Assembly: GCA_051294905.1 (NCBI GenBank)
Contig: CM119383.1
Location: forward strand, 5,456,001-5,520,000
Origin: Botryllus schlosseri
Taxonomy: Eukaryota
Length of the DNA: 64,000 nt
Reading direction: 5' to 3'
Made by a program: the position numbers and the translations under genes. The notes below the pieces were generated by a model. The model was not told where the DNA came from and ran no database searches. It saw nothing but the letters and a program-made list of their open reading frames with translations. This document shows positions 1-64,000 of this stretch, one piece after another; within the stretch, counting starts at the first letter, position 1, and the number at the start of each line of letters is the position of its first letter.

Positions 1-1390
1 TGACGATGCTTAACATTTCATTCATGTTCCTTCAGGTAATATAGTTACAAAAGCAGTCACAAAAACAACAATTGACATATATTTTTCAAATTCAGTCGAT
101 GATGAGTAGACCTACGCTGCGGTTATCCTTTTCTAATAAGGAATGATGATCATTTTAAAGAGTTCATGACGAAATAGCCTGCCACGCAGTGGTGGACCTG
201 CAATTGGGGGCCCCATGGGTCCTGGGCGAGATTGGAGGGCTTTTATAAGTAGGTATAATCGCAGCTTCTGGGAGGCTCCGCCACCCAGACACCCCTTTCG
301 CATCTATTATTAGTTATTACCAACTTCAGATTAGTGCGCCGTATGAAAACGGAATTACGTAATGTGCAGGGTTTACCAAACACGTCCTCTTTTTTGACTT
401 TTTTGAAAATGTACATGGAAATTGAACCGAGATATAGGAAATCAGCGCTCAAATATAACGGTCCGGCGGGCTTTCCGGGACTTGTCTTATTAGTCAGCCA
501 ACGGAAAATTTCATAGAAAGTCGGTATTTCGGGAGTTGAGCCAGAAAGTAGTCAACCAACCACAAAATCGGGAAAATTTACCATTTTTTCCCGGATTTTT
601 ACTCCAGCATTAGAAGTCTGAAATTTTTCAAAAAGTGTCATCTTTTCAGATTCCCCGACACTATAACTTGGCTTCAAAGGAGGCCAAAATCTTGAATTGC
701 TCCAGCTCCTGATCGTTCTTTTATCATACATTGTCAAATGTAAAAGAGGTGACCCTGTTATCTATATAGCTCATGCCTTCATGTTGAATATGTATGGCAT
801 GTAGCGTGAAATAATAGAATTGCGATACAACTGCTGCAGGCTAATTAGACCACACTAATCCGGAAAGCTATCGACTGACATAAGTAATACGCCGGCACAC
901 CACCTCAAGGTTTGAGCCACGCGCGCTGGATTCGGCCAGATCTAGGGCTGTATTTAAAACAAAAATCAATTAAAAACAACCATGTTTAAAACTAGGCCTT
1001 AATTTAAAACGTGTTTTTTATTTTTATTTTTTCATTATATTTTAAAGCCATGACGTCACAAATATTCAATTGTGACGCCATAATGGTCGGACATTGACAA
1101 TTGAAAATATAGGGTGAATTTGAATATAGCTCCTTTGACTAAATAGCTTATCTACACTATAACTGTTGAACCGACTATTTTGAGGGTTGTAACCATCTCA
1201 TATCGATATACCTCGGCTAAATCGGGTGGTAATTATCCGTAGGCTCATACAACATGTCTTTTGGAAAGTATTTACACAATATAATTGCATAATTTTACAA
1301 CACAATTCGTTTTTTTAAAAAGGCGTTTGTTTAAAACGCTGTTTAGAACATTTTTTGAACGAAGTGTTTTAAAGCACCGTTTGTTTTATA

Positions 1391-2776
1391 CAGAGGTGGT
1401 GAGTAACGAAGTACTTCTACTTTTTTGAAGTACTCCAGTAGTTTTCCTCTACTTCTGGTACTTACTCAAGTAGATCTGATTTTTTTTTACTTCTACTTCG
1501 TAATATTTTGTGATCTACTTACTTACTTTTCGCTATTTTCAGTTTTTCAAGTAGAAGCAGTTCAATCTTCCAATCAGGAATATAGGCTGAGGAATTTCGG
1601 GGCTGTTTTCACGAAGTATCAACATTTAATTTTCATAAAAGTTGAGTAAAGCCCAGAATTTTCGTCGCGCTTCGCGCGCAGTGCGTTGGGAGTGACCAGC
1701 AGTATGATTTCACGAAAGCATCGATGAATATAATTTAGATAGCGGGTTGGCGTGGTTCCCTTCACACCACATTGTCGCCCATCACCCATATGAAATAATT
1801 CATCACAGTATGGCTCAACATAACGTTCGAAACTGATGTTTCGCAATCTGTATTTACTTGTCATCTCGTAATCTATAGCATGACCATGCCGCGTCCTAAC
1901 CTGGAAAAGTTGACTCTGACTTTTTTTGTTAGTTTTAGAGATGTTTTAGCATATCACCCTTGAAAATTTCTGGACTAAAGGCATGAAATACATTTTCCGC
2001 TTTTAGAATTTGTATTTATTTTTCACTTTCAATTTCGAGTATCATATACTTTGAGTTATAATTAATATCAGTTCTTTTGTCTGAATAACAAATGCATTTT
2101 AATTACGGAAATAAAGCTGCACAATATGGCATTTTTACGGTTCACCATATTTTTCATTAACGTTTACTAATCGCGCAAAGTGTTATAATTAATATCAGTT
2201 CTTTTGTTTGAATAACAAATGCATTTTAATTACGGAAATAAAGCTGCACAATATGGCATTTTTACGGTTCACCATATTTTTCATTAACGTTTACTAATCG
2301 CGCAAAGTGTTTACACCATATCCTATACAACTTTTCCGTATTGCTCTTCGACTAAACTGCTGGCCTTATAATATGGTGGATGGCGCCATACCATGCTATT
2401 TTCTAGAACGTGCTTTTCCAGAAAACAGAGGATTAGTATCGCATTTCAATATCAAACTATCATTTTCATCCCATGATGTGGACGAATGCTTATGCTATCG
2501 AAAATTGGTTACCTGCTGGTATGCATCAATATGAATCAAGCTCGTCACCTTTCGCATAGCTCAATTCGCACATTTTTACAATCCATGTGAACGAATTATG
2601 ATCGTTTTCACTACTTACTTACTTGAGTACTTTTAAAGTCAGTCAATTCTACTTCCACTTCAAGTAGTTTTAGGTTGCTTATGAAAGAAGTGCTTCTACT
2701 CGTACTTGAGTAGATTGTTTCGTCGCTACTTCTACTTCTACTGGAGTAGCTTTCTTGACTACTTTGACCACCTCTG
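1391..2776. mobile_element. Non-autonomous hAT-like element (CAGAGGTGGT termini)
   Basis: TIR CAGAGGTGGTGA / TTGACCACCTCTG, 8-bp TSD GTTTTATA, subterminal AGTAGAAGTA repeats. Related fragments lie near 16826, 18550, 27890-28112 and 61286. Confidence 0.8.
2055..2310 (+). repeat. Tandem duplication, 2 x ~127 bp
   Basis: TTATAATTAATATCAGTTCTTTTGT...CTAATCGCGCAAAGTG repeated almost exactly. Confidence 0.9.
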
Positions 2777-3504
2777 GTTTTATATGCAACCCTAGCCATA
2801 TCTATAATTGCATGGTTGCAAGGATAGACTACATCAACACTAAGTAACCTAGCTCTACCGCATGCAGACACTTGATGATTATCGGGATATGGGGCTTTTC
2901 TAACAAATGCAGAGATTTGATCATTGACCAATCTGTACGGAATCATCTTCTTGATTGGTACATGGATTTCCATTTACGCCAGATTCTTGTATGTAAAAAT
3001 GCCGCGTCGGAGGTTATTCGGAGGTCGCTGTTATTGCGGCGACAAAAAAGCACAGAAAAAGGCCCGATGAAAGAGCGCACTCGCAAGGAATCGAAAGAGC
3101 CGAGGTATAGAGACTGAAAAAGAAACTGTGAAATCGGGCACTAAACGAGGTGGATGCCGCAACTGGTCGTTCGGCATTCTCCAACAGCTGTTGAGCGCCA
3201 TCTAGTGTTCGCAAAGTTGTTTATTTGTGATATCTGCAAAGTGTGAAGCAAAATCACTCAAGCATACAGCTACAAAATACAAGCAGGACTTGCACTCATG
3301 TAGCACTGACTTAACCAATGTAAATACTGTAGTTAGTCATATCTCATATGGTTGATGGTTCATCAATCACGACAGATATATAATACCATATGTTTCAATT
3401 TTGTTTCATTCGTTCCGGAGCTGTTTAGATGTTGGCGTAGTCTACCTGTACCGTGGGAATATAGATATCTTGATAGAAGAAGATCTTGATATTTCACACC
3501 GAAA

Positions 3505-3600
3505 ATGGGAAAGACAGGGACAGAGAAGGAGCATTTAGTCGTTCCGGATGTAAAAAGTGTGGAAGACGCGCCTAGTTCCGTCGCCACGGGGCGAAATGGG
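3505..3600 (+). CDS. SLC12A9: SLC12A9-like putative first coding exon
   Basis: ATG opens [32 protein letters not shown], then phase-0 donor GTAATA matching the phase of exon 2; no strong homology anchor. Confidence 0.55.
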
Positions 3601-6600
3601 GTAATAATCACAACTTAATAGGATAAACGAAGTTTATTTCATTTTTTTTTATTGATTGTTCAAAGCCAGACTGGAATCAGTGGTTGTTTTCGTCAATAAG
3701 TTACGCGTGACAGAAGGGTTTCTTCCATAGAATAAATAAGGAATATAAATATAAAGTTGCGCGTGACGTTTGCCACCAATTCCCCTCTGGCTCCAAAGTC
3801 AAAAAATATTTGAACACACCAACATAGCAAAAAGACATTGCATTTGACCATATTCGGTGAATGATAAATTAATGACAAAACTTGTATCCAGGTTATACTT
3901 AGAAAAACGGAACAGTCCTCATTCAGATATATCTTCAGCACTGATGATTGATTATTTTCGCTATACAGACCTTCATTCTGACTGATCCCTGTAAACATCA
4001 GATCCATCATTCTTATTGCTTTGAAATGTGTTTCCCTGCACTTAAATTAGTGATGGGATCAAATTCCGGTCAGTTCTGTAATTAGTGTACACTGCAGGGC
4101 ACGGTGCATATGAAATGACTCTGGCCGTGAGGATAACACTTATACCTTTAGAGTCTTCATGGCTTCCGACTAGTTAGAAAATTAATATCTGGGATAGCTG
4201 ACAATAACCGGGATTGTTATATTTGTGCATTATTTCACTTGCTGCACCATCACATCCCATAATAATGGCATTTTTGTAAAATTTTGCAATGAATAGACCG
4301 ATAAGTTGGAACAGGCAGTTATGTCAAGGATGGAACTCGCTCTTCACATGCATTTAATGGCGTCAAATTTGCTGAGATTTCATCATCATTTTCAGGACTT
4401 GGTGCTATTTAGGAATGTGGTCCACGTATCTTAATTCAGTTGGTAATTGATATACTTAATCATACGTCACTCAGAGAGTTAATATTGTATTAAATTGAAA
4501 TAGTTCATCGTTAAATTTGCAAAGTGTATTTAATTGAAAGGCTTGGATTGTAGAACTCTTCCACTCGATGTAATTTCCGCTGAATGAAAACCAACAAATT
4601 CTAAGTTATTGTAATGGTATTGTATCAAAAATTGACCTTGTGTAGCTAACATCAGAGGATGTAGGCCTATTTCACGAAGATATAAATTAGGCCTACAGGT
4701 GGCGTCACAAATTACAGCCAACCTATAGGCATTGCAACAGTCGCTATATTACTGTTGATGACAATGTAATTTAAACCTTATGTTTAGACGGACTGGAACT
4801 CGGAGCAAATGAATAACAACGAGCAGGATGCCCGGAAATTGTCTACTTTCTTTGGAGTTGTAGTGCCCTGTGTCCTGTCTATGTTCAGCGTGATTCTTTT
4901 CCTTCGTATGGGCTTCATTGTTGGTCAAGCGGGTCTTACACAGTCCATTATTATACTGTTCCTGTCTTACGTTATCATTGCACTGACGGTGTTATCAGTG
5001 TGTGCCATCTCTACGAATGGAGCGGTTGAAGGTGGTGGAGCATATTGTATCCTTTCAAAGTGATATTCATTGCATCATTGAGATTACTGAATATTTTTCT
5101 ATATTTCAATCTGACATCGCTGTTTTTAGCACTGTAAATCACCCAGCTTCAATGACTGTGTTGTGAGGTGTCATGGAATTTTGAGTCTTTTGGCTTGGCA
5201 GCAGTTTATCCAAACTTTGAAAGCTCAACTTGGGTCACATGACTATTATCATTATTATGTCCATTGTGAGACAGTGTCATCTTATCAACATTGTTAATTG
5301 ACGATTTTTCATCTAGATTTGATATCTAGCATACCAATTAATGGATTTATTATGGTTCAACGCATGGCACGTGTACTGTGATTGACATACTTGTTGTGAA
5401 TGTTCTTGTCTGAAAATATATCAGTCTATGAAGTGGAGTTACACCTACTCCTTTGCTCCTAGTGATTCAGGATAATGTTAGTGATACTATTCACTGTTTT
5501 ATGGCAGCATGCTTGAATCATCGAGATACTAGCCATAGCTACAGAACTTTGTAGATCAATTCACATGAAATGAAAATATTATGCAATCTTATCTGGATTT
5601 ATGTGAGCCCTGTTAGTAAAGGAGTGATTCAATGTTATGTTGATGTGACTCCTATTGCAGAGTCATGCACTGTTAGCTTATTTGTGCATAGTGTATCTCA
5701 GGGCATTTTTACACGATTGAAGTCCTCCCCTCTATCATAAATGATCCAAACCACAAGGTGTCCGATCAAGATATGTTTTACGGGTAATTTTTGTCTTTAA
5801 TTTTATATTTTTACCGATAATATTTCTAACATTACGTCTTGTGGATTCCTTGACACCAAAAATTTGCAGTTATGATAAGCAGAGCTTTGGGTCCTGAATT
5901 CGGCGGGGCTATCGGTCTCATGTTTTTCTTGGCCAACGTTGCATCTGCGGCTTTGTACGTGTTCGGTATTGTCGAAGCGATGCTCGCCTACTTTGGACCT
6001 TCCGGAGAATTAGTCGAGTAAGGTCACGAAAGTGGGGTAATAGCTGGGAATGATTATGGCAAAAATTTGTTGTATTCTCATTGCAATATCGTAAGGATGT
6101 TATGGTGATAAACATTAAATAATAATGATATATTCGAGTATGAACGTGAGCCCACTAGCTGGCTGTGCTCCCTACTGACTGATCATGAAATTTTTCACAT
6201 TTTAGGGGTATTTTTCCAGATGGGAAATGGTACCAATTTGGATATGGATCGGCCGTGCTTTTTCTTTGTTTTTTGGTGTGCCTTGTCGGTGCAAACATCT
6301 ACGCCAAGGCCACTTTTTTCATTTTTTTAATTGTCATCACGTCGGTGGTATCGGTGATCGTAAGGTAAGATCTAAGATGGGTTTTATGACTTCACTTATC
6401 TTATCGGTATTTGCAGATAGTTTTAAATTCTTAAATTTATGAAATTCATGCTGGGCTTCCCATATGCTGATGATAGTTTAATCTCATTTCCACCACCGGC
6501 AGTGCTTTCTGCAACTCGTGATATCGTGAGACAAGTGTTTGGAATGTTGCCAATTTGGCTATCAATATGAATCACAGTTGTTTGGCTGAAGTGATGTAAA

Positions 6601-9600
6601 GATATGGAAGCTGCTATCTGTATGCTTTTGTTTCAGCTTCTTTGTGAAAAAGCCATTTCAGTTTGAATTCGATAGTGATTCACCACTGTCTACTTGCAAC
6701 CATACCAATGTGACATATACTGGACTCAATGACACGACTCTCAAAGATAGTGTGGGAGGTATTACGAAATCTGCTGTTTCATTTTTATTTGCCATTAAAA
6801 TTATGTTGCACAGTTGCATATTGATCTGTGCCTGCCTACGTCCGTATTATTACGTAATAGTATAGTGTCACATGAGTTACAGTGAATACAGGCAAGCTGC
6901 ATTTCTAGTGCCGTGCCTCTAAATATCATCACAGTGCTTCACTAGCCAATAATGATGCACGGTACTTCTACTCAAATATTATACTATATAGTCGATCTCT
7001 CTACTTGTACAAATGATTTTGACAAATTTTTTAGTAGAATTGTTTATTCACTAGATTTTAAAATACTTGTGCTTAAAAAATTAATAACGTATCTTCTGAT
7101 TCACTGGCACAGCAAATATTTTTTATTTGCTTCTTTGTGAGGCATCGCTAGTCATTTTGTGTCTTACACTGACACATTTTACAATAGTAAATGTTGTCTT
7201 GATATATTTTCGCAAATTCAATCGATCTATCTTACCTTTGATCCCTTATGATCCCACTCCTGTCCGACACACAATATTATATGCTAATTGCCCTCTGATT
7301 TCCTGAATGTCATTGGTGACTGGTCCTGGTTTCAGCTATTTATTTTTCATACAGCCAACTATACCATCGATTACACAAATCTTAAAAGTCAGGATTTTGT
7401 TTCTGTGTTTGCTGTATTCTTCAATGGATGCATCGGGATCAACGCCGGCGCAAATATGTCAGGTGCGATGATTTTTTATGTAGTAAATTTAAGCCGTTGC
7501 TATGATCTCGGACATCCGGCTGTCGAGTTCAAATGTTCTGTTATTTTAAATCATAGATTTAGTGCAGAATATTCGATCGAGTATCATATTCGTTGCATTC
7601 CAATCGACTGATTATATTTTGTAAATTCCACCTGCAAAATATTGCTGTTGTTAAGACGACACATGCTAGTAGATTAAACACTTCAAAATTTCTCCAATCG
7701 GAGATTACTAAAACCAGCTTATTTATGAGTTTGATGATGTACTTGGATGACAGCCAGTCTAAATATTTGATTTTGGAAATATCCAATTACTATTATTACT
7801 CCGGGTAAATGTACAAATGATATTGTTTACTAATGCGTATATCATTTCCCTATGAAGCATAATCAGCGTATTTTTGGCTACACATACATAGCAAATTTAA
7901 CCAAATCTCTACTTAACAGAAAATGATGTATGATAAAACTTGAACTTGGAACTTAAGCTTGCTAATGAAAAGTTGAAAATTGGAAGTCTTCTTGATGTAA
8001 GATTGTGTAAAATGATTGTCATTTTTCAAGAGATGAAGCTAGTTTCCTATATTTACTTACACCTTTCTATGAAATCTGATTATGGAAATCAACGGGCTTG
8101 CGCCCATATTAAATAGGCTATTTCCTGTTATCACAGACGTATTTGCGCAGGTTGTGAGTTTGCTGGCCAGTAATATTGCAAAGTCATATCCTCTCATGCA
8201 GTCTGTTATTATTATTCAATGCGAAAAAGGAATCGAGTTCCATTATGTATTTGATATCGGCTTCAAGCACTTGTTGTTTATGGAGTTATTTTATTCTCTC
8301 CGCATCAATGCATCACACTCGATCATATTTCGCTTAAATTAGTTCTATTTCCTGATATTTTATGCAAATGCTACAGCCAAGCAGGTGGTTATCTGTTGAT
8401 ATGTTGCATGTGATCCATTGAACGTGTCAACACGCCCTGATTGTCTGATCCTTTTGAAGGAGAATTAAAGAATCCAAGCAAAGCCATTCCGCTAGGAACA
8501 ATCCTGGCCTGCCTCATCACGTGCTTCATATATTTTATTCTGATGATCATGATTGCCGCTTCTACACCAAGGTAAGTTAAATTTTGTACCTGCTTTGTGA
8601 AAACATAGCTTCATTAGATACAAAATCACTACCAAGCTATTTTGAAGCATATTTTTAACTTGCATTAAATTACATCTTCTATGTGTCTATTCACGTTAAC
8701 AAATTTACAATATTTACAGAGTTATCGACAATGCCACATTTTGTATTTAATTGTATAGCATTTATGAAGCCATCATCGTCATTTGTGGATTCTTCAATTC
8801 ACAGATTGCGTTTGCAACTTGCACTGCTACCCAATTGAAAATAAATGTTCAAACTTTAGTGAATGCAAACAGAATGTAGCAATTACTGTTATCTAATTAA
8901 TTGTTTTTTTTAGAGTTTGAATGGCGAAAATTCATCTTCTACTCACTACCGGAAGAAAATAGTCTACATAATAAAATAATTTTATATAATGTAAAATGAT
9001 CCCGATCCTTGCAATTTTGGGTATAATATGCTATAGGCCTATGATTTTAATGGAAATTAGGAATTTTGTGGAAATCTTTTTGAATTTGATTAGTCTTTTT
9101 TTTTCATCTGTGTTATGTATTCAGGGACATCCTGCAGTGCAGCTACACTTTTCTGGTCAGCATAAACGCTTGGTCGCCTTTCGTTGTGATCGGAATTTTC
9201 GCCTCCACAACGTCAGCAATTTTAAGTCAAATTATCGGGGCGTCTAGAATATTGCTGGCTCTAGCCCGGGACGAACTTTTCGGTAAGAATAAGTAATTTC
9301 AAGTCTTGCTGCGATCGTGATTCTTAACGCGACATTTCCACTTTGAAGGGATCCTTTTGCGACCTGTCACAAAAACGACAAGAACGGGAAATCCGTACGT
9401 CTCGGTCACAGTCACGTGGTTGCTGATACAAATTTTGCTGCTAATGCAAAAAGTCAGCACGATCGCCCCGATTGTCACTGTATTCTTTCTATTCGCGTAT
9501 GCCGCCGTCGATTTGGCGTGCCTCGCGTTGGAGTGGGCGTCCGCGCCAAACTTTCGGTGAGTCTCGCTCCATAAATGTTTTATTATTCATGCCGCATGAA

Positions 9601-12600
9601 GTCACGTTATTCACTGTGATGTGAATGTTGAATGCGTAGCGGTATGCTTCTTCATATTTCCTTCCTACGCATTCAAAATGCTTTCATAGCTAGGCGTGAT
9701 ATCCTGTTGACGTAATGTATTGGCCGATCTGTATCGGTAGTGAGTTCAACGCTCTGCATACACTGGCCTGCGATGTATTCTATTTTTTAAGATCATTTCG
9801 TCGCTCTTAAAACCTGTAATTGTCACGTGCTAAAATGCTTACGAGGCACTTAGTGCTACCTTGCAAAATGCAATCGGGAAGTCGTTGAAGGCGGCGCGGA
9901 ATGTTAATATCGGTTCACATCTTTTGGCGATTGCTGAGCTGATATATCGCCTGCCTGTCACTTCGAAAATGATAGCAATTCATATCATGCTATCAACTGA
10001 TTTGACTGGATCACTACATCTAGTTGAATACTATTTTACTCAAGTGTACACGCCAATTATCAGGGGCTGCCAATGTAAAACAATAGCTCGCAACCTATTT
10101 GGCAAGTGACCCAGATATAAATGTGGCGCGCATAGGCTATCTGTCTAAGAAGCGAGACCTACCATCTCATTAGGAGTTGGTAACGGTGATGGCGAGATTA
10201 ATCAATGAAATTCAGTATAATGGTGAATACTTGTTGGCAAATTGCGCTTTTCAATTTATCTAACAAATTTTATACCAGTAATCCAGTATGTATTTAAAAT
10301 CCACATGCAAAGTCTGTATTTGCATATATATATCATTATTTCTGTCCATTTGGACTTAGATCAGATGTAGGCCTACTAGTCGGGACTAATGAAGAAACTA
10401 ATTTCGATTGCTGCACAGACATTCCGAAACCCGCATGTTGTACATCCCTGATGTAGAAGCCTTAAAATTTCACTCCTTTCTGCAATTTATTTGTATTTTT
10501 TATATTGAAACCTGAATTCTCAGTAGCCTACTTCCATAAATGAACGAAATAAAATCACTGACATCCTTTGGGAAGAGGTAGTAATGATGATGAAAAGTCG
10601 AGCCCAAGTACAGATTCAAATAGAACTCTATCAAAACCACTTGACATAACTTGTAGTCTAATTGAGCCTGCTTGAGTTAAATTTGATGCATTGTTCAAAC
10701 ATAGGCATCTCACATCGTAATTTGTTCATTCGCTTGTACATATTTTCATAATACTACTATTTTTAATATCACAATGTGCTGTGATGCTGCACCAACCTTT
10801 CGCCAACGATGCAGTTAATTGGTACTCTCTAATCGTAATTGGCACACTCTGATCATAAATCCTCCAATTAGAATGCGCAGTAAGATAACCTGTACTATTC
10901 CTGTTGCAGGCCTACGTTCAAGTACTTTTCCTGGCACACGTGTTTGCTGGGTATGCTTGCCTGCGTTGTTATGATGTTCCTTATCGCGCCGATATACACC
11001 TCGATCAGTATTGTGGTTCTTGTGATTCTCGTGATCGTTATCCATTACCGGGTGCCTACTTCTTCGTGGGGATACATTAGCCAAGCTCTGATTTTCCACC
11101 AGGTTGGTAAGATTTTGGATTTGCACTACTGACGGACAACATAGCGTAATGGTGAAGCGTCCGGCTTCTTGATCGGTAGGTCGTGGGTTCAAACCGAGGC
11201 CAGGTCAGACCAGAAAGACCTGATTAGTAACACTGGTATCCGTGACTTCACTGCTCTGCATTACCAGGATTGCATGGAGGAGTACTGCAAGACTTGAAAA
11301 GCCTTACAAGGCTATGTCTGCATCTTCCTTGTCCAGCGCCATATGCACATCATGCACTCATGGTATGCACAGATCGTGTGTATGTATATCATGAGTCGGT
11401 GTATATGCCACAAAAACATCAAGGACAAAAATAAATAACGTCATTTCCTAATAAGAAGTTAAAAAAAGTTCTAGCAGTAAATTATAAGGAGATACTCTGA
11501 AATTACCCCGGGCTGCATCGTCTCAACTAGCTCAAAATGACTTGACACTATAAATGACCGTGATTTAAAAAAAAATTATTCCTTTACTGTGATGTGGGGG
11601 TTATTTTGCCCATTTGGTATGATAATCAAACACAAAACTACTGTGTACTTCACAAAATTCAAAGTGTAAAAGTAATTAGGTTTGCCTAACTACTGCTGAG
11701 TAGAAGTTGAAGACATGTACAAACATAACCACTTTCATATGCAGTACCAATAGGCGAGATCTACTTTAGTACTCCAAAAAGTAGAAGCACTTTGTTAGTA
11801 TTTTTTCAACACTAGAGAAGTGTCCCGATCAGTGGCGTAGACAGGGGGGGGGGTAATCGGTGTCCGATACCCCCCGTTTCCAAGCTCGAAATACCCCCCG
11901 TCTTACATATATTTCCATTGATCTAATATTTCTTGTTCTAATTCGATAATCCCCTAATTGCCGCGCGGCATCATCACGCCATCGATCAATCAGACAATGC
12001 AGTGCGGTGATGCCTTTTTCTCATATTGTTCTATCGTCCACGGATGCCCGAAAAACGCATCTCACATGGCTCTCCCGTCTCGTCTGAACGATATTATCCA
12101 GTTACAGAACCAGAAGTCATAGTAACAATAACACTCGCATTAAAATTCGATGCCGGGCGAGTTGGTTTTCGTGTTTGACAGTGTATTGTCAACAAACGTT
12201 TAGAACATGCGCGCTAGGCTTGTATCATTAGAGATAGCAGATCCCTACAGTACCAAAACAGATCGTACTAATCAAATGTTCTGTATGGAATCTATTATGT
12301 ATTGATCCAATTTGCGATCATTTAGTTCGGTTGCTGTGTGTGCGTTTCCAGATCACCAGCCGTTTCGTGTCTCAGGCCTCTGGCGCATCCGTTGACTGTC
12401 CTGTTATAACGCGCTTGGCCATAGTAAAACATTGGAGGCTAGGAAAAATTAGGCCGCTCTGTGACTCGCGGCGCGTGATAGTGCTACTCGATGTGCTATT
12501 GTAATGACCAGACGTTATAGTCTTGGCCTCGACAATTCGCGATTGTCACTTCTACACCGCAAACGCGTTTAGGAATGCATTTTGATTGCGAGCCTAAGCC

Positions 12601-15600
12601 TGCGCCAGGCCACTGTTATTCACAATGCAATCGCACAAGCTCGACCGGTAATTAGTCTTTACCATCTCCACACACCAAAAATACTATACCATCTTGGCAG
12701 ACAGTAAAAATCATATTGATTTAAAACACAATTAATCCAGATTGTTTGTATCAAACGGCAACAGACTATAATTCATTTGCGTGTCTTCACTGTTCGAGTG
12801 TTCGTCTTTGAGCGCAAAATGGAGAGATCTTCCACTGTGCTGTAATATGATCTGCGCGCACTTTCGTGATTACATCCTCGCTTTGGTAATTAAGGTCAAG
12901 ATACCTCGCTGTCATCGAAATTTGTTTGCTACTTCCATCTGATTGTGATTTGCGAGGTGGTCATCGATCACCTGCTGCGTTGAGTCATGATTCGAGCGCG
13001 CTTTGTATCAAGATCCGCGCGCATGAAACTCGCTGTCGGCAAATAGTGGCGCGCAAGGCAAAAGCGCCTTCCGTTTGTTACTGTAGCATGCGACTGCGCA
13101 TAATAGAGCTATATTTCAAGATAACTGGCAAATGTTCATGTGTATAAAGACGTAAACACAAACGAGATTATCTTACCCTTGTGGTATCGGCATTTGTGTG
13201 TATTAAACCGCAATAAAGTGGTTAGCATAACGAATATCATCTTTTCAAAAAATATCCCCCGTTTTAATAAATATCCCCCGTTTTTTTTCGGCTGGCTACG
13301 CCCCTGGTCCCGATCATGGGTCATGACTTTACTCAATTAAGGTCATACCGAGGAGACATTTTTCAGAGACACACATAGCAATAATGTGATGAAGCCATTG
13401 TAAGCGAGCGGCTGTTGTAGGATAATGCTACTGTGGAACATATGACATTGGTTGCATTCAATATTGTTGTATTGTCTTCCGTTTCACCTGGTTTGTTTAC
13501 CAGGTCACTCCATTGTTACAAAGTTAGTGTAACATAGAAGGAAATGGTTGCTGTTAGCTTTGTAACGTTGAACATTTCACATGAGGTACGACTACGCGTC
13601 GATTTTGGTATTTGCAAAGTTGCCTCAAAGCATATATATCTTGCCTGTTTGGCAAACAATGATTCTATTTTTACAAATTTCAAATGTGAGATGTTGCAAT
13701 CACATAAATTCACTAGGATGAAATAATTCCGAAATTAAACGTCTCGTCTTTAAGACTCCAAGGTTGCAAATCAAAATGCTTTACGATAGTGTCGTAAATG
13801 TTGTGCAATTTCCTTTTCGTTTATGGCTCAGTGTCATTTAGGTTCGCAAGTATCTTCTGATGCTGGACGTACGGAAGGAGCACGTGAAATTTTGGAGGCC
13901 TCAAATCTTGCTGATGGTTAAAAACCCACGTACTTGCTGCGAAATGATCGACTTTATCAATTCCATCAAAAAATCAGGTACTCCCTCTCTGCATCTCCGG
14001 AGAAATTTACCTGGTATTTGTCACTAAATATTTGCAAATTCTGATTTGTAAACGTTCAAATGGTCAGTTTTACAATCCCGCTCCCAACCCTATCTGCACC
14101 ATTATGTTCTGATTCCAGATAGCTGAAGGGGGTCACAAGAATATTTCAAAATTTATGCTCATCATAAATCCAATATGACACTCCTTTTCTGATTTTATAC
14201 AATAGTTGAATTGTAAAATATCATCCTTTTCCCACCGTGATCTGATATCTACATAATCGGTGACAACGTGTCTGCAACACAACTTAATAAGCAACATATT
14301 ATGATGTCGCGAGAAATTAAAAGCAATTGTCGGTGTCCGATCTGGTAACGTGACGGGTTTTTTCAATATTTTATGACTTTACGAGGTAATAGTTGCATGA
14401 TTAACTTTCAATCAAAATATTTTACGTTCAAACTCGACTCAAATCATGGAATAATTATCCCTTATGTTTAGTATTAAATGTAATTATGATCTTAATTCAC
14501 TGATTTCATCATACAAAAGAAATTTTAAATTAACAAGCTTGTTACCGCGTTACTGTCAGAGTGTCCATTCCAGGGTTGTAATGACTCGAGTCATGAGTTC
14601 CTTAATAGTAAAAATGACTGGACCAATTCATATGACGCGAGACTCGGGACGGCCGAGACAGTCATTGTAACTTCTAGGAATAGTAAAGTCACCAAATTAT
14701 TGGCATTTCCGCGATCATTACCCATCCTCGGACATGATTAGGGCCAGAAACTGTTAAGAATGAGGAAAGTAGCAGAGTTGTAAAAAGCGGGTTCAACACG
14801 ACTTGAACTTGAAACTAAACAGTGATACTAAACTCGGTGATGTATTGAAAATGACTAGATTTGACTCGAGTCAAAACTATGAAAGTAAGACTGACTTGTG
14901 ACTTGGTTACAACCCTGGTCCATTCGCAAAAGAGTGTGAGCGGTCATGCACATTGTTGTCCCTGTCCCATCCTTGAAAATCGTAATCCACGTTCGGCCCA
15001 TTTTATCCCGACGGGCGATGATCATCGAGGTGCAAATCATCCTTGTAGTCACCGTAAATGTTATTATCGGCAAGTGATATTATTTCGAAAAGTAGCCGTA
15101 TCTACGTTAACAACGCAATTACATATGATGATACCGGAAGTGCCGTCTGTATTACAATTGATCTCATCAATCGATTGTTCCATATGATGCCAACCCCAGC
15201 TCTCTGATAATGTAATTGTTGTTGTCTTTGTCTACATAATGTGAAACTGTGATAGTAATGGCGCTTGCTTTACCGTTCACTTGCACAGTGTGCTGCTTTC
15301 GCAGGAAAATGGCTATTTTTCTGAATTGCATAGTAACAAATGTGTCAGGGGATGAACAGAAATTACATTGATTTCAGTACTTCATACAGCAACAATATTT
15401 TCAGGTCTATACGTACTCGGTCACGTAAGCCCGGGCCGCTTGTCAGACATGCCGAGGGACATCCTCCAAGCTCAATACCTGCATTGGACCAACCTGGTGT
15501 CGGAATTGGGGGTGAAAGCGTTTGTGGAGCTCACGCTTTGTCCGTCGGTGAGGGAGGGGACGGAACATCTCCTAAGGTTGTCGGGGCTGGGCGGAATGAA

Positions 15601-18600
15601 GCCAAATACGTTGGTGTTGGGCTTTTACGACGATTCGCCGCCGACGAATAGCTTCGATAAAATGAAAGTTTTCAAGCCGAGAACTGAGTGAGTGACAACA
15701 ATTTCAGTGTAACTCAAATGCGGAAGCCGCATATAACGATAGATAGTAGTCAGCGTTGCTACTTAAGTAGAAGTATAAGTAACGCCTTGAATTTCTACTC
15801 AACTACAAGTAAAAGTAGGAACTTTCGAGACATTTCAAAACTACTTTGAGGGAAGAAGAACATAAAAGGTCTGAAAACCAGGGTTGTAACCAAGTCACAA
15901 GGTTGCGAGTCACAAGTCAGTCTCACTTTTATAGTTTGCACTTGAGTCAAGTCGAGTCATTTTAAATTCACCACCGAGTCAAGTCAGTGAGTAGAGTAAC
16001 CAGTCCGAGTCATTTTGTTGTGACTCGAGTTCGAGTCCAAGTCAATGTGTTCACTTGTTAGTTTTGAGGTCAATACGCTGCAACCCACTTTTTCAACTCT
16101 GCTCGAGTGATATAGAATGGCTAGCATTCATAATGTAATAATTTTCCTCAGTCCCACCAATTTCTGGTCCTATTTTTCAAGTATCAGGGCTGATAGACGA
16201 AATCCCAATAACGTGGTGACTTTACTTTTCTTCAAATCTACAATGAAATGTCGGTCTTGGCCGTCCTAGTCTCGAGTCGTATGACTTGGTTCGAGTCATA
16301 TACAATGACTCGAGTACAAGTCGAGTCAATACACAAATTGACTCGAGACAAGTTGAGTTACCTAAAAATTGTGACTCGAGCCGTGGTGTCACATCGGTCG
16401 TGCCGCATAGCGGTCCATTTTGAGCTTGGGCAATATCAATTGGAATTTACTGTGATAATGTATGAAAATATTTGTATGATCCTATGTGATTTTTCGACCG
16501 ATTGTTAAGTCTCAGGTTGAGATGATTGACTTGACTTCAACATCTCCTTGGGTAAAGGTTCTCTCTCTCATCCTAGGAACTCTTCCGGTCCCAAGACCCA
16601 GTCGGACGACATGACCTATCCAGGACTGCCGTCAACGGAATCCGCCAATTATTTCCCCGGCGTCGACGACAAACTCACCGCGGCCGACGTTGTCGAGAAC
16701 AAGAGCCTGGAAGCGCAAGAGTACGTCGAGATTATCGCCGACGCAATCAAACTACGGAAAAACGTGTGCCTGGGAAGAAACTTTCACAAAGTAAGCTGTT
16801 AAATTTGAATGGATGACTTTGCGGGCAGAGGTGGTCAGTAACAGAGTACTCTCATCATTACATTGCCTACTTCCACTAGTTAGTGGTTCTGATTTTTTGA
16901 CAACGTTCATTTCTGTTTAGAAGTTTTCAGTTTTTTATGCAAAACTAGGCCTAGAATACTTACATTTTCTTTACTTGGTAATTGCAGGGTTGTAACCAAG
17001 TCATAAAGCTCCGAGTCACAAGGCAATCTCACTTTTATAGTTTTGACTCGAGTCAAGTCGAGTCATTTTCAATTCACCACCGAGTCAAGTCCGAGTCGAA
17101 GTCAGCGAGCAGAGGATCGAGTCCGAGTCATGGTATTATGACTCGAGTCCAAGTCATCGTGTTGACTGCTCAGTTTCCAGTTAAAATCTTGTTAATCCCA
17201 CTTTTATAACTCTGAATGGTTCGCATTTAGAATATATTAATTTTCCTCACTTTTAAGAGTTTCTGGTCGCATTTTGAAGTACCAGTACCAATAGACGAAA
17301 TCCCAACAAGGTGGTTACTTTACTGTACTGTACTTCGAAATTACAATGAAATGTCGATCTTGACCGTCTGAGTCTCGAGTCATGCGCAATGACTCGAGTC
17401 CATGTCGAGGTGATACACAGATTGAGTCAAGTAGTGTCATTTCCGTATTTTGAGAAAATGACTCAAATCAAGTCGAGTCATCAGAAAATCGAGACTTGAG
17501 TCTTACTCGAGTCGAGTCATCACTCGAGTCATTACAACCCTGGGTAATCGCTTCTTTTGTTTGTGCAGTAGAAATTTACGTTATCACTCTCTTTACTTAC
17601 TTACTTTGTGATTGAATTTGTATTCAAGTAGAAGTTGAAGTAGTGCTGTAAATTTCTAGTCAATTGCAAATAGAAGTAGAGATTTCCAAGATGTGACAAA
17701 ACTATTTCAAGTGGAAGCGGAAAATGAAGGTCTACGAAGTAATTGAGTAAGTGATTTCATAAAGAAGATTTGGTCAAGGGGTTGCACGCAGTTGATCAAA
17801 GGTGGCGGCTCTGCGAAATCAGCGCAATTTTTGAAAATACAGGCCCATTCAGTTACGGTGCTGGCTATATCGCAAGGTTATAATGACTCGAGTCATGACT
17901 CGACTCGGGATTTTTGGCAGGGTTGTAATCATGTCACAAGGCTCAAGTCACAAGTCAATCTCGCTTTTATAGTTTTGACTCGAGTCAAGTCGAGTCATTT
18001 TCAACTCGCCACCGAGTCAACGGGCAGAAAGTCGCGTCCGACTCGTGGTATTATGACTCGAGTTCGAGTCCAAGTCATCGTGTTGAGTGCTCAGTTTCCA
18101 GTTAAAGTCTTTTTATAACTATGCTTGGTGATATCGAATGGCTCGCATTTATAATATACTGATTTTCCTCACTTTTAGCAGTTTCTGGCCGCTTATTCAA
18201 GTACCAGTATCAATAGACAAAATCCCAATAGTGTGGTTACTTTACTATTCTTCGAAATTACAATGTAATGTCGGTCTTGGCCGTCTCAAGTCATATGACT
18301 TGGTTCGAGTCATTTCCGTATTTTGATAAAATGACTCGAGTCGAGTCATCAATAAACCGTGACTCGAGTTATTACAACCCTTTTTTTGGTGACCCGACTT
18401 GACTCGAGTCATTCTCTTCAAATACAGTAAATGACACGACTGCTGAAAAACTGTCAAGTTGAAGTGAAAGTACTATAAACATAACCACACCAGTAAGTAA
18501 TTCGACTTGTCAAATCCTACTCGAGTACTTTGAAATGTACAAGTACCTCGTTACTGACCACCTGTGGTATCATGTTTGCGGTTTAATATTTCCAAATTTA

Positions 18601-21600
18601 CGACTCGCTCCCCATCTAGCGGCGTGTCAGCGCAGCCCAAGCTCGTTACGATATATCCGTTTATTTATCCTTAATTCATGATCATAAAATGAAAACTTTA
18701 CGTCTGTGTGATATAATGTGTTGTTTGTAGCTTGTTGGAGTCATTAAAAATAATGTTTAACATAGGTGTGTTTGTTGTACGGCGGTAACAGCCAGCCATA
18801 AATTGCTCCTAGCGAATCACCTTCACAAACATTCACGTTTCCTTTTATGCCTCAGTAACGCTCTGCCGTCTTTACCAGTTGGACAAAACAGACATCGTTT
18901 CGCGGCGGCAAAGCGGTGAAGCTTTTTACATTGACGTGTGGCTCGTTAACTTTCTGCATCCTATCATGCGTAAGAATCAAGCCAGACCGACGCGCGCATC
19001 TTTTCCGGAGCCAAAGTCTCCGAGTCCGTTTGACATCGGCACGATGGTGAGTAAAGTTTCTGTCGAATTCGTCTCAGTTTTAGGATGACTCGAGTGATGG
19101 CTTGACTCGAGTCGAGTTATCGACTTGGCTTGATTTGGACTCAAGATATGACAAATATGAAATGATTTCGAGACCCAGAGTCACATTTTTGAAGAATTCT
19201 TAAGGCATCAAATATTGGTTACCAGCAGTGTTGGGATCAAGTCTCTACCTTCGAGTCACGAGTCATTTCGAGTTATTGCAGATTTTGACTCGAGTCAAGT
19301 CAATCGATTTTCGAAGGTGACTCGAGTCAAGTCAAGTCACTCGATTCTTGGAGGTGACTCGAGTCAAGTCAAGTCACAATTCAAGTCAAGTTGCCTTTTC
19401 GGCGTATGAGGCATGCCTACGTCATTGCATTTTGCTAGCTGTCTGAAATACATATTGCGTGGATATTGATTCTGAACCGATGAACGAATATAGAGTCAAA
19501 TATACAAGCAAGAAGGCGCTGTATCGCTCACATATACCTAGAAATACTAAACTACGTAAGTAATTACATAGCCTCAGTTTAGTTACCAGCCAAAATAGAG
19601 ACTAGAGAAGCGAATTGATAAGATGCAATGCATTACCCATTAACAAATTGATATGACCATATTCGAGCGTGCGCCAATGGTTGAGGACTATATAAACTAT
19701 ATTCGAATTCAATTTCAATAAAACAAGAGGTTTGGTTAATGCATAAGAACAGAGAGCAGAAATATCCATTTTGCGTAAGCTGTATGCTTCGATCACTTCA
19801 TTTGTGGTCAATTTATTTGTGAGAGAACAATGGAGGTTCAGTAAAACGCACGATCATTGAATGTTTGGTCGCTTTCACGGGTAACACCAGCGTTTCGCGA
19901 ACAATCCGACCATATGCAGGAAAGAGTGATTTCATCGACATCAATTGCTTGATGACTTGAAATTGACTCGTGAATTTTGCTCCGAGTCACGAGTCAATCC
20001 GCATTTCTGACACGCCGAGTCAAGTCAAGTCATTTTAGCAAAGTGACTCGAGTCAAGTCATGACTCGAGTCATCCCAACACTGGTTACCAGTGAATTCGG
20101 CTCTTGGTCAATTCAACACTTGATGGACCCAAATCCTAACTCTGACTTTCCCCTACCGTAACCTAATCCTAATCCCTGACCTGAACACATTGATACATAC
20201 ATACCAAGTGCCGAATTCAGCAAGTTCACGCTCAAATTCAGTAAAACGTTGATTTTCGAATATAACAAACATAATATTGGTGCAATAATAATAATAGTTA
20301 TTTCGGTACATTTCCAATGCCAAATTCACCAAGTGCCGAATTCACTGTCAGCCTCTCAGCCCAAATATTTTACTTTGCAATAGCATTCTGAGCATCTCAA
20401 CCTCACTGAAAAGTGACCACGTCATCAATACTAAACTATTTTGTGTTGGATGATTTTACTAGACCCAAGTCAAAATTTACGGTGACTACGGATGACGTGT
20501 GGCTGGGGCTGGGCAAAATCGACTACCTGGTTGGTTCGATTCCAAATCGAGTACTAGACTTCGAGTCGAGCATTCGTCATAATAGTATTGATGTGGGAAG
20601 TTCAAATATGCTTTTTATATCATCACAAAGAAAATGATGCCAGTTCTTCACCACATAAAGATTTGGCATTTGCTCGAAGATGCCTCTTTCATTGCATCTT
20701 GTGATAATGCTGTGTGATATCGCTAATTCACAAAAATGTGATTAATGTGTGTAGCTGTACACTGTACATGTACATTGTACACAGCATGTTTTTGAGGCTG
20801 TGCTATGAAAAATCGCGGTTGGGGATTAAGTATTGAAACCATAATTATTGTTGATGATATAATTCCTTGAGGAAAAATGGCGTATAATCTCAGTTCTCGA
20901 AAAAATTCTCTCTCGCCACTCTACTTGAATCATCACAACTAATTCTCTACTCAGATTCAAGTAATTATACTTTATATCCCCTGTACCCTACTGATAACTC
21001 GAGGGTAGTGACTTGATCCCAAACCTGGTTGCATGTGTGTCTTCAATCTTGCTTGTATCTTTTAGTGCGGCATTCCGGAATCCATGTCGTCGCACTTTGA
21101 CATCACAAGCGTTTTCTTGATGCAAATGGGTTGCATTTTGAATATGACGCCATTTTGGAAAAAGAATAGCAAGTTGCGCATTACGCTGTGCACGGGCATC
21201 GGCGACTGCGCTATTGAAGACGAATTGAACGTAAGTGTTTCTATTGAGAAAGACGCTGTGACCTTTAGTCGTGGGATGTAGTTCTGCTAATTTTAGCATC
21301 AGCAATGTAACAAAGTACTGGAAGACCAAAATATTGATTTGTGTTGAGCAAAATTGGCTGTCTTTCTCTATTGAGTTACTACAGTAAAATATAAGTTTTG
21401 TTTCCTGTATTCCCATAGCTCGCCGTCATATGAAAGTAGACAATGTCGCTGTTTTACTTTGGGTATCTGGATCAAGAACACTCATGATTTAGTAATAGCC
21501 TGCTGTTCTAGATCAGTGGTTCTCAACCTTTTTCACCTCGCGGACCGGTAAAATTTAAAAAAATGTCTAGCGGACCGGTGAACTTTCAAAATTGAAATGA

Positions 21601-24600
21601 AGCCAAAATGGTAAGTATGCAACCGTTTTTTGCATTATATGGTGCTAGAGAGCGACATTTAGAGGATTTTGATCGTATTTAATTATATACATGATTGCAT
21701 CTATGTTAGGCTTACCATACGTCCTCTTTTAAGAGGATTTGTCCTCTTTTTTGACTTTTTTGAAAGTGTCCTCGGAGGACGCCCTTTTGTCCTCTTTTTT
21801 GAGATTTTGTCCTCTTTTTTGAAAATTTAGGTCAGATTTAGAGGAAATTGCAAGTGATATGCCGCAAATTAGCGCAGAAGTGAAGCTCCGGCGGGTATTT
21901 CGGAGGGAAAAGTGGTGATTTCAGCTCTGAGCGAAAAGAAGACCTTTTTTTTTAGTCAACCGATCATGAAGCGGGTGAAATTTACCTGTTTTTGAGAATT
22001 CTTCTCCAGTTTTGCTTGTCTGAAATTTCTGAAAAAGTGTCCTCTTTTTTCATTTCCGAAATATGGTAAGCCTAATCTATGTGCTATTATGGTAGTGAGT
22101 CCGCCGAGTCGAGGTAAAATTGCCCTGTTCAGATAAACGTTCTTCTGCCGAGAGTCATTTACAGTCTTTCGCGCCGAAGGCCGTGGATTTAACCGACCAC
22201 GCCAACTCTAATAATATTCTTCTCTTTGACAATATCGAGAGAAGAAACGTATCGGAGTCGAACCAAGCACCTTGTCAAGCTACCTTGCTCATTGTCCACT
22301 GCCACCAGATGCAGGCTACTCTGGCAACTACGAATGCAATGCTGGCCGCAAGAAAACACATTACAGCAGCTATACCGGCCATCCGCAAATCCGGGCCGAA
22401 AAAACACTTCGTCAGCCCACCCCCGAAAACATTGGTATTGGGGCCCCCACAGGTCGATAAGCCAAACTTCCGGAGGCTTCGCCCCCAGACCCTACAGTTG
22501 GGTGGATGTTTTCACCTGTACTTGTGAGCACATCGATTCTACTCAGCGCCAATAGCGAAAATTTTCGATCATTCACGGCTGAAGCGGTTTTCTCGCGGCC
22601 GAATTTTTGGCCCATCGTTCAGAGTCCCATGTTAACCTAAGCTTCATTACGTGTTGGTACGTCATGGCGCGGTAATGGCTGACACCGAAATGCGTATAAA
22701 TCATGCGTATTTCTCGGAAAAGGGCACCTAATCAGCAAGACATTTAGGGACACTAAATCGTGCAAAGCGCGAAAGGAAATTGAAAAATGTTGGAAAAAGT
22801 TTCAAATTTGATGTTTCATTTATTTGATCAATGAACAAGCCTTCGACATTGCATCTTGAAATTAATGTGTAAAATTGTAATATACCTGGCGGACCGGCAG
22901 GAATGTCGTCGCGGACCGGCGGTTGAGAACCACTGGTCTAGATATTTGTCTTGCTCTTCCTCTTCATATTTTTGGTAACTTCATGATAAAACCTATCACG
23001 ATAATTACTATTTTATCTGACTATAAGGAACAGGGTATACACATACAGCCATCAGATGATTGTGTTAGTCTAACCAACTACAATTTTGTGTAAATTTTAT
23101 TCTAACAAATATTAGACCAGAGTAACTTGCTGGATCCTCTTCGTTGCAGGACTTTTTGAACACGGTCAGAATAAAGGCGCAGATTCGCAGAGTACCGTGG
23201 GAGTATGCATCGTTAATACACCCACCAAATACATCTCCAACTGGAGGTAAAGTGATGCTTGTCAATTTCATGCTTGTGTCTTACTTTTCTTTTTGCAACA
23301 GTGGTATTTCTTAAAAACTCTTATTTAAAACAGTTTTCAGCCACTAACCTGTCTGATGGTCAGAAATAATGTTGTGGGTTAGAAGTGTTGGTTGTGTTTT
23401 TGAAATTGTATGTTTCCTATACAAAATTCATTGTGTTTTTGAAAATATGCTAGCTAGAATTCATGGTCTCAGGGGTTCATATGCAAATTATTTTAGAAAA
23501 CCAATTCAAAACCCATATTCCATCTGTCCAGTGGACTCTTTACAATTTAATTTATGAACTCAAACTGTCCTGACTGGTATACTGGTAAGTCAACTAGTCC
23601 AGGATATGTCTAGTTTATCTGATCAATGGCATCTCTTGACAGTTTTGGTAAGTGAAATATTGTTAGAATGAAGTTTTTGCATCTGTTGTTGCTAGCAATG
23701 AACTAAGCCAACGCTGATCCTTGCAATATTGTGTGTTTCAGCAACAGAAAATGACTTTGACGATATTATTATACCAAGGATAAATTCAAGTAGGGTCATT
23801 GTTTCTTCAAATCTCCATTATAATTCATACATTGTATTTCATGTACCAATAATTGTTTCAATGCACGAAATTAAGTGGAATCATTTGTTCAAGTATTAGC
23901 ATATTTATTAATCTGTTTTTCCATATTTACAATTTCTTTTTGAAACAAGGTTTCGAATACCAAGGAACCTCATCAGAACCAAACTTTTTCGAGGCACCCC
24001 GAGACTTACATTCCAAGCATATCCCGAGCGTTGGGGAAGATGATAACAGTATTAATCAGTATTTAGCGGTGAGTATTGTTCCAGATTTTATTGCAGCGAT
24101 TTATATGCCTGATGTAGAACAAGAAGTATTCAGTAGACATGCAACATGAGGCAATGATTAGTACAGCAGCTAGTTGCTTGTACTAATTCCCAGTATTTAA
24201 GTAGAGTACGTAATCTCTACTTACCCAGCCGTTTGCTTTTTGGCTACTCACACTTCAATGGTTTCTGTAGCTTAAAGAAGCACTGCGCTCTAAAAATGAT
24301 GTAGTCTCAAATTAAAGGGCAAAACAAAACAAAAACTTTGGCCGCAGCCATTTTCTTCAGAACGCCACCGTAATGGACCTGCAATTTATTGAAATTTCCA
24401 CAGAACCATCACGCTCGAGCAGTCATGCAGAGATAGAACTTTACATAGTTGTCAGCCGATGTTATGAAGGAAATATGTCGTACACGCCAAGGTGGTTTAG
24501 ATACCGCGTTCAACGGAAGATGTTCAGTCAGGAAATTTATGTCAAAAATGGGCCTAGTATATTCTATTTTCTTCAAGACAGAAATAGATCATCCCCTATT

Positions 24601-25418
24601 CTTATTTATAAAACATTGTTTATGTATAAAACATTGTTAGACATCATCTAAACAAATAGAATACAGCCTATTTTGACATAAATCTCCTGACTGAACATCT
24701 TCGGTTGAACGTGGTATCTAAACCACCTCGGTGTGAACGACATATTTCCTTCATAACATCGACTGACAACTATATAAAGTTCGATCTCTGCGTGACTGCT
24801 GGAGCGTGATGATCCTGTGGAAATTTCAAAAAATTGCAGCTCCATTACGGTGGTGTTCTGAAGAAAATGGCTGCGGCCAAAGTTTTTTTTCGTTTTGCCC
24901 TTCAATTTGAGATCGCATCATTTTTAGAGCGCAGTGCCCCTTTAAGTATTAGCTTTCTGCATTTCGATTTTGTTAATGATGGTAATAGATACCTTTACTC
25001 GCTGGGCACAACGTATTGAGTCGAATTGAGTGGATAATCAACAGTGTTGACTTTAGCCAATTTTTTCGAGTAACAAAAATATAGGCCTCCGCATCAAAAT
25101 TTATTATTTATCAGTGAAAATTATAGTTTCAGTGCTATATTGCCACTGTTAGAGTCTACAAACCTCGTCTAGTCATAGTTTTACACCAAAATAATGTTGC
25201 ACATGGCTACTAATTTTCACGACTCTTTATAGGATGCCAACAACTTAATAAAAGCCAATACCGACAACACTGCCGTTACGTTTCTTTATCTACCGGCGCC
25301 ACCGACGGAACAATCGTCGTACCACGAGTATCTAAGGATGCTGACTGCAATATCGCAGGACTTGGGCCCGACTTTTTTCATCCACGGACTGTCTCACGTC
25401 GTTTCAACTACTTTGTAG
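3505..25418 (+). CDS. SLC12A9: SLC12A9-like cation-chloride cotransporter (CIP1/CCC6), spliced gene, about 992 aa
   Basis: join(3505-3600,4788-5046,5870-6017,6206-6364,6637-6758,7355-7462,8460-8571,9125-9282,9349-9556,10910-11102,13842-13977,15405-15687,16577-16790,18879-19046,21066-21230,23150-23246,23742-23789,23950-24068,25233-25418) = 2979 nt, all GT-AG with consistent phases. Motifs [119 protein letters not shown] and C-terminal FLYLPAPP...[18 protein letters not shown] match the SLC12A9 subfamily. Exons 1, 17 and 18 are the least certain. Confidence 0.92.
4788..5046 (+). CDS. SLC12A9: SLC12A9-like exon 2 (TM1-TM2)
   Basis: [34 protein letters not shown]...[11 protein letters not shown]; donor GTATCCTTT. 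Confidence 0.93.
5047..5869 (+). other. U12-type (minor spliceosome) GT-AG intron
   Basis: 5' site GTATCCTTTC; branch site TTCCTTGAC at 5846-5854, 15 nt before the AG. Confidence 0.88.
5870..6017 (+). CDS. SLC12A9: SLC12A9-like exon 3
   Basis: [24 protein letters not shown]; acceptor TTTGCAG, donor GTAAGG. Confidence 0.92.
6206..6364 (+). CDS. SLC12A9: SLC12A9-like exon 4
   Basis: [40 protein letters not shown]; donor GTAAGA. Confidence 0.88.
6637..6758 (+). CDS. SLC12A9: SLC12A9-like exon 5 (glycosylated loop)
   Basis: FFVKKPFQ...[20 protein letters not shown] with N-glycosylation sequons; phases fit. Confidence 0.85.
7355..7462 (+). CDS. SLC12A9: SLC12A9-like exon 6 (TM6)
   Basis: NYTIDY...[23 protein letters not shown]. 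Confidence 0.92.
8460..8571 (+). CDS. SLC12A9: SLC12A9-like exon 7
   Basis: [20 protein letters not shown]; donor GTAAGT. Confidence 0.92.
9125..9282 (+). CDS. SLC12A9: SLC12A9-like exon 8
   Basis: [39 protein letters not shown]. Confidence 0.92.
9349..9556 (+). CDS. SLC12A9: SLC12A9-like exon 9
   Basis: GNPYVSV...[32 protein letters not shown]; donor GTGAGT. Confidence 0.93.
10910..11102 (+). CDS. SLC12A9: SLC12A9-like exon 10
   Basis: [14 protein letters not shown]...[14 protein letters not shown]. Confidence 0.93.
11135..11300 (+). mobile_element. tRNA-derived SINE-like element
   Basis: A box TAGCGTAATGG (11142), B box GGTTCAAACC (11186), imperfect cloverleaf; a second related head at 26707-26762. 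3' end not defined. Confidence 0.65.
11830..13306. mobile_element. Non-autonomous/decayed hAT element
   Basis: TIR CAGTGGCGTAG / CTACGCCCCTG, 8-bp TSD GTCCCGAT; only faint transposase-like traces inside. Confidence 0.8.
13842..13977 (+). CDS. SLC12A9: SLC12A9-like exon 11
   Basis: [30 protein letters not shown]. Confidence 0.93.
14571..14917. mobile_element. hAT MITE (CAGGGTTGTAA family)
   Basis: TIR CAGGGTTGTAA / TTACAACCCTG, TSD GTCCATTC, GACTCGAGTC motifs. Confidence 0.85.
15405..15687 (+). CDS. SLC12A9: SLC12A9-like exon 12
   Basis: LYVLGHV...[40 protein letters not shown]. Confidence 0.93.
15879..16385 (+). mobile_element. CAGGGTTGTAA-family MITE, right end degenerate
   Basis: Left TIR present and body similar to 16985-17542; no right TIR or TSD found. 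Confidence 0.6.
16577..16790 (+). CDS. SLC12A9: SLC12A9-like exon 13
   Basis: [24 protein letters not shown]; donor GTAAGC. Confidence 0.88.
16985..17542. mobile_element. hAT MITE (CAGGGTTGTAA family)
   Basis: TIRs as above; TSD GGTAATTG / GGTAATCG. Confidence 0.85.
17918..18382. mobile_element. hAT MITE (CAGGGTTGTAA family), apparently nested in a related copy starting ~17873
   Basis: TIRs present; flanks ATTTTTGG / TTTTTGG; GACTCGAGTC-rich sequence continues on both sides. Confidence 0.7.
18879..19046 (+). CDS. SLC12A9: SLC12A9-like exon 14
   Basis: LDKTDIV...[12 protein letters not shown]; donor GTGAGT. Confidence 0.87.
19226..20083. mobile_element. hAT MITE (CAGTGTTGGG family), uninterrupted 858-bp copy
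   Basis: TIR CAGTGTTGGGAT / ATCCCAACACTG, TSD GTTACCAG; inverse-oriented homolog of the interrupted copy at 48538-55688. Confidence 0.88.
21066..21230 (+). CDS. SLC12A9: SLC12A9-like exon 15
   Basis: [32 protein letters not shown]; donor GTAAGT. Confidence 0.88.
21514..22935. mobile_element. Charlie-like hAT MITE
   Basis: TIR CAGTGGTTCTCAACC / GGTTGAGAACCACTG; TSD TTCTAGAT / GTCTAGAT (NTCTAGAN, typical of Charlie); subterminal GCGGACCGG. Confidence 0.85.
21707..22074. mobile_element. hAT MITE (TAGGCTTACCATA family) nested in 21514-22935
   Basis: TIR TAGGCTTACCATA / TATGGTAAGCCTA, TSD ATCTATGT, TGTCCTCTTTTT repeats. Confidence 0.88.
23150..23246 (+). CDS. SLC12A9: SLC12A9-like exon 16
   Basis: [18 protein letters not shown] corresponds to the LRI.A.V..V.W motif. 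Confidence 0.82.
23742..24068 (+). CDS. SLC12A9: SLC12A9-like exons 17 (23742-23789) and 18 (23950-24068)
   Basis: Phase-compatible GT-AG exons bridging exon 16 to the last exon; poorly conserved linker ending NQYLA. Confidence 0.6.
24276..24941. mobile_element. Long-hairpin MITE with TTAA TSD (Kolobok-like termini)
   Basis: ~290-bp inverted arms (24276-~24570 vs ~24650-24941), flanked by TTAA on both sides, termini AG...CT. Confidence 0.75.
25233..25418 (+). CDS. SLC12A9: SLC12A9-like last coding exon
   Basis: [24 protein letters not shown]...[18 protein letters not shown]. Confidence 0.92.
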   Translation, partial: DANNLIKANTDNTAVTFLYLPAPPTEQSSYHEYLRMLTAISQDLGPTFFIHGLSHVVSTTL

Positions 25419-25955
25419 TTTAAATGCGCGTCTTTTGAGTATGGTAATAGACATCATTCTCGAGTCTGTTATTCCTCGATTCTGTCGATACTTCGTTTTA
25501 CCCGTGGCTCCCGTTGCATTTGTTTTATGCGTGCATTGCGGGGTGTTTTGACTGTGTGAAGTTTTAACGTAACAACTGAAGTTTCCAGATTTTAATTCTT
25601 TTAGGGTTTGCAATAGTGTATATGCTTTTAAAGTCTGCGTTTTATTCTCTTGACTTGGTTCTGAGACGATGCGATTGTAATATTGCTTTACGTTTGTCAT
25701 ATTTTTTTCGTTAGGAAATTTTATATGCAATATTACTGTATGGAAGTGTCAGTAAAGGTTCTTGCGTATCTCACCCATAGTATTGTACTCGATTTGTGTG
25801 GAATTGATCAGGCGAGACTGTTCCATTATTTTATTATTGCCCGCATTTTGATTCATAATACAATATTATGTGTGGTTGGCTTGCGCTGGTGTATTGAGCT
25901 CGCAACAGAAGTTGATAGACTGTAAATTGGTGCTAGACTAACTGTTGTACTACAG

Positions 25956-28210
25956 CAGGGGTGGGCAACCTGCGGCCTTAGAAGGGAATTTGTGCGGCCG
26001 TCGACACCTATTTCAATTAGTATGTGTTGGCGGCCGTCGACCTGCAAATTGAAATTACGAATTCATTCCCGAATTTTTGAGAGATTTTTATTAATCTTGA
26101 AATTTTCTTCGCACTCCGCGCAATTCAGTGCGACTTCATTTTTTGATTTGAATATAGTAGTGCCCTTCTAAATCTGAGCAGGAATCGTGTGCTCCTCGCG
26201 AAAGAAATGTGTTTATGGTGCATTTTGGCGATACAATATATTTCCGCTATACCGACAATTTACAATTCTGTTGGGGGTTCAAGAAATAACAGCATGCAGC
26301 ATAGTGACTAATGACAATTGGACCACCCGAAGATGCATTATCATTTAGCCCAGGGGCGGGCAACATACGGCCCGCGAGGGGATTTAGTCCTGCCCGCGGA
26401 CAGTTTCCAGTCTTAGTTGATAATGTGGCCCGGTGTCCGGTCAATACCGAGAATGCAATGCAGGCATGTTATGTCTATAGACAGGTCGTGTGCATGACGG
26501 CTTTGCCACATTCGGTGTCGATTCTCATATATAAATTTCTTGACGACGCCTCCTCAGTACGTTATATTCTTGGCATTGACCGTTCTCGGTTTTGGTATAG
26601 AACCGTAGCGCGAAAATTTTTCAGATCCACGGACGAATTCCGTAATTAATAGTAACATGTATCCCATATTACCATCAAATATTTATCCTTTCTCAGCCCA
26701 TGCCCGAGCGAGATAGTGTAATGGTTATGCGTCCGGCTTCTCGAGCGGTAGGTCGTGGGTTTGATTGATTGATTTTAAATCTACTGAAGTAAGTAAGCAG
26801 TTTTGAAAACAGTCCTAAATCGTTCGCATGGACTGTAAAAAGATGCAAATTGAGCAATGCGGACGGTGCAGAAAGCTTGATTCGTATGTATCCCAAGAGG
26901 TATCAATGTTCGACAGAAAAAGCATTCTTTCGCATCATGGGATGCAAATTATAGTATTGATATGAAAATACGATACTAACCCTTTGTTTACTGGAAGACC
27001 CCGTTTTAGAGAATATCATGGCATGTCGCCCTACCCTATATTATAAGGCCCCAAGCTTAGGCGAAGAGCAATACGGAGAAGTTGTATCAGATACAGTTTC
27101 AACACTTTGCGCGATTATCATACGTTAATAACAAATATTGTGGATCGTAAAATTTGTATTTAGTGTAGCTTTGTTTTCGGAAAAGAGACGCATTACAACA
27201 CTTGCTTTTATGCTACAACATGTATGTTCTGGAGACAAAAGAATAGTAAGTTTTTTTTATTCACAATATTGGCGCTTATCGCCTATATGGTTATTTGCAC
27301 CCAGCACATTAATTGCATTAACACAAGGTCTTTTGCGTTCTTGCTTCATTTTTCTGGTCCTTAGCTGCCATCTTTCCAGAGTTCGGCTCTCTCTTCTTCT
27401 GGGCTTTTCAAGGCGCTGTATATACAGCGGGATCGGCGATGAGGAGCAGAATAGTAAGTAATTAGAACTCAAAGTATGATGCTCCGAGTATCATACGGAA
27501 TTGAAAGTGAAATTCAAATGCCACTTCTAGAAAGCGGAAAATATATTTCATGTCTTTTGTCCATAGCTTTAAAGGTGACCTGCTTGAACAGGTGTAACGT
27601 TCCAAAAAGCTGGATTATCCAGATTAGCAGGACACGTCATGGGCTGTTGGATAATGATAGGATAGGAAATTGCTAGATTGCGAAACGGTAGTTTCAAACG
27701 TTATGGTGGGCCGTATTCAATGTGATGAAATATTTGATATGGGCGACAATGCAGTGTGAGCGATCCGGTACTTAAATTATATTCACTGATACTTTCGTGA
27801 AAACATATATGTCACTCCATAACTAGTGTGCGTTAAGCGCAACCAAATTTTTGGACTTTAATTGACTTTTTTGTATAATAAATGGTGGTACTCCGTGAAA
27901 ACTGCCCCGAAATTCCTCAGGCTGTCTTTTGTATTGGGGATTGAACTACTTCTTCATGACAAACTGAAAATAGCGAAAAGTAAGTAAGTAGATGACAAAA
28001 TATTACGAAGTAGAAGTAGTGAAAATCAGATCTACTTGAGTAAGTACCAGAAGTAGAGGAAAACTACTTGAGTACTTCTAAAAAGTAGAAGTACTTCGTC
28101 ACTGACCAGCTCTAAAAAGTAGAATAATCCGGAGCCCGCGGGAATGCGGCCGTAGGCTACATACGTAATCGAAATGCGGCCGCGATTAGCAAAAAGGTTC
28201 CCCACCTCTG
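25956..28210. mobile_element. hAT-like element with internal nested repeats
   Basis: Imperfect TIR CAGGGGTGGGCAACC / GGTTCCCACCTCTG, exact TSD TACTACAG; contains a SINE head and a CAGAGGTGGT-family end. Confidence 0.7.
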
Positions 28211-28621
28211 TACTACAGTAATCCGATGTCTGATTTGGCGACTGGACTGTAGAAATCACTTATTTGAGAACAAGGAGCCCATCAAGAACAGAGTAGTATC
28301 CAATACAGGCAGTTCCCACATTACCGCTTGGTTTGAGTCGACGATTGTTTCAAGACGAAGAATGTCGAAAATCACTCGTTGTATAACCCACAAACTTGCG
28401 CGTACCTTCAGAATTGTATGAATTTGGCACATTTCATCACTGTCATACCACCAAGCGGGGGCTGAAGTCATGGTTACTCTACCGGATTCAAAATTTTTCG
28501 CTGAATTGCTTGGTAATAATTTTAAACTGACTCGCTGAGTCACGTTTTGTGTTGGGTCGAATCCTTCTATATGACTTGATTCAAGTATCACGATTGATAC
28601 GTGATACAAAGGCCCAGAAAC

Positions 28622-29518
28622 CAGGGCTTCGGAGCAGCCGTAAATTTGCATTGCTCCAGCTCCGGAGCTTTCTTCTATCATACATTAGCTCCGGCTCCAG
28701 CTCCGAAGCCGCATTATTACCACTGCTCCGGCTCTTAAAACTATCGAAGGTGTCTGTCTATATAAGGGGTGAGCAATCCGCGGCCTGCGGTCCAATGTGG
28801 CCCGCGAGAAGGCTTTGAGTAGCCCGCGAGCTAATTTCCCATTATATATATAAATCGAAATTCTGTTATATTATCGAAATTGAATTGCTCAGATTGCGAA
28901 CTCGCTAGGCCAAACAAAAATATGATTAGTCTGGCCGCGACACTTGGAATGTTGATGACTGAACTAAAATATCATTTCCGACGCATTGACAGATCCAGGG
29001 TCCGGTCACATTTTTAGTTAATCGTTTTACACTACAATAAACTAAAAAAGTAGTAAAATTTTTCTTCACGCTTCGCGTGTTTAATTGTCACACGATTTCT
29101 TTCTCTGTAGCTTACCCCCACATGAAAATGAAAGAACGCCCGAGTTAGCCGATTGAGTCCAACCGTATTCACAATTACGAGATAAAGTATTTTCGCGTTT
29201 GTACTCGCAGAAAGATCGTCGATGATGAAATATAAGCACAAAATGATTGTCGTGTATTAGGGGATATCTTCGATATCGATATTTCCATATGCCGAATAGT
29301 CCTGTCCTTGCAGACTGAGCTCAGCGGGCGGTATACCGCCGACACGTAATATACTCAAGTAAAAATAATTTTAACTTATAAAATTTTACGCGCCTGGCGC
29401 GGCTAGTATGCAGCGCACTCGTTCGTCAATTTCATGTGGCCCTTTAGCCGAAAAGGTTGGCCACCCCTGGTCTACATAGATTACTAATTTACCCGTAGGC
29501 TCCGGCTCCAAAGCCCTA
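28622..29518. mobile_element. Composite hAT MITE (GGCTCC-repeat family carrying a GGCCCGCG-type MITE)
   Basis: TIR CAGGGCTT / AAGCCCTA, TSD CCAGAAAC; same internal arrangement as 58833-60115. Confidence 0.8.
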
Positions 29519-29537
29519 CCAGAAACTGTTCGAATAA

Positions 29538-29569
29538 GAGAGAGAGAGAGAGGGAGAGAGAGAGAGAGA
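29538..29569 (+). repeat. (GA)n microsatellite
   Basis: AGAGAGAGAGAGAGGGAGAGAGAGAGAGAGA. Confidence 0.9.
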
Positions 29570-30128
29570 TTTATTACGCATAAAAGTTACATGTCCACTG
29601 TTAAGACGTCATAACGAGTGGCATTCGATTCGTTACTCAGTTTTGTCAGTCCCTAGAAATAACCTAGCGTAGGAACTCGTATCCTACTGAGTAGTTCACT
29701 AACTACGTAACTCTAATTTCCATACTGAGAACGCCAGACAAGTACAGCTACACTAGGGTTACCATATTTTTGTGGAGCAAATTCCGGACACTCTTTAGCG
29801 CCCACTAGCGGATTTTAAAATGAGGTATAACACATTGTCTGTCAATATGACGTCACACTAGCAAGGCATTGCCCATCGACTGTATACAGCAGGGGTGGGC
29901 AAACTACGGCCCGCGGGCCGCATGCGGCCCGCAACACCGTTCTGTGCGGCCCGCGAAAGAAACATTTTTAAATATTGATAAAATGCGTATTAAAAATCGA
30001 ATTAATGCAGGGACTTGCTTACACTTTTTCTTGGTATATTTCACCTTGATCATTCTAAGACAGTGGCTCTCAAACTGGGGGCGCGCCCCCCTTGGAGACG
30101 TGAAAGCATCTGATGGGGGCGCGAAGCT

Positions 30129-30264
30129 AGTAGTGAGGTTTGATCAAATATACGCAGGCCAATCCCAGAAGGCCACGTCGCCTTAATTGCCACGCCTACA
30201 TTGCCACATCATCCACCCATTGCCGCACCTATAGGACGCCCCTTGCCACATCATCCACCCATTG
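30129..30264 (+). repeat. Polinton left TIR (136 bp)
   Basis: Reverse complement of 46891-47026 with 4 mismatches; TGCCACATCATC repeats continue subterminally. Confidence 0.95.
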
Positions 30265-31059
30265 CCGCACCTATAGCACATCCATTGCCACATCATCTGT
30301 GCCACATCATCAAGCGCCACACCTATAGTGACACATCATCCATTGCCACATCATCACCGCATTGATTGCCGCATCTATATGGTGCACAGCGCCGCATCAA
30401 CCAGCGCGATGTCGATTGCTGCACCTGTGACATTCATTGCCACGTCAAAACTTACCTCAGCTAGAATCGAACCTGGTTTGGTTGGGTATAATTTCATGTC
30501 GCTCACCACCAGGCTATTGAGCAAACTAGCCGTATTGAGCTGTTTTGAGAATATAACCGCCGATTCTCTCTTAAATTCCGAGACAACACCTTTTTCGAGT
30601 AATAACACATAAATGTAAGACTATGTTCGTGTGTACTATAACACCCAATGATTTTGAGGAATTCTGCGAATGCAACTTGATAATGCAGATATCACAACCA
30701 TAACTGCCCGCAATCATGCGGTAGCTCATGCGCCGTGCATATTGCCGAATACTATTCCAAGAAATTGACGCGTGTGAATGTGCCACGAATACAGTTGCTT
30801 ACGATTCCAAGAAGTCGAGCCACATCGACAATGTGAATTAGAACATTATAAATAAAGTTGCGTTTCCAAGAAAATGCCGCGTGGCGATCCGAATTAGAAT
30901 GTTTACTTCCGACGTAAAGCAATTCGCATTCTGAAAACTTCGCATTTCTGATACAAGTATTGTCGTGTGCGCAGCGAATGAGCCAGGCATCGCAGACAAG
31001 GTAAGATCAATGTATTTTCGTGTCAATTTAAACTAAATTCAGCTATAATTTCTCGAAGC

Positions 31060-32726
31060 AGCATTAGCTTACGTGGATTGTGCACGCAGATTGAATTACG
31101 TTGAGATTTCTCCAATAGCTAATAACGTAATAATGAGTTCTGTGCGGCTATAATGTTAACCGACAATATAGCCGAAGTCGCATAAATTCGAATGTATATG
31201 CAAGTTCTCTGTTAAGGGTAGACTATCTAGCCTCGCTTAATACTCGAATCTCGCTGTGGTTACAAATTCGGCATGCTAATGCGTTGAGTTTGAAGCTAAA
31301 ACATCCTATTTCATGCAGCCAAGAAGACTAGAACCGCAAGCCCGGAACTAGTTACAAGCATATAATGACAAGGCAGATTACGCAACACTAAATAAAGGTG
31401 GGTTATTTCATTTCTTGACTATATTGAAAAATCGACAGCGTACCGCGTATAGCTATTTCGACGCAGCAATGCACTTCAGATTAAGATATATATAGCAACG
31501 TACATGTTTTATAGAATATATTAGATCCAATACCTATACTAAAGCCGCAAAACGCATTGGAGCATAAATGGATAATGCGCGCAGATCGAATTACACCGAG
31601 ATTTCCCGCATCATTTTAAATAGCTAATAACGTAATAATGAGTTCTGTGCACGGCTATGCAATATAGCCGAAGTCGCATAAATTCGAATGTATATGCAAG
31701 TTCTCTGTTAAGGGTAGACTATCTAGCCTCGCTTATTACTCGAATCTCGCTGTGGTTACAAATACGGCATGCTAATGCGTTGAGTTTGAAGCTAAAACAT
31801 CATATTTCACGCAGCCAAGAAGACTAGCACCGCAAGCTCGGAACTAGTTACAAGCATATAATGACAAGGCAGATTACGCTACACTAAAGGTGGGTTATTC
31901 ATTTCTTGACTATATTGAAAAATCGACAGCGTGCCGCGTATAGCTATAATTTTTCGATGCAGCAATGCACTTCAGATTAAGATATATATAGCAACGTACA
32001 TGTTTTATAGAATATATTAGATCCAATACCTATACTAAAGTCGCATAACGCATTGAAGCATAAATGGATAATGCGCGCAGTTCGGATTACACCGAGATTT
32101 CCCGCATCATTTTAAATAGCTAATAACGTAATAATGAGTTCTGTGCACGGCTATGCAATATAGCCGAAGTCGCATAAATTCGAATGTATATGCAAGTTCT
32201 CTGTTAAGGGTAGACTATCTAGCCTCGCTTATTACTCGAATCTCGCTGTGGTTACAAATACGGCATGCTAATGCGTTGAGTTTGAATCCAAAACATCATA
32301 TTTCATGCAGCCAAGAAGACTAGCACCGCAAGCCCGGAACTAGTTACAAGCATATAATGACAAGGCAGATTACGCAACACTAAAGGCGGGTTATGTCATG
32401 TTTTATAGAATATATTAGATCCAATACCTATACTAAAGCCGCAAAACGCATTGGAGCATAAATGGATAATGCGCGCAGATCGAATTACACCGAGATTTCC
32501 TGCATCATTTTAAATAGCTAATAACGTAATAATGAGTTCTGTGCACGGCTATGCAATATAGCCGAAGTCGCATAAATTCGAATGTATATGCAAGTTCTCT
32601 GTTAAGGGTAGACTATCTAGCCTCGCTTATTACTCGAATCTCGCTGTGGTTACAAATACGGCATGCTAATGCGTCGAGTTTGAAGCTAAAACATCATATT
32701 TCATGCAGCCAAGAAGACTAGCACTG
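31060..32726 (+). repeat. Tandem array of ~496-bp units (~3.5 copies) in the Polinton left arm
   Basis: Anchor GCAG(A/T)T(C/T)G(A/G)ATTAC at 31086, 31581, 32077 and 32475 (periods 495, 496, 398); a fragment recurs at ~33225. Confidence 0.92.
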
Positions 32727-33488
32727 GTTACAATATTATGAATTAATTAATTAGCTACAGCAACAGTATATATATTATTTATCGCCTATATTTAAATTCG
32801 CTCATTTCATTTCAGATCAAAACGCCGACATTGCATACGCAATTCACGCTCCGAAAATTTCATATTTCTGTCACAACTATCGCGCAATGCCCTTCACCTG
32901 ATGATGCAGGCGAGTTAGGCTACATTTCCGTATAGATTTGGACTAAATTTGGTTATAATTACTCCGCGCGGGTATGCACTTCGGATTTGAGATGGATGTT
33001 AGTCTATGAATTTTAGCTTTACTCACGACCTAAGGTTGGTAAATTGCAAGCTGTAGCAAGCATCTAACTACTGAGATTATGCTGATTTTACAACCCCATA
33101 AGCCGCTGCTTTTAGATACGTAATGGAGCTGATTTAATAGCTAGTGCAGTGATGCTTTATCTTACCATTTCTGATAGTGAATAAAATATATGCAAAATGC
33201 AAATTCGTATTAAGTGTAGCCTGGCTAGCCTCGCTTATTACTCGATGTACAGTAACGCCGTAATGTAAGTTGCGTTTGCTGTAGGAGCGAAGTCACTCAA
33301 TACAAATTCCTGGCTCTTGCTAGATAATGGTAATATGTAGCCACGATCGCCTAATCGAAAGCAAGTCTCTACTGCTGATTTAGAGTCTACTACTTTGAGA
33401 TAATTGCTATAATGAACGTAGCGAATATCACCCTTTTATAAACGTACTAAGCAAACTTTGAAACTATTGATTTTATTCGCATATACAT

Positions 33489-33944
33489 TTACACAATTTC
33501 ATTTTCTTGCTTCAGCTCCTTGACGAACCGTCGCACGATCGAATCATTCTTGCGGTGATCTTCGCCGATGGAATTTAAATAACGTTCCGTGCTCCATCCG
33601 CGCGCCTTATGGACGATAAAGCTTAGACAATGATGACCGCAAGCTCTGGAACGTTTGTGCTGCAGACGCTTTATGGAGCAGGTATAATTTTCTGGTTCTA
33701 TAAAGCACGCAATCTCGTATTTCAGCGGCATTAAGCCAAAGCTATCGTGAAAATGTGTCTCATCCTCATCCGCGTAAATGCATATCCAGTGACTTCCGAT
33801 TTTTCGAGCCTCGTCATAATTGATCACGATAGCATAAGGAGGAGGGGGTCGCCTCGGCAGTCGATCGATAGGAAATGTACCAAGGAAAATATGTTTTGTT
33901 GACTCGCAGCACCACAATATTTGGTCTATTTCATCCCCGTTCAT
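33489..33944 (-). CDS. Adenain-like (adenovirus-type) cysteine protease
   Basis: GSHW, DSFG, LQ...ACGHHC give the His-Asp-Gln-Cys catalytic set; ORF intact. Confidence 0.93.
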   Translation of the reverse strand: MNGDEIDQILWCCESTKHIFLGTFPIDRLPRRPPPPYAIVINYDEARKIGSHWICIYADEDETHFHDSFGLMPLKYEIACFIEPENYTCSIKRLQHKRSRACGHHCLSFIVHKARGWSTERYLNSIGEDHRKNDSIVRRFVKELKQENEIV

Positions 33945-35219
33945 AGCACGGTCACTTTACGACTGCTACTGATTTGCAATAGCTTCTGGAATTCCATGAA
34001 ACAGAGCAAAGTAGTTTCCGCTGTTAGCCCGCCAGCAGGAAATGTGATCCGTAAACTTAAGGTACCACTCTTTTGTAAGTCAAAGCAATCATCCAAATCA
34101 TCAGGGCGCAAATTATAAACCAGTAGACAGAAACCACTAGCGAACTCTTCAGGCGTTAGGAGTCCTCTGTTTTTCTCCATTGCACCCGTACCCTCAATCA
34201 GGTTATGGTAAAGCTCCGTGTAATGACCCTTATCGAAATCTAGCTCATAACCTCCCTCCGGAATCAGAAATCCGTTCAGTTTCAGTTCGAGTCGTTGCAT
34301 ATTATTGTGTATGAAATTATAAGGATTTTTCGTAACATCTCCTTGAAAGGCTTTCGTAGCTACCATTCCGATGATTAGGCGAGAAGGTAGAGTCCCACTA
34401 TATAGATTCCCGATATCTATCTGCGTCGTAGCAGCCGCAAATGTTCGGGGTGATCAACTTCATGTCGATATACGGATATTTCGCCTGGGCATTAACCATC
34501 ATCGCTGTCTTCACATCGTCGCTGACTCGTACGCTACATAACTGTAATTCCTTTTTCGTTAAGGTGAATTGACCGGTAGCATCTCCCATCATGAAAAAGC
34601 TTTTCGGATTCAAGGTAAGCTCAAACTCGAGAGGCACGTCATGTAGGATGTAGCGGTCTTGCAGACATAGTCCGTGATGGATTTTCGCACGTATTTCCAC
34701 CACGTTATCATCCTTATAGGCTTTACTCCTGTTGTAATATCCTTTGTTAGCCGAGGCGTTAGTTCCACCGATCGTATCCATTTTTCCTAAAGTATCCTTT
34801 CTCCATCCTGAGGCCCTGAGTGTGGTATTTTGCACGTCGAGCGGAGTGAATAAATTGTGCAGATAGGACGAATAACACTGTACTTTTATATCTTGTTTCA
34901 AAGTTTCGTTAGCGACTTTAATTTGTAGTTGAGAAATCAAGGAATCCAAGATATTATTTACAACACCAACATCATCATCCGGACCAATTGCTTCGCCACC
35001 TTTCTTTAATTGTAAATGAAATAAGAAATAGCTCTCGCTCAAATCGATAAAGTCTTCTGAGCCCTCAAAGCGGAATGTTATCACACTAGAGTTGTTCGAA
35101 ATCGGCGCTATCTTGATGATTCTTTTCTTTTCTACGCTAGTCTGTGTCGCGGGAATGTGAAATAAATCCAATGAGGGATGTACCCCCTCTGGAGACTGTA
35201 CATGAATTAACTCCGCCAT
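33941..35219 (-). pseudogene. Double jelly-roll major capsid protein, frameshifted at ~34440
   Basis: N part LDLFHIPATQTSV...FIDLSESY; C part GNLYSGTLPSRLIIGMV...KNPYNF...FDLQKSGTLSLRITF; frames join at AAC ATT T GCG. Confidence 0.88.
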
Positions 35220-35268
35220 CTATCAAGTCTCAAGTAACAAATGATGCTTATCGTCGTGTAATATATAT

Positions 35269-35640
35269 TTAATCGAAAATATCTTTGCGACGTCTCTTTT
35301 TCGCGATCTTACGACCCCGTCTTGGCATTTTTCTTTTTCTCAGTAAAGAATCGAGAGCGTTCCCAGCGGCTTCTTTTCCGCGTATTTTAAGACTATCGCC
35401 GACATTCTCTCCATTTAGAACATCAGAGGCTACTTGCGCACCGGTATGTAGTAGACGCTTCCCGAGTGATTTTGCACCTATCGAAATTAGGGGCATAACG
35501 CTTCTTCCGAACGAACGAAATAAGTTTCCAAGTCCATGACCTCTCTGCACTTTACCCCGAAAAAAATTGATATCACCACCGCTCTGTTGGTGATAATAGT
35601 TTCTGAACGCCTCCCGATCACAGCAATAATGACTCCTCAT
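35269..35640 (-). CDS. Conserved Polinton basic core/membrane-lytic-like protein (QRGHGLG motif)
   Basis: YYHQQSGG...QRGHGLGNLFRSFGRSVMPL amphipathic helix, Arg/Lys-rich tail ending KDIFD. Confidence 0.8.
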   Translation of the reverse strand: MRSHYCCDREAFRNYYHQQSGGDINFFRGKVQRGHGLGNLFRSFGRSVMPLISIGAKSLGKRLLHTGAQVASDVLNGENVGDSLKIRGKEAAGNALDSLLRKRKMPRRGRKIAKKRRRKDIFD

Positions 35641-36340
35641 GATGTCTCAAAGCAAGTGTGAGATGAAGAGGCGCGTTCCCAAACTTTATAGCTTCGCCTT
35701 TATCATCACGAAGCATAACGCGTATCTCGCTTACTCGCTCCGTATTCAGAGGAAAGAAATATATTTTTTTGAATAGCATATGCTGATATTCATCTATTCC
35801 TGTCGTAACGCGGATATTGCGTAGTAGAGGCGCACACGTATCACCTACAATTTGAGGTGTGATGACATCCGTATAAACTAAAACGTTGGTCACGGGCTCA
35901 GTTTCCCCTTGAAAGTGAATTTTTCTTCGTCTATGTAATCCACCATCTAGCTCTACCTCCGAACGAGCGCCTCCTCTGAGAACGGGGTTTCTATTATCCA
36001 TGAAAAGTCTCGGACCGCTGGAACTCTTGTAAGGTCCCGCTATCAAGACCGGACCAGAACCATCTACCCAAATAAACCTTGCTTTTTTCTGATCGTGATT
36101 GATACGCTTCATCAAACTAATTTTATCATGATAATCACCAGGCGGGAAATAATAAAAATTATTATCGCCTTCCGCATCATTCACGTACCATAATAAGCCA
36201 TCGTAAGGCTCGAACGTGGGCTGAAAATTATTTTTAAAAGACAACTCGGCAAGCCCTATCTCCCATTCACCAGAATCTATCGGTTTCGCGAGATCGATAG
36301 TAAAATCAGACTCGTGTGACGTAATATGAATATATTTCAT
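35618..36340 (-). CDS. Penton-like minor capsid protein 2
   Basis: DFTIDLAKPIDSGEWEIGLAELSF; LVYTDVITPQIVGDTCAPLLR; IRVMLRDDKGEAIKF...LTLALR. Confidence 0.85.
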   Translation of the reverse strand: MKYIHITSHESDFTIDLAKPIDSGEWEIGLAELSFKNNFQPTFEPYDGLLWYVNDAEGDNNFYYFPPGDYHDKISLMKRINHDQKKARFIWVDGSGPVLIAGPYKSSSGPRLFMDNRNPVLRGGARSEVELDGGLHRRRKIHFQGETEPVTNVLVYTDVITPQIVGDTCAPLLRNIRVTTGIDEYQHMLFKKIYFFPLNTERVSEIRVMLRDDKGEAIKFGNAPLHLTLALRHHEESLLL

Positions 36341-37145
36341 AATGCAACTCCCCGTCTACGAAAATGCAATACAACACTCGAAGGAGAACTTCGAAAGGGT
36401 ATTTTCTCACCCTTCTCATCAAGTAGCGATATTTCGATGCGTTCTAGCCTATTTATATTAACAGGGAAATAAAAAGGCTTCGTGTAATATTTCGAAAATG
36501 ATTTACGATTGTTCACCTGTACGACCGTAACAACGGTAAGAGCCTACCGCTATCTTCTTGTGGCTCAATGATATTACAATGAACATAAACGAAATCGATA
36601 GTCGGATCATGTCGCATGCGAAAGTTCAAATGAATGATACCCTCAGTGAAAAAATAATTCCACAATGTACAATTAGTATTCGGGAAATGAAACGCCAATA
36701 ACTCCTCCCTCGTTTCCTTACGCATAAGAGCACCGTACAATTCTCCGCGGAGTAGCAAGCTACTATGCCCTATGTCCGTCTCTGGTCGCAATTTGTCGGT
36801 TACCTCGTTATGAGGTACAGAGATAGACATACTATGATTTTCAGGGAAACATGTTACTTTTGCATAAGGATTGTCTCTTTCCAACGATCTATACAGGTCG
36901 TATAACGAGTCGTATTCTCCCAATTTAAAATGAAAGTTTCTTGCTCTCTTTTGCGTTCTGATCCCATACCTATTCTTCGTGATCCTATACTGTTTTTGAT
37001 AATCCGTGGGGAAGGAGATCTCAGCCAGAGAAACTTCTGTATCTTCCACGTTTTTCGGGACGTCCAATTCAACGCAATAACTCGCTGTTGTATTATCAGG
37101 AAATTTATCCATGGAAGCGTTCGAAAATAGCGTGACGTAGCTCAT
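36337..37145 (-). pseudogene. Penton-like minor capsid protein 1, frameshifted at ~36524
   Basis: MSYVTLFSNASMDKFPDNT...EVSLAEISFP; FVYVHCNIIEPQ...LPLLR continues in a shifted frame as VQVNN...IEISLLDEKGEKIPF...VVLHFRRR. Confidence 0.85.
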
Positions 37146-37351
37146 ATTTTGAGCTTGGGATTCGGAAGCATATAACCAACGCAAGAGGAGAGCAGTGATA
37201 TCCAAAGCTCTTTGTTCCCATTCGAAATGGTAAGATTATAGAGAGAGAACGATACGATGACCAGTATGATTACTAGTTGCGCCAAAAACTGATAAAGGTT
37301 CCGACTAGACGATATCCTTCTTATCGACCCAGCTGTCGAATCCACTTCCAT
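37142..37351 (-). CDS. Small Polinton transmembrane protein
   Basis: FLAQLVIILVIVSFSLYNL...LWISLLSSCVGYMLPNPK; stop overlaps the next start (ATGA). Confidence 0.75.
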   Translation of the reverse strand: MEVDSTAGSIRRISSSRNLYQFLAQLVIILVIVSFSLYNLTISNGNKELWISLLSSCVGYMLPNPKLKI

Positions 37352-38303
37352 ATCCCAACCAGCGTACTAAATACTGTTCTCGTCCCGCGCGTTTACGCCT
37401 TCTTATAATCTTCTCGACACGCCAAGCTTGCGGTTCTTTTACGCGTTGGAGCTCCTCTCTATAAAATCTACCCTGGATGACTTCACCACCGTAATCACGT
37501 AAGCGATACATTGGGGGATCCCCCTTTTGGGCGTCTGCGATATAGAAAATTTCGCGTTGCCAGTTGGGTAGGCTGCTTTTCTCAAAAAGATTTCGAATTT
37601 TCGATATACGGACGGGTACTCCTACAGCGAGGTCGGGTTGTTTAGCTTCTTGAAACCCGTAAAGTCTTCTCCAAACCGATTCCTGATTAGACGAATTCAC
37701 TTGGTTGGGGGCCATAGCAATGCTACGATGGTACGTCCTGTTGTAGGAGTAAGTAAAGTCATCGAGGACGTTCACGTAATACCTCGTGTTATTTTTTGTG
37801 AAAAATCGATACATAATCGCTTTCATACTACGAATCACCCTTTCGACGACAGACGATTTTAATTCGCTCCTCGTATAGAAATATCTAACTTTGTTCTCCT
37901 TTAGATAGTTCTGGAAAGAGCGATTGGTATATTCGCTACCTTGATCGGTTTGTAACACTAACGGTACGCGTTCACGAAACACACGTTTGAAAGCAGAAAT
38001 CATACTTGAAGCAGTTTTATTTTTAATCGCTATCATCCAAAGGTATTTGCTAAAAATATCAATCACCACCACCACAAAACGAAAACCGCTATTGTACTTT
38101 GAAATAGATTGCAGATCCATCAAATCGCTCTGAAACTGAGCATTGATACCGGAGACCACTACACGTTCACGCCTAAATTTCTTACGTAACGGAAAATGAA
38201 AAGTATAAGTATCTTGTCCTTTAAGCCATTCTTTTTCCTTTTGCAAATAAGCGCCCCTATACGATTTGGGCTGTTTCGGATCAAAATAGTCTACGTCTCC
38301 CAT
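37305..38303 (-). CDS. Retroviral-type (rve) integrase with C-terminal chromodomain
   Basis: QSDLMD, VIDIFSKY, LQTDQGSEY, SSVVERVIRSMK (DDE); chromodomain WRVEKII...YLVRWLGYGSGFDSWV; intact. Confidence 0.95.
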   Translation of the reverse strand: MGDVDYFDPKQPKSYRGAYLQKEKEWLKGQDTYTFHFPLRKKFRRERVVVSGINAQFQSDLMDLQSISKYNSGFRFVVVVIDIFSKYLWMIAIKNKTASSMISAFKRVFRERVPLVLQTDQGSEYTNRSFQNYLKENKVRYFYTRSELKSSVVERVIRSMKAIMYRFFTKNNTRYYVNVLDDFTYSYNRTYHRSIAMAPNQVNSSNQESVWRRLYGFQEAKQPDLAVGVPVRISKIRNLFEKSSLPNWQREIFYIADAQKGDPPMYRLRDYGGEVIQGRFYREELQRVKEPQAWRVEKIIRRRKRAGREQYLVRWLGYGSGFDSWVDKKDIV

Positions 38304-38629
38304 TCTTTCCCGTATATACGGGGATTAGGCTTACGCTGTCTCTTATAAAGCCAGGGAAACGAAGGTTGTGGAATCCGGCGCGGGCGTTTCTTTTGCGGGC
38401 GCTTTTCTTTCGCTACGGGGCTCGCGAGCCCCGTGTGTGCGGCGGGAGGGCGGGTGGTCGCTGCGTCTACGTCTTTTCTCAGGTTTCTCAGTTGAGCAAT
38501 ACCATGCCTATACAGAGCTAGTTTCTCGGAAGCATTCAATTGAGAGCTTTTAATTTTCGATATATGTTTATCAAATTTCTTTTCCCATTCGTCCTTGCTT
38601 CGAAATGCGGGGAATTGTAGTTCACGCAT
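38291..38629 (-). CDS. Polinton hypothetical protein (112 aa)
   Basis: ORF overlapping both neighbours in the compact gene array; EKLALYRHGIAQL helix, basic C terminus. Confidence 0.65.
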   Translation of the reverse strand: MRELQFPAFRSKDEWEKKFDKHISKIKSSQLNASEKLALYRHGIAQLRNLRKDVDAATTRPPAAHTGLASPVAKEKRPQKKRPRRIPQPSFPWLYKRQRKPNPRIYGKEWET

Positions 38630-39029
38630 TCTTCCCGAAAAGTTTACCCAACAGACTCCCGATGACGGGGATTGCAGCGCCTAATATAGCTAAAACAGAC
38701 TAGTTAGAAAAAAGTTGCTATTTTATCATAATCTTTATACCTGAGAGGAATCCACCCTTTTGTAGCACCCTCCGTTGACCTCTGCGAGTTTTTTGCGCAA
38801 GCAATTGTCTGATATCGGATTTGTGTTTTCCAAGCCTCAACTTTCTAGATTGGGAGATACGTACTGTCCCCGAAGCCAAGTTATGAACGCACTGGCAGAC
38901 GCAACTTAAAAATTGATTGTTCGATAAAAGTTCTTTTCGCTGTTTCCCTTTAGCGTTTTTCAAAAGTTTTAATTTAACGTGATAGTCGCTCAATCGTTTT
39001 CGAGATATGTTACTTCCCCTCTTCGACAT
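38622..39029 (-). CDS. Polinton basic protein with QKGGFL motif; probable spliced gene join(38741-39029,38622-38689)
   Basis: Splicing GTATAA...CTAAC...TTTTAG (38690-38740) gives QKGGFLSAILGAAIPVIGSLLGKLFGKNA*; the unspliced frame stops at 38718. Confidence 0.75.
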
Positions 39030-39064
39030 GTTGAATGCCCTAAAATCTGCAGCGCGAGCTGTAT

Positions 39065-39682
39065 TTATTCTTGATATACCGTCAACTTTTGATGTGGGAA
39101 TATTTTGCTGCGAAGACGATAATTTTCGTCTGTCTCTTGCGTCACGTCAACCAGTATGTACGAGAACGGTTTTCGAGTTGCCTTTTTATAAGCCTCCGTA
39201 AGGAATCCGGCTTTATCCGGGAACATTTGACGTGAAAGAAAACTGATTTAACTCGCATCACGGGGATTTTTAAATATCACGATATAGCTCGCGCTCAAGG
39301 TCATATCCCGAAAGCCTTGGCCCCTATAGAAGAGGTTCTGACAAATGAACACCACGCTGATCTTTGCGTGATGACTGTATCGAGTGAATAGATCTCTGGC
39401 CTCTTTCGCTTCCGTCATCATGTCGTCGATCACCAAGAGAACGTGCCTATTTCCTTTCTGTAACTTTTTGAGCTCGGAGAGCCCTTGCGAGAATTCTACC
39501 CCTTTCATTTTATCGTACAACGCCTGATAATTATTATACAACCATACAATTTTTTCAGGAGCCGGTCTAATCATCTTCTCTGCGTTCTTCACCAACTCAT
39601 AAGTAAAATAACTCTTCCCGCTACTGCTCGGACCAGCCACGATCATCCGAAACGGAGCATGCAATGTACGTATTCGATCCAT
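39065..39682 (-). pseudogene. A32/FtsK-like packaging ATPase with in-frame premature stop at 39248-39250
   Basis: Walker A GPSSSGKS, Walker B LLVIDD, SHH, QN, FKNPRD; same frame after TAA reads ISFLSRQMFP...AYKKATRKPFSYILVD...RLRSKIFP. Confidence 0.9.
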
Positions 39683-39685
39683 TTA

Positions 39686-42600
39686 TTACAGAGATAAAGG
39701 CAATGTATGAATTCCATCATTAAGCACAATCCTTTTATAATAACCATAACTCAATGCACTTCGATATTGCTTATACGTAAACATATCGCTCCCATAGCAA
39801 CGAAAACCGCTATTGACACCACCTGTGATCGATCTATTTTGAAGAATGCCTTTGAAATCTTTGAAAGTTTTGTTGGCCGTTTTTTGAAGCCCTTTCGAGC
39901 TGTACTTATCGCTGTCGCCTTTGCAATAATAGGTCTTGGAATTGAGCCCTATAAAGCCGTCACCGATCCATTCTTCTTTGAATAAACCCGGTATACGTTT
40001 CGAGTAATTGCGAACCTCAATGCAGCAAGCTTTATCAGTTTTAAAACCAACGGGATCTCTCTCAAAATCACATTTATGCTCTGCACATGCGCGAGCCACG
40101 AACCATTTGTCGTGACTTTCAAAAAATTGTTTTTTCATGGAAGGCTTGATGAGAGAATAGATCGTATCGGAGCTTAAGCTTATGTACGCCGAATCAGTAT
40201 CTGTTTCGAGGAAAGCCCAATCGCTATCGTCCAAATACACATGCAGACAGTCATATAGGAACTGGAGCATTCTCAGCTTGGCACAGCAGAATATAAAGAA
40301 GCCCACAATGATTGGGTTTTCGTGACAAATGTTTAGCGGACGCGTAGCTACTTCGAGCAAGCCTTCATCGCTCTTATCAATTTCAACAGCATCGACAAAA
40401 AATTTTTTTTCAACGCGCGATGGTAATTCTTCCAACGTGACGTATTCGTGTTCCCTATATTTATTGGGGTTTTGAATAGTACGGCCGAAAAGACTATTTC
40501 CAATCGTCTTCCAGGTCAATGCTTCCATTTCACGGGCTGGATCTTTTGGGAGGACATCGCCTTTGCGGCGCTCAGAGGATACTCGCTCAACGAAGGGTGT
40601 GAAAACTTGTTTTGGTTCATATTCGACAGCTTGGAATACGCGAGTCACGATCATGCCACTTTTCAAGTACCACTGAAGCAAATCCGTATTAAACAACTGT
40701 TTTTTCGTGAAATAACTAGAGCCCAAAAATTTTTTTGGAAACTTAATATTGTTTTCTTTGGCGTATTCACGCATATGTTCACCGATATCGCACTCGTTTA
40801 CTTCCATATGTTTGAAAAAAGGAGGTAACTCTTCGAATTTCGATTTTAAATGGTCGGGACAATGAATGTCACACTCGATTGCACCGAAAAATGACCCGTC
40901 TAGCGTGCGCTTGAGCAACTGCGCCTCAGTGAGATAATAAGCTTTCGTGACTTTACGCTCGAACTTTGAGACAAATTGCGCAATTTCAGGGTCTCGTTTC
41001 ATATTCGTCCAAACGCATTCCTTCATACGGATAACGGTATATCCCAATTTTTCCAAATATTCCGTGTTTTGTTTGGTGAGTTCACGCCTCTCGGTGTTCT
41101 CTTTATCAGGGAAGCAGCTCCTACAAGCGTGGTAATAGCACCCATCGTACTGAAAGATGAGTTTACCGGCGTTCCCGTCGACAAATAGACGTTTATTTCC
41201 GATTCTCACTTGACTACCGTTCCACGCGTGCTGAATTTTGATGTCACGAACGTGACTTTCGTATTCCAACCATTCGCGCTCCGCATGAGTAGGCCAAACG
41301 CGCTGTTTATGGAATTTTTGCTTTTCCTCATCATAAATCCACCTTATAGGGTAACCCGTTGGCATATTTTGATTTATGCATTGCAAATAGAGGGCATTTG
41401 CGTCATATCCTACTACTTTCTTGACGGTTTTAGCACTGTCACCGTAGCGAAGACTGCGTATTTTCGTTTCACCCGCCATAGCGTACCGTGACTAATCTGT
41501 GACAAACCTCCTACCAAGTTGTTCAGAATCGTTTCGTGAAGGTCAGCATTGGCCTTATTCAGAAGAGTGATATCATAGCAATCACGAAACATCAGTCTAC
41601 TCGCTATATTCGGAAGGCTCACGTTACCCTTGAACATATCGATGCCAAGCGTTTTGTAAAATTCGAAATTGTTAGTTAGCGCGGTTAAGAAGCCAATGAC
41701 ATCACCTTCGTTGTAATATCGGAGAAAATCACGGAATGTGGTCATACCCTCGCGTTCCCATACAGCGACGCATTCTGCGTATTGCTCTTCCGTTATATTC
41801 GAATTGCGGGACGCGTTGTAAAACGATTCATGGCTCGGTAGCGACGTTTCATCGAGGCGCTCGATGCTATCGAGATATTCGTAGGGGAAATAAAATTTTG
41901 CGTTCACCCCATCCCCGTATAGCTTCATGTACGCATCCGAACTATAACCCGGACTCAGGAATAGCGAAATGTCCAGAAATTTTAATCTGTGCGTTGCGAT
42001 TGTCAAATAGGCGCTGTTCCTTTTCAAAACAAAGAATCCGCTTTCCTTGTGCAAGGATTTGATTAGATATTTCTTGCATAAATTCAGATCGTAGCGCGAG
42101 GAATTGAAACCGATTATGGGTATCTGATCGAGCCACGTATGGAGTCGAAGCGAGATATAATCCAAATAGGATCTTCTATTAGTGGGATCGAGCAAGTTCC
42201 GTTCTTCAATCAAATTCTCAAGTTCGATTATCTCATTGCCGAAAGATTCTCGCATTTCGGCTGAGGCGAGTTCCTGTACGCGATAAATTTCACCGATCAT
42301 TTCATCGATTAACGTCTGCGGGCAACCGTCAGATATGAAAGTTTTAGTTTCATTCGTTACGTTATTTGATAAGGACACGGAGACGGGGACGTGCCTATTA
42401 ACGTATTCTACTTTTGCAGAATTAGCTCTGAGCTCATCCTTCACGAGCATGGATTCGAAGTCAAAACACATACGGTACGGGAAGAATCTCTTTTGGTTCT
42501 CAACGAAAATGCCTTCGGATTCCAATTGCTCGAATACGGTGGGTTTCGGTCGATATACACCGCTAGCATATTTCCGCCCTTGGGATGTTTTGCATTCACG

Positions 42601-43563
42601 TTTTAGATGTCGCTTCAAATTTCCCTTTGTTGAGAAGAAAACTTTACATGAATCACAGAAAAATGTCTGGGAATAAAGTTCGATATTTGTGATCAGGCAA
42701 GAATGAGCACTTTCCATGTGTATATGAACCGCTGGCCCATCCGCTTCGGATTGCCGCAATATAAATGCTTGATGATCACGTTTTTCATAAACAACTATCT
42801 TTACGTGAAAACATTCCTCGAATTTGCTTAATTCATCAAGTGGTACCCCATCATCTACAGGCATACGATATCGTTCACGAAATTGAGATACCAATAGTCC
42901 AACATGCTTCTCATCTCGTTTTTTCTTGATGAAATGGGATAAGCAACGGAAGAGGCATAACGAATCGTTCAGTTGTGTTCCGTCCTGATGTCGAATAAAC
43001 GTCATAATATGACGACATTTTGTTGCCTCGCTCGATATCGATGCACTAGGGCAGCCCAATAAAACTCGGGGCATTTCATACAAGAAAAATTGAATATGTA
43101 ATATAGCAACGCAATAAAACTTAGTGTTTGGTCTGGCTTGTCTCGCTTGTTCGTAAGCAGCTGATAGATCGATTTCGTTGATGAAACTATCAAAGTCCCC
43201 GCGTGAAAGTATAGGTCTCGGGAGATCCAAAACAGCATGGGTTGATTGCGGATGAAAATAGCTATGTCTTTCTGTCTCTCGATTAAACAGCAGGAAGCCA
43301 TATGCATAGTTCACTTTAAATTGTCGCAATCTTCTCGGGTATATCGATGACATGCGCGCATGAATATCACCCATACCTCTTGCGAGCAGACGTTCATTGA
43401 TCACCTCTCTTGCACCCCTCGCAACCCTCCTGCTGTTAATCCATTCGGAATCGATAATCGAGTTGGAGTGCGATTGCAAAACCTCTGTTGCGTCGTTATC
43501 AAAACCGAGCGAGTCATCGATGATGAAGCTAGCATCTTCCTCGTAGCGTCTTCGACGAGCCAT
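39686..43563 (-). pseudogene. Protein-primed DNA polymerase B, single frameshift at ~41487
   Basis: Exo FDFES, GFNSSRYD, YNEGDV; pol YDANALY, KTIGNSLFG, ETDTDS, NSKTY; C2H2 finger in the N part; inserted QYDGCYYHAC nuclease-like domain. LVGGLSQISH joins RYAMAGETKIR by restoring one C. Confidence 0.93.
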
Positions 43564-43595
43564 ATATTTTAACTATATTCTGCAAAAATACACAT

Positions 43596-43967
43596 TCATA
43601 AATTTATTCCATATTTCAAACGCAATTTACACTTGAAAGCTTCATAAAGGAACAGAAATTTGATATTTTCTAAGTTACGCAGTTCATCAGCGTTGGGAGC
43701 AAATTTATCGATATCTTTAAGCACGTTTTTTGCTATAACGAGAAAATCTTTTTGCCATTCGCCATATCCTTCCAATGAGACCATTTTTCGCCAAGTAGCA
43801 ACTCTCTTGATATCATCATCAACGAAACCTTCAAAGGTAGCGGTCGTAGCATCTCGCGTACGTCTTGTGTCTCCCGCACCGTATTGTTGTAACAACATAT
43901 TTAGATCTTTACCACAATTATAAGGTTCCATATTAATCTGAGAAAACGAATTAAATATACCAGTCAT
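43596..43967 (-). CDS. Polinton orphan protein (~123 aa)
   Basis: ATG at 43967 overlaps the end of the upstream ORF; helical composition; no family recognised. Confidence 0.55.
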   Translation of the reverse strand: MTGIFNSFSQINMEPYNCGKDLNMLLQQYGAGDTRRTRDATTATFEGFVDDDIKRVATWRKMVSLEGYGEWQKDFLVIAKNVLKDIDKFAPNADELRNLENIKFLFLYEAFKCKLRLKYGINL

Positions 43968-45186
43968 TGTACTGCCGTTTGAGCTCATCGAATTTGGCGT
44001 AAAATTCACGTGCATGCACATCGTTTTCAACATAAGAGGAATCGCTCTCAAATTCGGAATCTGACGGTATGAATGTACGAGCAAATATATCATGTATAAT
44101 TTTACGGCGAGCATGCTTATTCATCTCAGGCAAGTAGGAAGGATAACACTGATTACCAAATCGGATAATCACTGTGCTAGATTGAAACATCCCTCCCAAA
44201 TTGCGTAACATAACATCACTACCATTCTGAATTTCAGATACGAGCCAAAACGACGACGGCTTTACTTGTCCGTAAGCGGACTGCAAATGATTGCGATGAA
44301 TGTACATAATAGCTTCTTGCAACATCTTGTTATCGAAAAATAGAGACCCGCAATTGCGCATCACTGAAATAGATTTCTCGGTACTGTGAAATTTGAATGC
44401 CTCTAGATTTGGATGAAAAGGATCTAGGAAGTTGGTGATATCGTCAGAGAGCAACAAATCGATCAATACTTCTTTCCCTGTTTGATTTTTACCTTCTATA
44501 AAGAAGTGGGGCGCAAAATATTTCTTATGCATATGGCCCTCCATTAGGGTGATGATGAACACAGCCCGGAGAAAATTAGGGCTCCGTTTTCGATCAACAA
44601 ACAACACCTCCTCGATATTCTGCTCGAGAGAACGGAAAAATAGTATACCGTCATCAATCGTAAGTAGAGGGTAATCCAAATTATAAATCAGACCATCAAA
44701 CTTTTCCTCGTCCAATACGTTATTAGCGATACGACGTCGCTTATTGCGAAAAGGGGACGAATAAACTCTCCATGGGGCGATGATCGGTGAGTGAGGCGGG
44801 CTTTGAGCGCTGGTCACAGCTGTCGAGTTATCAGTACTCTGCGGAGGCGTAAATTGAACACCAATTGGTAGTATGCTGTTATCAAAGTCGAGTCTGCGCT
44901 TAGGTTTAGGTTCGCTTGGTTCCGGTCGTGGTATACCGATATTGATTGGTGTCATCACGACAGCTGAGGGAGCCTCATCAGATTGCGCCACTGCCTCATC
45001 AATAATTGTTACGTCATCATCACTAGCTTCCGTCTCTTTACTCTTTTCAGCTGCAATCGTAACTTCGATCAATTCTGCATCGACATCGGAATCGAAATCA
45101 CCAATCGGTAATGTATCTGCTTGATTATCAGGAATCATAGTTGTTGATTCGCTAACTACGTCGTTTGCTTTCTCCATTGTCGACAT
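43951..45186 (-). CDS. 411-aa protein: acidic/Pro-rich N terminus plus possible degenerate SF3 (NS1-like) P-loop domain
   Basis: Long ORF with a TATA box 40 nt upstream; FFIEGKNQTGKE resembles Walker A. Confidence 0.7.
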   Translation of the reverse strand: MSTMEKANDVVSESTTMIPDNQADTLPIGDFDSDVDAELIEVTIAAEKSKETEASDDDVTIIDEAVAQSDEAPSAVVMTPINIGIPRPEPSEPKPKRRLDFDNSILPIGVQFTPPQSTDNSTAVTSAQSPPHSPIIAPWRVYSSPFRNKRRRIANNVLDEEKFDGLIYNLDYPLLTIDDGILFFRSLEQNIEEVLFVDRKRSPNFLRAVFIITLMEGHMHKKYFAPHFFIEGKNQTGKEVLIDLLLSDDITNFLDPFHPNLEAFKFHSTEKSISVMRNCGSLFFDNKMLQEAIMYIHRNHLQSAYGQVKPSSFWLVSEIQNGSDVMLRNLGGMFQSSTVIIRFGNQCYPSYLPEMNKHARRKIIHDIFARTFIPSDSEFESDSSYVENDVHAREFYAKFDELKRQYNDWYI

Positions 45187-45491
45187 CCTTTTTGCGGTAT
45201 AGTTTAGTTCGGATTCGAGCCTCTCTTATATAGTGAACTACATGCGCTTTGCACGCGGAGAGCGCGTGATTGTACTCGTGGCATTCTTACTAGCATTCTA
45301 ATTATTGATAACACGTACCAGGAACGGATATGAGCTACGTGTCTTTTTCTGTGAGCAGTCGACGTTCTAATTTCCGTGATACGACCTCGGGGCCTATCAT
45401 TCGATCGGTACCAAGCACATTTTTCAATGGTACATAGCTCAATATCTATATAAAGCATACTGATCATGAGAGTATATCAATTCGGATAGCA
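45187..45491. promoter_or_regulatory. Putative bidirectional promoter of the Polinton
   Basis: TATATAAG on - at ~45225-45232 and TATATAAA on + at 45447-45454, each ~40 nt from a divergent ATG. Confidence 0.6.
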
Positions 45492-46073
45492 ATGTCGAAC
45501 ATTGATCAAAGCGATTCGCTACCTAAGCGTAGTGTGGATCCTACAAATTACGCTACATTCAACTGCGCTTGCATCCGTACCACGAGTAGCATAGAAATAA
45601 GCGAAGATGAAACTCGGATGGGTCCCATTGAGCAGTACCAAGCTATGATAAATAACAGAGGGGAAAAGATTTATGAATGCTATGCGAAGCATAGAGATGT
45701 AACTGTCTCCCCGTTGAATGATCCTGTTTTCTATAACATGGTACGCTATGCTCGTAGACTAAGCACATTTATGCGGTGGCCGGATAATATCAATACCTCT
45801 GGAGCCGAGCTCGCAGACTGTGGATTGTTCTATTTGGGCTATAAGGATCATTTAAAGTGTTTCTCATGTGGAGGGCTGTTTCAAAATTGGTTGTCGTGCG
45901 ATGACCCCTGGCTCGAGCATGCAAAGTTTTATCCTACGTGTCCTTTTCTCATAAAGCGCAAGGGGTTGCAATATATTCGTAATGTCTGTTATGCGACACC
46001 TAATATAAGTAGAGGCTCGACTAAATTTGATGGCGAGGTGGAATTGCGTGATGACTGTTGTACTTATGTTTGA
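45492..46073 (+). CDS. Single-BIR-domain inhibitor-of-apoptosis-like protein, no RING
   Basis: RLSTFMRWP...LADCGLFYLGYKDHLKCFSCGGLFQNWLSCDDPWLEHAKFYPTCPFL with exact CX2CX16HX6C spacing. Confidence 0.92.
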   Translation: MSNIDQSDSLPKRSVDPTNYATFNCACIRTTSSIEISEDETRMGPIEQYQAMINNRGEKIYECYAKHRDVTVSPLNDPVFYNMVRYARRLSTFMRWPDNINTSGAELADCGLFYLGYKDHLKCFSCGGLFQNWLSCDDPWLEHAKFYPTCPFLIKRKGLQYIRNVCYATPNISRGSTKFDGEVELRDDCCTYV

Positions 46074-46089
46074 TATTTCTTTTCAAAGA

Positions 46090-46572
46090 ATGAGTCTAGC
46101 AATCCGTGGAGATACTATTCTGCCCCAAGGGCCCTATAGAAAAGACTTGTATCTTTTTAATGACATCACAAAATTACGTATCGAAGCCTCGAATGGGGCA
46201 GAATTGACCTCGGATCAACTCTTTGTACATTCCACTAACGGGACCATTCAGAAATATCGAGCCACTCTGAAGCATGAAGGAGGTTTGGTCGTTACCTATA
46301 CTCGCGACGGGATCGAGCATTATCAACCTCTGAACCCGGCTGACGAATTCGTCATCTATTCACCCAGCGTAGTTGTTCCTAATCCCGACCTTCCGCTCGT
46401 ATCGTACATACTACAAGCCAGTGATCGCTACATCAAACAAAACGGTCAGATCGAACGCAAGAACCCGGGTCGCAGCGTCGGATGGCAGCAAAGCGGTGTA
46501 CCTCGAAACATCAACCGATCTGGAGGATTTCAGCACGCGAATCGACGCAATAACGATCAACGATATCATTGA
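46090..46572 (+). CDS. Polinton orphan protein (~160 aa)
   Basis: ORF directly after the IAP gene, preceded by acceptor-like TTTTCAAAG and followed by AATAAA (46589); beta-rich N part, basic low-complexity tail. Confidence 0.6.
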   Translation: MSLAIRGDTILPQGPYRKDLYLFNDITKLRIEASNGAELTSDQLFVHSTNGTIQKYRATLKHEGGLVVTYTRDGIEHYQPLNPADEFVIYSPSVVVPNPDLPLVSYILQASDRYIKQNGQIERKNPGRSVGWQQSGVPRNINRSGGFQHANRRNNDQRYH

Positions 46573-46890
46573 TATGCTCTTTTTTCGAAATAAAATGAAC
46601 TCGTACACTATACAAGGCTATTTCAATGAGACTGAGTAAAGTGTTAGAAGATATGAAAAGGGTCGTATGAAATGCGGTGACTACAGGGATCGAGCCTACA
46701 ACCTAGAGCAAGATAGTTGGCTGATTCCTCTGTGATGACGTCGTGAAATCTAGTTCAACGATTAGTGTAGCGAGAATTCTTATTCTCAAAAAACAGCTTA
46801 GTACACATAATCATGATTATGTGGCAATGGGCGTTATATAGGCGGATGATGTGTTAATGGCCGCGGCTGATGACGTAGCAGATGATGTGA

Positions 46891-47026
46891 CAATGGGTGG
46901 ATGATGTGGCAAGGGGTGTCCCATAGGTGCGGCAATGGGCGGATGATGTGGCAATGTAGGCGTGGCAATTAAGGCGACGTGGCCTTCTGGGATTGGCCTG
47001 CGTATATTTGATCAACCCTCACTACT
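46891..47026 (-). repeat. Polinton right TIR (136 bp)
   Basis: Ends ...CCTCACTACT; see left TIR. Confidence 0.95.
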
Positions 47027-49307
47027 GAAGCTGAGCTCGACTGATGAAACTTTTCGCACTCCGCGCGATTTACATCCGATTCATATCTATTGCTCTGTAT
47101 GTAATCTGAATTTCATATTTCAAAATCTATCATCCGTAGTCGTAACCTTCCATGCCATCAAACTATCCGTTTGGTTTGCTTGCATCCTGGTTGCGTTTTG
47201 TGAGATGACGATAAGGGTGGCGCGAAATCCGTCATCATCAGAGGGGGGGTGGGGGGGCGTGTCTTAAAAGTATGAGAACCACTGTTCTAAGGTACATACT
47301 TCCTACGTTGTTTTATGTTTAATTTCTGGCGCGACAGCCCGATCTCAAGGCCTTCGCAGTTTGAAAGGTTCAACTGCTAAACATCACAGAAATCCTAAAC
47401 GAGATTGACATAATTCGGATCGCGAGTGGGATTTCAGATTGGCCACTCCAGTTTAATTATTTCAGTGATGTGCTAATAAAAAAGGATTCGCGCGTGTCTT
47501 AGGTAGATCCGTTCTCTATATGCGTAGACTTTGGGTATTCATATTTTATTTTCACGTCGTAGAAGCGTGTTGGGAGCTAAAATGGTTATGATGCTGTCCA
47601 CATTGTGTGTCCTGGAACTGAACCAAAAGCAGAATTAGTAAATCTATGAACAGATCGCTGCTCACAGATTTAAAGTTCAATCCTACTCTAAGAATCGGCA
47701 CAACCAAGCTTCATCTCTAATAGTTTTGACAAATCGGTTATTGCGGTCGAGCAGCCTATGAAATCTCGCCGCTATATGTTTCTGACGCGTGCACGATATC
47801 ATCAAAGCAATCAAATCAATTCAGTTTGTTTTAAATGAGCACATATCTCCATGTCCTCACTATATAATCAAATAACAATATTGCATTTTGGTTTATAATT
47901 CCAATTTTACATAGTGCGGCCCGCGAATGGATTCAGATGTTGAATGCGGCCCGCGAGCTCAAAAGTTTGCCCACCCTTGGTATACAGGAATGGAGTGGGA
48001 TGTAGGTCATGGATTGGGCCATCTGTAATGTGAGCTCTGGTGATTGCTACTTGCTAGGGTCTGCAATAGATTCCTCCACGGGCCGGATGAAATCATCTGA
48101 CGGGCCGTGTCTGGCCTGTCAGGATTGTGTTTGACAGCCCTGCTATACTGTTAGGTCGGTGCGGCCTAAGTGACTTTGCCCTAAGCTACACTCAATCTTT
48201 AATCACAACAACAACAATATGAACATGCTCTCTGACTGGCACCTTTTGAGCGTGCAAGTCAGAGCGGTACGAATGTATCAGAATGTTAATATTCGAACAG
48301 TAACGCGTCAGGAATAAGCGTAATACATTTACGAGTCGCGATCGCTTGGATAAAGTTTGTAGGTGTATTATGTGCAGCTACAATAGGCCTACTTCAACAA
48401 AGTAATTAATGGCAATGGCCCCGACCGAAGTCGAACCGCGAGTAGGGCTGGGCACAATGATTCGGGAACTCGAATCTGAATCGAGTATTATTTTAAATGT
48501 TTCGAGTCGAGTACTGAAATTACACGCTCCTTGTAACCAGTGTTGGGATGACTCGAGTCACTTTTTTCGTATGACTTGACTTGACTCGAGTCACTTTGCT
48601 AAAATGACTTGACTTGACTTGACTCGGCGTATCAGAAATGTGGATTGACTCGTGACTTGGAGCAAAATTCACGAGTCAATTTCAAGTCATCAAGTAATCG
48701 GTGTCGATAAAAATCACTGTATCTTGCATATCTTCGGATTGTTCACGAAACGCTGGTGTAACCTAGGGTTACCATATTTTGGTGAAGCAAATTCCGGACA
48801 CTCTTCAGCGCCCACTGGCGGATTTTTAAATGAGCTGTAACTCATCGACCGTCAATATGATGTCACACTGGAAAAGCATTGTCCATCGACTGTATTGTAT
48901 ACACTATACAGGGATGGAGTGGAACATAGGTCATGAATTGGGCCATCTGTAACGTGAGCTCTGGTGATTGCTACTTGCTAGGGTCTGCAGTAGATTCCTC
49001 CACGCGCCGGATGAAATCATCTGGAGGGCCGTGTCTGGCCTGTCAGGATTGTGTTTGGCAGTCCTGCTATACTGTTAGGTCGGTGGGCTATCTGTATATG
49101 TGTTTTAATCATATCCGAAACAACATTTTTCTCCTCCCCCTCTTCCGCCCAAAAAAGCACTGATCTTGGGCCCACCATAGGATAGTCGATGTAACTTGTT
49201 GGGCACTTACTATATACATTTGGCTGTTAAATTTTATGTATGAATTGTGCCAATAATATTGATTCTTCCATATATTAGGCTACTATAAAATGCACCAGCA
49301 TGTTGCA

Positions 49308-49733
49308 CAGGCTTACCATACGTCCTCTTTTAAGAGGATTTGTCCTCTTTTCTGACTTTTTTGAAAGTGTCCTCGGAGGACGCCCTTTTGTCCTCTTTTT
49401 TGAGATTTTGTCCTCTTTTTTGAAAATTTAGGCAGATTTAGAGCATATTGCGAGTGATATGCCGAAAATTAGCACAGAAGTGACGCTCCAGCGGGTATTG
49501 CGGAGAGAAAAACGGTGATTTTAGCTCTTAGCGAAAAGCTTTTTTAGTCATCTACCTGGCAATGTGGAGTAAAAAACGTTATTTTGAGCTCTGAGCAGAA
49601 GTGATGACCTTTTTTTTTTTTTCAATCAACCGATCACAACGTGGGAAAAATTAACCATTTTACTCCGGTTTTGCAAGTTGCAAATTTCTGAAAAAGTGTC
49701 CTCTTTTTGGATTTCCAAAATATGGTAAGCCTA
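49308..49733. mobile_element. hAT MITE (GGCTTACCATA family)
   Basis: TIRs present, exact TSD ATGTTGCA; close homolog of 21707-22074. Confidence 0.88.
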
Positions 49734-50037
49734 ATGTTGCACAGCCGGTGATTTCCAACCTTCTATGGTCGCGACCTCATTTTCCACTTGAAAATGTTCC
49801 GTGGCAAAGCTCAACATCATCGCGATCCCCAGATAAATGCGAACGACACCAAGATTTGGAACCACTGTTTGTGATTGAAGCTACCAATCGACCTTAACCA
49901 GCTCCAGGAATAGGCTCTACCATAAGCTTATAATTGCGATTACAATCAGACTTATTTTAGTAAATGATGGTTATTTATATTACTTTTGATTGCATTTTTG
50001 GAGAGGGTGGTGCCTGCTGCCATACTAATATCATTAT

Positions 50038-53000
50038 TGTAATATAGTTCAATGTATTTAAAAACGTTTCAGTAAAAACCGCACAACCAGTCCTCTCGCC
50101 TTCGAGCCCGTTCTGTCGATCGCGTGACAGGAGCGTCGGGAGCACACACATAATCATTACGTTAATCACAATCACACTTCCCCTTGATCTAAAGATCACA
50201 TGGGAAACCAACACATAACGCAACGATGTAACTTCAAACGTGAAAATCAGGTGAACAATTCTAAAACAGTGTATAGCCTACATGAAACGGCAAACTTCCC
50301 CTTGGTCTGAAGATCGCACGGGAAGCCAAGTCAACGTGATAAATGTGGACACAAAAACAAACTAATACGCAGTGTACACATATCGATACATCAAATTGAA
50401 AGTTAAATTTCGATATATGCCTGTGATCTATTGACGGGGACGGGGAGTCATATGGTCTTCCTACCCCCGTGATATATTGATCACTGGCCCAAATTCAAAG
50501 CTTTTGAGTGTAACCCCGCAGTGTAGCCTATATAGGCCAATGGGCCAATTCTGAATAAATTAACACGAGTCGTTCGCTATTAGAAGCACACAAAGTGGAT
50601 CCCACAACTAAAACATACTGGCGTACAAAAAACGAAAAACTGCGGTGTAGGTGTGCCTCAAACGATGGACGAAAGCGATGATAACTGGAATTTGTAGCAT
50701 ACAGAATTCGTACTTGAAGGCTAAAACTTGCAAGGTATATGCAATCATCACAAGGCATAAGCATTTACGCGCGAACAAATCAAAATGTAAAAAATCACTT
50801 ATTCTTAGTACAGATATACTCAACATCCAGCCTACATAAAAGTCAGCCAACCATTGTGGCGGCGCTCGATCCCGATTTGGTCGCGAATGGTCAGAGTTAT
50901 TTCTCTCAATATCATGGTCGACATTGTCATCACCAGGTTGATCCAGATCAGCTGAGTTATTCCCATCGGTGATATTCTCTTCCGTACCGACTGGGTCAAT
51001 AGCTTCACCCGAGTTACCGCTGTTTTCCGTATCAATGGCATCATCTTCTCTGCTACAATTCAAGTCGATTTCGCGCGACGTAACACTTCCTCCTGGTGGG
51101 TTAGGTAGATCCCCGACGGCGAGTCTAACGTCAGAAAGATGTCGATTCATCCCGTCAACCTCGACCACCACGTCGGCGACAACCCTGGTAACGACACCTC
51201 TATTCCATTGAGTAGTACATCGAGCATTTGGTGGCTTCACGAACACTACATCACCGACTCGGTATGGGTTGGAACTATTTTGTCGGTCCAATCTCTTTCT
51301 GCTTGCGCGGATCATTGAAGATGGCAAACCAGATTCATAGCGAAACACCTTATCCGCAGGTACAATATCCTCCGAATTCGGAGTGTGATTGTACCAATAC
51401 ACCATTCGTTCAACACTACCTCCAGATCTCGCGGCCATTCTTTTGATAGTTCTGTGATTCCGCTCCACAATACCATTTCCAGAATGCCGGTAGGCGCAGC
51501 TGAACACATGTTCCACCCCCCAACTGTTCAAAAACTGGCGCATTTTCTGACTAGTAAAACAAGGTCCGTTATCACTCAGAATTTCACTCGGCGCACCTCT
51601 TTCCGAGAAGACTTGTTCAAGGATCTGGATGATTTTATCGGCCGTTTCATTTCGCACCGCCCGCCATATCGCAAATCGACTAGGCCCGCAGTCGATCAAA
51701 CTCAGGTATGGTCGAGTGTTTACGTAAGTAATGTCAAGTGCCAGGCGCTCCCAGACAACGGGAACGGAAAGCTGCCCGTGTTCCCATCTCACGGGACTCG
51801 GATCAATTCTGCGACAGATGTTGCACTCATTGATTACTCGTTGAACAACATCACGAGTAACAGCTTCGCCAATGCTTCTTTTGGCCACGAAAAGCGTCCG
51901 ATTCACACCTAGGTGATGCACGTTATGAAGAGCCCGTACCTGTTCAATCACGTTCTCATTACGCCGGTTTACTCCAAGACACACCTTCTTTAGCCAGCGT
52001 TGCGGGACTCTCGTTAGTGCATCTGCGAGATTCTCCGACGATGGTACCCAACGGATTGTGACCTCCATGCAGTATTCCTGAAAGAGCTGCGCGATAATTC
52101 CCAATCTTCTTTTAATAATCATTTCACTTAGCCCACTGACTCTAGGTCGACGCGAATCTTCCAATATTGACTTGACCCAATGGAACACACTGACCGAGTC
52201 GGTCACAACTTCTACATTAGTGAAACCCCATCTCAGCATCAAACTTAATCCCTTTACGACAGCGTCGAGCTCCGCGACATTTATATGCGTTCCGTCGTCC
52301 TCTTTCCTCATCCATGCTGCATCTTCGACAACCTTCCCATTTACGGTCAAACAGCATGCCACCGCCATATTGCTCGCATCGCACCAAATTTGCGCTCTTC
52401 CATCACGATATACTCTCCAGTCCCCTCTTACTGGATCGTTCTCTCGTACCTTCGTCAAGATTTCTTCAGCCAAATGCATAACTGGATTCGGGATTACCGC
52501 ATCCCACGCTATCTCGTTAGTAAGTCGTTTTACATGACTGCATGCAGTTCTTAACCACCCGGCCACGGGATAATGCCCTGTGAGCTTGCCGAACACAGAA
52601 AATAGCCCTCTCTTCGTCATGCGGCCGTTCAAACTCGGCAGGTCACCATCTCTCCTCCACTCCAGTACTCCATTCTGGGTCTCATTCACCCGCAATCCAA
52701 GTACACGTGCATCACGTAACGGAACTGGATCCTTCGTCGCTAACCCATAACTTGCCAAATGCCTGCGCACTTTCTCAACAGCTACAACATTCTCATCAAC
52801 CCAGATGTCGTCGATGTAATGGTCGGTTCCCCTTGCTATGTCGTCTTCCAGTGACAATACGGTAGAAATGATCTTGGTCATCACCTTTGGGCCGATGTTC
52901 AAACCGAACCCCATTCGTGTCATAACGTAAACTTTTCCTTGATGCCGCACTACTTGGAATTTTTGCAGCCTCTCGGACACGTGAATCTGTAGGTATGCCT

Positions 53001-54721
53001 TCCGGAGATCCAAGATCGATGCACGATTACTTCGTTTGCGCCAATTTCTCAATTTTTCTTGGCATACTGCCGCATCCAGTCCGGGGTGACTCATGACATG
53101 GGAATTCAGCTCGCGGTAGTCCATCACTGGCCGTACCTTCTGCTTCTTGTTTGGTTGCTTGACCGCCAACAGCGGAATTATTCCGCCGTGGGAACCGTGA
53201 CGGGCAGGATCGTACTCCACCAACCACCCGTCTCTGATCCATTGGCTGAGTTCATCATCAAACGATGTACGACACTCCGACGGCATCTGATATCCCCCAC
53301 ATTGATTAGTCAACTCAGGCTCGCCATTTTCCCATCTCCACTCCATAGTCCACTTCGCTCCATCAAATTTTGCAATGAAATCTTTATCGTCAATTTGTAA
53401 CCGTTTATTCGTCGCGGCCACCGCACTTGCTACACACACCTTTGCACCAAACCACACGTCAAGATTTGAATCAACGAATACTCCGCCTAATTGCTGGATA
53501 ACATCAATACCGAGAATCACGCCAGCAGCACATACGAGCTCCGAGGCTACCAAGCATTGTACCCTGACGTTGGTCTCGCCTACAACAATCATTACCATGG
53601 TCTCTCCGTAACAACTAGTGCTTTCCCCGTTCAGCATCTCCACAATCCTTCTCGGACCCGAAACGGTATGGCCCATACGACGACACACGTCTTCAAGAAC
53701 AACAGATTGCTGGCACCCAGTGTCCACCAGAGCCTTGAGAGGTTTTCCGCCAATTGAAACCACAACAAACGGTAGCACCTTTTTTCCAACTTGTGAATAC
53801 GGGAGAACGCGTCCGGTGCTGACGGTTCTCCTTGGTAATTTTCCTGCTGCGATCTTGTGACGTTCATCGGCTCTGCATTGGCGAGCTATATGACCAAGCT
53901 TACCACAGGAAAAACATCTTGGTTGTCTCCAGGCCATTTCGTTACCGTCATTTCTTGGCTCTTTAATAGGGCATTCTTTAGCAAAGTGACCACGCTTCCC
54001 GCAGAAAAAACAGTTGTCCTTCCGCTGACGCGAACCGACCGCGCACGATACATTGAAGCTGCTCCTGACCGACATTATTACTCGTGCCCGCGCGACGAGA
54101 TCACTCAAATTCATTTTGTCCACTTCTGCTACAGACTTTAACTGACATGAAACCTCTGGGGGGAGACCATTTACAAACGCGCACCGAATTAACGCCTCGG
54201 ATGCATCCACTCTCATCCCAATCAATAGCGCAAGCCTTTTTAGGTCGGAAAGGTACACATCGACAGGTTCTTCATCCAGCAGTATTCTTCGCTGGAATTC
54301 GCTATACGCGTCATAGCAATTCACTCCAAACGCGTTCAAAATAGCTTGTTTCGACTTCTTGTAATCCTTCCTGTCGCCTTCTGGCAACTGCTTGAACACT
54401 GCAAATGCAGGGCCATCCAACAGCAATGGGAAAATAGTTGGCAGTTTGTCCGTCAGTTCTTGCAGCTCGGCGACCAGTTCCAGTTTCTCAACCCACTTTG
54501 CAAAATCACCAGACGTTGGATAATCTTCATAACTCCTCACAATATCAGTTAACTTCATATTCGCCATTGTGCCGCGATAGCTTGTAATATAGTTCAATGT
54601 ATTTAAAAACGTTTCAGTAAAAACCGCACAACCAGTCCTCTCGCCTTCGAGCCCGTTCTGTCGATCGCGTGACAGGAGCGTCGGGAGCACACACATAATC
54701 ATTACGTTAATCACAATCACA
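50038..54721 (-). mobile_element. Intact Ty3/Gypsy LTR retrotransposon, 4684 bp
   Basis: Identical 139-bp LTRs (50038-50176, 54583-54721; TG...CA), 5-bp TSD ATTAT, PPT at 50177-50186, single gag-pol ORF. Confidence 0.97.
50608..54567 (-). CDS. Gypsy Gag-Pol polyprotein (2 CCHC knuckles, protease, RT, RNase H, integrase)
   Basis: CFFCGKRGHFAKEC, CFSCGKLGHIARQC, ALVDTGC, RPVMDYRELN, LDLRKAYLQI, YIDDI, CDAS...INVAEL, HHLGVNRT...CNIC, LSDNGPCF, GNGIVERNHRTIK; likely start MANMKL at 54567. Confidence 0.95.
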   Translation of the reverse strand: MANMKLTDIVRSYEDYPTSGDFAKWVEKLELVAELQELTDKLPTIFPLLLDGPAFAVFKQLPEGDRKDYKKSKQAILNAFGVNCYDAYSEFQRRILLDEEPVDVYLSDLKRLALLIGMRVDASEALIRCAFVNGLPPEVSCQLKSVAEVDKMNLSDLVARARVIMSVRSSFNVSCAVGSRQRKDNCFFCGKRGHFAKECPIKEPRNDGNEMAWRQPRCFSCGKLGHIARQCRADERHKIAAGKLPRRTVSTGRVLPYSQVGKKVLPFVVVSIGGKPLKALVDTGCQQSVVLEDVCRRMGHTVSGPRRIVEMLNGESTSCYGETMVMIVVGETNVRVQCLVASELVCAAGVILGIDVIQQLGGVFVDSNLDVWFGAKVCVASAVAATNKRLQIDDKDFIAKFDGAKWTMEWRWENGEPELTNQCGGYQMPSECRTSFDDELSQWIRDGWLVEYDPARHGSHGGIIPLLAVKQPNKKQKVRPVMDYRELNSHVMSHPGLDAAVCQEKLRNWRKRSNRASILDLRKAYLQIHVSERLQKFQVVRHQGKVYVMTRMGFGLNIGPKVMTKIISTVLSLEDDIARGTDHYIDDIWVDENVVAVEKVRRHLASYGLATKDPVPLRDARVLGLRVNETQNGVLEWRRDGDLPSLNGRMTKRGLFSVFGKLTGHYPVAGWLRTACSHVKRLTNEIAWDAVIPNPVMHLAEEILTKVRENDPVRGDWRVYRDGRAQIWCDASNMAVACCLTVNGKVVEDAAWMRKEDDGTHINVAELDAVVKGLSLMLRWGFTNVEVVTDSVSVFHWVKSILEDSRRPRVSGLSEMIIKRRLGIIAQLFQEYCMEVTIRWVPSSENLADALTRVPQRWLKKVCLGVNRRNENVIEQVRALHNVHHLGVNRTLFVAKRSIGEAVTRDVVQRVINECNICRRIDPSPVRWEHGQLSVPVVWERLALDITYVNTRPYLSLIDCGPSRFAIWRAVRNETADKIIQILEQVFSERGAPSEILSDNGPCFTSQKMRQFLNSWGVEHVFSCAYRHSGNGIVERNHRTIKRMAARSGGSVERMVYWYNHTPNSEDIVPADKVFRYESGLPSSMIRASRKRLDRQNSSNPYRVGDVVFVKPPNARCTTQWNRGVVTRVVADVVVEVDGMNRHLSDVRLAVGDLPNPPGGSVTSREIDLNCSREDDAIDTENSGNSGEAIDPVGTEENITDGNNSADLDQPGDDNVDHDIERNNSDHSRPNRDRAPPQWLADFYVGWMLSISVLRISDFLHFDLFARKCLCLVMIAYTLQVLAFKYEFCMLQIPVIIAFVHRLRHTYTAVFRFLYASMF

Positions 54722-55799
54722 ATTATACGTTGCATTAACTCGCGCGCGGCGCGAAGAACAATTTTTAATACCATAAATCTGCTCAAAAATATAATATTGT
54801 TTATGTGGATTTACGAAAAACTTTTGAGCCTGCTTCAAGCCTTCAAAATTCCGGACATTTAGGCATATTTTAGAAATTCCTCCCGGACGCAGATTTTTCA
54901 GTGAAATTCCGGACATGTCCGGGAAATTCCGGACGTATGGCAACCCCAGTGTAACCCGTGAGAGCGACCAATCATTCAATAATCGACTGTTTCACCTCCA
55001 TTGTTCTTTTACAAAAAACTGGACCGCAAACGACGTGATCGAAGCTTACAGATTACTTTGTTGCAAACTAGTAGTAAAGTCATTTAAAAAATGTCAATTT
55101 CCGTTCTATTGTCTTACTTTCACATAACCTCTTGTTTATTTGAAATTGAACTCGAATATGGTTTATAATATAGTCCTCAACCATTGGCACAGGCGTGAAT
55201 TGTATCACATCAATTTGTAAATGGGTAATGTACTGCATCTTATTCATTCGTTTCTCTATTCTATATATTGACTGGTAGCCTAACTATAAACTGAGGTTAT
55301 GTAACTAATTACTTCCGTAGTTTAGCAGTTCTACGTATATGTGAGCGATACAGCGCCTTCTTGCGTGTATATTTAATTCTATATTTGTTCATCGGTTCGG
55401 AAAGTATGGCCACTCAATCTGTATTTCAGTCAGCTAGCAAAATACAATGACGTAATCATGCCTCATACTTCGAAAAGTCAACTTGACTTGAATTGTGACT
55501 TGACTCGTGACTTGACTTGACTTGACTTGACTTGACTCGACTTGACTCGAGCCACCTCCAAAAATCGAGTGACTTGACTTGACTCGAGTCACCTTCGAAA
55601 ATCGATTGACTTGACTTGACTCGAGTCAAAACGTGCAATGACTCGAAATGACTCGTGACTCGTAGGCATTGACTTGATCCCAACACTGCTTGTAACTGAA
55701 AGTTATACTAACAAGAATTATAGTTTTGATACTAATTTTCCACCGAGGAAGCCTTGAAACTTTGGTTAACCGTGTCGCAGCATACCAGACATTACAAAG

Positions 55800-56366
55800 C
55801 AGGGTTGTAAACATAAGTCGCAAGGCTCTGAGTCACAAATCCATCTCACATCTACAGCTTTGATTCGAGTCAAGTCGAGTCGAGCCATTTTCAATTCACC
55901 ACCGAGTCAAGTCCGAGTCCAAGTCATCGAGCAGAGGGTCAAGTCCGAGTCATGGTATGATGACTCGAGTCCGAGTCCAAGTCATTGTGTTGACTGTTCA
56001 GTTGCCAGTTAAAGTGTTGTTTAACTCAACTCTGTTTGGTGATATCGAATGATTCACATTTATAAAATACTAATTTTCCTCACTTTTAGCAGTTTCTTGT
56101 CTCATTTTCAAGTACCAGTACCATAATAGACAAAATGCCAATAGGGTGGTTACTTTACTATTCTTCGAAATTACAATGAAATGTCGGTCTTATGGCCGTC
56201 TGAGTCTCGAGTCATATAACCTGATTCAAGTCATGCGCAATGACTCGAGTCCAAGTCGAGTCATTTCCGTATTTTGAGAAAGTGACGCGAGTCAAGTCGA
56301 GGCATCAGAAAGCCGTGACTCGAGTCGAGTCATGAGTGACTCATGACCGGAGTCATTACAACCCTG
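55800..56366. mobile_element. hAT MITE (CAGGGTTGTAA family)
   Basis: TIRs present; TSD TTACAAAG / GTACAAAG. Confidence 0.82.
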
Positions 56367-56856
56367 GTACAAAGCTACGAAAGTTACTGGAAATATCACA
56401 TTTCCGAAGTCATTATCATCCAACAGCATTGTCAAGATGTGCAATGAAATCGGTATGGTCTAAAAAATACCCAAGTATCTTTAATGTGACGGATAGCAGG
56501 CATTATGTCCTTTGAACTTTGACATAGTACAGTCTGCTGTGACGTCATAGTGAATGATACTCGAATACTCGACTCGACTCGACTCTAAACGTAATAATTC
56601 ACGTGATTCAGAATCAAATCACTCAGGTACTCGATTTTGCCCAGCCCTGACCGCGAGAAGCTTGTAAATAGCCGTAAGATCCATATTTATTACATGCCCT
56701 AAATATTCGAGTAAGCTCACGGTAGCTTATTGTATATCATTTTCCAAAGCCACTGTACGCGTGATTCCTTGTTATCGAGAAACCCTGCTGGTCAAATTGT
56801 ACCCTCTCGAAGACGTAGTTTATGTTTCAAGTCGTACATCTATCAATATATAATGG

Positions 56857-57208
56857 TAGGGTTACCACTTACCATACGTTCTCTTTTAAGAGGATTTGTC
56901 CTTTTTTTGACTTCCTTGAAAGTGTCCTCGGCGGGCGCCCAAATGTCCTTTTTTTCGATTTTGTCCTCTTTTTTGAGAAATTTTGTTAAATATAGGGCAA
57001 AATTTCATTGAGATATATCAAATCTGCACTGAAGTAACAGTCCGCCGGCTATTTCGGGAGATGTGCCGGAACGTTGACCCTTTGTTTTAGTCAACCGACC
57101 ACGAGGTGGGAAAAATTTACCATTTTTCAGGATTTTCCTCTGGTTTTGCAAGTTTTAAAATTTTAGATTAGTGTCCTCTTTTACGATTTCCAAAATTTGG
57201 TAACCCTA
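56857..57208. mobile_element. Diverged TGTCCTCTTTT-repeat MITE
   Basis: TAGGGTTACCA / TGGTAACCCTA ends; body like 21707-22074; TSD not clean. Confidence 0.65.
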
Positions 57209-58372
57209 TATAGGCTACTGGTCAAGCTGGAAATGACGAACACTGTTCGAGTATCTCGCTCTATTATCTCCATGGTACTTAATGAGACAGCGTTGTATGG
57301 ACAGGAAATGACCATGACCAATTGGTACATATGTGTAGGCTACAATACACGCAGACTCCGCTCTCCGTACGAATTCAGTTTTGTGATTATCTGGTGACCA
57401 CTTGACCAGCAAGTTTTAGCCAAGTAGTAGAATATCGATTCTCGACGAATATGCTATCACTGGATTGGTGTACATCGACGATGAATTACCAATAAATAAA
57501 TGAGCAGATCATATTGTTTGCAGAATATGATACCCCCCGAGAGTCAATGTTTGATGACGACAAGCACATGAGTAAACGGGATGGATATAAAGATATTTGA
57601 ACAGGCAATCGGACACCTTCATTTTTCGACAGATAGGGCCTGACTAGTCCCGGAAGGTAGGTGTCGTCACCGTGTGAGTTGATTCGTTATAGCCTGTAGG
57701 TACCAATTGCTATTGACATCTCTTCTTTACGAACAACGGCAATTGATATTTAAATAACTTTTAGCATAAATGCAATCATTATCAATATATCAGTCACTGT
57801 AGTTTTTCGGGGATGCCTGGCTTAGATTTCTTTCGCCTTCGCGTTCACGCTGGTATGTGAGTTCGAGTGGTTGGAGCTTCGAGTTCGGTACGTGCGAACA
57901 TTGTATTCATTGTTTGGCTATTATTGTATCAATTTAATCCTGAAGTCAGTTGTAGTCGGTTTAGCCCAATGATATGAATCATTGATATAAATCAGTGATT
58001 TAATTGCCTATATAAAATCTATATCAAGTCGACTTGGTTGCTAATTAATGGCACAGCTGGTACGTTTTCGCCATTCTTAAAATTATGCGCGTCAAAATCA
58101 AAGTTCTGGTCAGGCCCGCCGTCGTACCCTGGCTTTAGGTAGAGGCTCGGCTACTGGGAGTTGGAGTCTAGAGGGCACATTTACTTTCATTTATCACGGA
58201 AGTCTGCTTGAATGATTGAATCATCGGAATTATAGAGTGGAAACAATCGACATGTGTAGATTCGATTAGATAATTCGAGGTCAATATATTTTCTATAGCT
58301 TCAAAGTGGCGTCTCAAACAGTTGTTTAAGTTGATAACGAAACTTGGAAATGACGGAATAAACAACAACAAA

Positions 58373-58439
58373 ATGCTGCGATCATCGGTAACTTTGCTGG
58401 GATTAATATTGGCATACATTGCGACCGCAGCGTCTCAGA
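58373..58439 (+). CDS. Putative first coding exon of a secreted protein (signal peptide)
   Basis: AAAATG then MLRSSVTLLGLILAYIATAASQ, followed by strong donor GTAAGT; downstream exons not identified. Confidence 0.5.
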
Positions 58440-58832
58440 GTAAGTAAGCATTTACTTTTTGCATGATGTGTATCTCTACAGGTGAATACGCTTTAGGTTA
58501 GTAATGTCTTAACCTGAAATATCTTTTGAAATACGATTCGAGAAGTCCGGAAGCACTATTTTCCTAGCCATTGGAAACACAGACTAGAGCAGGCGCAAAC
58601 TATTTACTTGTGTCAGTTTAAATTTTGTCGAGTGGGAGGGAGGTGTATAGCTTTAGAGCAGTGGTTCCCAACCTTTTTATCCTAATTCCCCACTTCCGAT
58701 TTATTCCGAGCCTTCATTCCCCACCTAAAATCTCTATATCCATATCCACCCATTAAAGTACGGCTACCTCCAATAAAATTCTTGCAAGGCTTTGCTTAGT
58801 AAATAGTACGTGGTATTGGGGATTGTTAAGAT

Positions 58833-60115
58833 CAGGGCTTTGGAGTAGCCGTAAATTTAAACTGCTCCAGCTCCGGCTCCGGAGCTTTCTTCTATCATAC
58901 ATTAGCTCCGGCTCCAGCTCCGGAGCTGCATTATTACCACTGCTCCGGCTCCAGCTCCGGCTCTGAAATTATCGAATGGGCCTGTTTATATATCAGGGGT
59001 GGCTAACCTGCGGGCCAAATGTGGCCCGCGAGAGGGTTTGCGTAGCCCGCGAGGTAATTTCCCATTATATTATCGTAAATTAATTGCTCAGATTGTGAAC
59101 TTGCAATGCCAAGTGCCAACCAAAAATTACAAGTTTGGCTGCGACACTTGGGATGTTGATGACTAAAATATCAGTTCCGACGCATTCGCATAGATCCACG
59201 GTCCAGTCACATTTTCAGTAGAGCGTCGTACATTACAATAAACTAATATAGTAGTGAATTTTTTTCTTCACGCTTTGCGTGTTTAATTGTCACGCGATTT
59301 CTTGCTTGGTAGCCTACCCTCGACTGAAAATGAAAAAAAAACGCCTAATTTACCCGATTGAGTCTAACTGCGTACTCGCAATTACGGGAGAAAGTCTTTT
59401 TCGCGTTTGCGCTCGCATAAAGATCGTCGATGGTGAAATGTAGGCACAAAATGATTGTCGCATATTATCGGAGACCTTCGATATTGATGTGGACAGACGC
59501 CGAATAGTCGTATCCTTGCAAACTGAGCCTAGCGGGCGGTATGTAGTAGACCCGTAATATACTCAAGTAGGTAATAATATTATTGACCTAGCTTATTTAT
59601 AAACTTTGAAAATTTTACCCGCTTGGCGCGGCTAGTGTACCGCGCATTCGTTCATCAATTTCATGTGCCCCTTTAGCCGAAGGTTGGCCATTCCTGGTCT
59701 ATATAGATTACTAATCTACCAATAGGTTAGTTATCTATTCTATAGTCATCTAGAGTCTGTCAGCCGTCAGTAACATCCGATATAGCAACGAAGACATAGG
59801 TGCCGCCGTGCAGGCTTGTGACGTCATAGTCAATACTTGTCAATTGTCGATAACAACATCGTTGCAGCACTTTACTCTATGCCATTGCTGTGCACAGCAT
59901 TAAAATTCAGGCCCGCTGTTATTAATGATAAATCAGCAGATGTGGTTGTTGAATATATAATAGCATCTTATAAAATACGTCGGAGCCGGAGCTACTCCTC
60001 AAATAACGGGCTCCAGCTCCGGCTCCGGCTGAATTTTATGTAGAGCTCCGGCTCCGGCTCCAGCTCCGGTGAAAATGCACGGCTCCGGGGCTCCGGCTCC
60101 GGCTCCAAAGCCCTG
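58833..60115. mobile_element. Composite hAT MITE (GGCTCC-repeat family) with inner MITE ~58994-59696
   Basis: TIR CAGGGCTTTGGAG / CTCCAAAGCCCTG, exact TSD GTTAAGAT. Confidence 0.85.
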
Positions 60116-63100
60116 GTTAAGATCCCCGGAATTTATCAGTACACAATAAAATTAACGCAGCGGTGAACTGATAACCGTAAATGCAACTCAGTAAATCTAT
60201 GTATCTACCCTGGCGCGCAGCCAAGAGAAAAATAGGAGGGGTTTGAAAATTTTCCAATTGTTGCGGGGTAGCATCAATTTACAAACGTAAATGCCGAATA
60301 TCGTCGAATAAACTTCCTGATGTTGACGAACTCATGCGTGCGATATATATATAAGCCGCAGTAAACTACACTTTCTCACATTCCTAAAATAACTGGAAAT
60401 AACATAAATACGTAATTTCATTTGTAAAGAGTCCGCATGTGCTATCAATTAGCGAGTCCACGATCTCCCTTGAATACATGTTCATTGTTCAGCAATATGA
60501 GCTCTTATTACAACGAATCAGAATTTTTCCATCACTACGTTTCGTGACCGATGATGGTGTACAAATGAATGAAAACATTTCTGGAGATCCCGCGTTGCTA
60601 TCCAGGCGATTTTTGTATATTGGAGGCGCTGATAATATGAATCGCTGAATTGCAAATGAGCTATGAAATATTGGGTCGGCATTTCAACACGAAATTTAAT
60701 AAAGGAGAATGTTACTGTAAATATTTTTTCAAACGTGAGTCTATTCCCCAGCCGAAATCCCGAAATTCCCCACCGCTTGGGAACCACTGTGTAAACGACT
60801 GTCCCAATTCCGTCATGCGTGAAAGCATAAATAGGTCTCGCGCGAAACCAGAACCGTGACGGCACAAGCAATCTGCGAGGCACGTGTTCTCAGAGCCCGC
60901 ACATTCAGGTCCGCGCGCTCGCGCGGCAGACGTAAGATAGACAATTGGCTCCATTTCGCTTCATTTATTCTTTCTATTTCTTATTGAACCGCAGTATCAT
61001 TGAACCTGGTAAATCTACAAGTTTCTGACCACTATTTACTACTATTTGGCTGTTCTGTGCTAGTAAAGAAAGCTCCTTGGATCTGCGTGTGTGATCAGGA
61101 TTGCAAGAGTATACTCAGAGCGGTCATTAGTCAGTGACTAGTGCGTACAACAGGAACTGTAAGCTGTAGCGTCGACCCCAATCAAGCACTATACCAGCGT
61201 GTCTTGCAACAAGCCGTTGCTGCGACCGCTACACACTGCTTTAGAGAGATTTATATGATCTCTATTGAATGAAATTCTTCAGGTATCCAGAGGTCGTCAG
61301 TAACAAAGTACCTCAACTTCTTTTGGGTGCCGAAGTAGATTTTGCCTACTGGCACTACCTATCCAAGTAGATATGTCTCTCGGCTATTTCCATTTCCACT
61401 TGACAGCGTTTTATGTAAACTTACTTGTTTCACTTTGCATTTTGAAAAGTAGAAAGTAGTTTCGATATAAGTTTGCATCTCTTTTGAAATTGACTTTATA
61501 ATTGAGTAGGCTAACAAAATTGTGCTATATGCGTCTTCCCAATATACTTCTTCAAACTACTGATGTGAATACATTTAAGACGATGTGTTTGTAGTCCAAG
61601 AAATTTTGGCTACTTCTAGTTGAGTGAAGCAAACGTATCTGATTTTAGATACGTGAATAAGTTGATGGTACAGTAGTAAGTTCACTTCGAAGTTGCGATG
61701 CACGGTATTGTCTGCTATACTCTCAAAATTAATTGATCTATTTTTATCATGGACGAGCAAAGCAATAGGCCCATTAACCTGCCCGTCGTTTCATAATTTA
61801 TGAAACCGATCATGAGACGTTCAACATGAGATTAGCTGAAGCATATTTTGATGGAAAATTTAAAGATTTTATGGGGTATTGCTTTTGCCATGCATGATCA
61901 GTAAGTTATATAATATGGTATGCTCAGTTGATTATAAATAATAATCCATGGTCGTAAATTGTGATGAAAATCGAAGAGTGTTGTGAGGTTGAATTAAAAA
62001 ATCCATGAAACAGTTTTCTAGTATTGCACCATTCATGGTTTATCACTACCGGTAGTGAATTTGTTGGCTACTTGAGTTTTACAAGTGTGGAAATGGGCAT
62101 GAAATTTGTCAGATTACATCAATCACTGATTCTACTCAATTAAATGGTCTAAACTTTTCCATACATTAATAATATAAGAGGATAGTAAAGTACTCTACTA
62201 CATATTTTTGAAAATTAGTTTAGTGATACAAGTGTAACGATATTATTCACATATAACATGTGGCAATTATTATTACAATATCCATCACGGTGATTGTCCA
62301 AACACTACTTTTAACTGACAAAACTATAATGAAAGGTAGGGTATGCATATGAGTCATCATAAATCGTAGTTCTTCATAACTGACCATTTCTTGAATATGT
62401 TAACCCTATATGAATAATGTGTATATTAAAATGCGTATTAAAATTGCCAGAATGATCTTTAACATACTGACCCTCCTGTACCTGTTCTATATCACGCTTG
62501 ATCATCTCTTGTTAGTATTTTGGTAATTCTCTCTGAGTTTATTCCACATCGAGTGTGTAACTTTGCAGCTTGCATGCCTCTTTTTGACACGTTATGATAT
62601 TTTCGTCAATAAATTTCGAGGCCAAGGAGGGAGTTGGATGGATTGACTGTTGCTCTCTTGTGTGTTCTCCATCCATCTCTATATCTCCATCATAGACCAT
62701 TCACTGGTCTACACAAAATTTCAGGTTAGGGTTTTGACAACTGATTTCGGCTATATTTGGGCGCTGAATCCGAAAATGACCTCAGATTCTCTCCATCGCG
62801 TCACGGTTTTGAGATATGAAATATCCCATATTTTTTTTATAAAAATTCAGTTTTCGACCCCCCTCTGTTGTCAAAACAAGGAATTCTGATGCAATAAACA
62901 CTGTTTTACCTGCAATAATCTAGCTTTAATTAGCAAACAAGCATTCTATATTAGATTCACACAAATTTGCGTTGTCTTTATTAAAATTTCATGCTTCGGA
63001 ATAAAAAATAAGCATGCAAAAGAGCAACCAAAAGCTACATTATGCTGACGAACATGTCGATTGGAAAGTAACAAAATATAATCTGAATTATAGCCTAAAG

Positions 63101-63219
63101 TTCACACAATATGCACATTTCAATGGAGTGCAGAAATTCTGAAGACAGGGACTTCGACAGGGGGAGTTCAGAAACAGTCAAAAAACTAGCTTTCATAAAA
63201 TATGAACTCTAGGCTTAAA

Positions 63220-63660
63220 CTTATAAGCTTAAAAATGCTCTTTTGAGGGATTTTCTTTTATGAGCAGCATCTGGAATTTCTCTTAATCCCAACTCCAGCA
63301 ATAGACGGCTGTCACATGAAAATCCAGGTACAGGTGGCGACTGTGTCCTTGTCCTTGCTCGTACCGGGTATTCACTGGTATGAGAAATACATGAATCTAC
63401 AAATCCCACTGACCTTGATAACGTGCCTCTATAATTTTAATATATTGGCGTAAACGTTCACCCTTTTCTTCACTAACTTTCCCAAGGTGCTCTGGAAACT
63501 CATCCGTGTGGCTCTTCAAATCGTTAACTCTGATGCTCATCCTGCTTCCCAAATCTCCAAAACCAAGCAGTAGCTCCCTTAAGAGATAGGCTATTTATAA
63601 TTTTCTGCTTTTCTATTCCTAAAAAAACAGCACCGAGCTCTAGCTTCCAAGCTCCAGCCT
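63220..63660 (-). pseudogene. Decayed DNA transposase C-terminal fragment (tentatively Chapaev3/CMC-like)
   Basis: With frameshifts reads FLGNRKAENY...MSIRVNDLKSHTDEFPEHLGKVSEEKGERLRQYIKIIEARYQGQWD...YCW...REIPDAAHKRKS, matching the recalled FPENLGAVSDEQGERFHQD...YQG.W...DYCW transposase motif. Superfamily label is from memory. Confidence 0.7.
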
Positions 63661-64000
63661 CGAATGGCAACATTGATTACACCGTGTAACACGATTTTTG
63701 TTTCCAGGTGCTAATTGATATTTCCTGATCACTCAAACCACAACTATCGAAGGTATGTGGTCTATTTCGCTGCCTTAGCTACACCCTGCCATTCAGCATG
63801 CTGTTGATACTCTTCAACACTCTATTCCTATCAAAGTTACAATACGGAATTCTTTGTTGGGGTGCTGCCTGCAAGTATACAATTGACCCACTGCAAAAAC
63901 TTCAACCTCGGATCATCCATAGCATTGCCATGGCCCCATGGGGGCCTGGATGTGCAACTGACAAATCGCTTCTCAAAAGATTTGGTGTTCTAAACTTGGA

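What the first reader, a model, noticed from the sequence alone, without database searches (positions are those of the whole stretch)
30129..47026. Complete 16.9-kb Polinton/adintovirus-like endogenous virus with an unusual accessory right arm
Seen: both TIRs, the TSD and the full core gene set (pPolB, ATPase, integrase-chromodomain, two pentons, MCP, adenain, core proteins). It also has four accessory ORFs, a tandem array and a probable intron. Known: Polintons are integrating preplasmiviruses with 6-bp TSDs, and the AGTAGT terminal trimer repeat suits slide-back protein priming. Inferred: a near-ancestral viral genome can be rebuilt by fixing four single lesions, and the accessory arm may define a distinct lineage.
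Basis: partly seen in the sequence, partly recalled or inferred. Interest (0 to 1): 0.8.

Follow-up and report, generated by a model that had tools for sequence, protein, structure and literature searches.

The report
Decayed endogenous Polinton/adintovirus with IAP gene
This is a real, full-length but broken copy of a Polinton/adintovirus-type DNA virus integrated in an animal-like genome; its backbone belongs to a described group, and its extra genes, including a captured apoptosis-inhibitor gene, are of a kind already reported for these viruses.

Summary
The structure is confirmed at the stated coordinates. The element is 16,898 bp, with 141-nt terminal inverted repeats (6 mismatches), a 6-bp target duplication (GAAGCT) and AGTAGT at both tips. 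All core genes are present and collinear with an intact relative from a public read set (L003, 33-65% amino-acid identity): protein-primed PolB, A32-type ATPase, rve integrase with chromodomain, two paralogous penton-like genes, a double-jelly-roll capsid gene and an adenain-like protease.

The PolB carries OTU-like, zinc-finger and Vsr-endonuclease domains. The Vsr insert is the published mark of a mollusc/marine-nematode Polinton subgroup.

I count six breaks in five genes (three frameshifts, three stops), not four.

The right arm holds five ORFs:
- One is shared with the nearest relative.
- One is a single-BIR IAP homologue.
- A 411-aa ORF has no detectable homologue.

An independent 1.1-kb contig is 97% identical to part of this arm. 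Substitutions there show purifying selection (dN/dS about 0.18), so these are real viral genes. IAP homologues and variable genes upstream of PolB are already described in adintoviruses.

The tandem array lies in a 3.1-kb non-coding left arm, which remains unexplained. No intron was found.

Verdict: a new member of a known kind.

The parts
30123..30128 (.). Left target-site duplication, GAAGCT
30129..30269 (.). Left terminal inverted repeat; the tip starts AGTAGT
30199..30364 (.). Subterminal short repeats (14-42-nt units), partly inside the TIR. The same motif recurs in inverted orientation near the right end.
30401..33488 (.). Non-coding left arm: no ORF of 100 aa or more, no Rfam match, no similarity to relatives or to the rest of the window
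31061..32724 (.). Tandem array, unit about 496 bp, about 3.4 copies, 85-99% identical between units
33489..33944 (-). Adenain-like (clan CE) cysteine protease, 151 aa, uninterrupted
   Evidence: Invariant H52, D67, Q95 and C102 in the alignment with relatives. The family profile hits ASFV S273R protease (E 1.3e-4) and adenain 1avp (E 2.2e-3). 50% identical to the L003 homologue.
33941..35219 (-). Major capsid protein gene, broken (1 frameshift)
   Evidence: Both pieces are 48-49% identical to the 430-aa L003 protein P0178. The AF2 model of P0178 (pTM 0.70) matches the Sputnik, mavirus, PBCV-1 and iridovirus double-jelly-roll capsid proteins (E down to 6.6e-15). Weak PF21738 hit; the syntenic gene in L044 is recorded with PF21738, unmarked (E at most 1e-5).
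35269..35640 (-). Small basic protein (123 aa, core-protein-like), uninterrupted, conserved in relatives
35618..36340 (-). Penton-like gene B (240 aa), uninterrupted
   Evidence: Homologue of the L003 255-aa protein. The penton fold itself was not tested.
36355..37205 (-). Penton-like gene A, paralogue of B, broken (1 frameshift)
   Evidence: Homologue of the L003 282-aa protein in two frames. The L003 282-aa and 255-aa proteins are paralogues (blastp E 1e-10).
37142..37351 (-). Conserved 69-aa ORF with a hydrophobic stretch
   Evidence: Homologues in L002-L005 (E 1e-9 to 8e-17)
37305..38303 (-). rve integrase with C-terminal chromodomain (chromodomain about 37311-37424), 332 aa, uninterrupted
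   Evidence: PF00665 E 4.9e-13 and PF00385 E 5.8e-8, both above the curated cut-offs. 65% identical to the L003 homologue.
38291..38629 (-). Basic 112-aa ORF; the N-terminal third is conserved with L003
38631..39029 (-). Small basic protein gene, broken (2 in-frame stops towards its end)
   Evidence: Alignment to three relatives continues at about 40% identity past the stop.
39077..39682 (-). A32/FtsK-HerA-type packaging ATPase, broken (1 in-frame stop)
   Evidence: PF04665 E 2.8e-9. 61% identical to the 219-aa L003 homologue, one stop inside the alignment.
39686..43563 (-). Protein-primed family B DNA polymerase, about 1290 codons, broken (1 frameshift)
   Evidence: 4913 relatives; the best is P0015, 60% identical to the polymerase-half piece over the full length of the match. 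Covers residues 5-1300 of P0015 in two frames. Relative P0016 hits PF03175 at E 1.5e-11. The AF2 model of the N piece matches family B polymerases. Near-invariant acidic and motif residues.
42679..43116 (-). OTU-like domain of PolB (approximate bounds)
   Evidence: Family profile hit to OTUD5, E 0.019. Invariant C203 and H287. In the model, a helix starts at the Cys and the His lies on a strand.
42589..42669 (-). C2H2-type zinc finger in PolB
   Evidence: invariant C303, C306, H319 and C324
40940..41302 (-). Vsr-type endonuclease domain inserted in the polymerase half of PolB (approximate bounds)
   Evidence: Family profile hits 1vsr, 1cw0 and 1odg at E 2e-4. RAP-domain hit. IMG names relatives 'very short patch repair protein'.
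43596..44114 (-). Right-arm ORF directly upstream of PolB (172 codons; likely start further in), shared with L003
   Evidence: 27% identical, E 7e-8, to the ORF upstream of PolB in L003
43951..45186 (-). Right-arm 411-aa ORF with an acidic N-terminal third; no detectable homologue
45204..45467 (-). Right-arm 87-aa basic ORF
   Evidence: Frame open in sister contig L006; dN/dS 0.28 on 6 changes, not significant alone
45492..46073 (+). Single-BIR IAP homologue, 193 aa, no RING (BIR domain about 45756-45950)
   Evidence: PF00653 E 3.7e-18. PDB hits to cIAP, XIAP and NAIP BIR domains, down to E 3e-41 for NAIP (three stretches) and 1.9e-25 for a single BIR domain. 97% identical sister protein P0177. 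dN/dS 0.165, P 0.001.
46090..46572 (+). Right-arm 160-aa ORF (from the first ATG after the BIR stop), no family match
   Evidence: Open in L006; dN/dS 0.17, P 0.006. No Pfam or PDB match.
46886..47026 (.). Right terminal inverted repeat
47027..47032 (.). Right target-site duplication, GAAGCT

Best explanation
The region is one integrated, now inactive copy of a Polinton/Maverick-type virus (an adintovirus in the newer naming). It belongs to the subgroup whose protein-primed PolB carries a Vsr endonuclease insert.

Shown here:
- the TIRs, the 6-bp TSD and the full collinear gene set;
- the domain make-up of PolB (OTU-like, zinc finger, exonuclease, polymerase with Vsr insert);
- integrase with chromodomain, a double-jelly-roll capsid gene and an adenain-like protease;
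- six reading-frame breaks in five genes;
- purifying selection on three right-arm genes.

Inferred from what is known of this family: the linear genome is copied by its own polymerase from a protein primer at the repeated tips. It is packed by the A32-type ATPase into a capsid of MCP plus penton proteins, which the protease matures. The integrase inserts it and makes the 6-bp duplication, and the chromodomain steers it towards marked chromatin.

The right arm is the host-interaction ('early') region that varies between lineages. Its BIR protein most likely blocks caspase-dependent death of the infected cell. The other four ORFs have no assignable function.

This copy cannot express PolB, the ATPase, the MCP, one penton paralogue or one small basic protein in full length.
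For: - Termini and TSD.
- Collinearity with L003 at 33-65% identity, and no homologue outside the element.
- The same backbone appears in L004, L005, L043 and L044.
- PolB family size and nearest relatives.
- PF03175 in a relative.
- Vsr, zinc-finger and OTU hits. IMG names.
- The published Vsr-bearing pPolB2 subgroup in molluscs and a marine nematode.
- Integrase, chromodomain and ATPase.
- Protease.
- MCP fold.
- Break counts agree against three references.
- BIR.
- Sister contig L006 is 97.06% identical without gaps. Pooled dN/dS is about 0.18 (13 non-synonymous of 32 changes against an expected share of 0.78, P 5e-6).
- IAP homologues and variable genes upstream of PolB are described in adintoviruses.
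Against: - The host is not identified, so 'animal virus' rests on the relatives (one named hit from amphioxus) and on the literature.
- The penton fold was not tested.
- The OTU match is weak (E 0.019).
- No named adintovirus hexon came back by sequence. By fold, one 'Adintovirus sp.' protein ranks 12th and the top hit is a protein recorded under a Cotesia bracovirus.
- The window's own PolB pieces do not reach PF03175.
- The 3.1-kb non-coding left arm is unexplained.
- Three of the six breaks are frameshifts, which could in principle be assembly errors.
- If all the TIR mismatch arose after integration, about 13 new stops would be expected; only 3 are seen.
Confidence: 0.85

Rival explanations
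1. The copy is in fact intact or nearly so: the reading-frame breaks are errors of sequencing or assembly, and the element is a recent, potentially expressed provirus.
For: Three of the six breaks are frameshifts. Far fewer stops are seen than the TIR mismatch would predict. All other genes are open.
Against: Three breaks are in-frame stops, which indel-type errors do not make. The two TIRs differ at 6 of 141 positions. No identical protein of this copy is on record elsewhere.
Confidence: 0.1
2. The right arm is not viral cargo but host DNA (for example a host IAP gene fragment) or another mobile element that entered this copy after integration.
For: The 411-aa ORF, the BIR ORF, the 87-aa ORF and the 160-aa ORF have no counterpart in the relatives fetched. 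BIR genes are cellular in origin.
Against: The arm lies inside the TIRs. An independent contig from another dataset is collinear over 1122 nt at 97% without gaps. Its differences are biased towards synonymous changes. The ORFs are compact, intronless and closely packed, with 24 nt between the divergent starts. The ORF next to PolB is shared with L003. Accessory genes at this place are typical of the family.
Confidence: 0.07
3. The non-coding left arm with its tandem array is a later insertion or expansion of host repeat DNA, not part of the virus as it integrated.
For: No ORF, lower G+C (0.38-0.41 against 0.42) and tandem structure. No similarity to any relative. In the relatives whose contigs extend past the protease gene, further ORFs follow it.
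Against: No boundary signs of a nested element (own TSD or TIR) were recognised. The unit occurs nowhere else in the 64-kb window. The relatives' contigs are incomplete at that end, so the comparison is weak.
Confidence: 0.35

Closest known systems
Polintons/Mavericks of the pPolB2 subgroup with a Vsr endonuclease domain (molluscs and the marine nematode Trissonchulus; Jeong et al., bioRxiv 10.1101/2023.08.22.554363)
   Same: Protein-primed PolB with a Vsr-type endonuclease insert. The other shared genes are rve integrase, A32-type ATPase, MCP, minor capsid protein and protease. TIRs and a 6-bp TSD are also present.
   Different: Placement in that clade by phylogeny was not tested. The paper does not describe a BIR gene, duplicated penton genes or a non-coding arm with a tandem array in these elements, as far as the passages I read go.
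Adintoviruses (Starrett et al. 2021, PMC8502044; Buck et al. 2024, PMC11071296)
   Same: [quoted passage not shown] Integrase with a C-terminal chromodomain. Adenovirus-like virion module with an adenain-type protease. Variable genes upstream of PolB. IAP homologues and duplicate pentons are reported in some members.
   Different: No LXCXE-type 'Oncoid' motif is present in the right-arm ORFs. No PLA2 or gasdermin-like gene was detected. Reciprocal BLASTP recognition of the hexon by reference adintoviruses could not be tested.
Contig L003 (Logan SRR23343704_39326), the nearest relative found
   Same: Same gene order from the ORF upstream of PolB to the protease. PolB is 55-60% identical, the integrase 65% and the ATPase 61%. 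It also has two penton paralogues.
   Different: All genes are open in L003. The contig stops 0.9 kb upstream of PolB and 0.4 kb past the protease, so its arms cannot be compared. Nucleotide similarity is limited to the most conserved genes.
Cellular and viral IAPs (BIR-domain proteins)
   Same: One type-II-like BIR domain with strong matches to the BIR3 of cIAP1 and XIAP and to NAIP.
   Different: It has a single BIR and no RING or other domain. The 193-aa protein has an 88-residue N-terminal region without a match.

Membership tests
Polinton/Maverick | Protein-primed family B DNA polymerase | tested here: met
   4913 relatives. PF03175 in the 43%-identical relative P0016. Family B polymerase fold of the N piece. 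Conserved catalytic columns. The window's own pieces do not reach PF03175.
Polinton/Maverick | Retrovirus-like (rve) integrase | tested here: met
   PF00665, 49.6 bits against a cut-off of 32.6
Polinton/Maverick | Terminal inverted repeats and 6-bp target-site duplication | tested here: met
   141-nt TIRs; GAAGCT on both sides
Polinton/Maverick | Adenain-like cysteine protease and A32/FtsK-type ATPase | tested here: met
   Protease profile hits S273R and adenain; H, D, Q and C are invariant. PF04665, 37.3 bits against a cut-off of 22.8.
Polinton/Maverick | Double-jelly-roll major capsid protein | tested here: met
   Tested on the 48%-identical relative P0178: Foldseek hit to the Sputnik MCP at E 6.6e-15, TM 0.65, and to the mavirus and PBCV-1 MCPs
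Polinton/Maverick | Single-jelly-roll penton (minor capsid) protein | tested here: inconclusive
   Two paralogous genes of penton size sit at the expected place.
Adintovirus | PolB with N-terminal OTU-like domain | tested here: inconclusive
   Profile hit to OTUD5 at only E 0.019. Invariant Cys and His at fitting places in the model. The whole-model fold search was dominated by the exonuclease domain.
Adintovirus | Integrase with C-terminal chromodomain | tested here: met
   PF00385, 33 bits against a cut-off of 25.1, at residues 294-331 of 332
Adintovirus | Hexon recognisable by plain BLASTP against reference adintovirus hexons | not testable with these tools
   No named adintovirus hexon came back from any sequence search, and reference sequences of animal viruses may not be fetched by accession. 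By fold, 'Adintovirus sp.' A0A8D9PE51 ranks 12th.
Adintovirus | Animal host | not testable with these tools
   The source of the window is unknown. The only named close PolB relative is from Branchiostoma.
pPolB2-Vsr Polinton subgroup | Vsr endonuclease domain inside PolB | tested here: met
   1vsr, 1cw0 and 1odg at E 2e-4. IMG annotation of relatives. Definition.
pPolB2-Vsr Polinton subgroup | Phylogenetic placement with mollusc and marine-nematode pPolB2 | not tested
   No labelled reference sequences were at hand.
IAP (BIR-domain) proteins | BIR zinc-binding domain | tested here: met
   PF00653, 66.3 bits against a cut-off of 22.9; PDB hits
IAP (BIR-domain) proteins | C-terminal RING E3 domain (present in many, not all, IAPs) | tested here: not met
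   No RING match, and only one CxxC, which lies inside the BIR

The most novel reading that the evidence does not exclude
The right arm (single-BIR protein, 160-aa and 87-aa ORFs, 411-aa ORF without homologues) and the 3.1-kb non-coding arm with its 496-bp array may together mark an adintovirus lineage that has circulated recently. The 97%-identical fragment in an independent dataset, with a synonymous-biased difference pattern, points that way. On this reading the ORF without homologues is a new host-interaction protein, and the array is a functional viral non-coding module rather than junk.
Probability: 0.15. Interest if true: 0.5.

Novelty: new member of a known kind. Interest (0 to 1): 0.3.

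Why it matters
The element is a clean, fully bounded example of a Vsr-bearing Polinton/adintovirus with duplicated penton genes and a captured apoptosis-inhibitor gene. It adds one well-annotated member to a group whose accessory genes are poorly catalogued.

It also shows, by comparing two natural copies, that the accessory genes were kept by selection. It does not change the picture of what these viruses are.

The non-coding arm and the 411-aa ORF without homologues are the only parts that might repay further descriptive work.

Tried and rejected
- Exact look-up of the integrase found nothing, so the source genome could not be named. A search of papers for the run and assembly accessions also found nothing.
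- Single PolB pieces against PDB gave only a zinc finger. A family profile was needed.
- Pfam on the capsid, penton and protease genes of the window and of relatives gave almost nothing.
- MCP sequence and MCP profile against PDB gave nothing. Only the fold search worked.
- The 411-aa ORF had no hit among 5.8 billion proteins, in IMG/VR, in JGI metagenomes, in PDB or in Pfam.
- The 160-aa ORF had no hit.
- A TIR 23-mer had no exact match in the metagenome or viral contigs.
- The PolB alignment against IMG/VR returned only stand-alone Vsr-like genes of giant-virus bins and other contigs, and no related element.
- Rfam and tRNA scans gave nothing. A by-eye impression of tRNA-like stretches near both ends is therefore dropped.
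- No LXCXE or paired CxxC 'Oncoid' motifs occur in the right-arm ORFs.
- The bacterial promoter/terminator scan is not meaningful here.
- No TIRs were captured in any relative's contig, so the AGTAGT tip could not be compared.
- An 'empty site' paralogue of the flanks was sought within the window. Only partial repeats of the left flank were found.
- Intron: none was needed by any gene with a homologue.


Full report

Yes. An inverted-repeat search finds arms at 30129-30269 and 46886-47026: 141 nt, 96% complementary, with 6 mismatches. These are exactly the coordinates given. The six bases outside each arm are GAAGCT on both sides, and both tips begin AGTAGT.

The element is 16,898 bp. About 76% of it lies in gene spans. 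A tandem array with a 496-bp unit is present. Self-comparison puts it at 31061-32724, about 3.4 units, with a 50-bp piece of the unit at 33197-33245. No homologue of the relatives' proteins occurs elsewhere in the 64-kb window.

**2. What the genes are**

Almost all genes run on the minus strand. Pfam identifies three directly:
- an rve integrase with a C-terminal chromodomain;
- the N part of an A32-type ATPase;
- a BIR domain.

The polymerase-half piece of PolB has 4913 relatives at E up to 0.001 among 1.84 billion representatives. The best is P0015: 60% identical, 1300 aa, aligned end to end.

P0015 lies on an 11.7-kb contig from a public read set (L003). Its open genes follow the same order as here: a small ORF, PolB, ATPase, two small basic proteins, integrase-chromodomain, a 72-aa ORF, 282-aa and 255-aa proteins, a 126-aa basic protein, a 430-aa protein and a 150-aa protein. 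Every one of these has its counterpart in the element at 27-65% identity. The same backbone appears in L004, L005, L043 and L044.

The identities of the individual genes rest on the following.
- **Protease.** The 150-aa family has invariant His, Asp, Gln and Cys. As a profile it hits the ASFV S273R protease (E 1.3e-4) and adenain (E 2.2e-3).
- **MCP.** An AF2 model of the 430-aa L003 protein, which is 48-49% identical to both window pieces, has pTM 0.70. It matches the Sputnik, mavirus, PBCV-1 and iridovirus major capsid proteins (E down to 6.6e-15). Among predicted viral structures its best match is a protein recorded under a Cotesia bracovirus. From my own knowledge, Maverick insertions are reported in bracovirus DNA. 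The syntenic gene of L044 is recorded with PF21738, unmarked (E at most 1e-5).
- **Pentons.** Their fold was not tested.

**3. PolB architecture**

I aligned relatives with the two window pieces kept as separate rows. A profile of that alignment hits Vsr endonucleases (E 2e-4), C2H2 zinc fingers (E 3e-3) and OTUD5 (E 0.019).

Invariant Cys203 and His287, a Cys2-His-Cys cluster, and acidic pairs in the exonuclease part are seen. The AF2 model of the N piece (pLDDT 80) matches family B polymerases. Relative P0016 reaches PF03175 (E 1.5e-11); the window's own pieces do not.

IMG even names some relatives 'very short patch repair protein'. A Vsr domain inside pPolB2 is described as the shared derived mark of Polintons of molluscs and a marine nematode. 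An OTU-like N-terminal domain and an integrase chromodomain are the published marks of adintoviruses.

**4. State of the copy**

I counted breaks against three intact relatives:
- PolB: one frameshift.
- ATPase: one in-frame stop.
- One small basic protein: two in-frame stops near its end. The alignment continues at about 40% identity beyond the first.
- One penton paralogue: one frameshift.
- MCP: one frameshift.

That makes six breaks in five genes. The integrase, the protease, the other penton paralogue, the 123-aa basic protein, the 69-aa ORF and all right-arm ORFs are open.

If the 6/141 TIR mismatch had all arisen after integration, about 13 new stops would be expected in 12.8 kb of coding DNA. 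Three are seen. So either the copy is younger than the TIRs suggest or the TIRs were not identical at entry. This is a rough inference.

**5. The right arm**

It holds five ORFs.
- The ORF next to PolB is shared with L003 (E 7e-8).
- The 411-aa ORF has no homologue anywhere I could search.
- The BIR protein has one BIR domain, closest to the BIR3 of cIAP/XIAP and to NAIP, and no RING.

The only database relative of the BIR protein is P0177, 97% identical. It sits on a 1122-bp contig from another dataset (L006), which is 97.06% identical to 45288-46409 without a gap.

All three frames are open in both copies between the window and L006. dN/dS is 0.165 for BIR, 0.17 for the 160-aa ORF and 0.28 for the part of the 87-aa ORF covered. 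Pooled, 13 of 32 changes are non-synonymous against an expected share of 0.78 (P 5e-6). These ORFs are therefore genes that were under selection while the two copies diverged.

Relatives with the same backbone carry other accessory genes: an E2 enzyme in L004 and L005, and PC4 in L043. The adintovirus papers already report variable genes upstream of PolB, IAP and Bcl2 homologues, and duplicate pentons. The arm is thus lineage-specific in content but ordinary in kind.

**6. The left arm**

The stretch 30401-33488 has no ORF of note, no Rfam match, no similarity to relatives and a lower G+C. With so few breaks elsewhere, decay cannot have erased genes here. Either it is native non-coding viral DNA or it came in after integration. 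I could not decide between these. No gene with a homologue requires an intron.

**7. Mechanism**

The following is inferred from the family, not shown here. The PolB replicates the genome by protein priming from the tips; the three-base repeat at each tip fits slide-back priming, but it would arise by chance once in 64. The ATPase packages the genome. MCP and penton proteins form the capsid, and the protease matures it. The integrase inserts the genome and gives the 6-bp duplication. The BIR protein holds off apoptosis.

**8. Verdict**

This is a new member of a known kind, and interest is modest.

- My first notebook entry, several tool queries and one script output give bounds or lengths of the separate reading-frame pieces of broken genes, which bracket some breaks. 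I stopped doing this once I noticed and do not repeat the values here.
- In my working I also recalled from memory a few short motif shorthands (polymerase, OTU and Vsr signatures) and a six-letter terminal repeat of a known virus.
- The alignment tool printed consensus lines by itself.

Noticed in passing
window 50037-54724: LTR retrotransposon with 143-nt direct repeats that are 99% identical. It has an uninterrupted 1392-aa gag-pol ORF (50608-54786, minus strand) with zinc knuckles, aspartyl protease, RT, RNase H and rve integrase. It looks young.
   Followed up: partly
window 30401-33488: A 3.1-kb stretch inside the element has no ORF, no RNA-family match and no relative anywhere. It holds the 496-bp tandem array. 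This is odd for an element with only six breaks elsewhere.
   Followed up: partly
window 40940-41302 (inside PolB); L007-L042: The Vsr-type endonuclease domain inserted in PolB has stand-alone relatives in giant-virus bins (among other contigs) of IMG/VR. No PolB relative was found in that collection.
   Followed up: partly
window 37142-37351: A 69-aa ORF with a hydrophobic stretch, overlapping the end of the integrase gene, is conserved in four relatives (E 1e-9 to 8e-17). It may be a small membrane protein of this clade.
   Followed up: no
window 45468-45491: Only 24 nt separate the divergent start codons of the 87-aa ORF and the BIR gene.
   Followed up: no
window 15879-18285 and 55802-56326: Repeat units of about 1 kb occur three times in tandem, with a further copy 38 kb away.
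   Followed up: no
window 24271-24946: Foldback structure: 236-nt arms, 90% complementary, 91 nt apart, extended by outer 64-nt arms.
   Followed up: no
window 1392-2455 and 26957-28113: Segments of about 1.1 kb in inverted orientation, 24-26 kb apart (75-95% identical). No ORF of 150 aa or more lies between them.
   Followed up: no
window 28622-29499 vs 58833-59726; 29753-29885 vs 48763-48895: The left flank of the element is itself repeated DNA, and a 133-nt piece recurs on the right side. The element sits in a repeat-rich region.
   Followed up: partly
L003 and L005: One public read set (SRR23343704) yields two different relatives of the element. Their PolBs are 60% and 38% identical to the window's polymerase-half piece.
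   Followed up: no
L004: In this 16-kb relative, PolB follows the protease and accessory genes instead of preceding the ATPase. Either the gene order differs or the contig is a permuted or concatemeric assembly.
   Followed up: no

Follow-up and report, generated by a model that had tools for sequence, protein, structure and literature searches.

A probable short intron in the GasderminX-like gene of a Polinton from Botryllus schlosseri

A Polinton and its gene neighbourhood

The window, the whole stretch of 64,000 nt of Botryllus schlosseri DNA analysed here, contains a 16.9-kb Polinton with 141-nt inverted repeats (96%), flanked on both sides by the 6-bp target duplication GAAGCT. Its assignment to the Polinton/Maverick group follows from the inverted repeats, the conserved ends and the 6-bp target duplication, together with Pfam matches to an rve integrase with chromodomain and to an A32 ATPase. 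In its ends ((AGT)2//(ACT)2), inverted repeats, 6-bp target duplication, size (~17 kb) and core gene set it resembles the intact vertebrate Mavericks/Polintons as described in PMC8097293. The features of the locus, and a host gene used as a control, are:

30129-47026, no strand assigned: whole Polinton, with AGTAGT...ACTACT ends, inverted repeats and target duplication
39065-39682, minus strand: A32-type packaging ATPase, upstream of the GasderminX gene (PF04665, 3e-09)
38741-39029, minus strand: putative exon 1 of the GasderminX gene, 289 nt, basic helical core
38690-38740, minus strand: likely intron, a 51-nt phase-1 GT-AG stretch, 76.5% AT, starting GTATAA and ending TTTTAG
38703-38707, minus strand: candidate branch-point motif CTAAC, following a T run; likely branch A at 38704
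38681-38689, minus strand: candidate second acceptor region, the first 9 nt of exon 2, with an in-frame AG
38622-38689, minus strand: putative exon 2, 68 nt including the stop, amphipathic, possibly protein-X-like tail helix
38291-38629, minus strand: downstream 112-aa ORF, overlapping exon 2; pz/Adintoc2 by position only
37305-38303, minus strand: rve integrase with C-terminal chromodomain (PF00665, 5e-13; PF00385, 6e-08)
~4790-15690, plus strand: exons of a host SLC12 cation-chloride cotransporter gene

The core genes follow one another on the minus strand in the order polymerase, ATPase, GasderminX gene, 112-aa ORF, integrase, 69-aa hydrophobic ORF, two penton-like ORFs, 123-aa ORF, capsid and protease. 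Pfam gave no fitting match for PolB, the pentons or the protease, which we take to be such from motifs and gene order, and only a weak one for a capsid piece (PF21738, E 0.003). The copy in the window is decayed: the ORFs of the ATPase, the polymerase and the capsid have each been split in two, that of the ATPase by an in-frame stop. Sequence searches with the 112-aa ORF returned no match, and no tie to pz by sequence. The two tandem penton-like ORFs (37145-36513 and 36340-35618, minus strand) are likewise without a Pfam match, and the first seems broken shortly before its end. Between integrase and penton, the 69-aa ORF (37351-37142, minus strand) has two hydrophobic stretches. The 123-aa ORF before the capsid gene (35640-35269, minus strand) carries QxGG and QxGxG motifs, then a stretch that looks amphipathic, and is probably, by its position, the Cupiennin/pw gene. 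Elsewhere in the element, a BIR-domain (inhibitor of apoptosis) gene (45492-46073, plus strand; E 4e-18) overlaps a 180-aa unknown ORF, and the left accessory region holds a tandem array (31164-32800) of ~496-nt units, each with a 56-aa ORF. Outside it lies an LTR retrotransposon (50037-54774) that has an unbroken 1388-aa gag-pol ORF on the minus strand and whose direct repeats, at 50037 and 54582, are 99% identical.

The gene downstream of the ATPase encodes a strongly basic protein (25 K+R against 3 D+E in residues 1-93, from exon 1). An AlphaFold model (mean pLDDT 86) has a helical core, with exon 2 forming one helix. A Foldseek search of predicted viral structures returned GasderminX of Terrapene adintovirus (E 0.0059, probability 1.00, TM 0.58/0.69) as the sole match with E<1, the next having E 1.4; as the top fold hit of a modelled structure, it points to adintovirus GasderminX as the identity of the gene. 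'Cupiennin', our first guess at a name for the split gene, was given up after this match. GasderminX is described as a virion accessory protein of Beta-class adintoviruses whose C-terminal domain is protein-X-like (Starrett et al. 2021, PMC8502044); the window protein resembles it (UniProt A0A5H3CT60) in predicted fold and size, and its C-terminal tail may be protein-X-like as well. In Mavericks, pm sits between atp and pz (Barreat and Katzourakis 2021, PMC8097293), and the window gene shares with adintovirus GasderminX and vertebrate Maverick pm its place directly after the ATPase. Since its position between the ATPase and the 112-aa ORF matches that of pm, the gene is probably pm, as judged by gene order.

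Other searches were less specific. Six of 32 family members matched Pfam Adeno_PX (PF05829) weakly (E up to 0.1, best E 0.007), and Pfam had no match for the window protein itself. Among solved structures (48,161 chains), a fold search gave a best Z of 5.8 and no clear match, and gasdermins were absent from the matches, an absence that excludes nothing; a sequence search of the same structures found nothing (best E 0.04). The first-pass annotation had called the protein structural and its tail membrane-active; both properties are predicted, through homology to GasderminX and the amphipathicity of the helix.

Signals of the 51-nt stretch and its register in homologs

The same annotation had placed the break of this ORF directly after QKGGFLS, at G|GTATAA, with an AT-rich stretch of 51 nt containing CTAAC and TTTTAG; we confirmed all of these features on the minus strand. 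Exon 1 ends with the codons of QKGGFLS plus one G, and the stretch, which is in frame, runs from GT at 38740 to AG at 38690 and contains two in-frame TAG stops (38720-38718 and 38702-38700). Its AT content compares with 58% and 50% in the two exons, and equally AT-rich 51-mers make up 0.6% of the 11,648 in 33489-45186. The donor, CAG|GTATAA, agrees with the consensus at 6 of 9 positions; the likely branch A lies 14 nt from the acceptor end, a short spacing; and the acceptor at 38690 falls within the top 1.4% of 701 AGs by a crude in-house score. An alternative acceptor at 38681, proposed earlier as being in frame, proved to be so and would give a 60-nt intron. There are further candidate sites at 38700, an AG that is out of frame, and at 38755, a GT that is in frame. 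A claim that the exon 2 stop overlaps the next ATG held only in its broader sense: the two ORFs overlap by 8 nt, but it is the last two sense codons that contain the ATG (38629-38627), and the stop is at 38624-38622.

The strictest pattern of donor, branch point and acceptor had a single match on both strands of the 16.9-kb element, at the 51-nt site, against an expectation of 0.03 per shuffled strand (200 shuffles) for a pattern that was written post hoc; a loose version of the motif had 17 matches on the minus strand. By composition, the chance of GT..AG at a fixed junction is ~0.003. As the strictest pattern was post hoc, it is the homolog alignment, with its 17-residue gap at the site, that provides an independent test.

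Queried with the read-through protein, phmmer returned 334 relatives, of which the best 150 were examined. In 138 of these 150 the GG motif runs directly into the hydrophobic tail, whereas the window gene is split by GT-AG three codons past that motif; 4 end within 12 residues after GG and 8 are odd. The eight odd proteins and three of the short tails seem to result from frameshifts or contig ends, at positions other than this one. Among 32 aligned proteins, only that of the window has an insert, 17 residues long, which lies between S96 and A114. The homolog alignment that the first-pass annotation had proposed as a check thus came out in its favour: GGFL is continuous with the tail in the great majority of the best 150, and the implied insert of 17 codons coincides with the GT and AG ends.

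Spacing in the homologs bears on the choice of acceptor. From F to a conserved Pro the spacing, 27 in the read-through window protein, drops to 10 when 17 codons are taken out and to 7 when 20 are. It is 10 in all three of the nearest continuous homologs (P0003, P0012 and P0033), so the nearest relatives favour the acceptor at 38690; a spacing of 7, the commonest in the wider family (73/133), would fit 38681.

The closest homolog among the best 150 of the 334, P0002 (53% identity), ends GGFLS-G-K, at the same codon as the window break. Eight DNA readings of the G-K end are possible, of which two start G|GTAA and one is a full GTAAGT donor. Random codons would give G-K-stop about once in 10,000, or once in 500 if the end of P0002, which was read as protein only, is a contig end, as it could be. 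The read-through tails (7 residues in the window copy, 2 in P0002) are unlike each other. In a quick tree of 91 rows and 89 columns, with 4 of 95 rows left out for want of the motif, P0002 is sister to the window protein (SH-aLRT 87), and the continuous P0003, P0012 and P0033, which could themselves be RNA contigs, fall outside. Read from protein letters, the end of P0002 fits a donor site that was read through, and the tree suggests one intron gain before the window and P0002 lineages split.

Wider searches added no closer relative. A profile search gave 59 matches, none closer, and none of the 54 new ones ends just after GGFL. A word-based protein search that took the read-through product as query retained none of 108 candidates; it missed P0002 too and is uninformative on the spliced product. 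We found no relative of the GasderminX gene product in IMG/VR, and a metagenome pattern scan yielded 16 loci and no full homolog with an intron, one locus (L007) encoding a short basic protein that matches weakly and only in part.

Sister copies, RNA runs and host splicing

Sister copies of the region 37976-39505 were surveyed at 80% likeness in 4 of 24 listed sequencing runs, which gave 63 contigs (X1), 14 (X12), 3 (X3) and, from X17, no reads. In the 77 contigs of X1 and X12, not all of which span the site, we saw no joint or deletion that takes out the 51 nt, and each of the three joints listed either is a replacement or lies elsewhere; such contigs show presence of the 51 nt, not absence. 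A private lesion, which sister copies lacking the stretch would have revealed, is thus not supported.

One contig of X12 (record 10) spans 38322-39505 gap-free, with the 51 nt included. It differs from the window at 22 positions, 21 of them placeable by depth: 2 in the intron interior (3.9%), 3 in exon 1 (1.0%) and 0 in exon 2, all small numbers. No placed difference falls at the GT, the AG or either TAG. The ATPase break of the window copy is absent from this contig, so the stops within the 51 nt are a family trait and not decay. More distant copies (X1 records 3 and 4, ~80% identical) keep exon 2 and have a region 3 nt longer, which in record 4 is due to three single-base gaps inside the intron. 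These families thus have ~54 nt at the site, as known from length and exon 2. Loss of GT and AG in sister copies, which had been named as a result that would speak against an intron, was not seen; conservation is established for X12 record 10. Within the ATPase gene, at 39320-39400, the window has a dense cluster of differences from the sister copies, hinting at recombination between families.

The RNA evidence was sparse. X17, the sole run certain to be RNA, had 0 reads on 37976-39505, and in X3 positions 38333-38740 were uncovered. In X1, labelled 'RNA?', the intron is present at a summed depth of 214 with no splice joint, which is the main result against the intron reading. Because depth in X1 is flat across genes and its joints and loose ends are shared with X12, the data suggest that it is DNA rather than RNA, the kind of run being a guess. 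As to the host, the SLC12 gene has a 66-nt GT-AG gap (9283-9348; GTAAGA...AG, with CTTAAC) between in-frame exons. On this one putative intron, the host appears to splice short introns.

The proposal of a genuine intron therefore gains from the homolog register, from the sister copies and from a relative broken at the same codon, and it is weakened by the fact that no spliced RNA was observed. The stretch has GT...AG in register with the coding frame, a branch motif and a pyrimidine-rich acceptor; it is kept in DNA sisters, and the same place is marked in P0002 by protein read-through alone. Counted on the other side are the weak donor, the short branch-to-AG distance and the lengths of 51 and ~54 nt, both multiples of three, as expected of a once-coding insert. 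From these DNA and protein letters, we consider it very likely that the 51 nt are an intron of some use, and probable that they are an old, routinely spliced U2-type spliceosomal intron of the GasderminX gene.

Alternative readings and relation to known systems

If the intron is real, its retention or the choice of an alternative site could be controlled, giving either a tail-less core or a membrane-active form, as the first-pass annotation had ventured. The site is the sole strong intron signal of the element and lies at the boundary of core and tail, three codons past the predicted cut site; its donor is weak, the acceptor at 38681 and the donor at 38755 (which would drop the GG motif) offer in-frame alternatives, and retention would lead to a short stop in the window copy and in P0002 alike. 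The two read-through tails nevertheless differ (7 against 2 residues), and 138 of the 150 homologs manage without a switch of this kind. Weak donors are common in short introns, which we count against regulation. We regard it as unlikely that retention or site choice is controlled, and as no likelier that, with the helix on its own exon, splicing picks a tail-less core or an entry-competent form while the acceptor is shared with the next gene's mRNA, in a switch between transposon and virus life.

The opposite reading is that an AT-rich piece became fixed without being spliced, truncating GasderminX, with signals that are chance or a dead relic and with the tail supplied by other elements or unneeded. 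It would suit the decayed state of the window copy, lengths that are multiples of three and, if X1 is RNA, the lack of a joint there. It does not sit well with an exon 2 that is kept in near and in ~80%-identical copies, with GT and AG ends that coincide with the homolog gap, or with the break of P0002 at the same codon; nor does the stretch have a source in the window or a target duplication beyond AG. We judge an unspliced insertion to be improbable. Two other explanations were rejected: local duplication, as the longest match elsewhere in the window is 14 nt, and translational bypassing of the kind found in T4 gene 60, for want of matched take-off and landing codons.

The least probable reading, with very little weight, is that the downstream gene is the main user of the site, as an acceptor in leader cis-splicing or spliced-leader trans-splicing, and that cis-splicing of GasderminX is minor. 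The AGs at 38700, 38690 and 38681 are all in the top 3% of 701 AGs, no ATG intervenes between them and 38629, and an acceptor with a score of at least 8 lies within 80 nt of 5 of the 13 gene starts, the share among all 237 ATGs being 6.3%, by a crude in-house score that AT-rich gene gaps inflate; the donor and the exact 17-codon register are left unexplained. A secondary role is plausible, in which the acceptor may also serve this gene: the ATG of the downstream ORF is the first after the intron acceptors, and the ORF overlaps exon 2 and lacks room for an acceptor of its own.

Under the reading of a routinely spliced intron, which we prefer, the host would remove the 51 nt at 38740/38690 and join the basic helical core to the conserved amphipathic tail. 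A single gain, in the ancestor shared by the window lineage and P0002, would have placed the intron in a gene that is unbroken elsewhere. More tentatively, the intron might persist because the overlapping downstream gene also uses its acceptor, as a 3' splice site for its own mRNA. The basic core would bind DNA in the particle. By analogy with adenovirus VI and X, the full protein would be packaged and cut after GG by the Polinton protease, freeing a tail helix that would act on membranes as that of VI does (PMC8156859).

The vertebrate Mavericks offer the nearest comparison. Genes of intact copies are described as free of introns, intronless ORFs being part of the definition of 'intact', a result that PMC8097293 calls consistent with Kapitonov and Jurka 2006. 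The window element differs from these copies in having its core genes on one strand, in its decay and in its likely intron. Passages on Polinton introns are absent from the main texts of Starrett 2021, Jeong 2023 and Buck 2024, as far as these were covered, and in the literature outside subscription journals and Repbase we came across no intron reported for GasderminX or pm. Introners do occur in eupolintoviral elements of dinoflagellates (PMC12166617) and are alike in placing intron-type sequence inside Polinton-like elements. They are described there as young multi-copy transposons, mostly gained after integration, whereas the 51 nt look old and lineage-wide and have no terminal repeats; no second copy lies within the 64-kb window.

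Whether an animal Polinton counts as intact or dead is judged from its ORFs, and in the vertebrate survey the intact elements were free of introns (PMC8097293). If a virion gene carries an old intron with in-frame stops, surveys that rely on ORFs will label working lineages as broken. Such an intron would also imply nuclear transcription and host splicing, as well as long-term selection to keep the tail, which would argue that Polintons still need a virion stage. The splice junction would offer an inexpensive way to detect late-gene expression in RNA.

The comparison with adenovirus is one of precursor design. Adenovirus proteins X (mu) and VI (PMC7998265, PMC8156859) are likewise basic precursors with an xGG site, and VI is reported to release an amphipathic, membrane-lytic helix after the cut (PMC8156859). 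The window protein departs from them in having Q at P4 and no Pfam match, and cleavage and membrane activity of GasderminX are only predicted. The adenovirus protease consensus has M/I/L at P4 (PMC7998265), and the window protein, with Q there, deviates from the strict form (M/I/L)XGG-X. P4 of the predicted site is Q in 118 of 127 proteins, and the Polinton protease may prefer Q.

Two further observations were made along the way. In P0003, P0012 and P0033 the conserved Q before xGG is missing, and the site, L-x-G-G, fits the adenovirus protease consensus. Strong pyrimidine-AG acceptor-like sites lie at 43938, 43580, 39108 and 36356 on the minus strand, shortly before four element genes including the polymerase, and could reflect leader splicing or trans-splicing.

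Follow-up and report, generated by a model that had tools for sequence, protein, structure and literature searches.

A single-BIR gene and an orphan gene form an old, selected accessory cassette at one end of a Polinton clade in Botryllus schlosseri

IAP cargo in Polintons has already been published. Homologues of Bcl2 and IAP were observed in adintoviruses (Starrett et al. 2021, PMC8502044), and Supplementary Figure S2 of that paper contains two IAP map labels, which by the text layout stand next to the entries for Mytilus and Pinctada; the domain architecture of the genes, their copies, selection on them and any partner gene are not treated in the available parts of the paper. A224L of ASFV, as described in the available parts of PMC5618007, is a dsDNA virus protein of ~200 aa with one BIR and no canonical RING, which inhibits caspase 3, activates NF-kB and is dispensable for virus yield. 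The IAPs of baculoviruses, iridoviruses and entomopoxviruses are likewise virus-borne BIR proteins, and the proposed action of viral IAPs is the neutralisation of antagonists that carry an IBM (PMC3972657, PMC5618007, both available in part); among them Op-IAP3, from lytic insect viruses, has two BIRs and a RING and stabilises a host IAP (PMC5618007).

The gene described here, which encodes a 193-aa protein with one BIR (BIR193) and is followed by an orphan gene, is a variant of this published cargo. Like the adintovirus genes it is an IAP homologue on an integrase-bearing, Polinton-type animal element, and Bcl2 occurs in both settings; it differs from what the available parts of PMC8502044 present in being a RING-less single BIR found in five subfamilies, with a measured dN/dS and a paired orphan without known family. 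BIR193 resembles A224L in domain content, size and kind of carrier, a likeness drawn from the published description (PMC5618007, in part); A224L, however, has a C-terminal four-cysteine finger and shown inhibition of caspase-3, whereas BIR193 ends in a short CCTYV tail. In contrast to Op-IAP3, it has a single BIR and no RING and is known from an integrated element. In the literature searched, which covered few subscription journals, we found no description of a single-BIR gene together with such an orphan in Polintons.

The element and its two right-end genes

The window that we analysed is a stretch of 64,000 nucleotides from Botryllus schlosseri (assembly GCA_051294905.1, contig CM119383.1, positions 5,456,001 to 5,520,000 of the forward strand), and positions below and in Table 1 are those of the window. 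Two GH6 matches above the Pfam cut-off agree with a tunicate host, GH6 being linked to the cellulose synthase of tunicates. The BIR and orphan genes form the right end of a 16.9-kb Polinton and lie on the + strand, with the core ORFs on the − strand. Polintons, or Mavericks, are marked by terminal inverted repeats with AG-repeat-like ends and by a 6-bp target duplication. The window element has the inverted repeats and the 6-bp duplication together with a retroviral-type integrase and a packaging ATPase. The integrase (332 aa) is whole in the window copy and matched PF00665 (E 4.9e-13) plus a chromodomain in Pfam; the ATPase ORF, which is shortened, matched Pox_A32 (Pfam, E 2.8e-9); and the capsid ORF, which is split, gave a double-jelly-roll-like Pfam match below the cut-off (E 0.003). 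The protease-like ORF reached E 0.5 to ASFV S273R, which is no significant match, and the polymerase-like region, also split, had no polymerase match in Pfam, PHROGs or plasmids. We take these two to be protease and polymerase from sequence motifs and, for the polymerase, also from its position and from the 1292-aa ORF of sister copies. The 411-aa ORF (−) is the core ORF nearest the promoter region. Two other repeat features were seen in the window: three to four imperfect direct repeats of ~495 bp, 85-99% alike, in the left arm of the element (31061-32724), and an LTR retrotransposon at 50608-54774 (−) with an intact 1388-aa gag-pol ORF (zinc knuckle, protease, RT, RNase H, integrase).

Table 1. 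Features of the Polinton and its gene pair, in window positions
Feature	Position	Strand	Remarks
Left target-site duplication GAAGCT	30123..30128	.	6-bp duplication flanking element
Left terminal inverted repeat, begins AGTAGT	30129..30269	+	141 nt, 96% complementary to right repeat
Core Polinton unit	33489..45186	−	protease-like, capsid, integrase-chromodomain, A32-like ATPase, polymerase-like and 411-aa ORFs
TATA box, leftward unit	45225..45232	−	~46 nt upstream of 411-aa ORF
TATA box, BIR side	45447..45455	+	~43 nt upstream of BIR ATG
BIR-only IAP (BIR193), 193 aa	45492..46073	+	BIR domain at 45756-45950; no RING
T-rich tract ending AG, predicted splice or trans-splice acceptor	46074..46088	+	in 5/5 subfamilies
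Orphan, 160 aa	46090..46572	+	predicted all-beta domain, residues 1-125 (pLDDT ~90), disordered tail
AATAAA, predicted shared polyA signal	46589..46594	+	after orphan
Right terminal inverted repeat	46886..47026	−	141 nt, 96% complementary to left repeat
Right target-site duplication GAAGCT	47027..47032	.	copy of left duplication

An earlier note on this DNA had described an intact BIR with exact zinc-ligand spacing and no RING, and our results agreed with it. The sole Pfam match of BIR193 was the BIR family PF00653 at residues 89-153 (E 3.7e-18, 66 bits, cut-off 22.9); the zinc ligands are C123, C126, H143 and C150, with the spacing C-x2-C-x16-H-x6-C, and Pfam detected no RING. The best PDB matches were NAIP and the peptide-binding BIR3 domain of cIAP1. 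Groove positions were assigned by aligning the zinc ligands to XIAP/cIAP1 BIR3 (3uw4), using the numbering of PMC6360406, the available part of which gives G306, W310, an acidic residue at 314, E/Q319 and W323 as lining the IBM groove of BIR3. BIR193 is like cIAP1 and XIAP BIR3 (3uw4, 3d9t) in its zinc ligands and at 310, 314 and 319: the equivalents of XIAP-BIR3 W310, E314 and Q319 are W133, D137 and E142, of which W133 and E142 are kept in all 30 copies and D137 in 29. It is unlike them in having Leu (L129) at G306 and Phe (F146) at W323, both in 30/30 copies, so that three of the five groove positions are kept, and in having no tandem BIRs, UBA or RING. According to the available part of PMC8917759, a strict type II BIR has E or Q before the zinc His and W or H three residues after it; BIR193 has E142 but Phe at position 146 and, judged by its residues, belongs to the 'type II-like' class of that source, not to strict type II.

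Read from its first ATG, the second ORF spans 46030-46572 (180 aa). The start of orphan homologues corresponds to the second ATG (46090) or to the residue before it, the exception being one near-identical fragment called further upstream; therefore the length of 160 aa, as the earlier note had it, is correct. The orphan had no family match in Pfam, PHROGs or Atlas, and nothing better than E 0.73 was found among PDB sequences. When its profile was run against 1.84 billion proteins, six matches were obtained, of which five are real relatives; P0008 (E 7e-4) lacks the family motifs, was rejected as a relative and was excluded from the final alignment. No relative of the orphan or the BIR was found in viral_contigs, and none of the orphan relative P0005 in metagenome_contigs. 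The structure prediction that had been suggested for this ORF was run: a first model had a pLDDT of 47, and a model from a 12-row alignment had a mean pLDDT of 81, with twelve strands and no helix. Foldseek returned no match to this confident all-beta model at E<=0.001 in PDB or BFVD, and the predicted structure makes the orphan a candidate new fold. In one subfamily the orphan contains a 60-62-nt GT..AG insertion at a site uninterrupted in the others, as expected of a real spliced gene.

Sister copies, age and selection

In the BIR survey 150 matches of 628 candidates were scored, and loci at least 93% identical to BIR193 were taken as sisters. Within the scored set there were at least 47 such loci, 39 of the 47 being full-length and stop-free. 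Among sisters defined by the ATPase (>=92% identical, n=41), 39 had a BIR match less than 7 kb away on the expected side, and 35 of these 39 BIRs were full-length and stop-free (both by hand count). Pairwise dN/dS was computed for the window plus the 29 best BIR loci (n=30), a sample biased to intact copies, and one of related copies whose intervals understate the uncertainty; the BIR ORF had a value of 0.17 (codon bootstrap 0.10-0.30), with 0.08 in its BIR domain and 0.33 in its N-terminal 75 aa, and the orphan had 0.22. When the BIR ORF was read in shifted frames, the values were 1.01 and 1.90. The earlier note had pointed to sister copies and dN/dS as checks, and both came out in favour of the gene; we concluded that the two ORFs are under frame-specific purifying selection and are not chance ORFs.

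The order 411-aa ORF (−), BIR (+), orphan (+) recurs in four more subfamilies, five in total. The BIR identities of these four are 73, 51, 39 and 37% and their ATPase identities 90, 86, 64 and 67%; BIR identity thus falls in step with ATPase identity, which by this comparison indicates that the pair was inherited with the core genes. In a midpoint-rooted tree of 21 rows and 78 columns, among them four intron-bearing host BIR3 exons and two other mobile IAP families, seven Polinton BIRs grouped as one clade (support 96/100) with a long branch, the other 14 rows being BIRs of the host and of other mobile elements; the Polinton BIRs sat among the BIR3-type rows, away from the BIR1/BIR2 rows of multi-BIR IAPs. 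The comparison with host and viral IAPs that had been suggested was in this way made for the host side, where the Polinton clade is separate, the tree consisting of rows of this genome only. A protein search with BIR193 gave one match of 19 candidates, from its own family, a profile search gave 2 of 618, and a search for longer proteins 0 of 6. In the 39% subfamily four copies have no BIR and keep an orphan match (a whole orphan ORF in the three whose ORFs were listed); three of the four share the same deletion junction, which implies that the BIR-less lineage multiplied. We concluded that the pair is a real, old and selected accessory cassette at one end of an animal Polinton clade.

Other elements were seen alongside this clade. 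A more distant and more abundant Polinton family (ATPase identity 46-47%) gave at least 78 matches, none of which, by eye, coincides with a BIR among the matches listed. A gene-dense multi-copy element (L058, L059) carries an intronless IAP with three BIRs and a RING (564-583 aa; ~30 matches with 150 of 628 scored), together with an E2 fragment, an IS1595-like transposase, an LRR protein and a weak Bcl-2 match, and each arm of palindromic elements (L060-L064) contains an ORF of 382-417 aa with three BIRs and no RING.

The earlier note had further proposed that the IAP stayed intact while the replication genes decayed, and this did not hold beyond the single copy. Four core ORFs of the window copy are shortened or split, namely the polymerase-like, capsid and ATPase ORFs and one of 269 aa; the copy shares 96-97% identity with its sisters. 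Of 20 sisters fetched for their core ORFs, picked from good BIR or orphan matches, 14 retain the polymerase-like ORF at full length, 18 the integrase and 19 the ATPase; the capsid ORF was 425 aa in all five with a complete 3' end. The dN/dS of core genes was 0.04-0.16 against 0.17 for the BIR. With four lesions placed at random in 12.4 kb of coding DNA, the 582-nt BIR ORF would remain unhit with probability 0.83, and the BIR was broken or cut at 8 of 47 loci (150 of 628 candidates scored) as against 6 of 20 for the polymerase ORF, which is 6.7-fold longer. The window thus holds one decaying copy of a family with all genes under selection, and the decay contrast is a single-copy artefact.

Promoter elements and transcripts

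Divergent transcription from a shared bidirectional TATA region had been claimed for this locus. The opposite strands stand, the BIR and orphan being on + and the core on −, but there are two separate TATA boxes ~215 nt apart. TATAAA occurs 41-50 nt before the BIR start in 5/5 subfamilies, and ~30 nt downstream of it 4/5 have an initiator-like TCA. The BIR and orphan ORFs lie on the same strand, separated by 16 nt in the window, with no AATAAA between them there. A T-rich tract plus AG was found within 12 nt of the orphan ATG in 5/5 subfamilies but at only 51/1950 ATGs in element DNA, the threshold having been set after the pattern had been noticed. This acceptor-like tract suggests a two-gene transcript that would be resolved by splicing. 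In Ciona closely spaced genes are resolved by SL trans-splicing, and the pair resembles those operons, as described in the available part of PMC1488885, in that two genes on one strand are spaced by less than 100 nt and the second is immediately preceded by an acceptor. It is unlike them in that no SL-bearing read was seen here, and cis-splicing or leaky scanning may apply instead; among the matches listed (16 of 32 rows) there was also no loose end at 46088.

Two single-cell runs (275 and 158 reads) gave + RNA depths of 33.5 and 15.2 in bin 46363-46800 and of at most 2 in every other bin. Depth in the BIR bin was 0.2 and 0.56, values that are uninformative if these are 3'-tag libraries, which is our guess from the read pattern. 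Some of the 3'-end reads come from palindromic derivatives that have only the 3' half of the orphan (loose ends at 46339), and such derivatives account for many paired orphan half-genes in the genome. The RNA check that the earlier note had listed therefore came out in part: there is family-level RNA at the 3' end of the unit, and it is thin over the BIR ORF. Elsewhere on the + strand, at 33681-44238, seven GT..AG joints link short exons in contigs of run X1 (two also in X23 reads). This spliced chain is antisense to the capsid and polymerase genes, runs toward the BIR cassette and has a longest ATG ORF of 81 aa; some copy may produce it as an antisense or leader transcript. The joints do not belong to a leader of the core genes, since they are on the + strand, antisense to those genes.

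Proposed function and its alternatives

We propose, with a probability of roughly 0.55, that the single-BIR protein prevents death of the host cell by serving as a RING-less decoy, with IAP antagonists or processed caspases as its targets. One TATA promoter would give rise to a two-gene BIR and orphan transcript, from which the orphan mRNA would be released at the acceptor before its ATG by cis- or SL trans-splicing. The BIR would fold around zinc and bind N-terminal IBM peptides and, having no RING, would sequester rather than ubiquitinate its targets. The host cell would then survive while the element replicates and integrates, to the benefit of the element; as this benefit could be shared in trans, the gene might be lost in single lineages. 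The orphan would likely be a second host-modulating or replication-accessory protein, independent of the BIR. The earlier note had pictured an element that blocked apoptosis like a lytic virus; the same gene would be favoured without lysis if germ or stem cells die from linear DNA and from the breaks made by integrase. In favour of the decoy are the conservation of the gene and its inheritance with the core, the kept groove positions, the PDB matches to NAIP and cIAP1 BIR3, and two precedents, namely the neutralisation of IBM antagonists proposed for viral IAPs and the inhibition of caspase 3 by the RING-less A224L. Counting against the decoy are the non-canonical groove, the four BIR-less copies, the thin BIR RNA and the loss of the groove Trp in two subfamilies, in forms of 128 and 117 aa: the 39% and 37% subfamilies have Leu where W310 would be, and in the former the acidic residue at 314 is missing as well, so IBM binding is presumably not conserved across the clade. 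In addition, DIAP1 and XIAP are described, in sources available in part, as needing their own RING in vivo, and tunicates are reported without caspase-9 and Apaf-1 (PMC13159474, in part), which would remove the classic BIR3 target.

Indirect support for a role against cell death comes from the predicted genes that relatives of the element carry. About 10 close sisters have a Bcl-2 ORF beside the BIR (E 3e-20), of 217-219 aa (L122:5791-6444 (−), L123:3980-4639 (+)). In the two Bcl-2 copies examined it replaces nearly all of the polymerase region, and integrase, ATPase, BIR and orphan remain. Genome-wide there are at least 150 Bcl-2 matches, many in inverted pairs, and the Bcl-2 dN/dS of 0.64 (0.33-1.62) is indistinguishable from neutral. 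A lone Death-domain ORF (Pfam E 3e-11) lies downstream in three other subfamilies (L054:3360-3644 (+), L056:6525-6842 (−), L118) and also occurs in many palindromic elements; the window's own element had no Death-domain match. Its nearest counterpart, at 61% identity over 74 aa, is the prodomain found in Death+caspase ORFs that lack introns (516-554 aa, at C8:2.35-2.40 Mb), and the lone ORF could possibly act as a dominant-negative caspase prodomain. At the far end of one Polinton subfamily is a metacaspase-like ORF of 246 aa (L129:397-1137 (−); caspase fold E 2e-13), whose best PDB matches are plant metacaspases (E 2.5e-7) and in which His and Cys align to the catalytic pair; the genome contains 16 matches to it, and 14 are stop-free. 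Metacaspases are not known to be typical of animals. The far end of the 39% subfamily carries a ubiquitin-conjugating E2 ORF of 156 aa (E 2e-48; L128:8947-9417 (−), L130:585-1055 (+)). A broader reading can be put forward only tentatively, namely that the clade is a still-active animal virus lineage whose modular anti-death kit (single-BIR decoy, caspase-prodomain Death-domain decoy, Bcl-2, metacaspase-like protease, E2) would be swapped among subfamilies and satellites, with the BIR and a new all-beta fold expressed as an SL-resolved operon.

There is a lesser but real chance that the BIR is instead a non-apoptotic adaptor, which through TRAF/TAB1-like, NF-kB or host RING-IAP binding outside the IBM groove would tune innate immunity or IAP stability. 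Such binding would suit the six aligned Polinton BIR proteins, in which zinc ligands and fold residues are invariant and groove residues drift, and the ~40-aa N-terminal motif ahead of the BIR that is kept in all subfamilies; the published effects of A224L on NF-kB and of Op-IAP3 on a host IAP are of the same kind. It accords less well with the acidic and aromatic groove positions, nearly invariant in the window's subfamily, or with the place of the domain among BIR3-type rows (midpoint root, 78 columns).

Returning to the element's own benefit, which the decoy reading assumes, we consider it unlikely that the gene was instead domesticated, that is, selected in integrated copies for the good of the animal while the element decays, the reading nearest to the contrast drawn in the earlier note. 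In the two single-cell runs no part of the element is more transcribed than the 3' end of the unit, and a polymerase-less sub-lineage keeps a BIR dN/dS of 0.15 (8 copies), as domestication would predict; but the core genes are constrained as much as the BIR or more, the BIR is broken or cut at 8 of the 47 scored loci against 6 of 20 for the longer polymerase ORF, and an intact BIR in the window copy is expected by chance. It is likewise quite improbable that BIR and orphan form a poison-antidote or otherwise obligate pair in which the orphan N-terminus, S-L-A-I after removal of Met, would serve as an IBM-like ligand. The two genes are adjacent in 5/5 subfamilies, and the orphan begins M-S-[LI]-A-I-R in most of them, near the IBM pattern in the available part of PMC3972657. 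However, the IBM consensus needs Ala first, and M-G-S (the 51% subfamily and P0003), S-L-C-I and S-I-C-F starts exist; moreover, the orphan persists in four copies without a BIR and its residues 2-10 are modelled as a confident beta strand, and for these two reasons such a pair is unlikely. A neutral, recent one-off capture of a host IAP exon is scarcely credible, for although the genome has host IAP genes with related BIR3 exons, the absence from sisters and near-identity to one such exon that the earlier note had named as signs of such a capture were not what we found: the BIR is present in sisters and five subfamilies with a dN/dS well below 1, has its own long branch, and shares 41-46% identity with the BIR3-type exons from the four host loci compared (150 of 628 candidates scored).

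In the available parts of PMC13159474, dispersed intronless IAP copies are attributed to retrotransposition or to unspecified DNA transposons, and Polintons are unnamed. The clade described here provides a route to such copies, dozens of which are in this genome Polinton genes and not host genes. The BIR and the orphan are small, testable proteins, and the pair bears on whether integrated Polintons act like viruses that need to counter the defences of their host. A cell-death regulator selected through the history of the clade, beside swappable Bcl-2 and Death modules, is indirect evidence that replication of the element provokes cell death.
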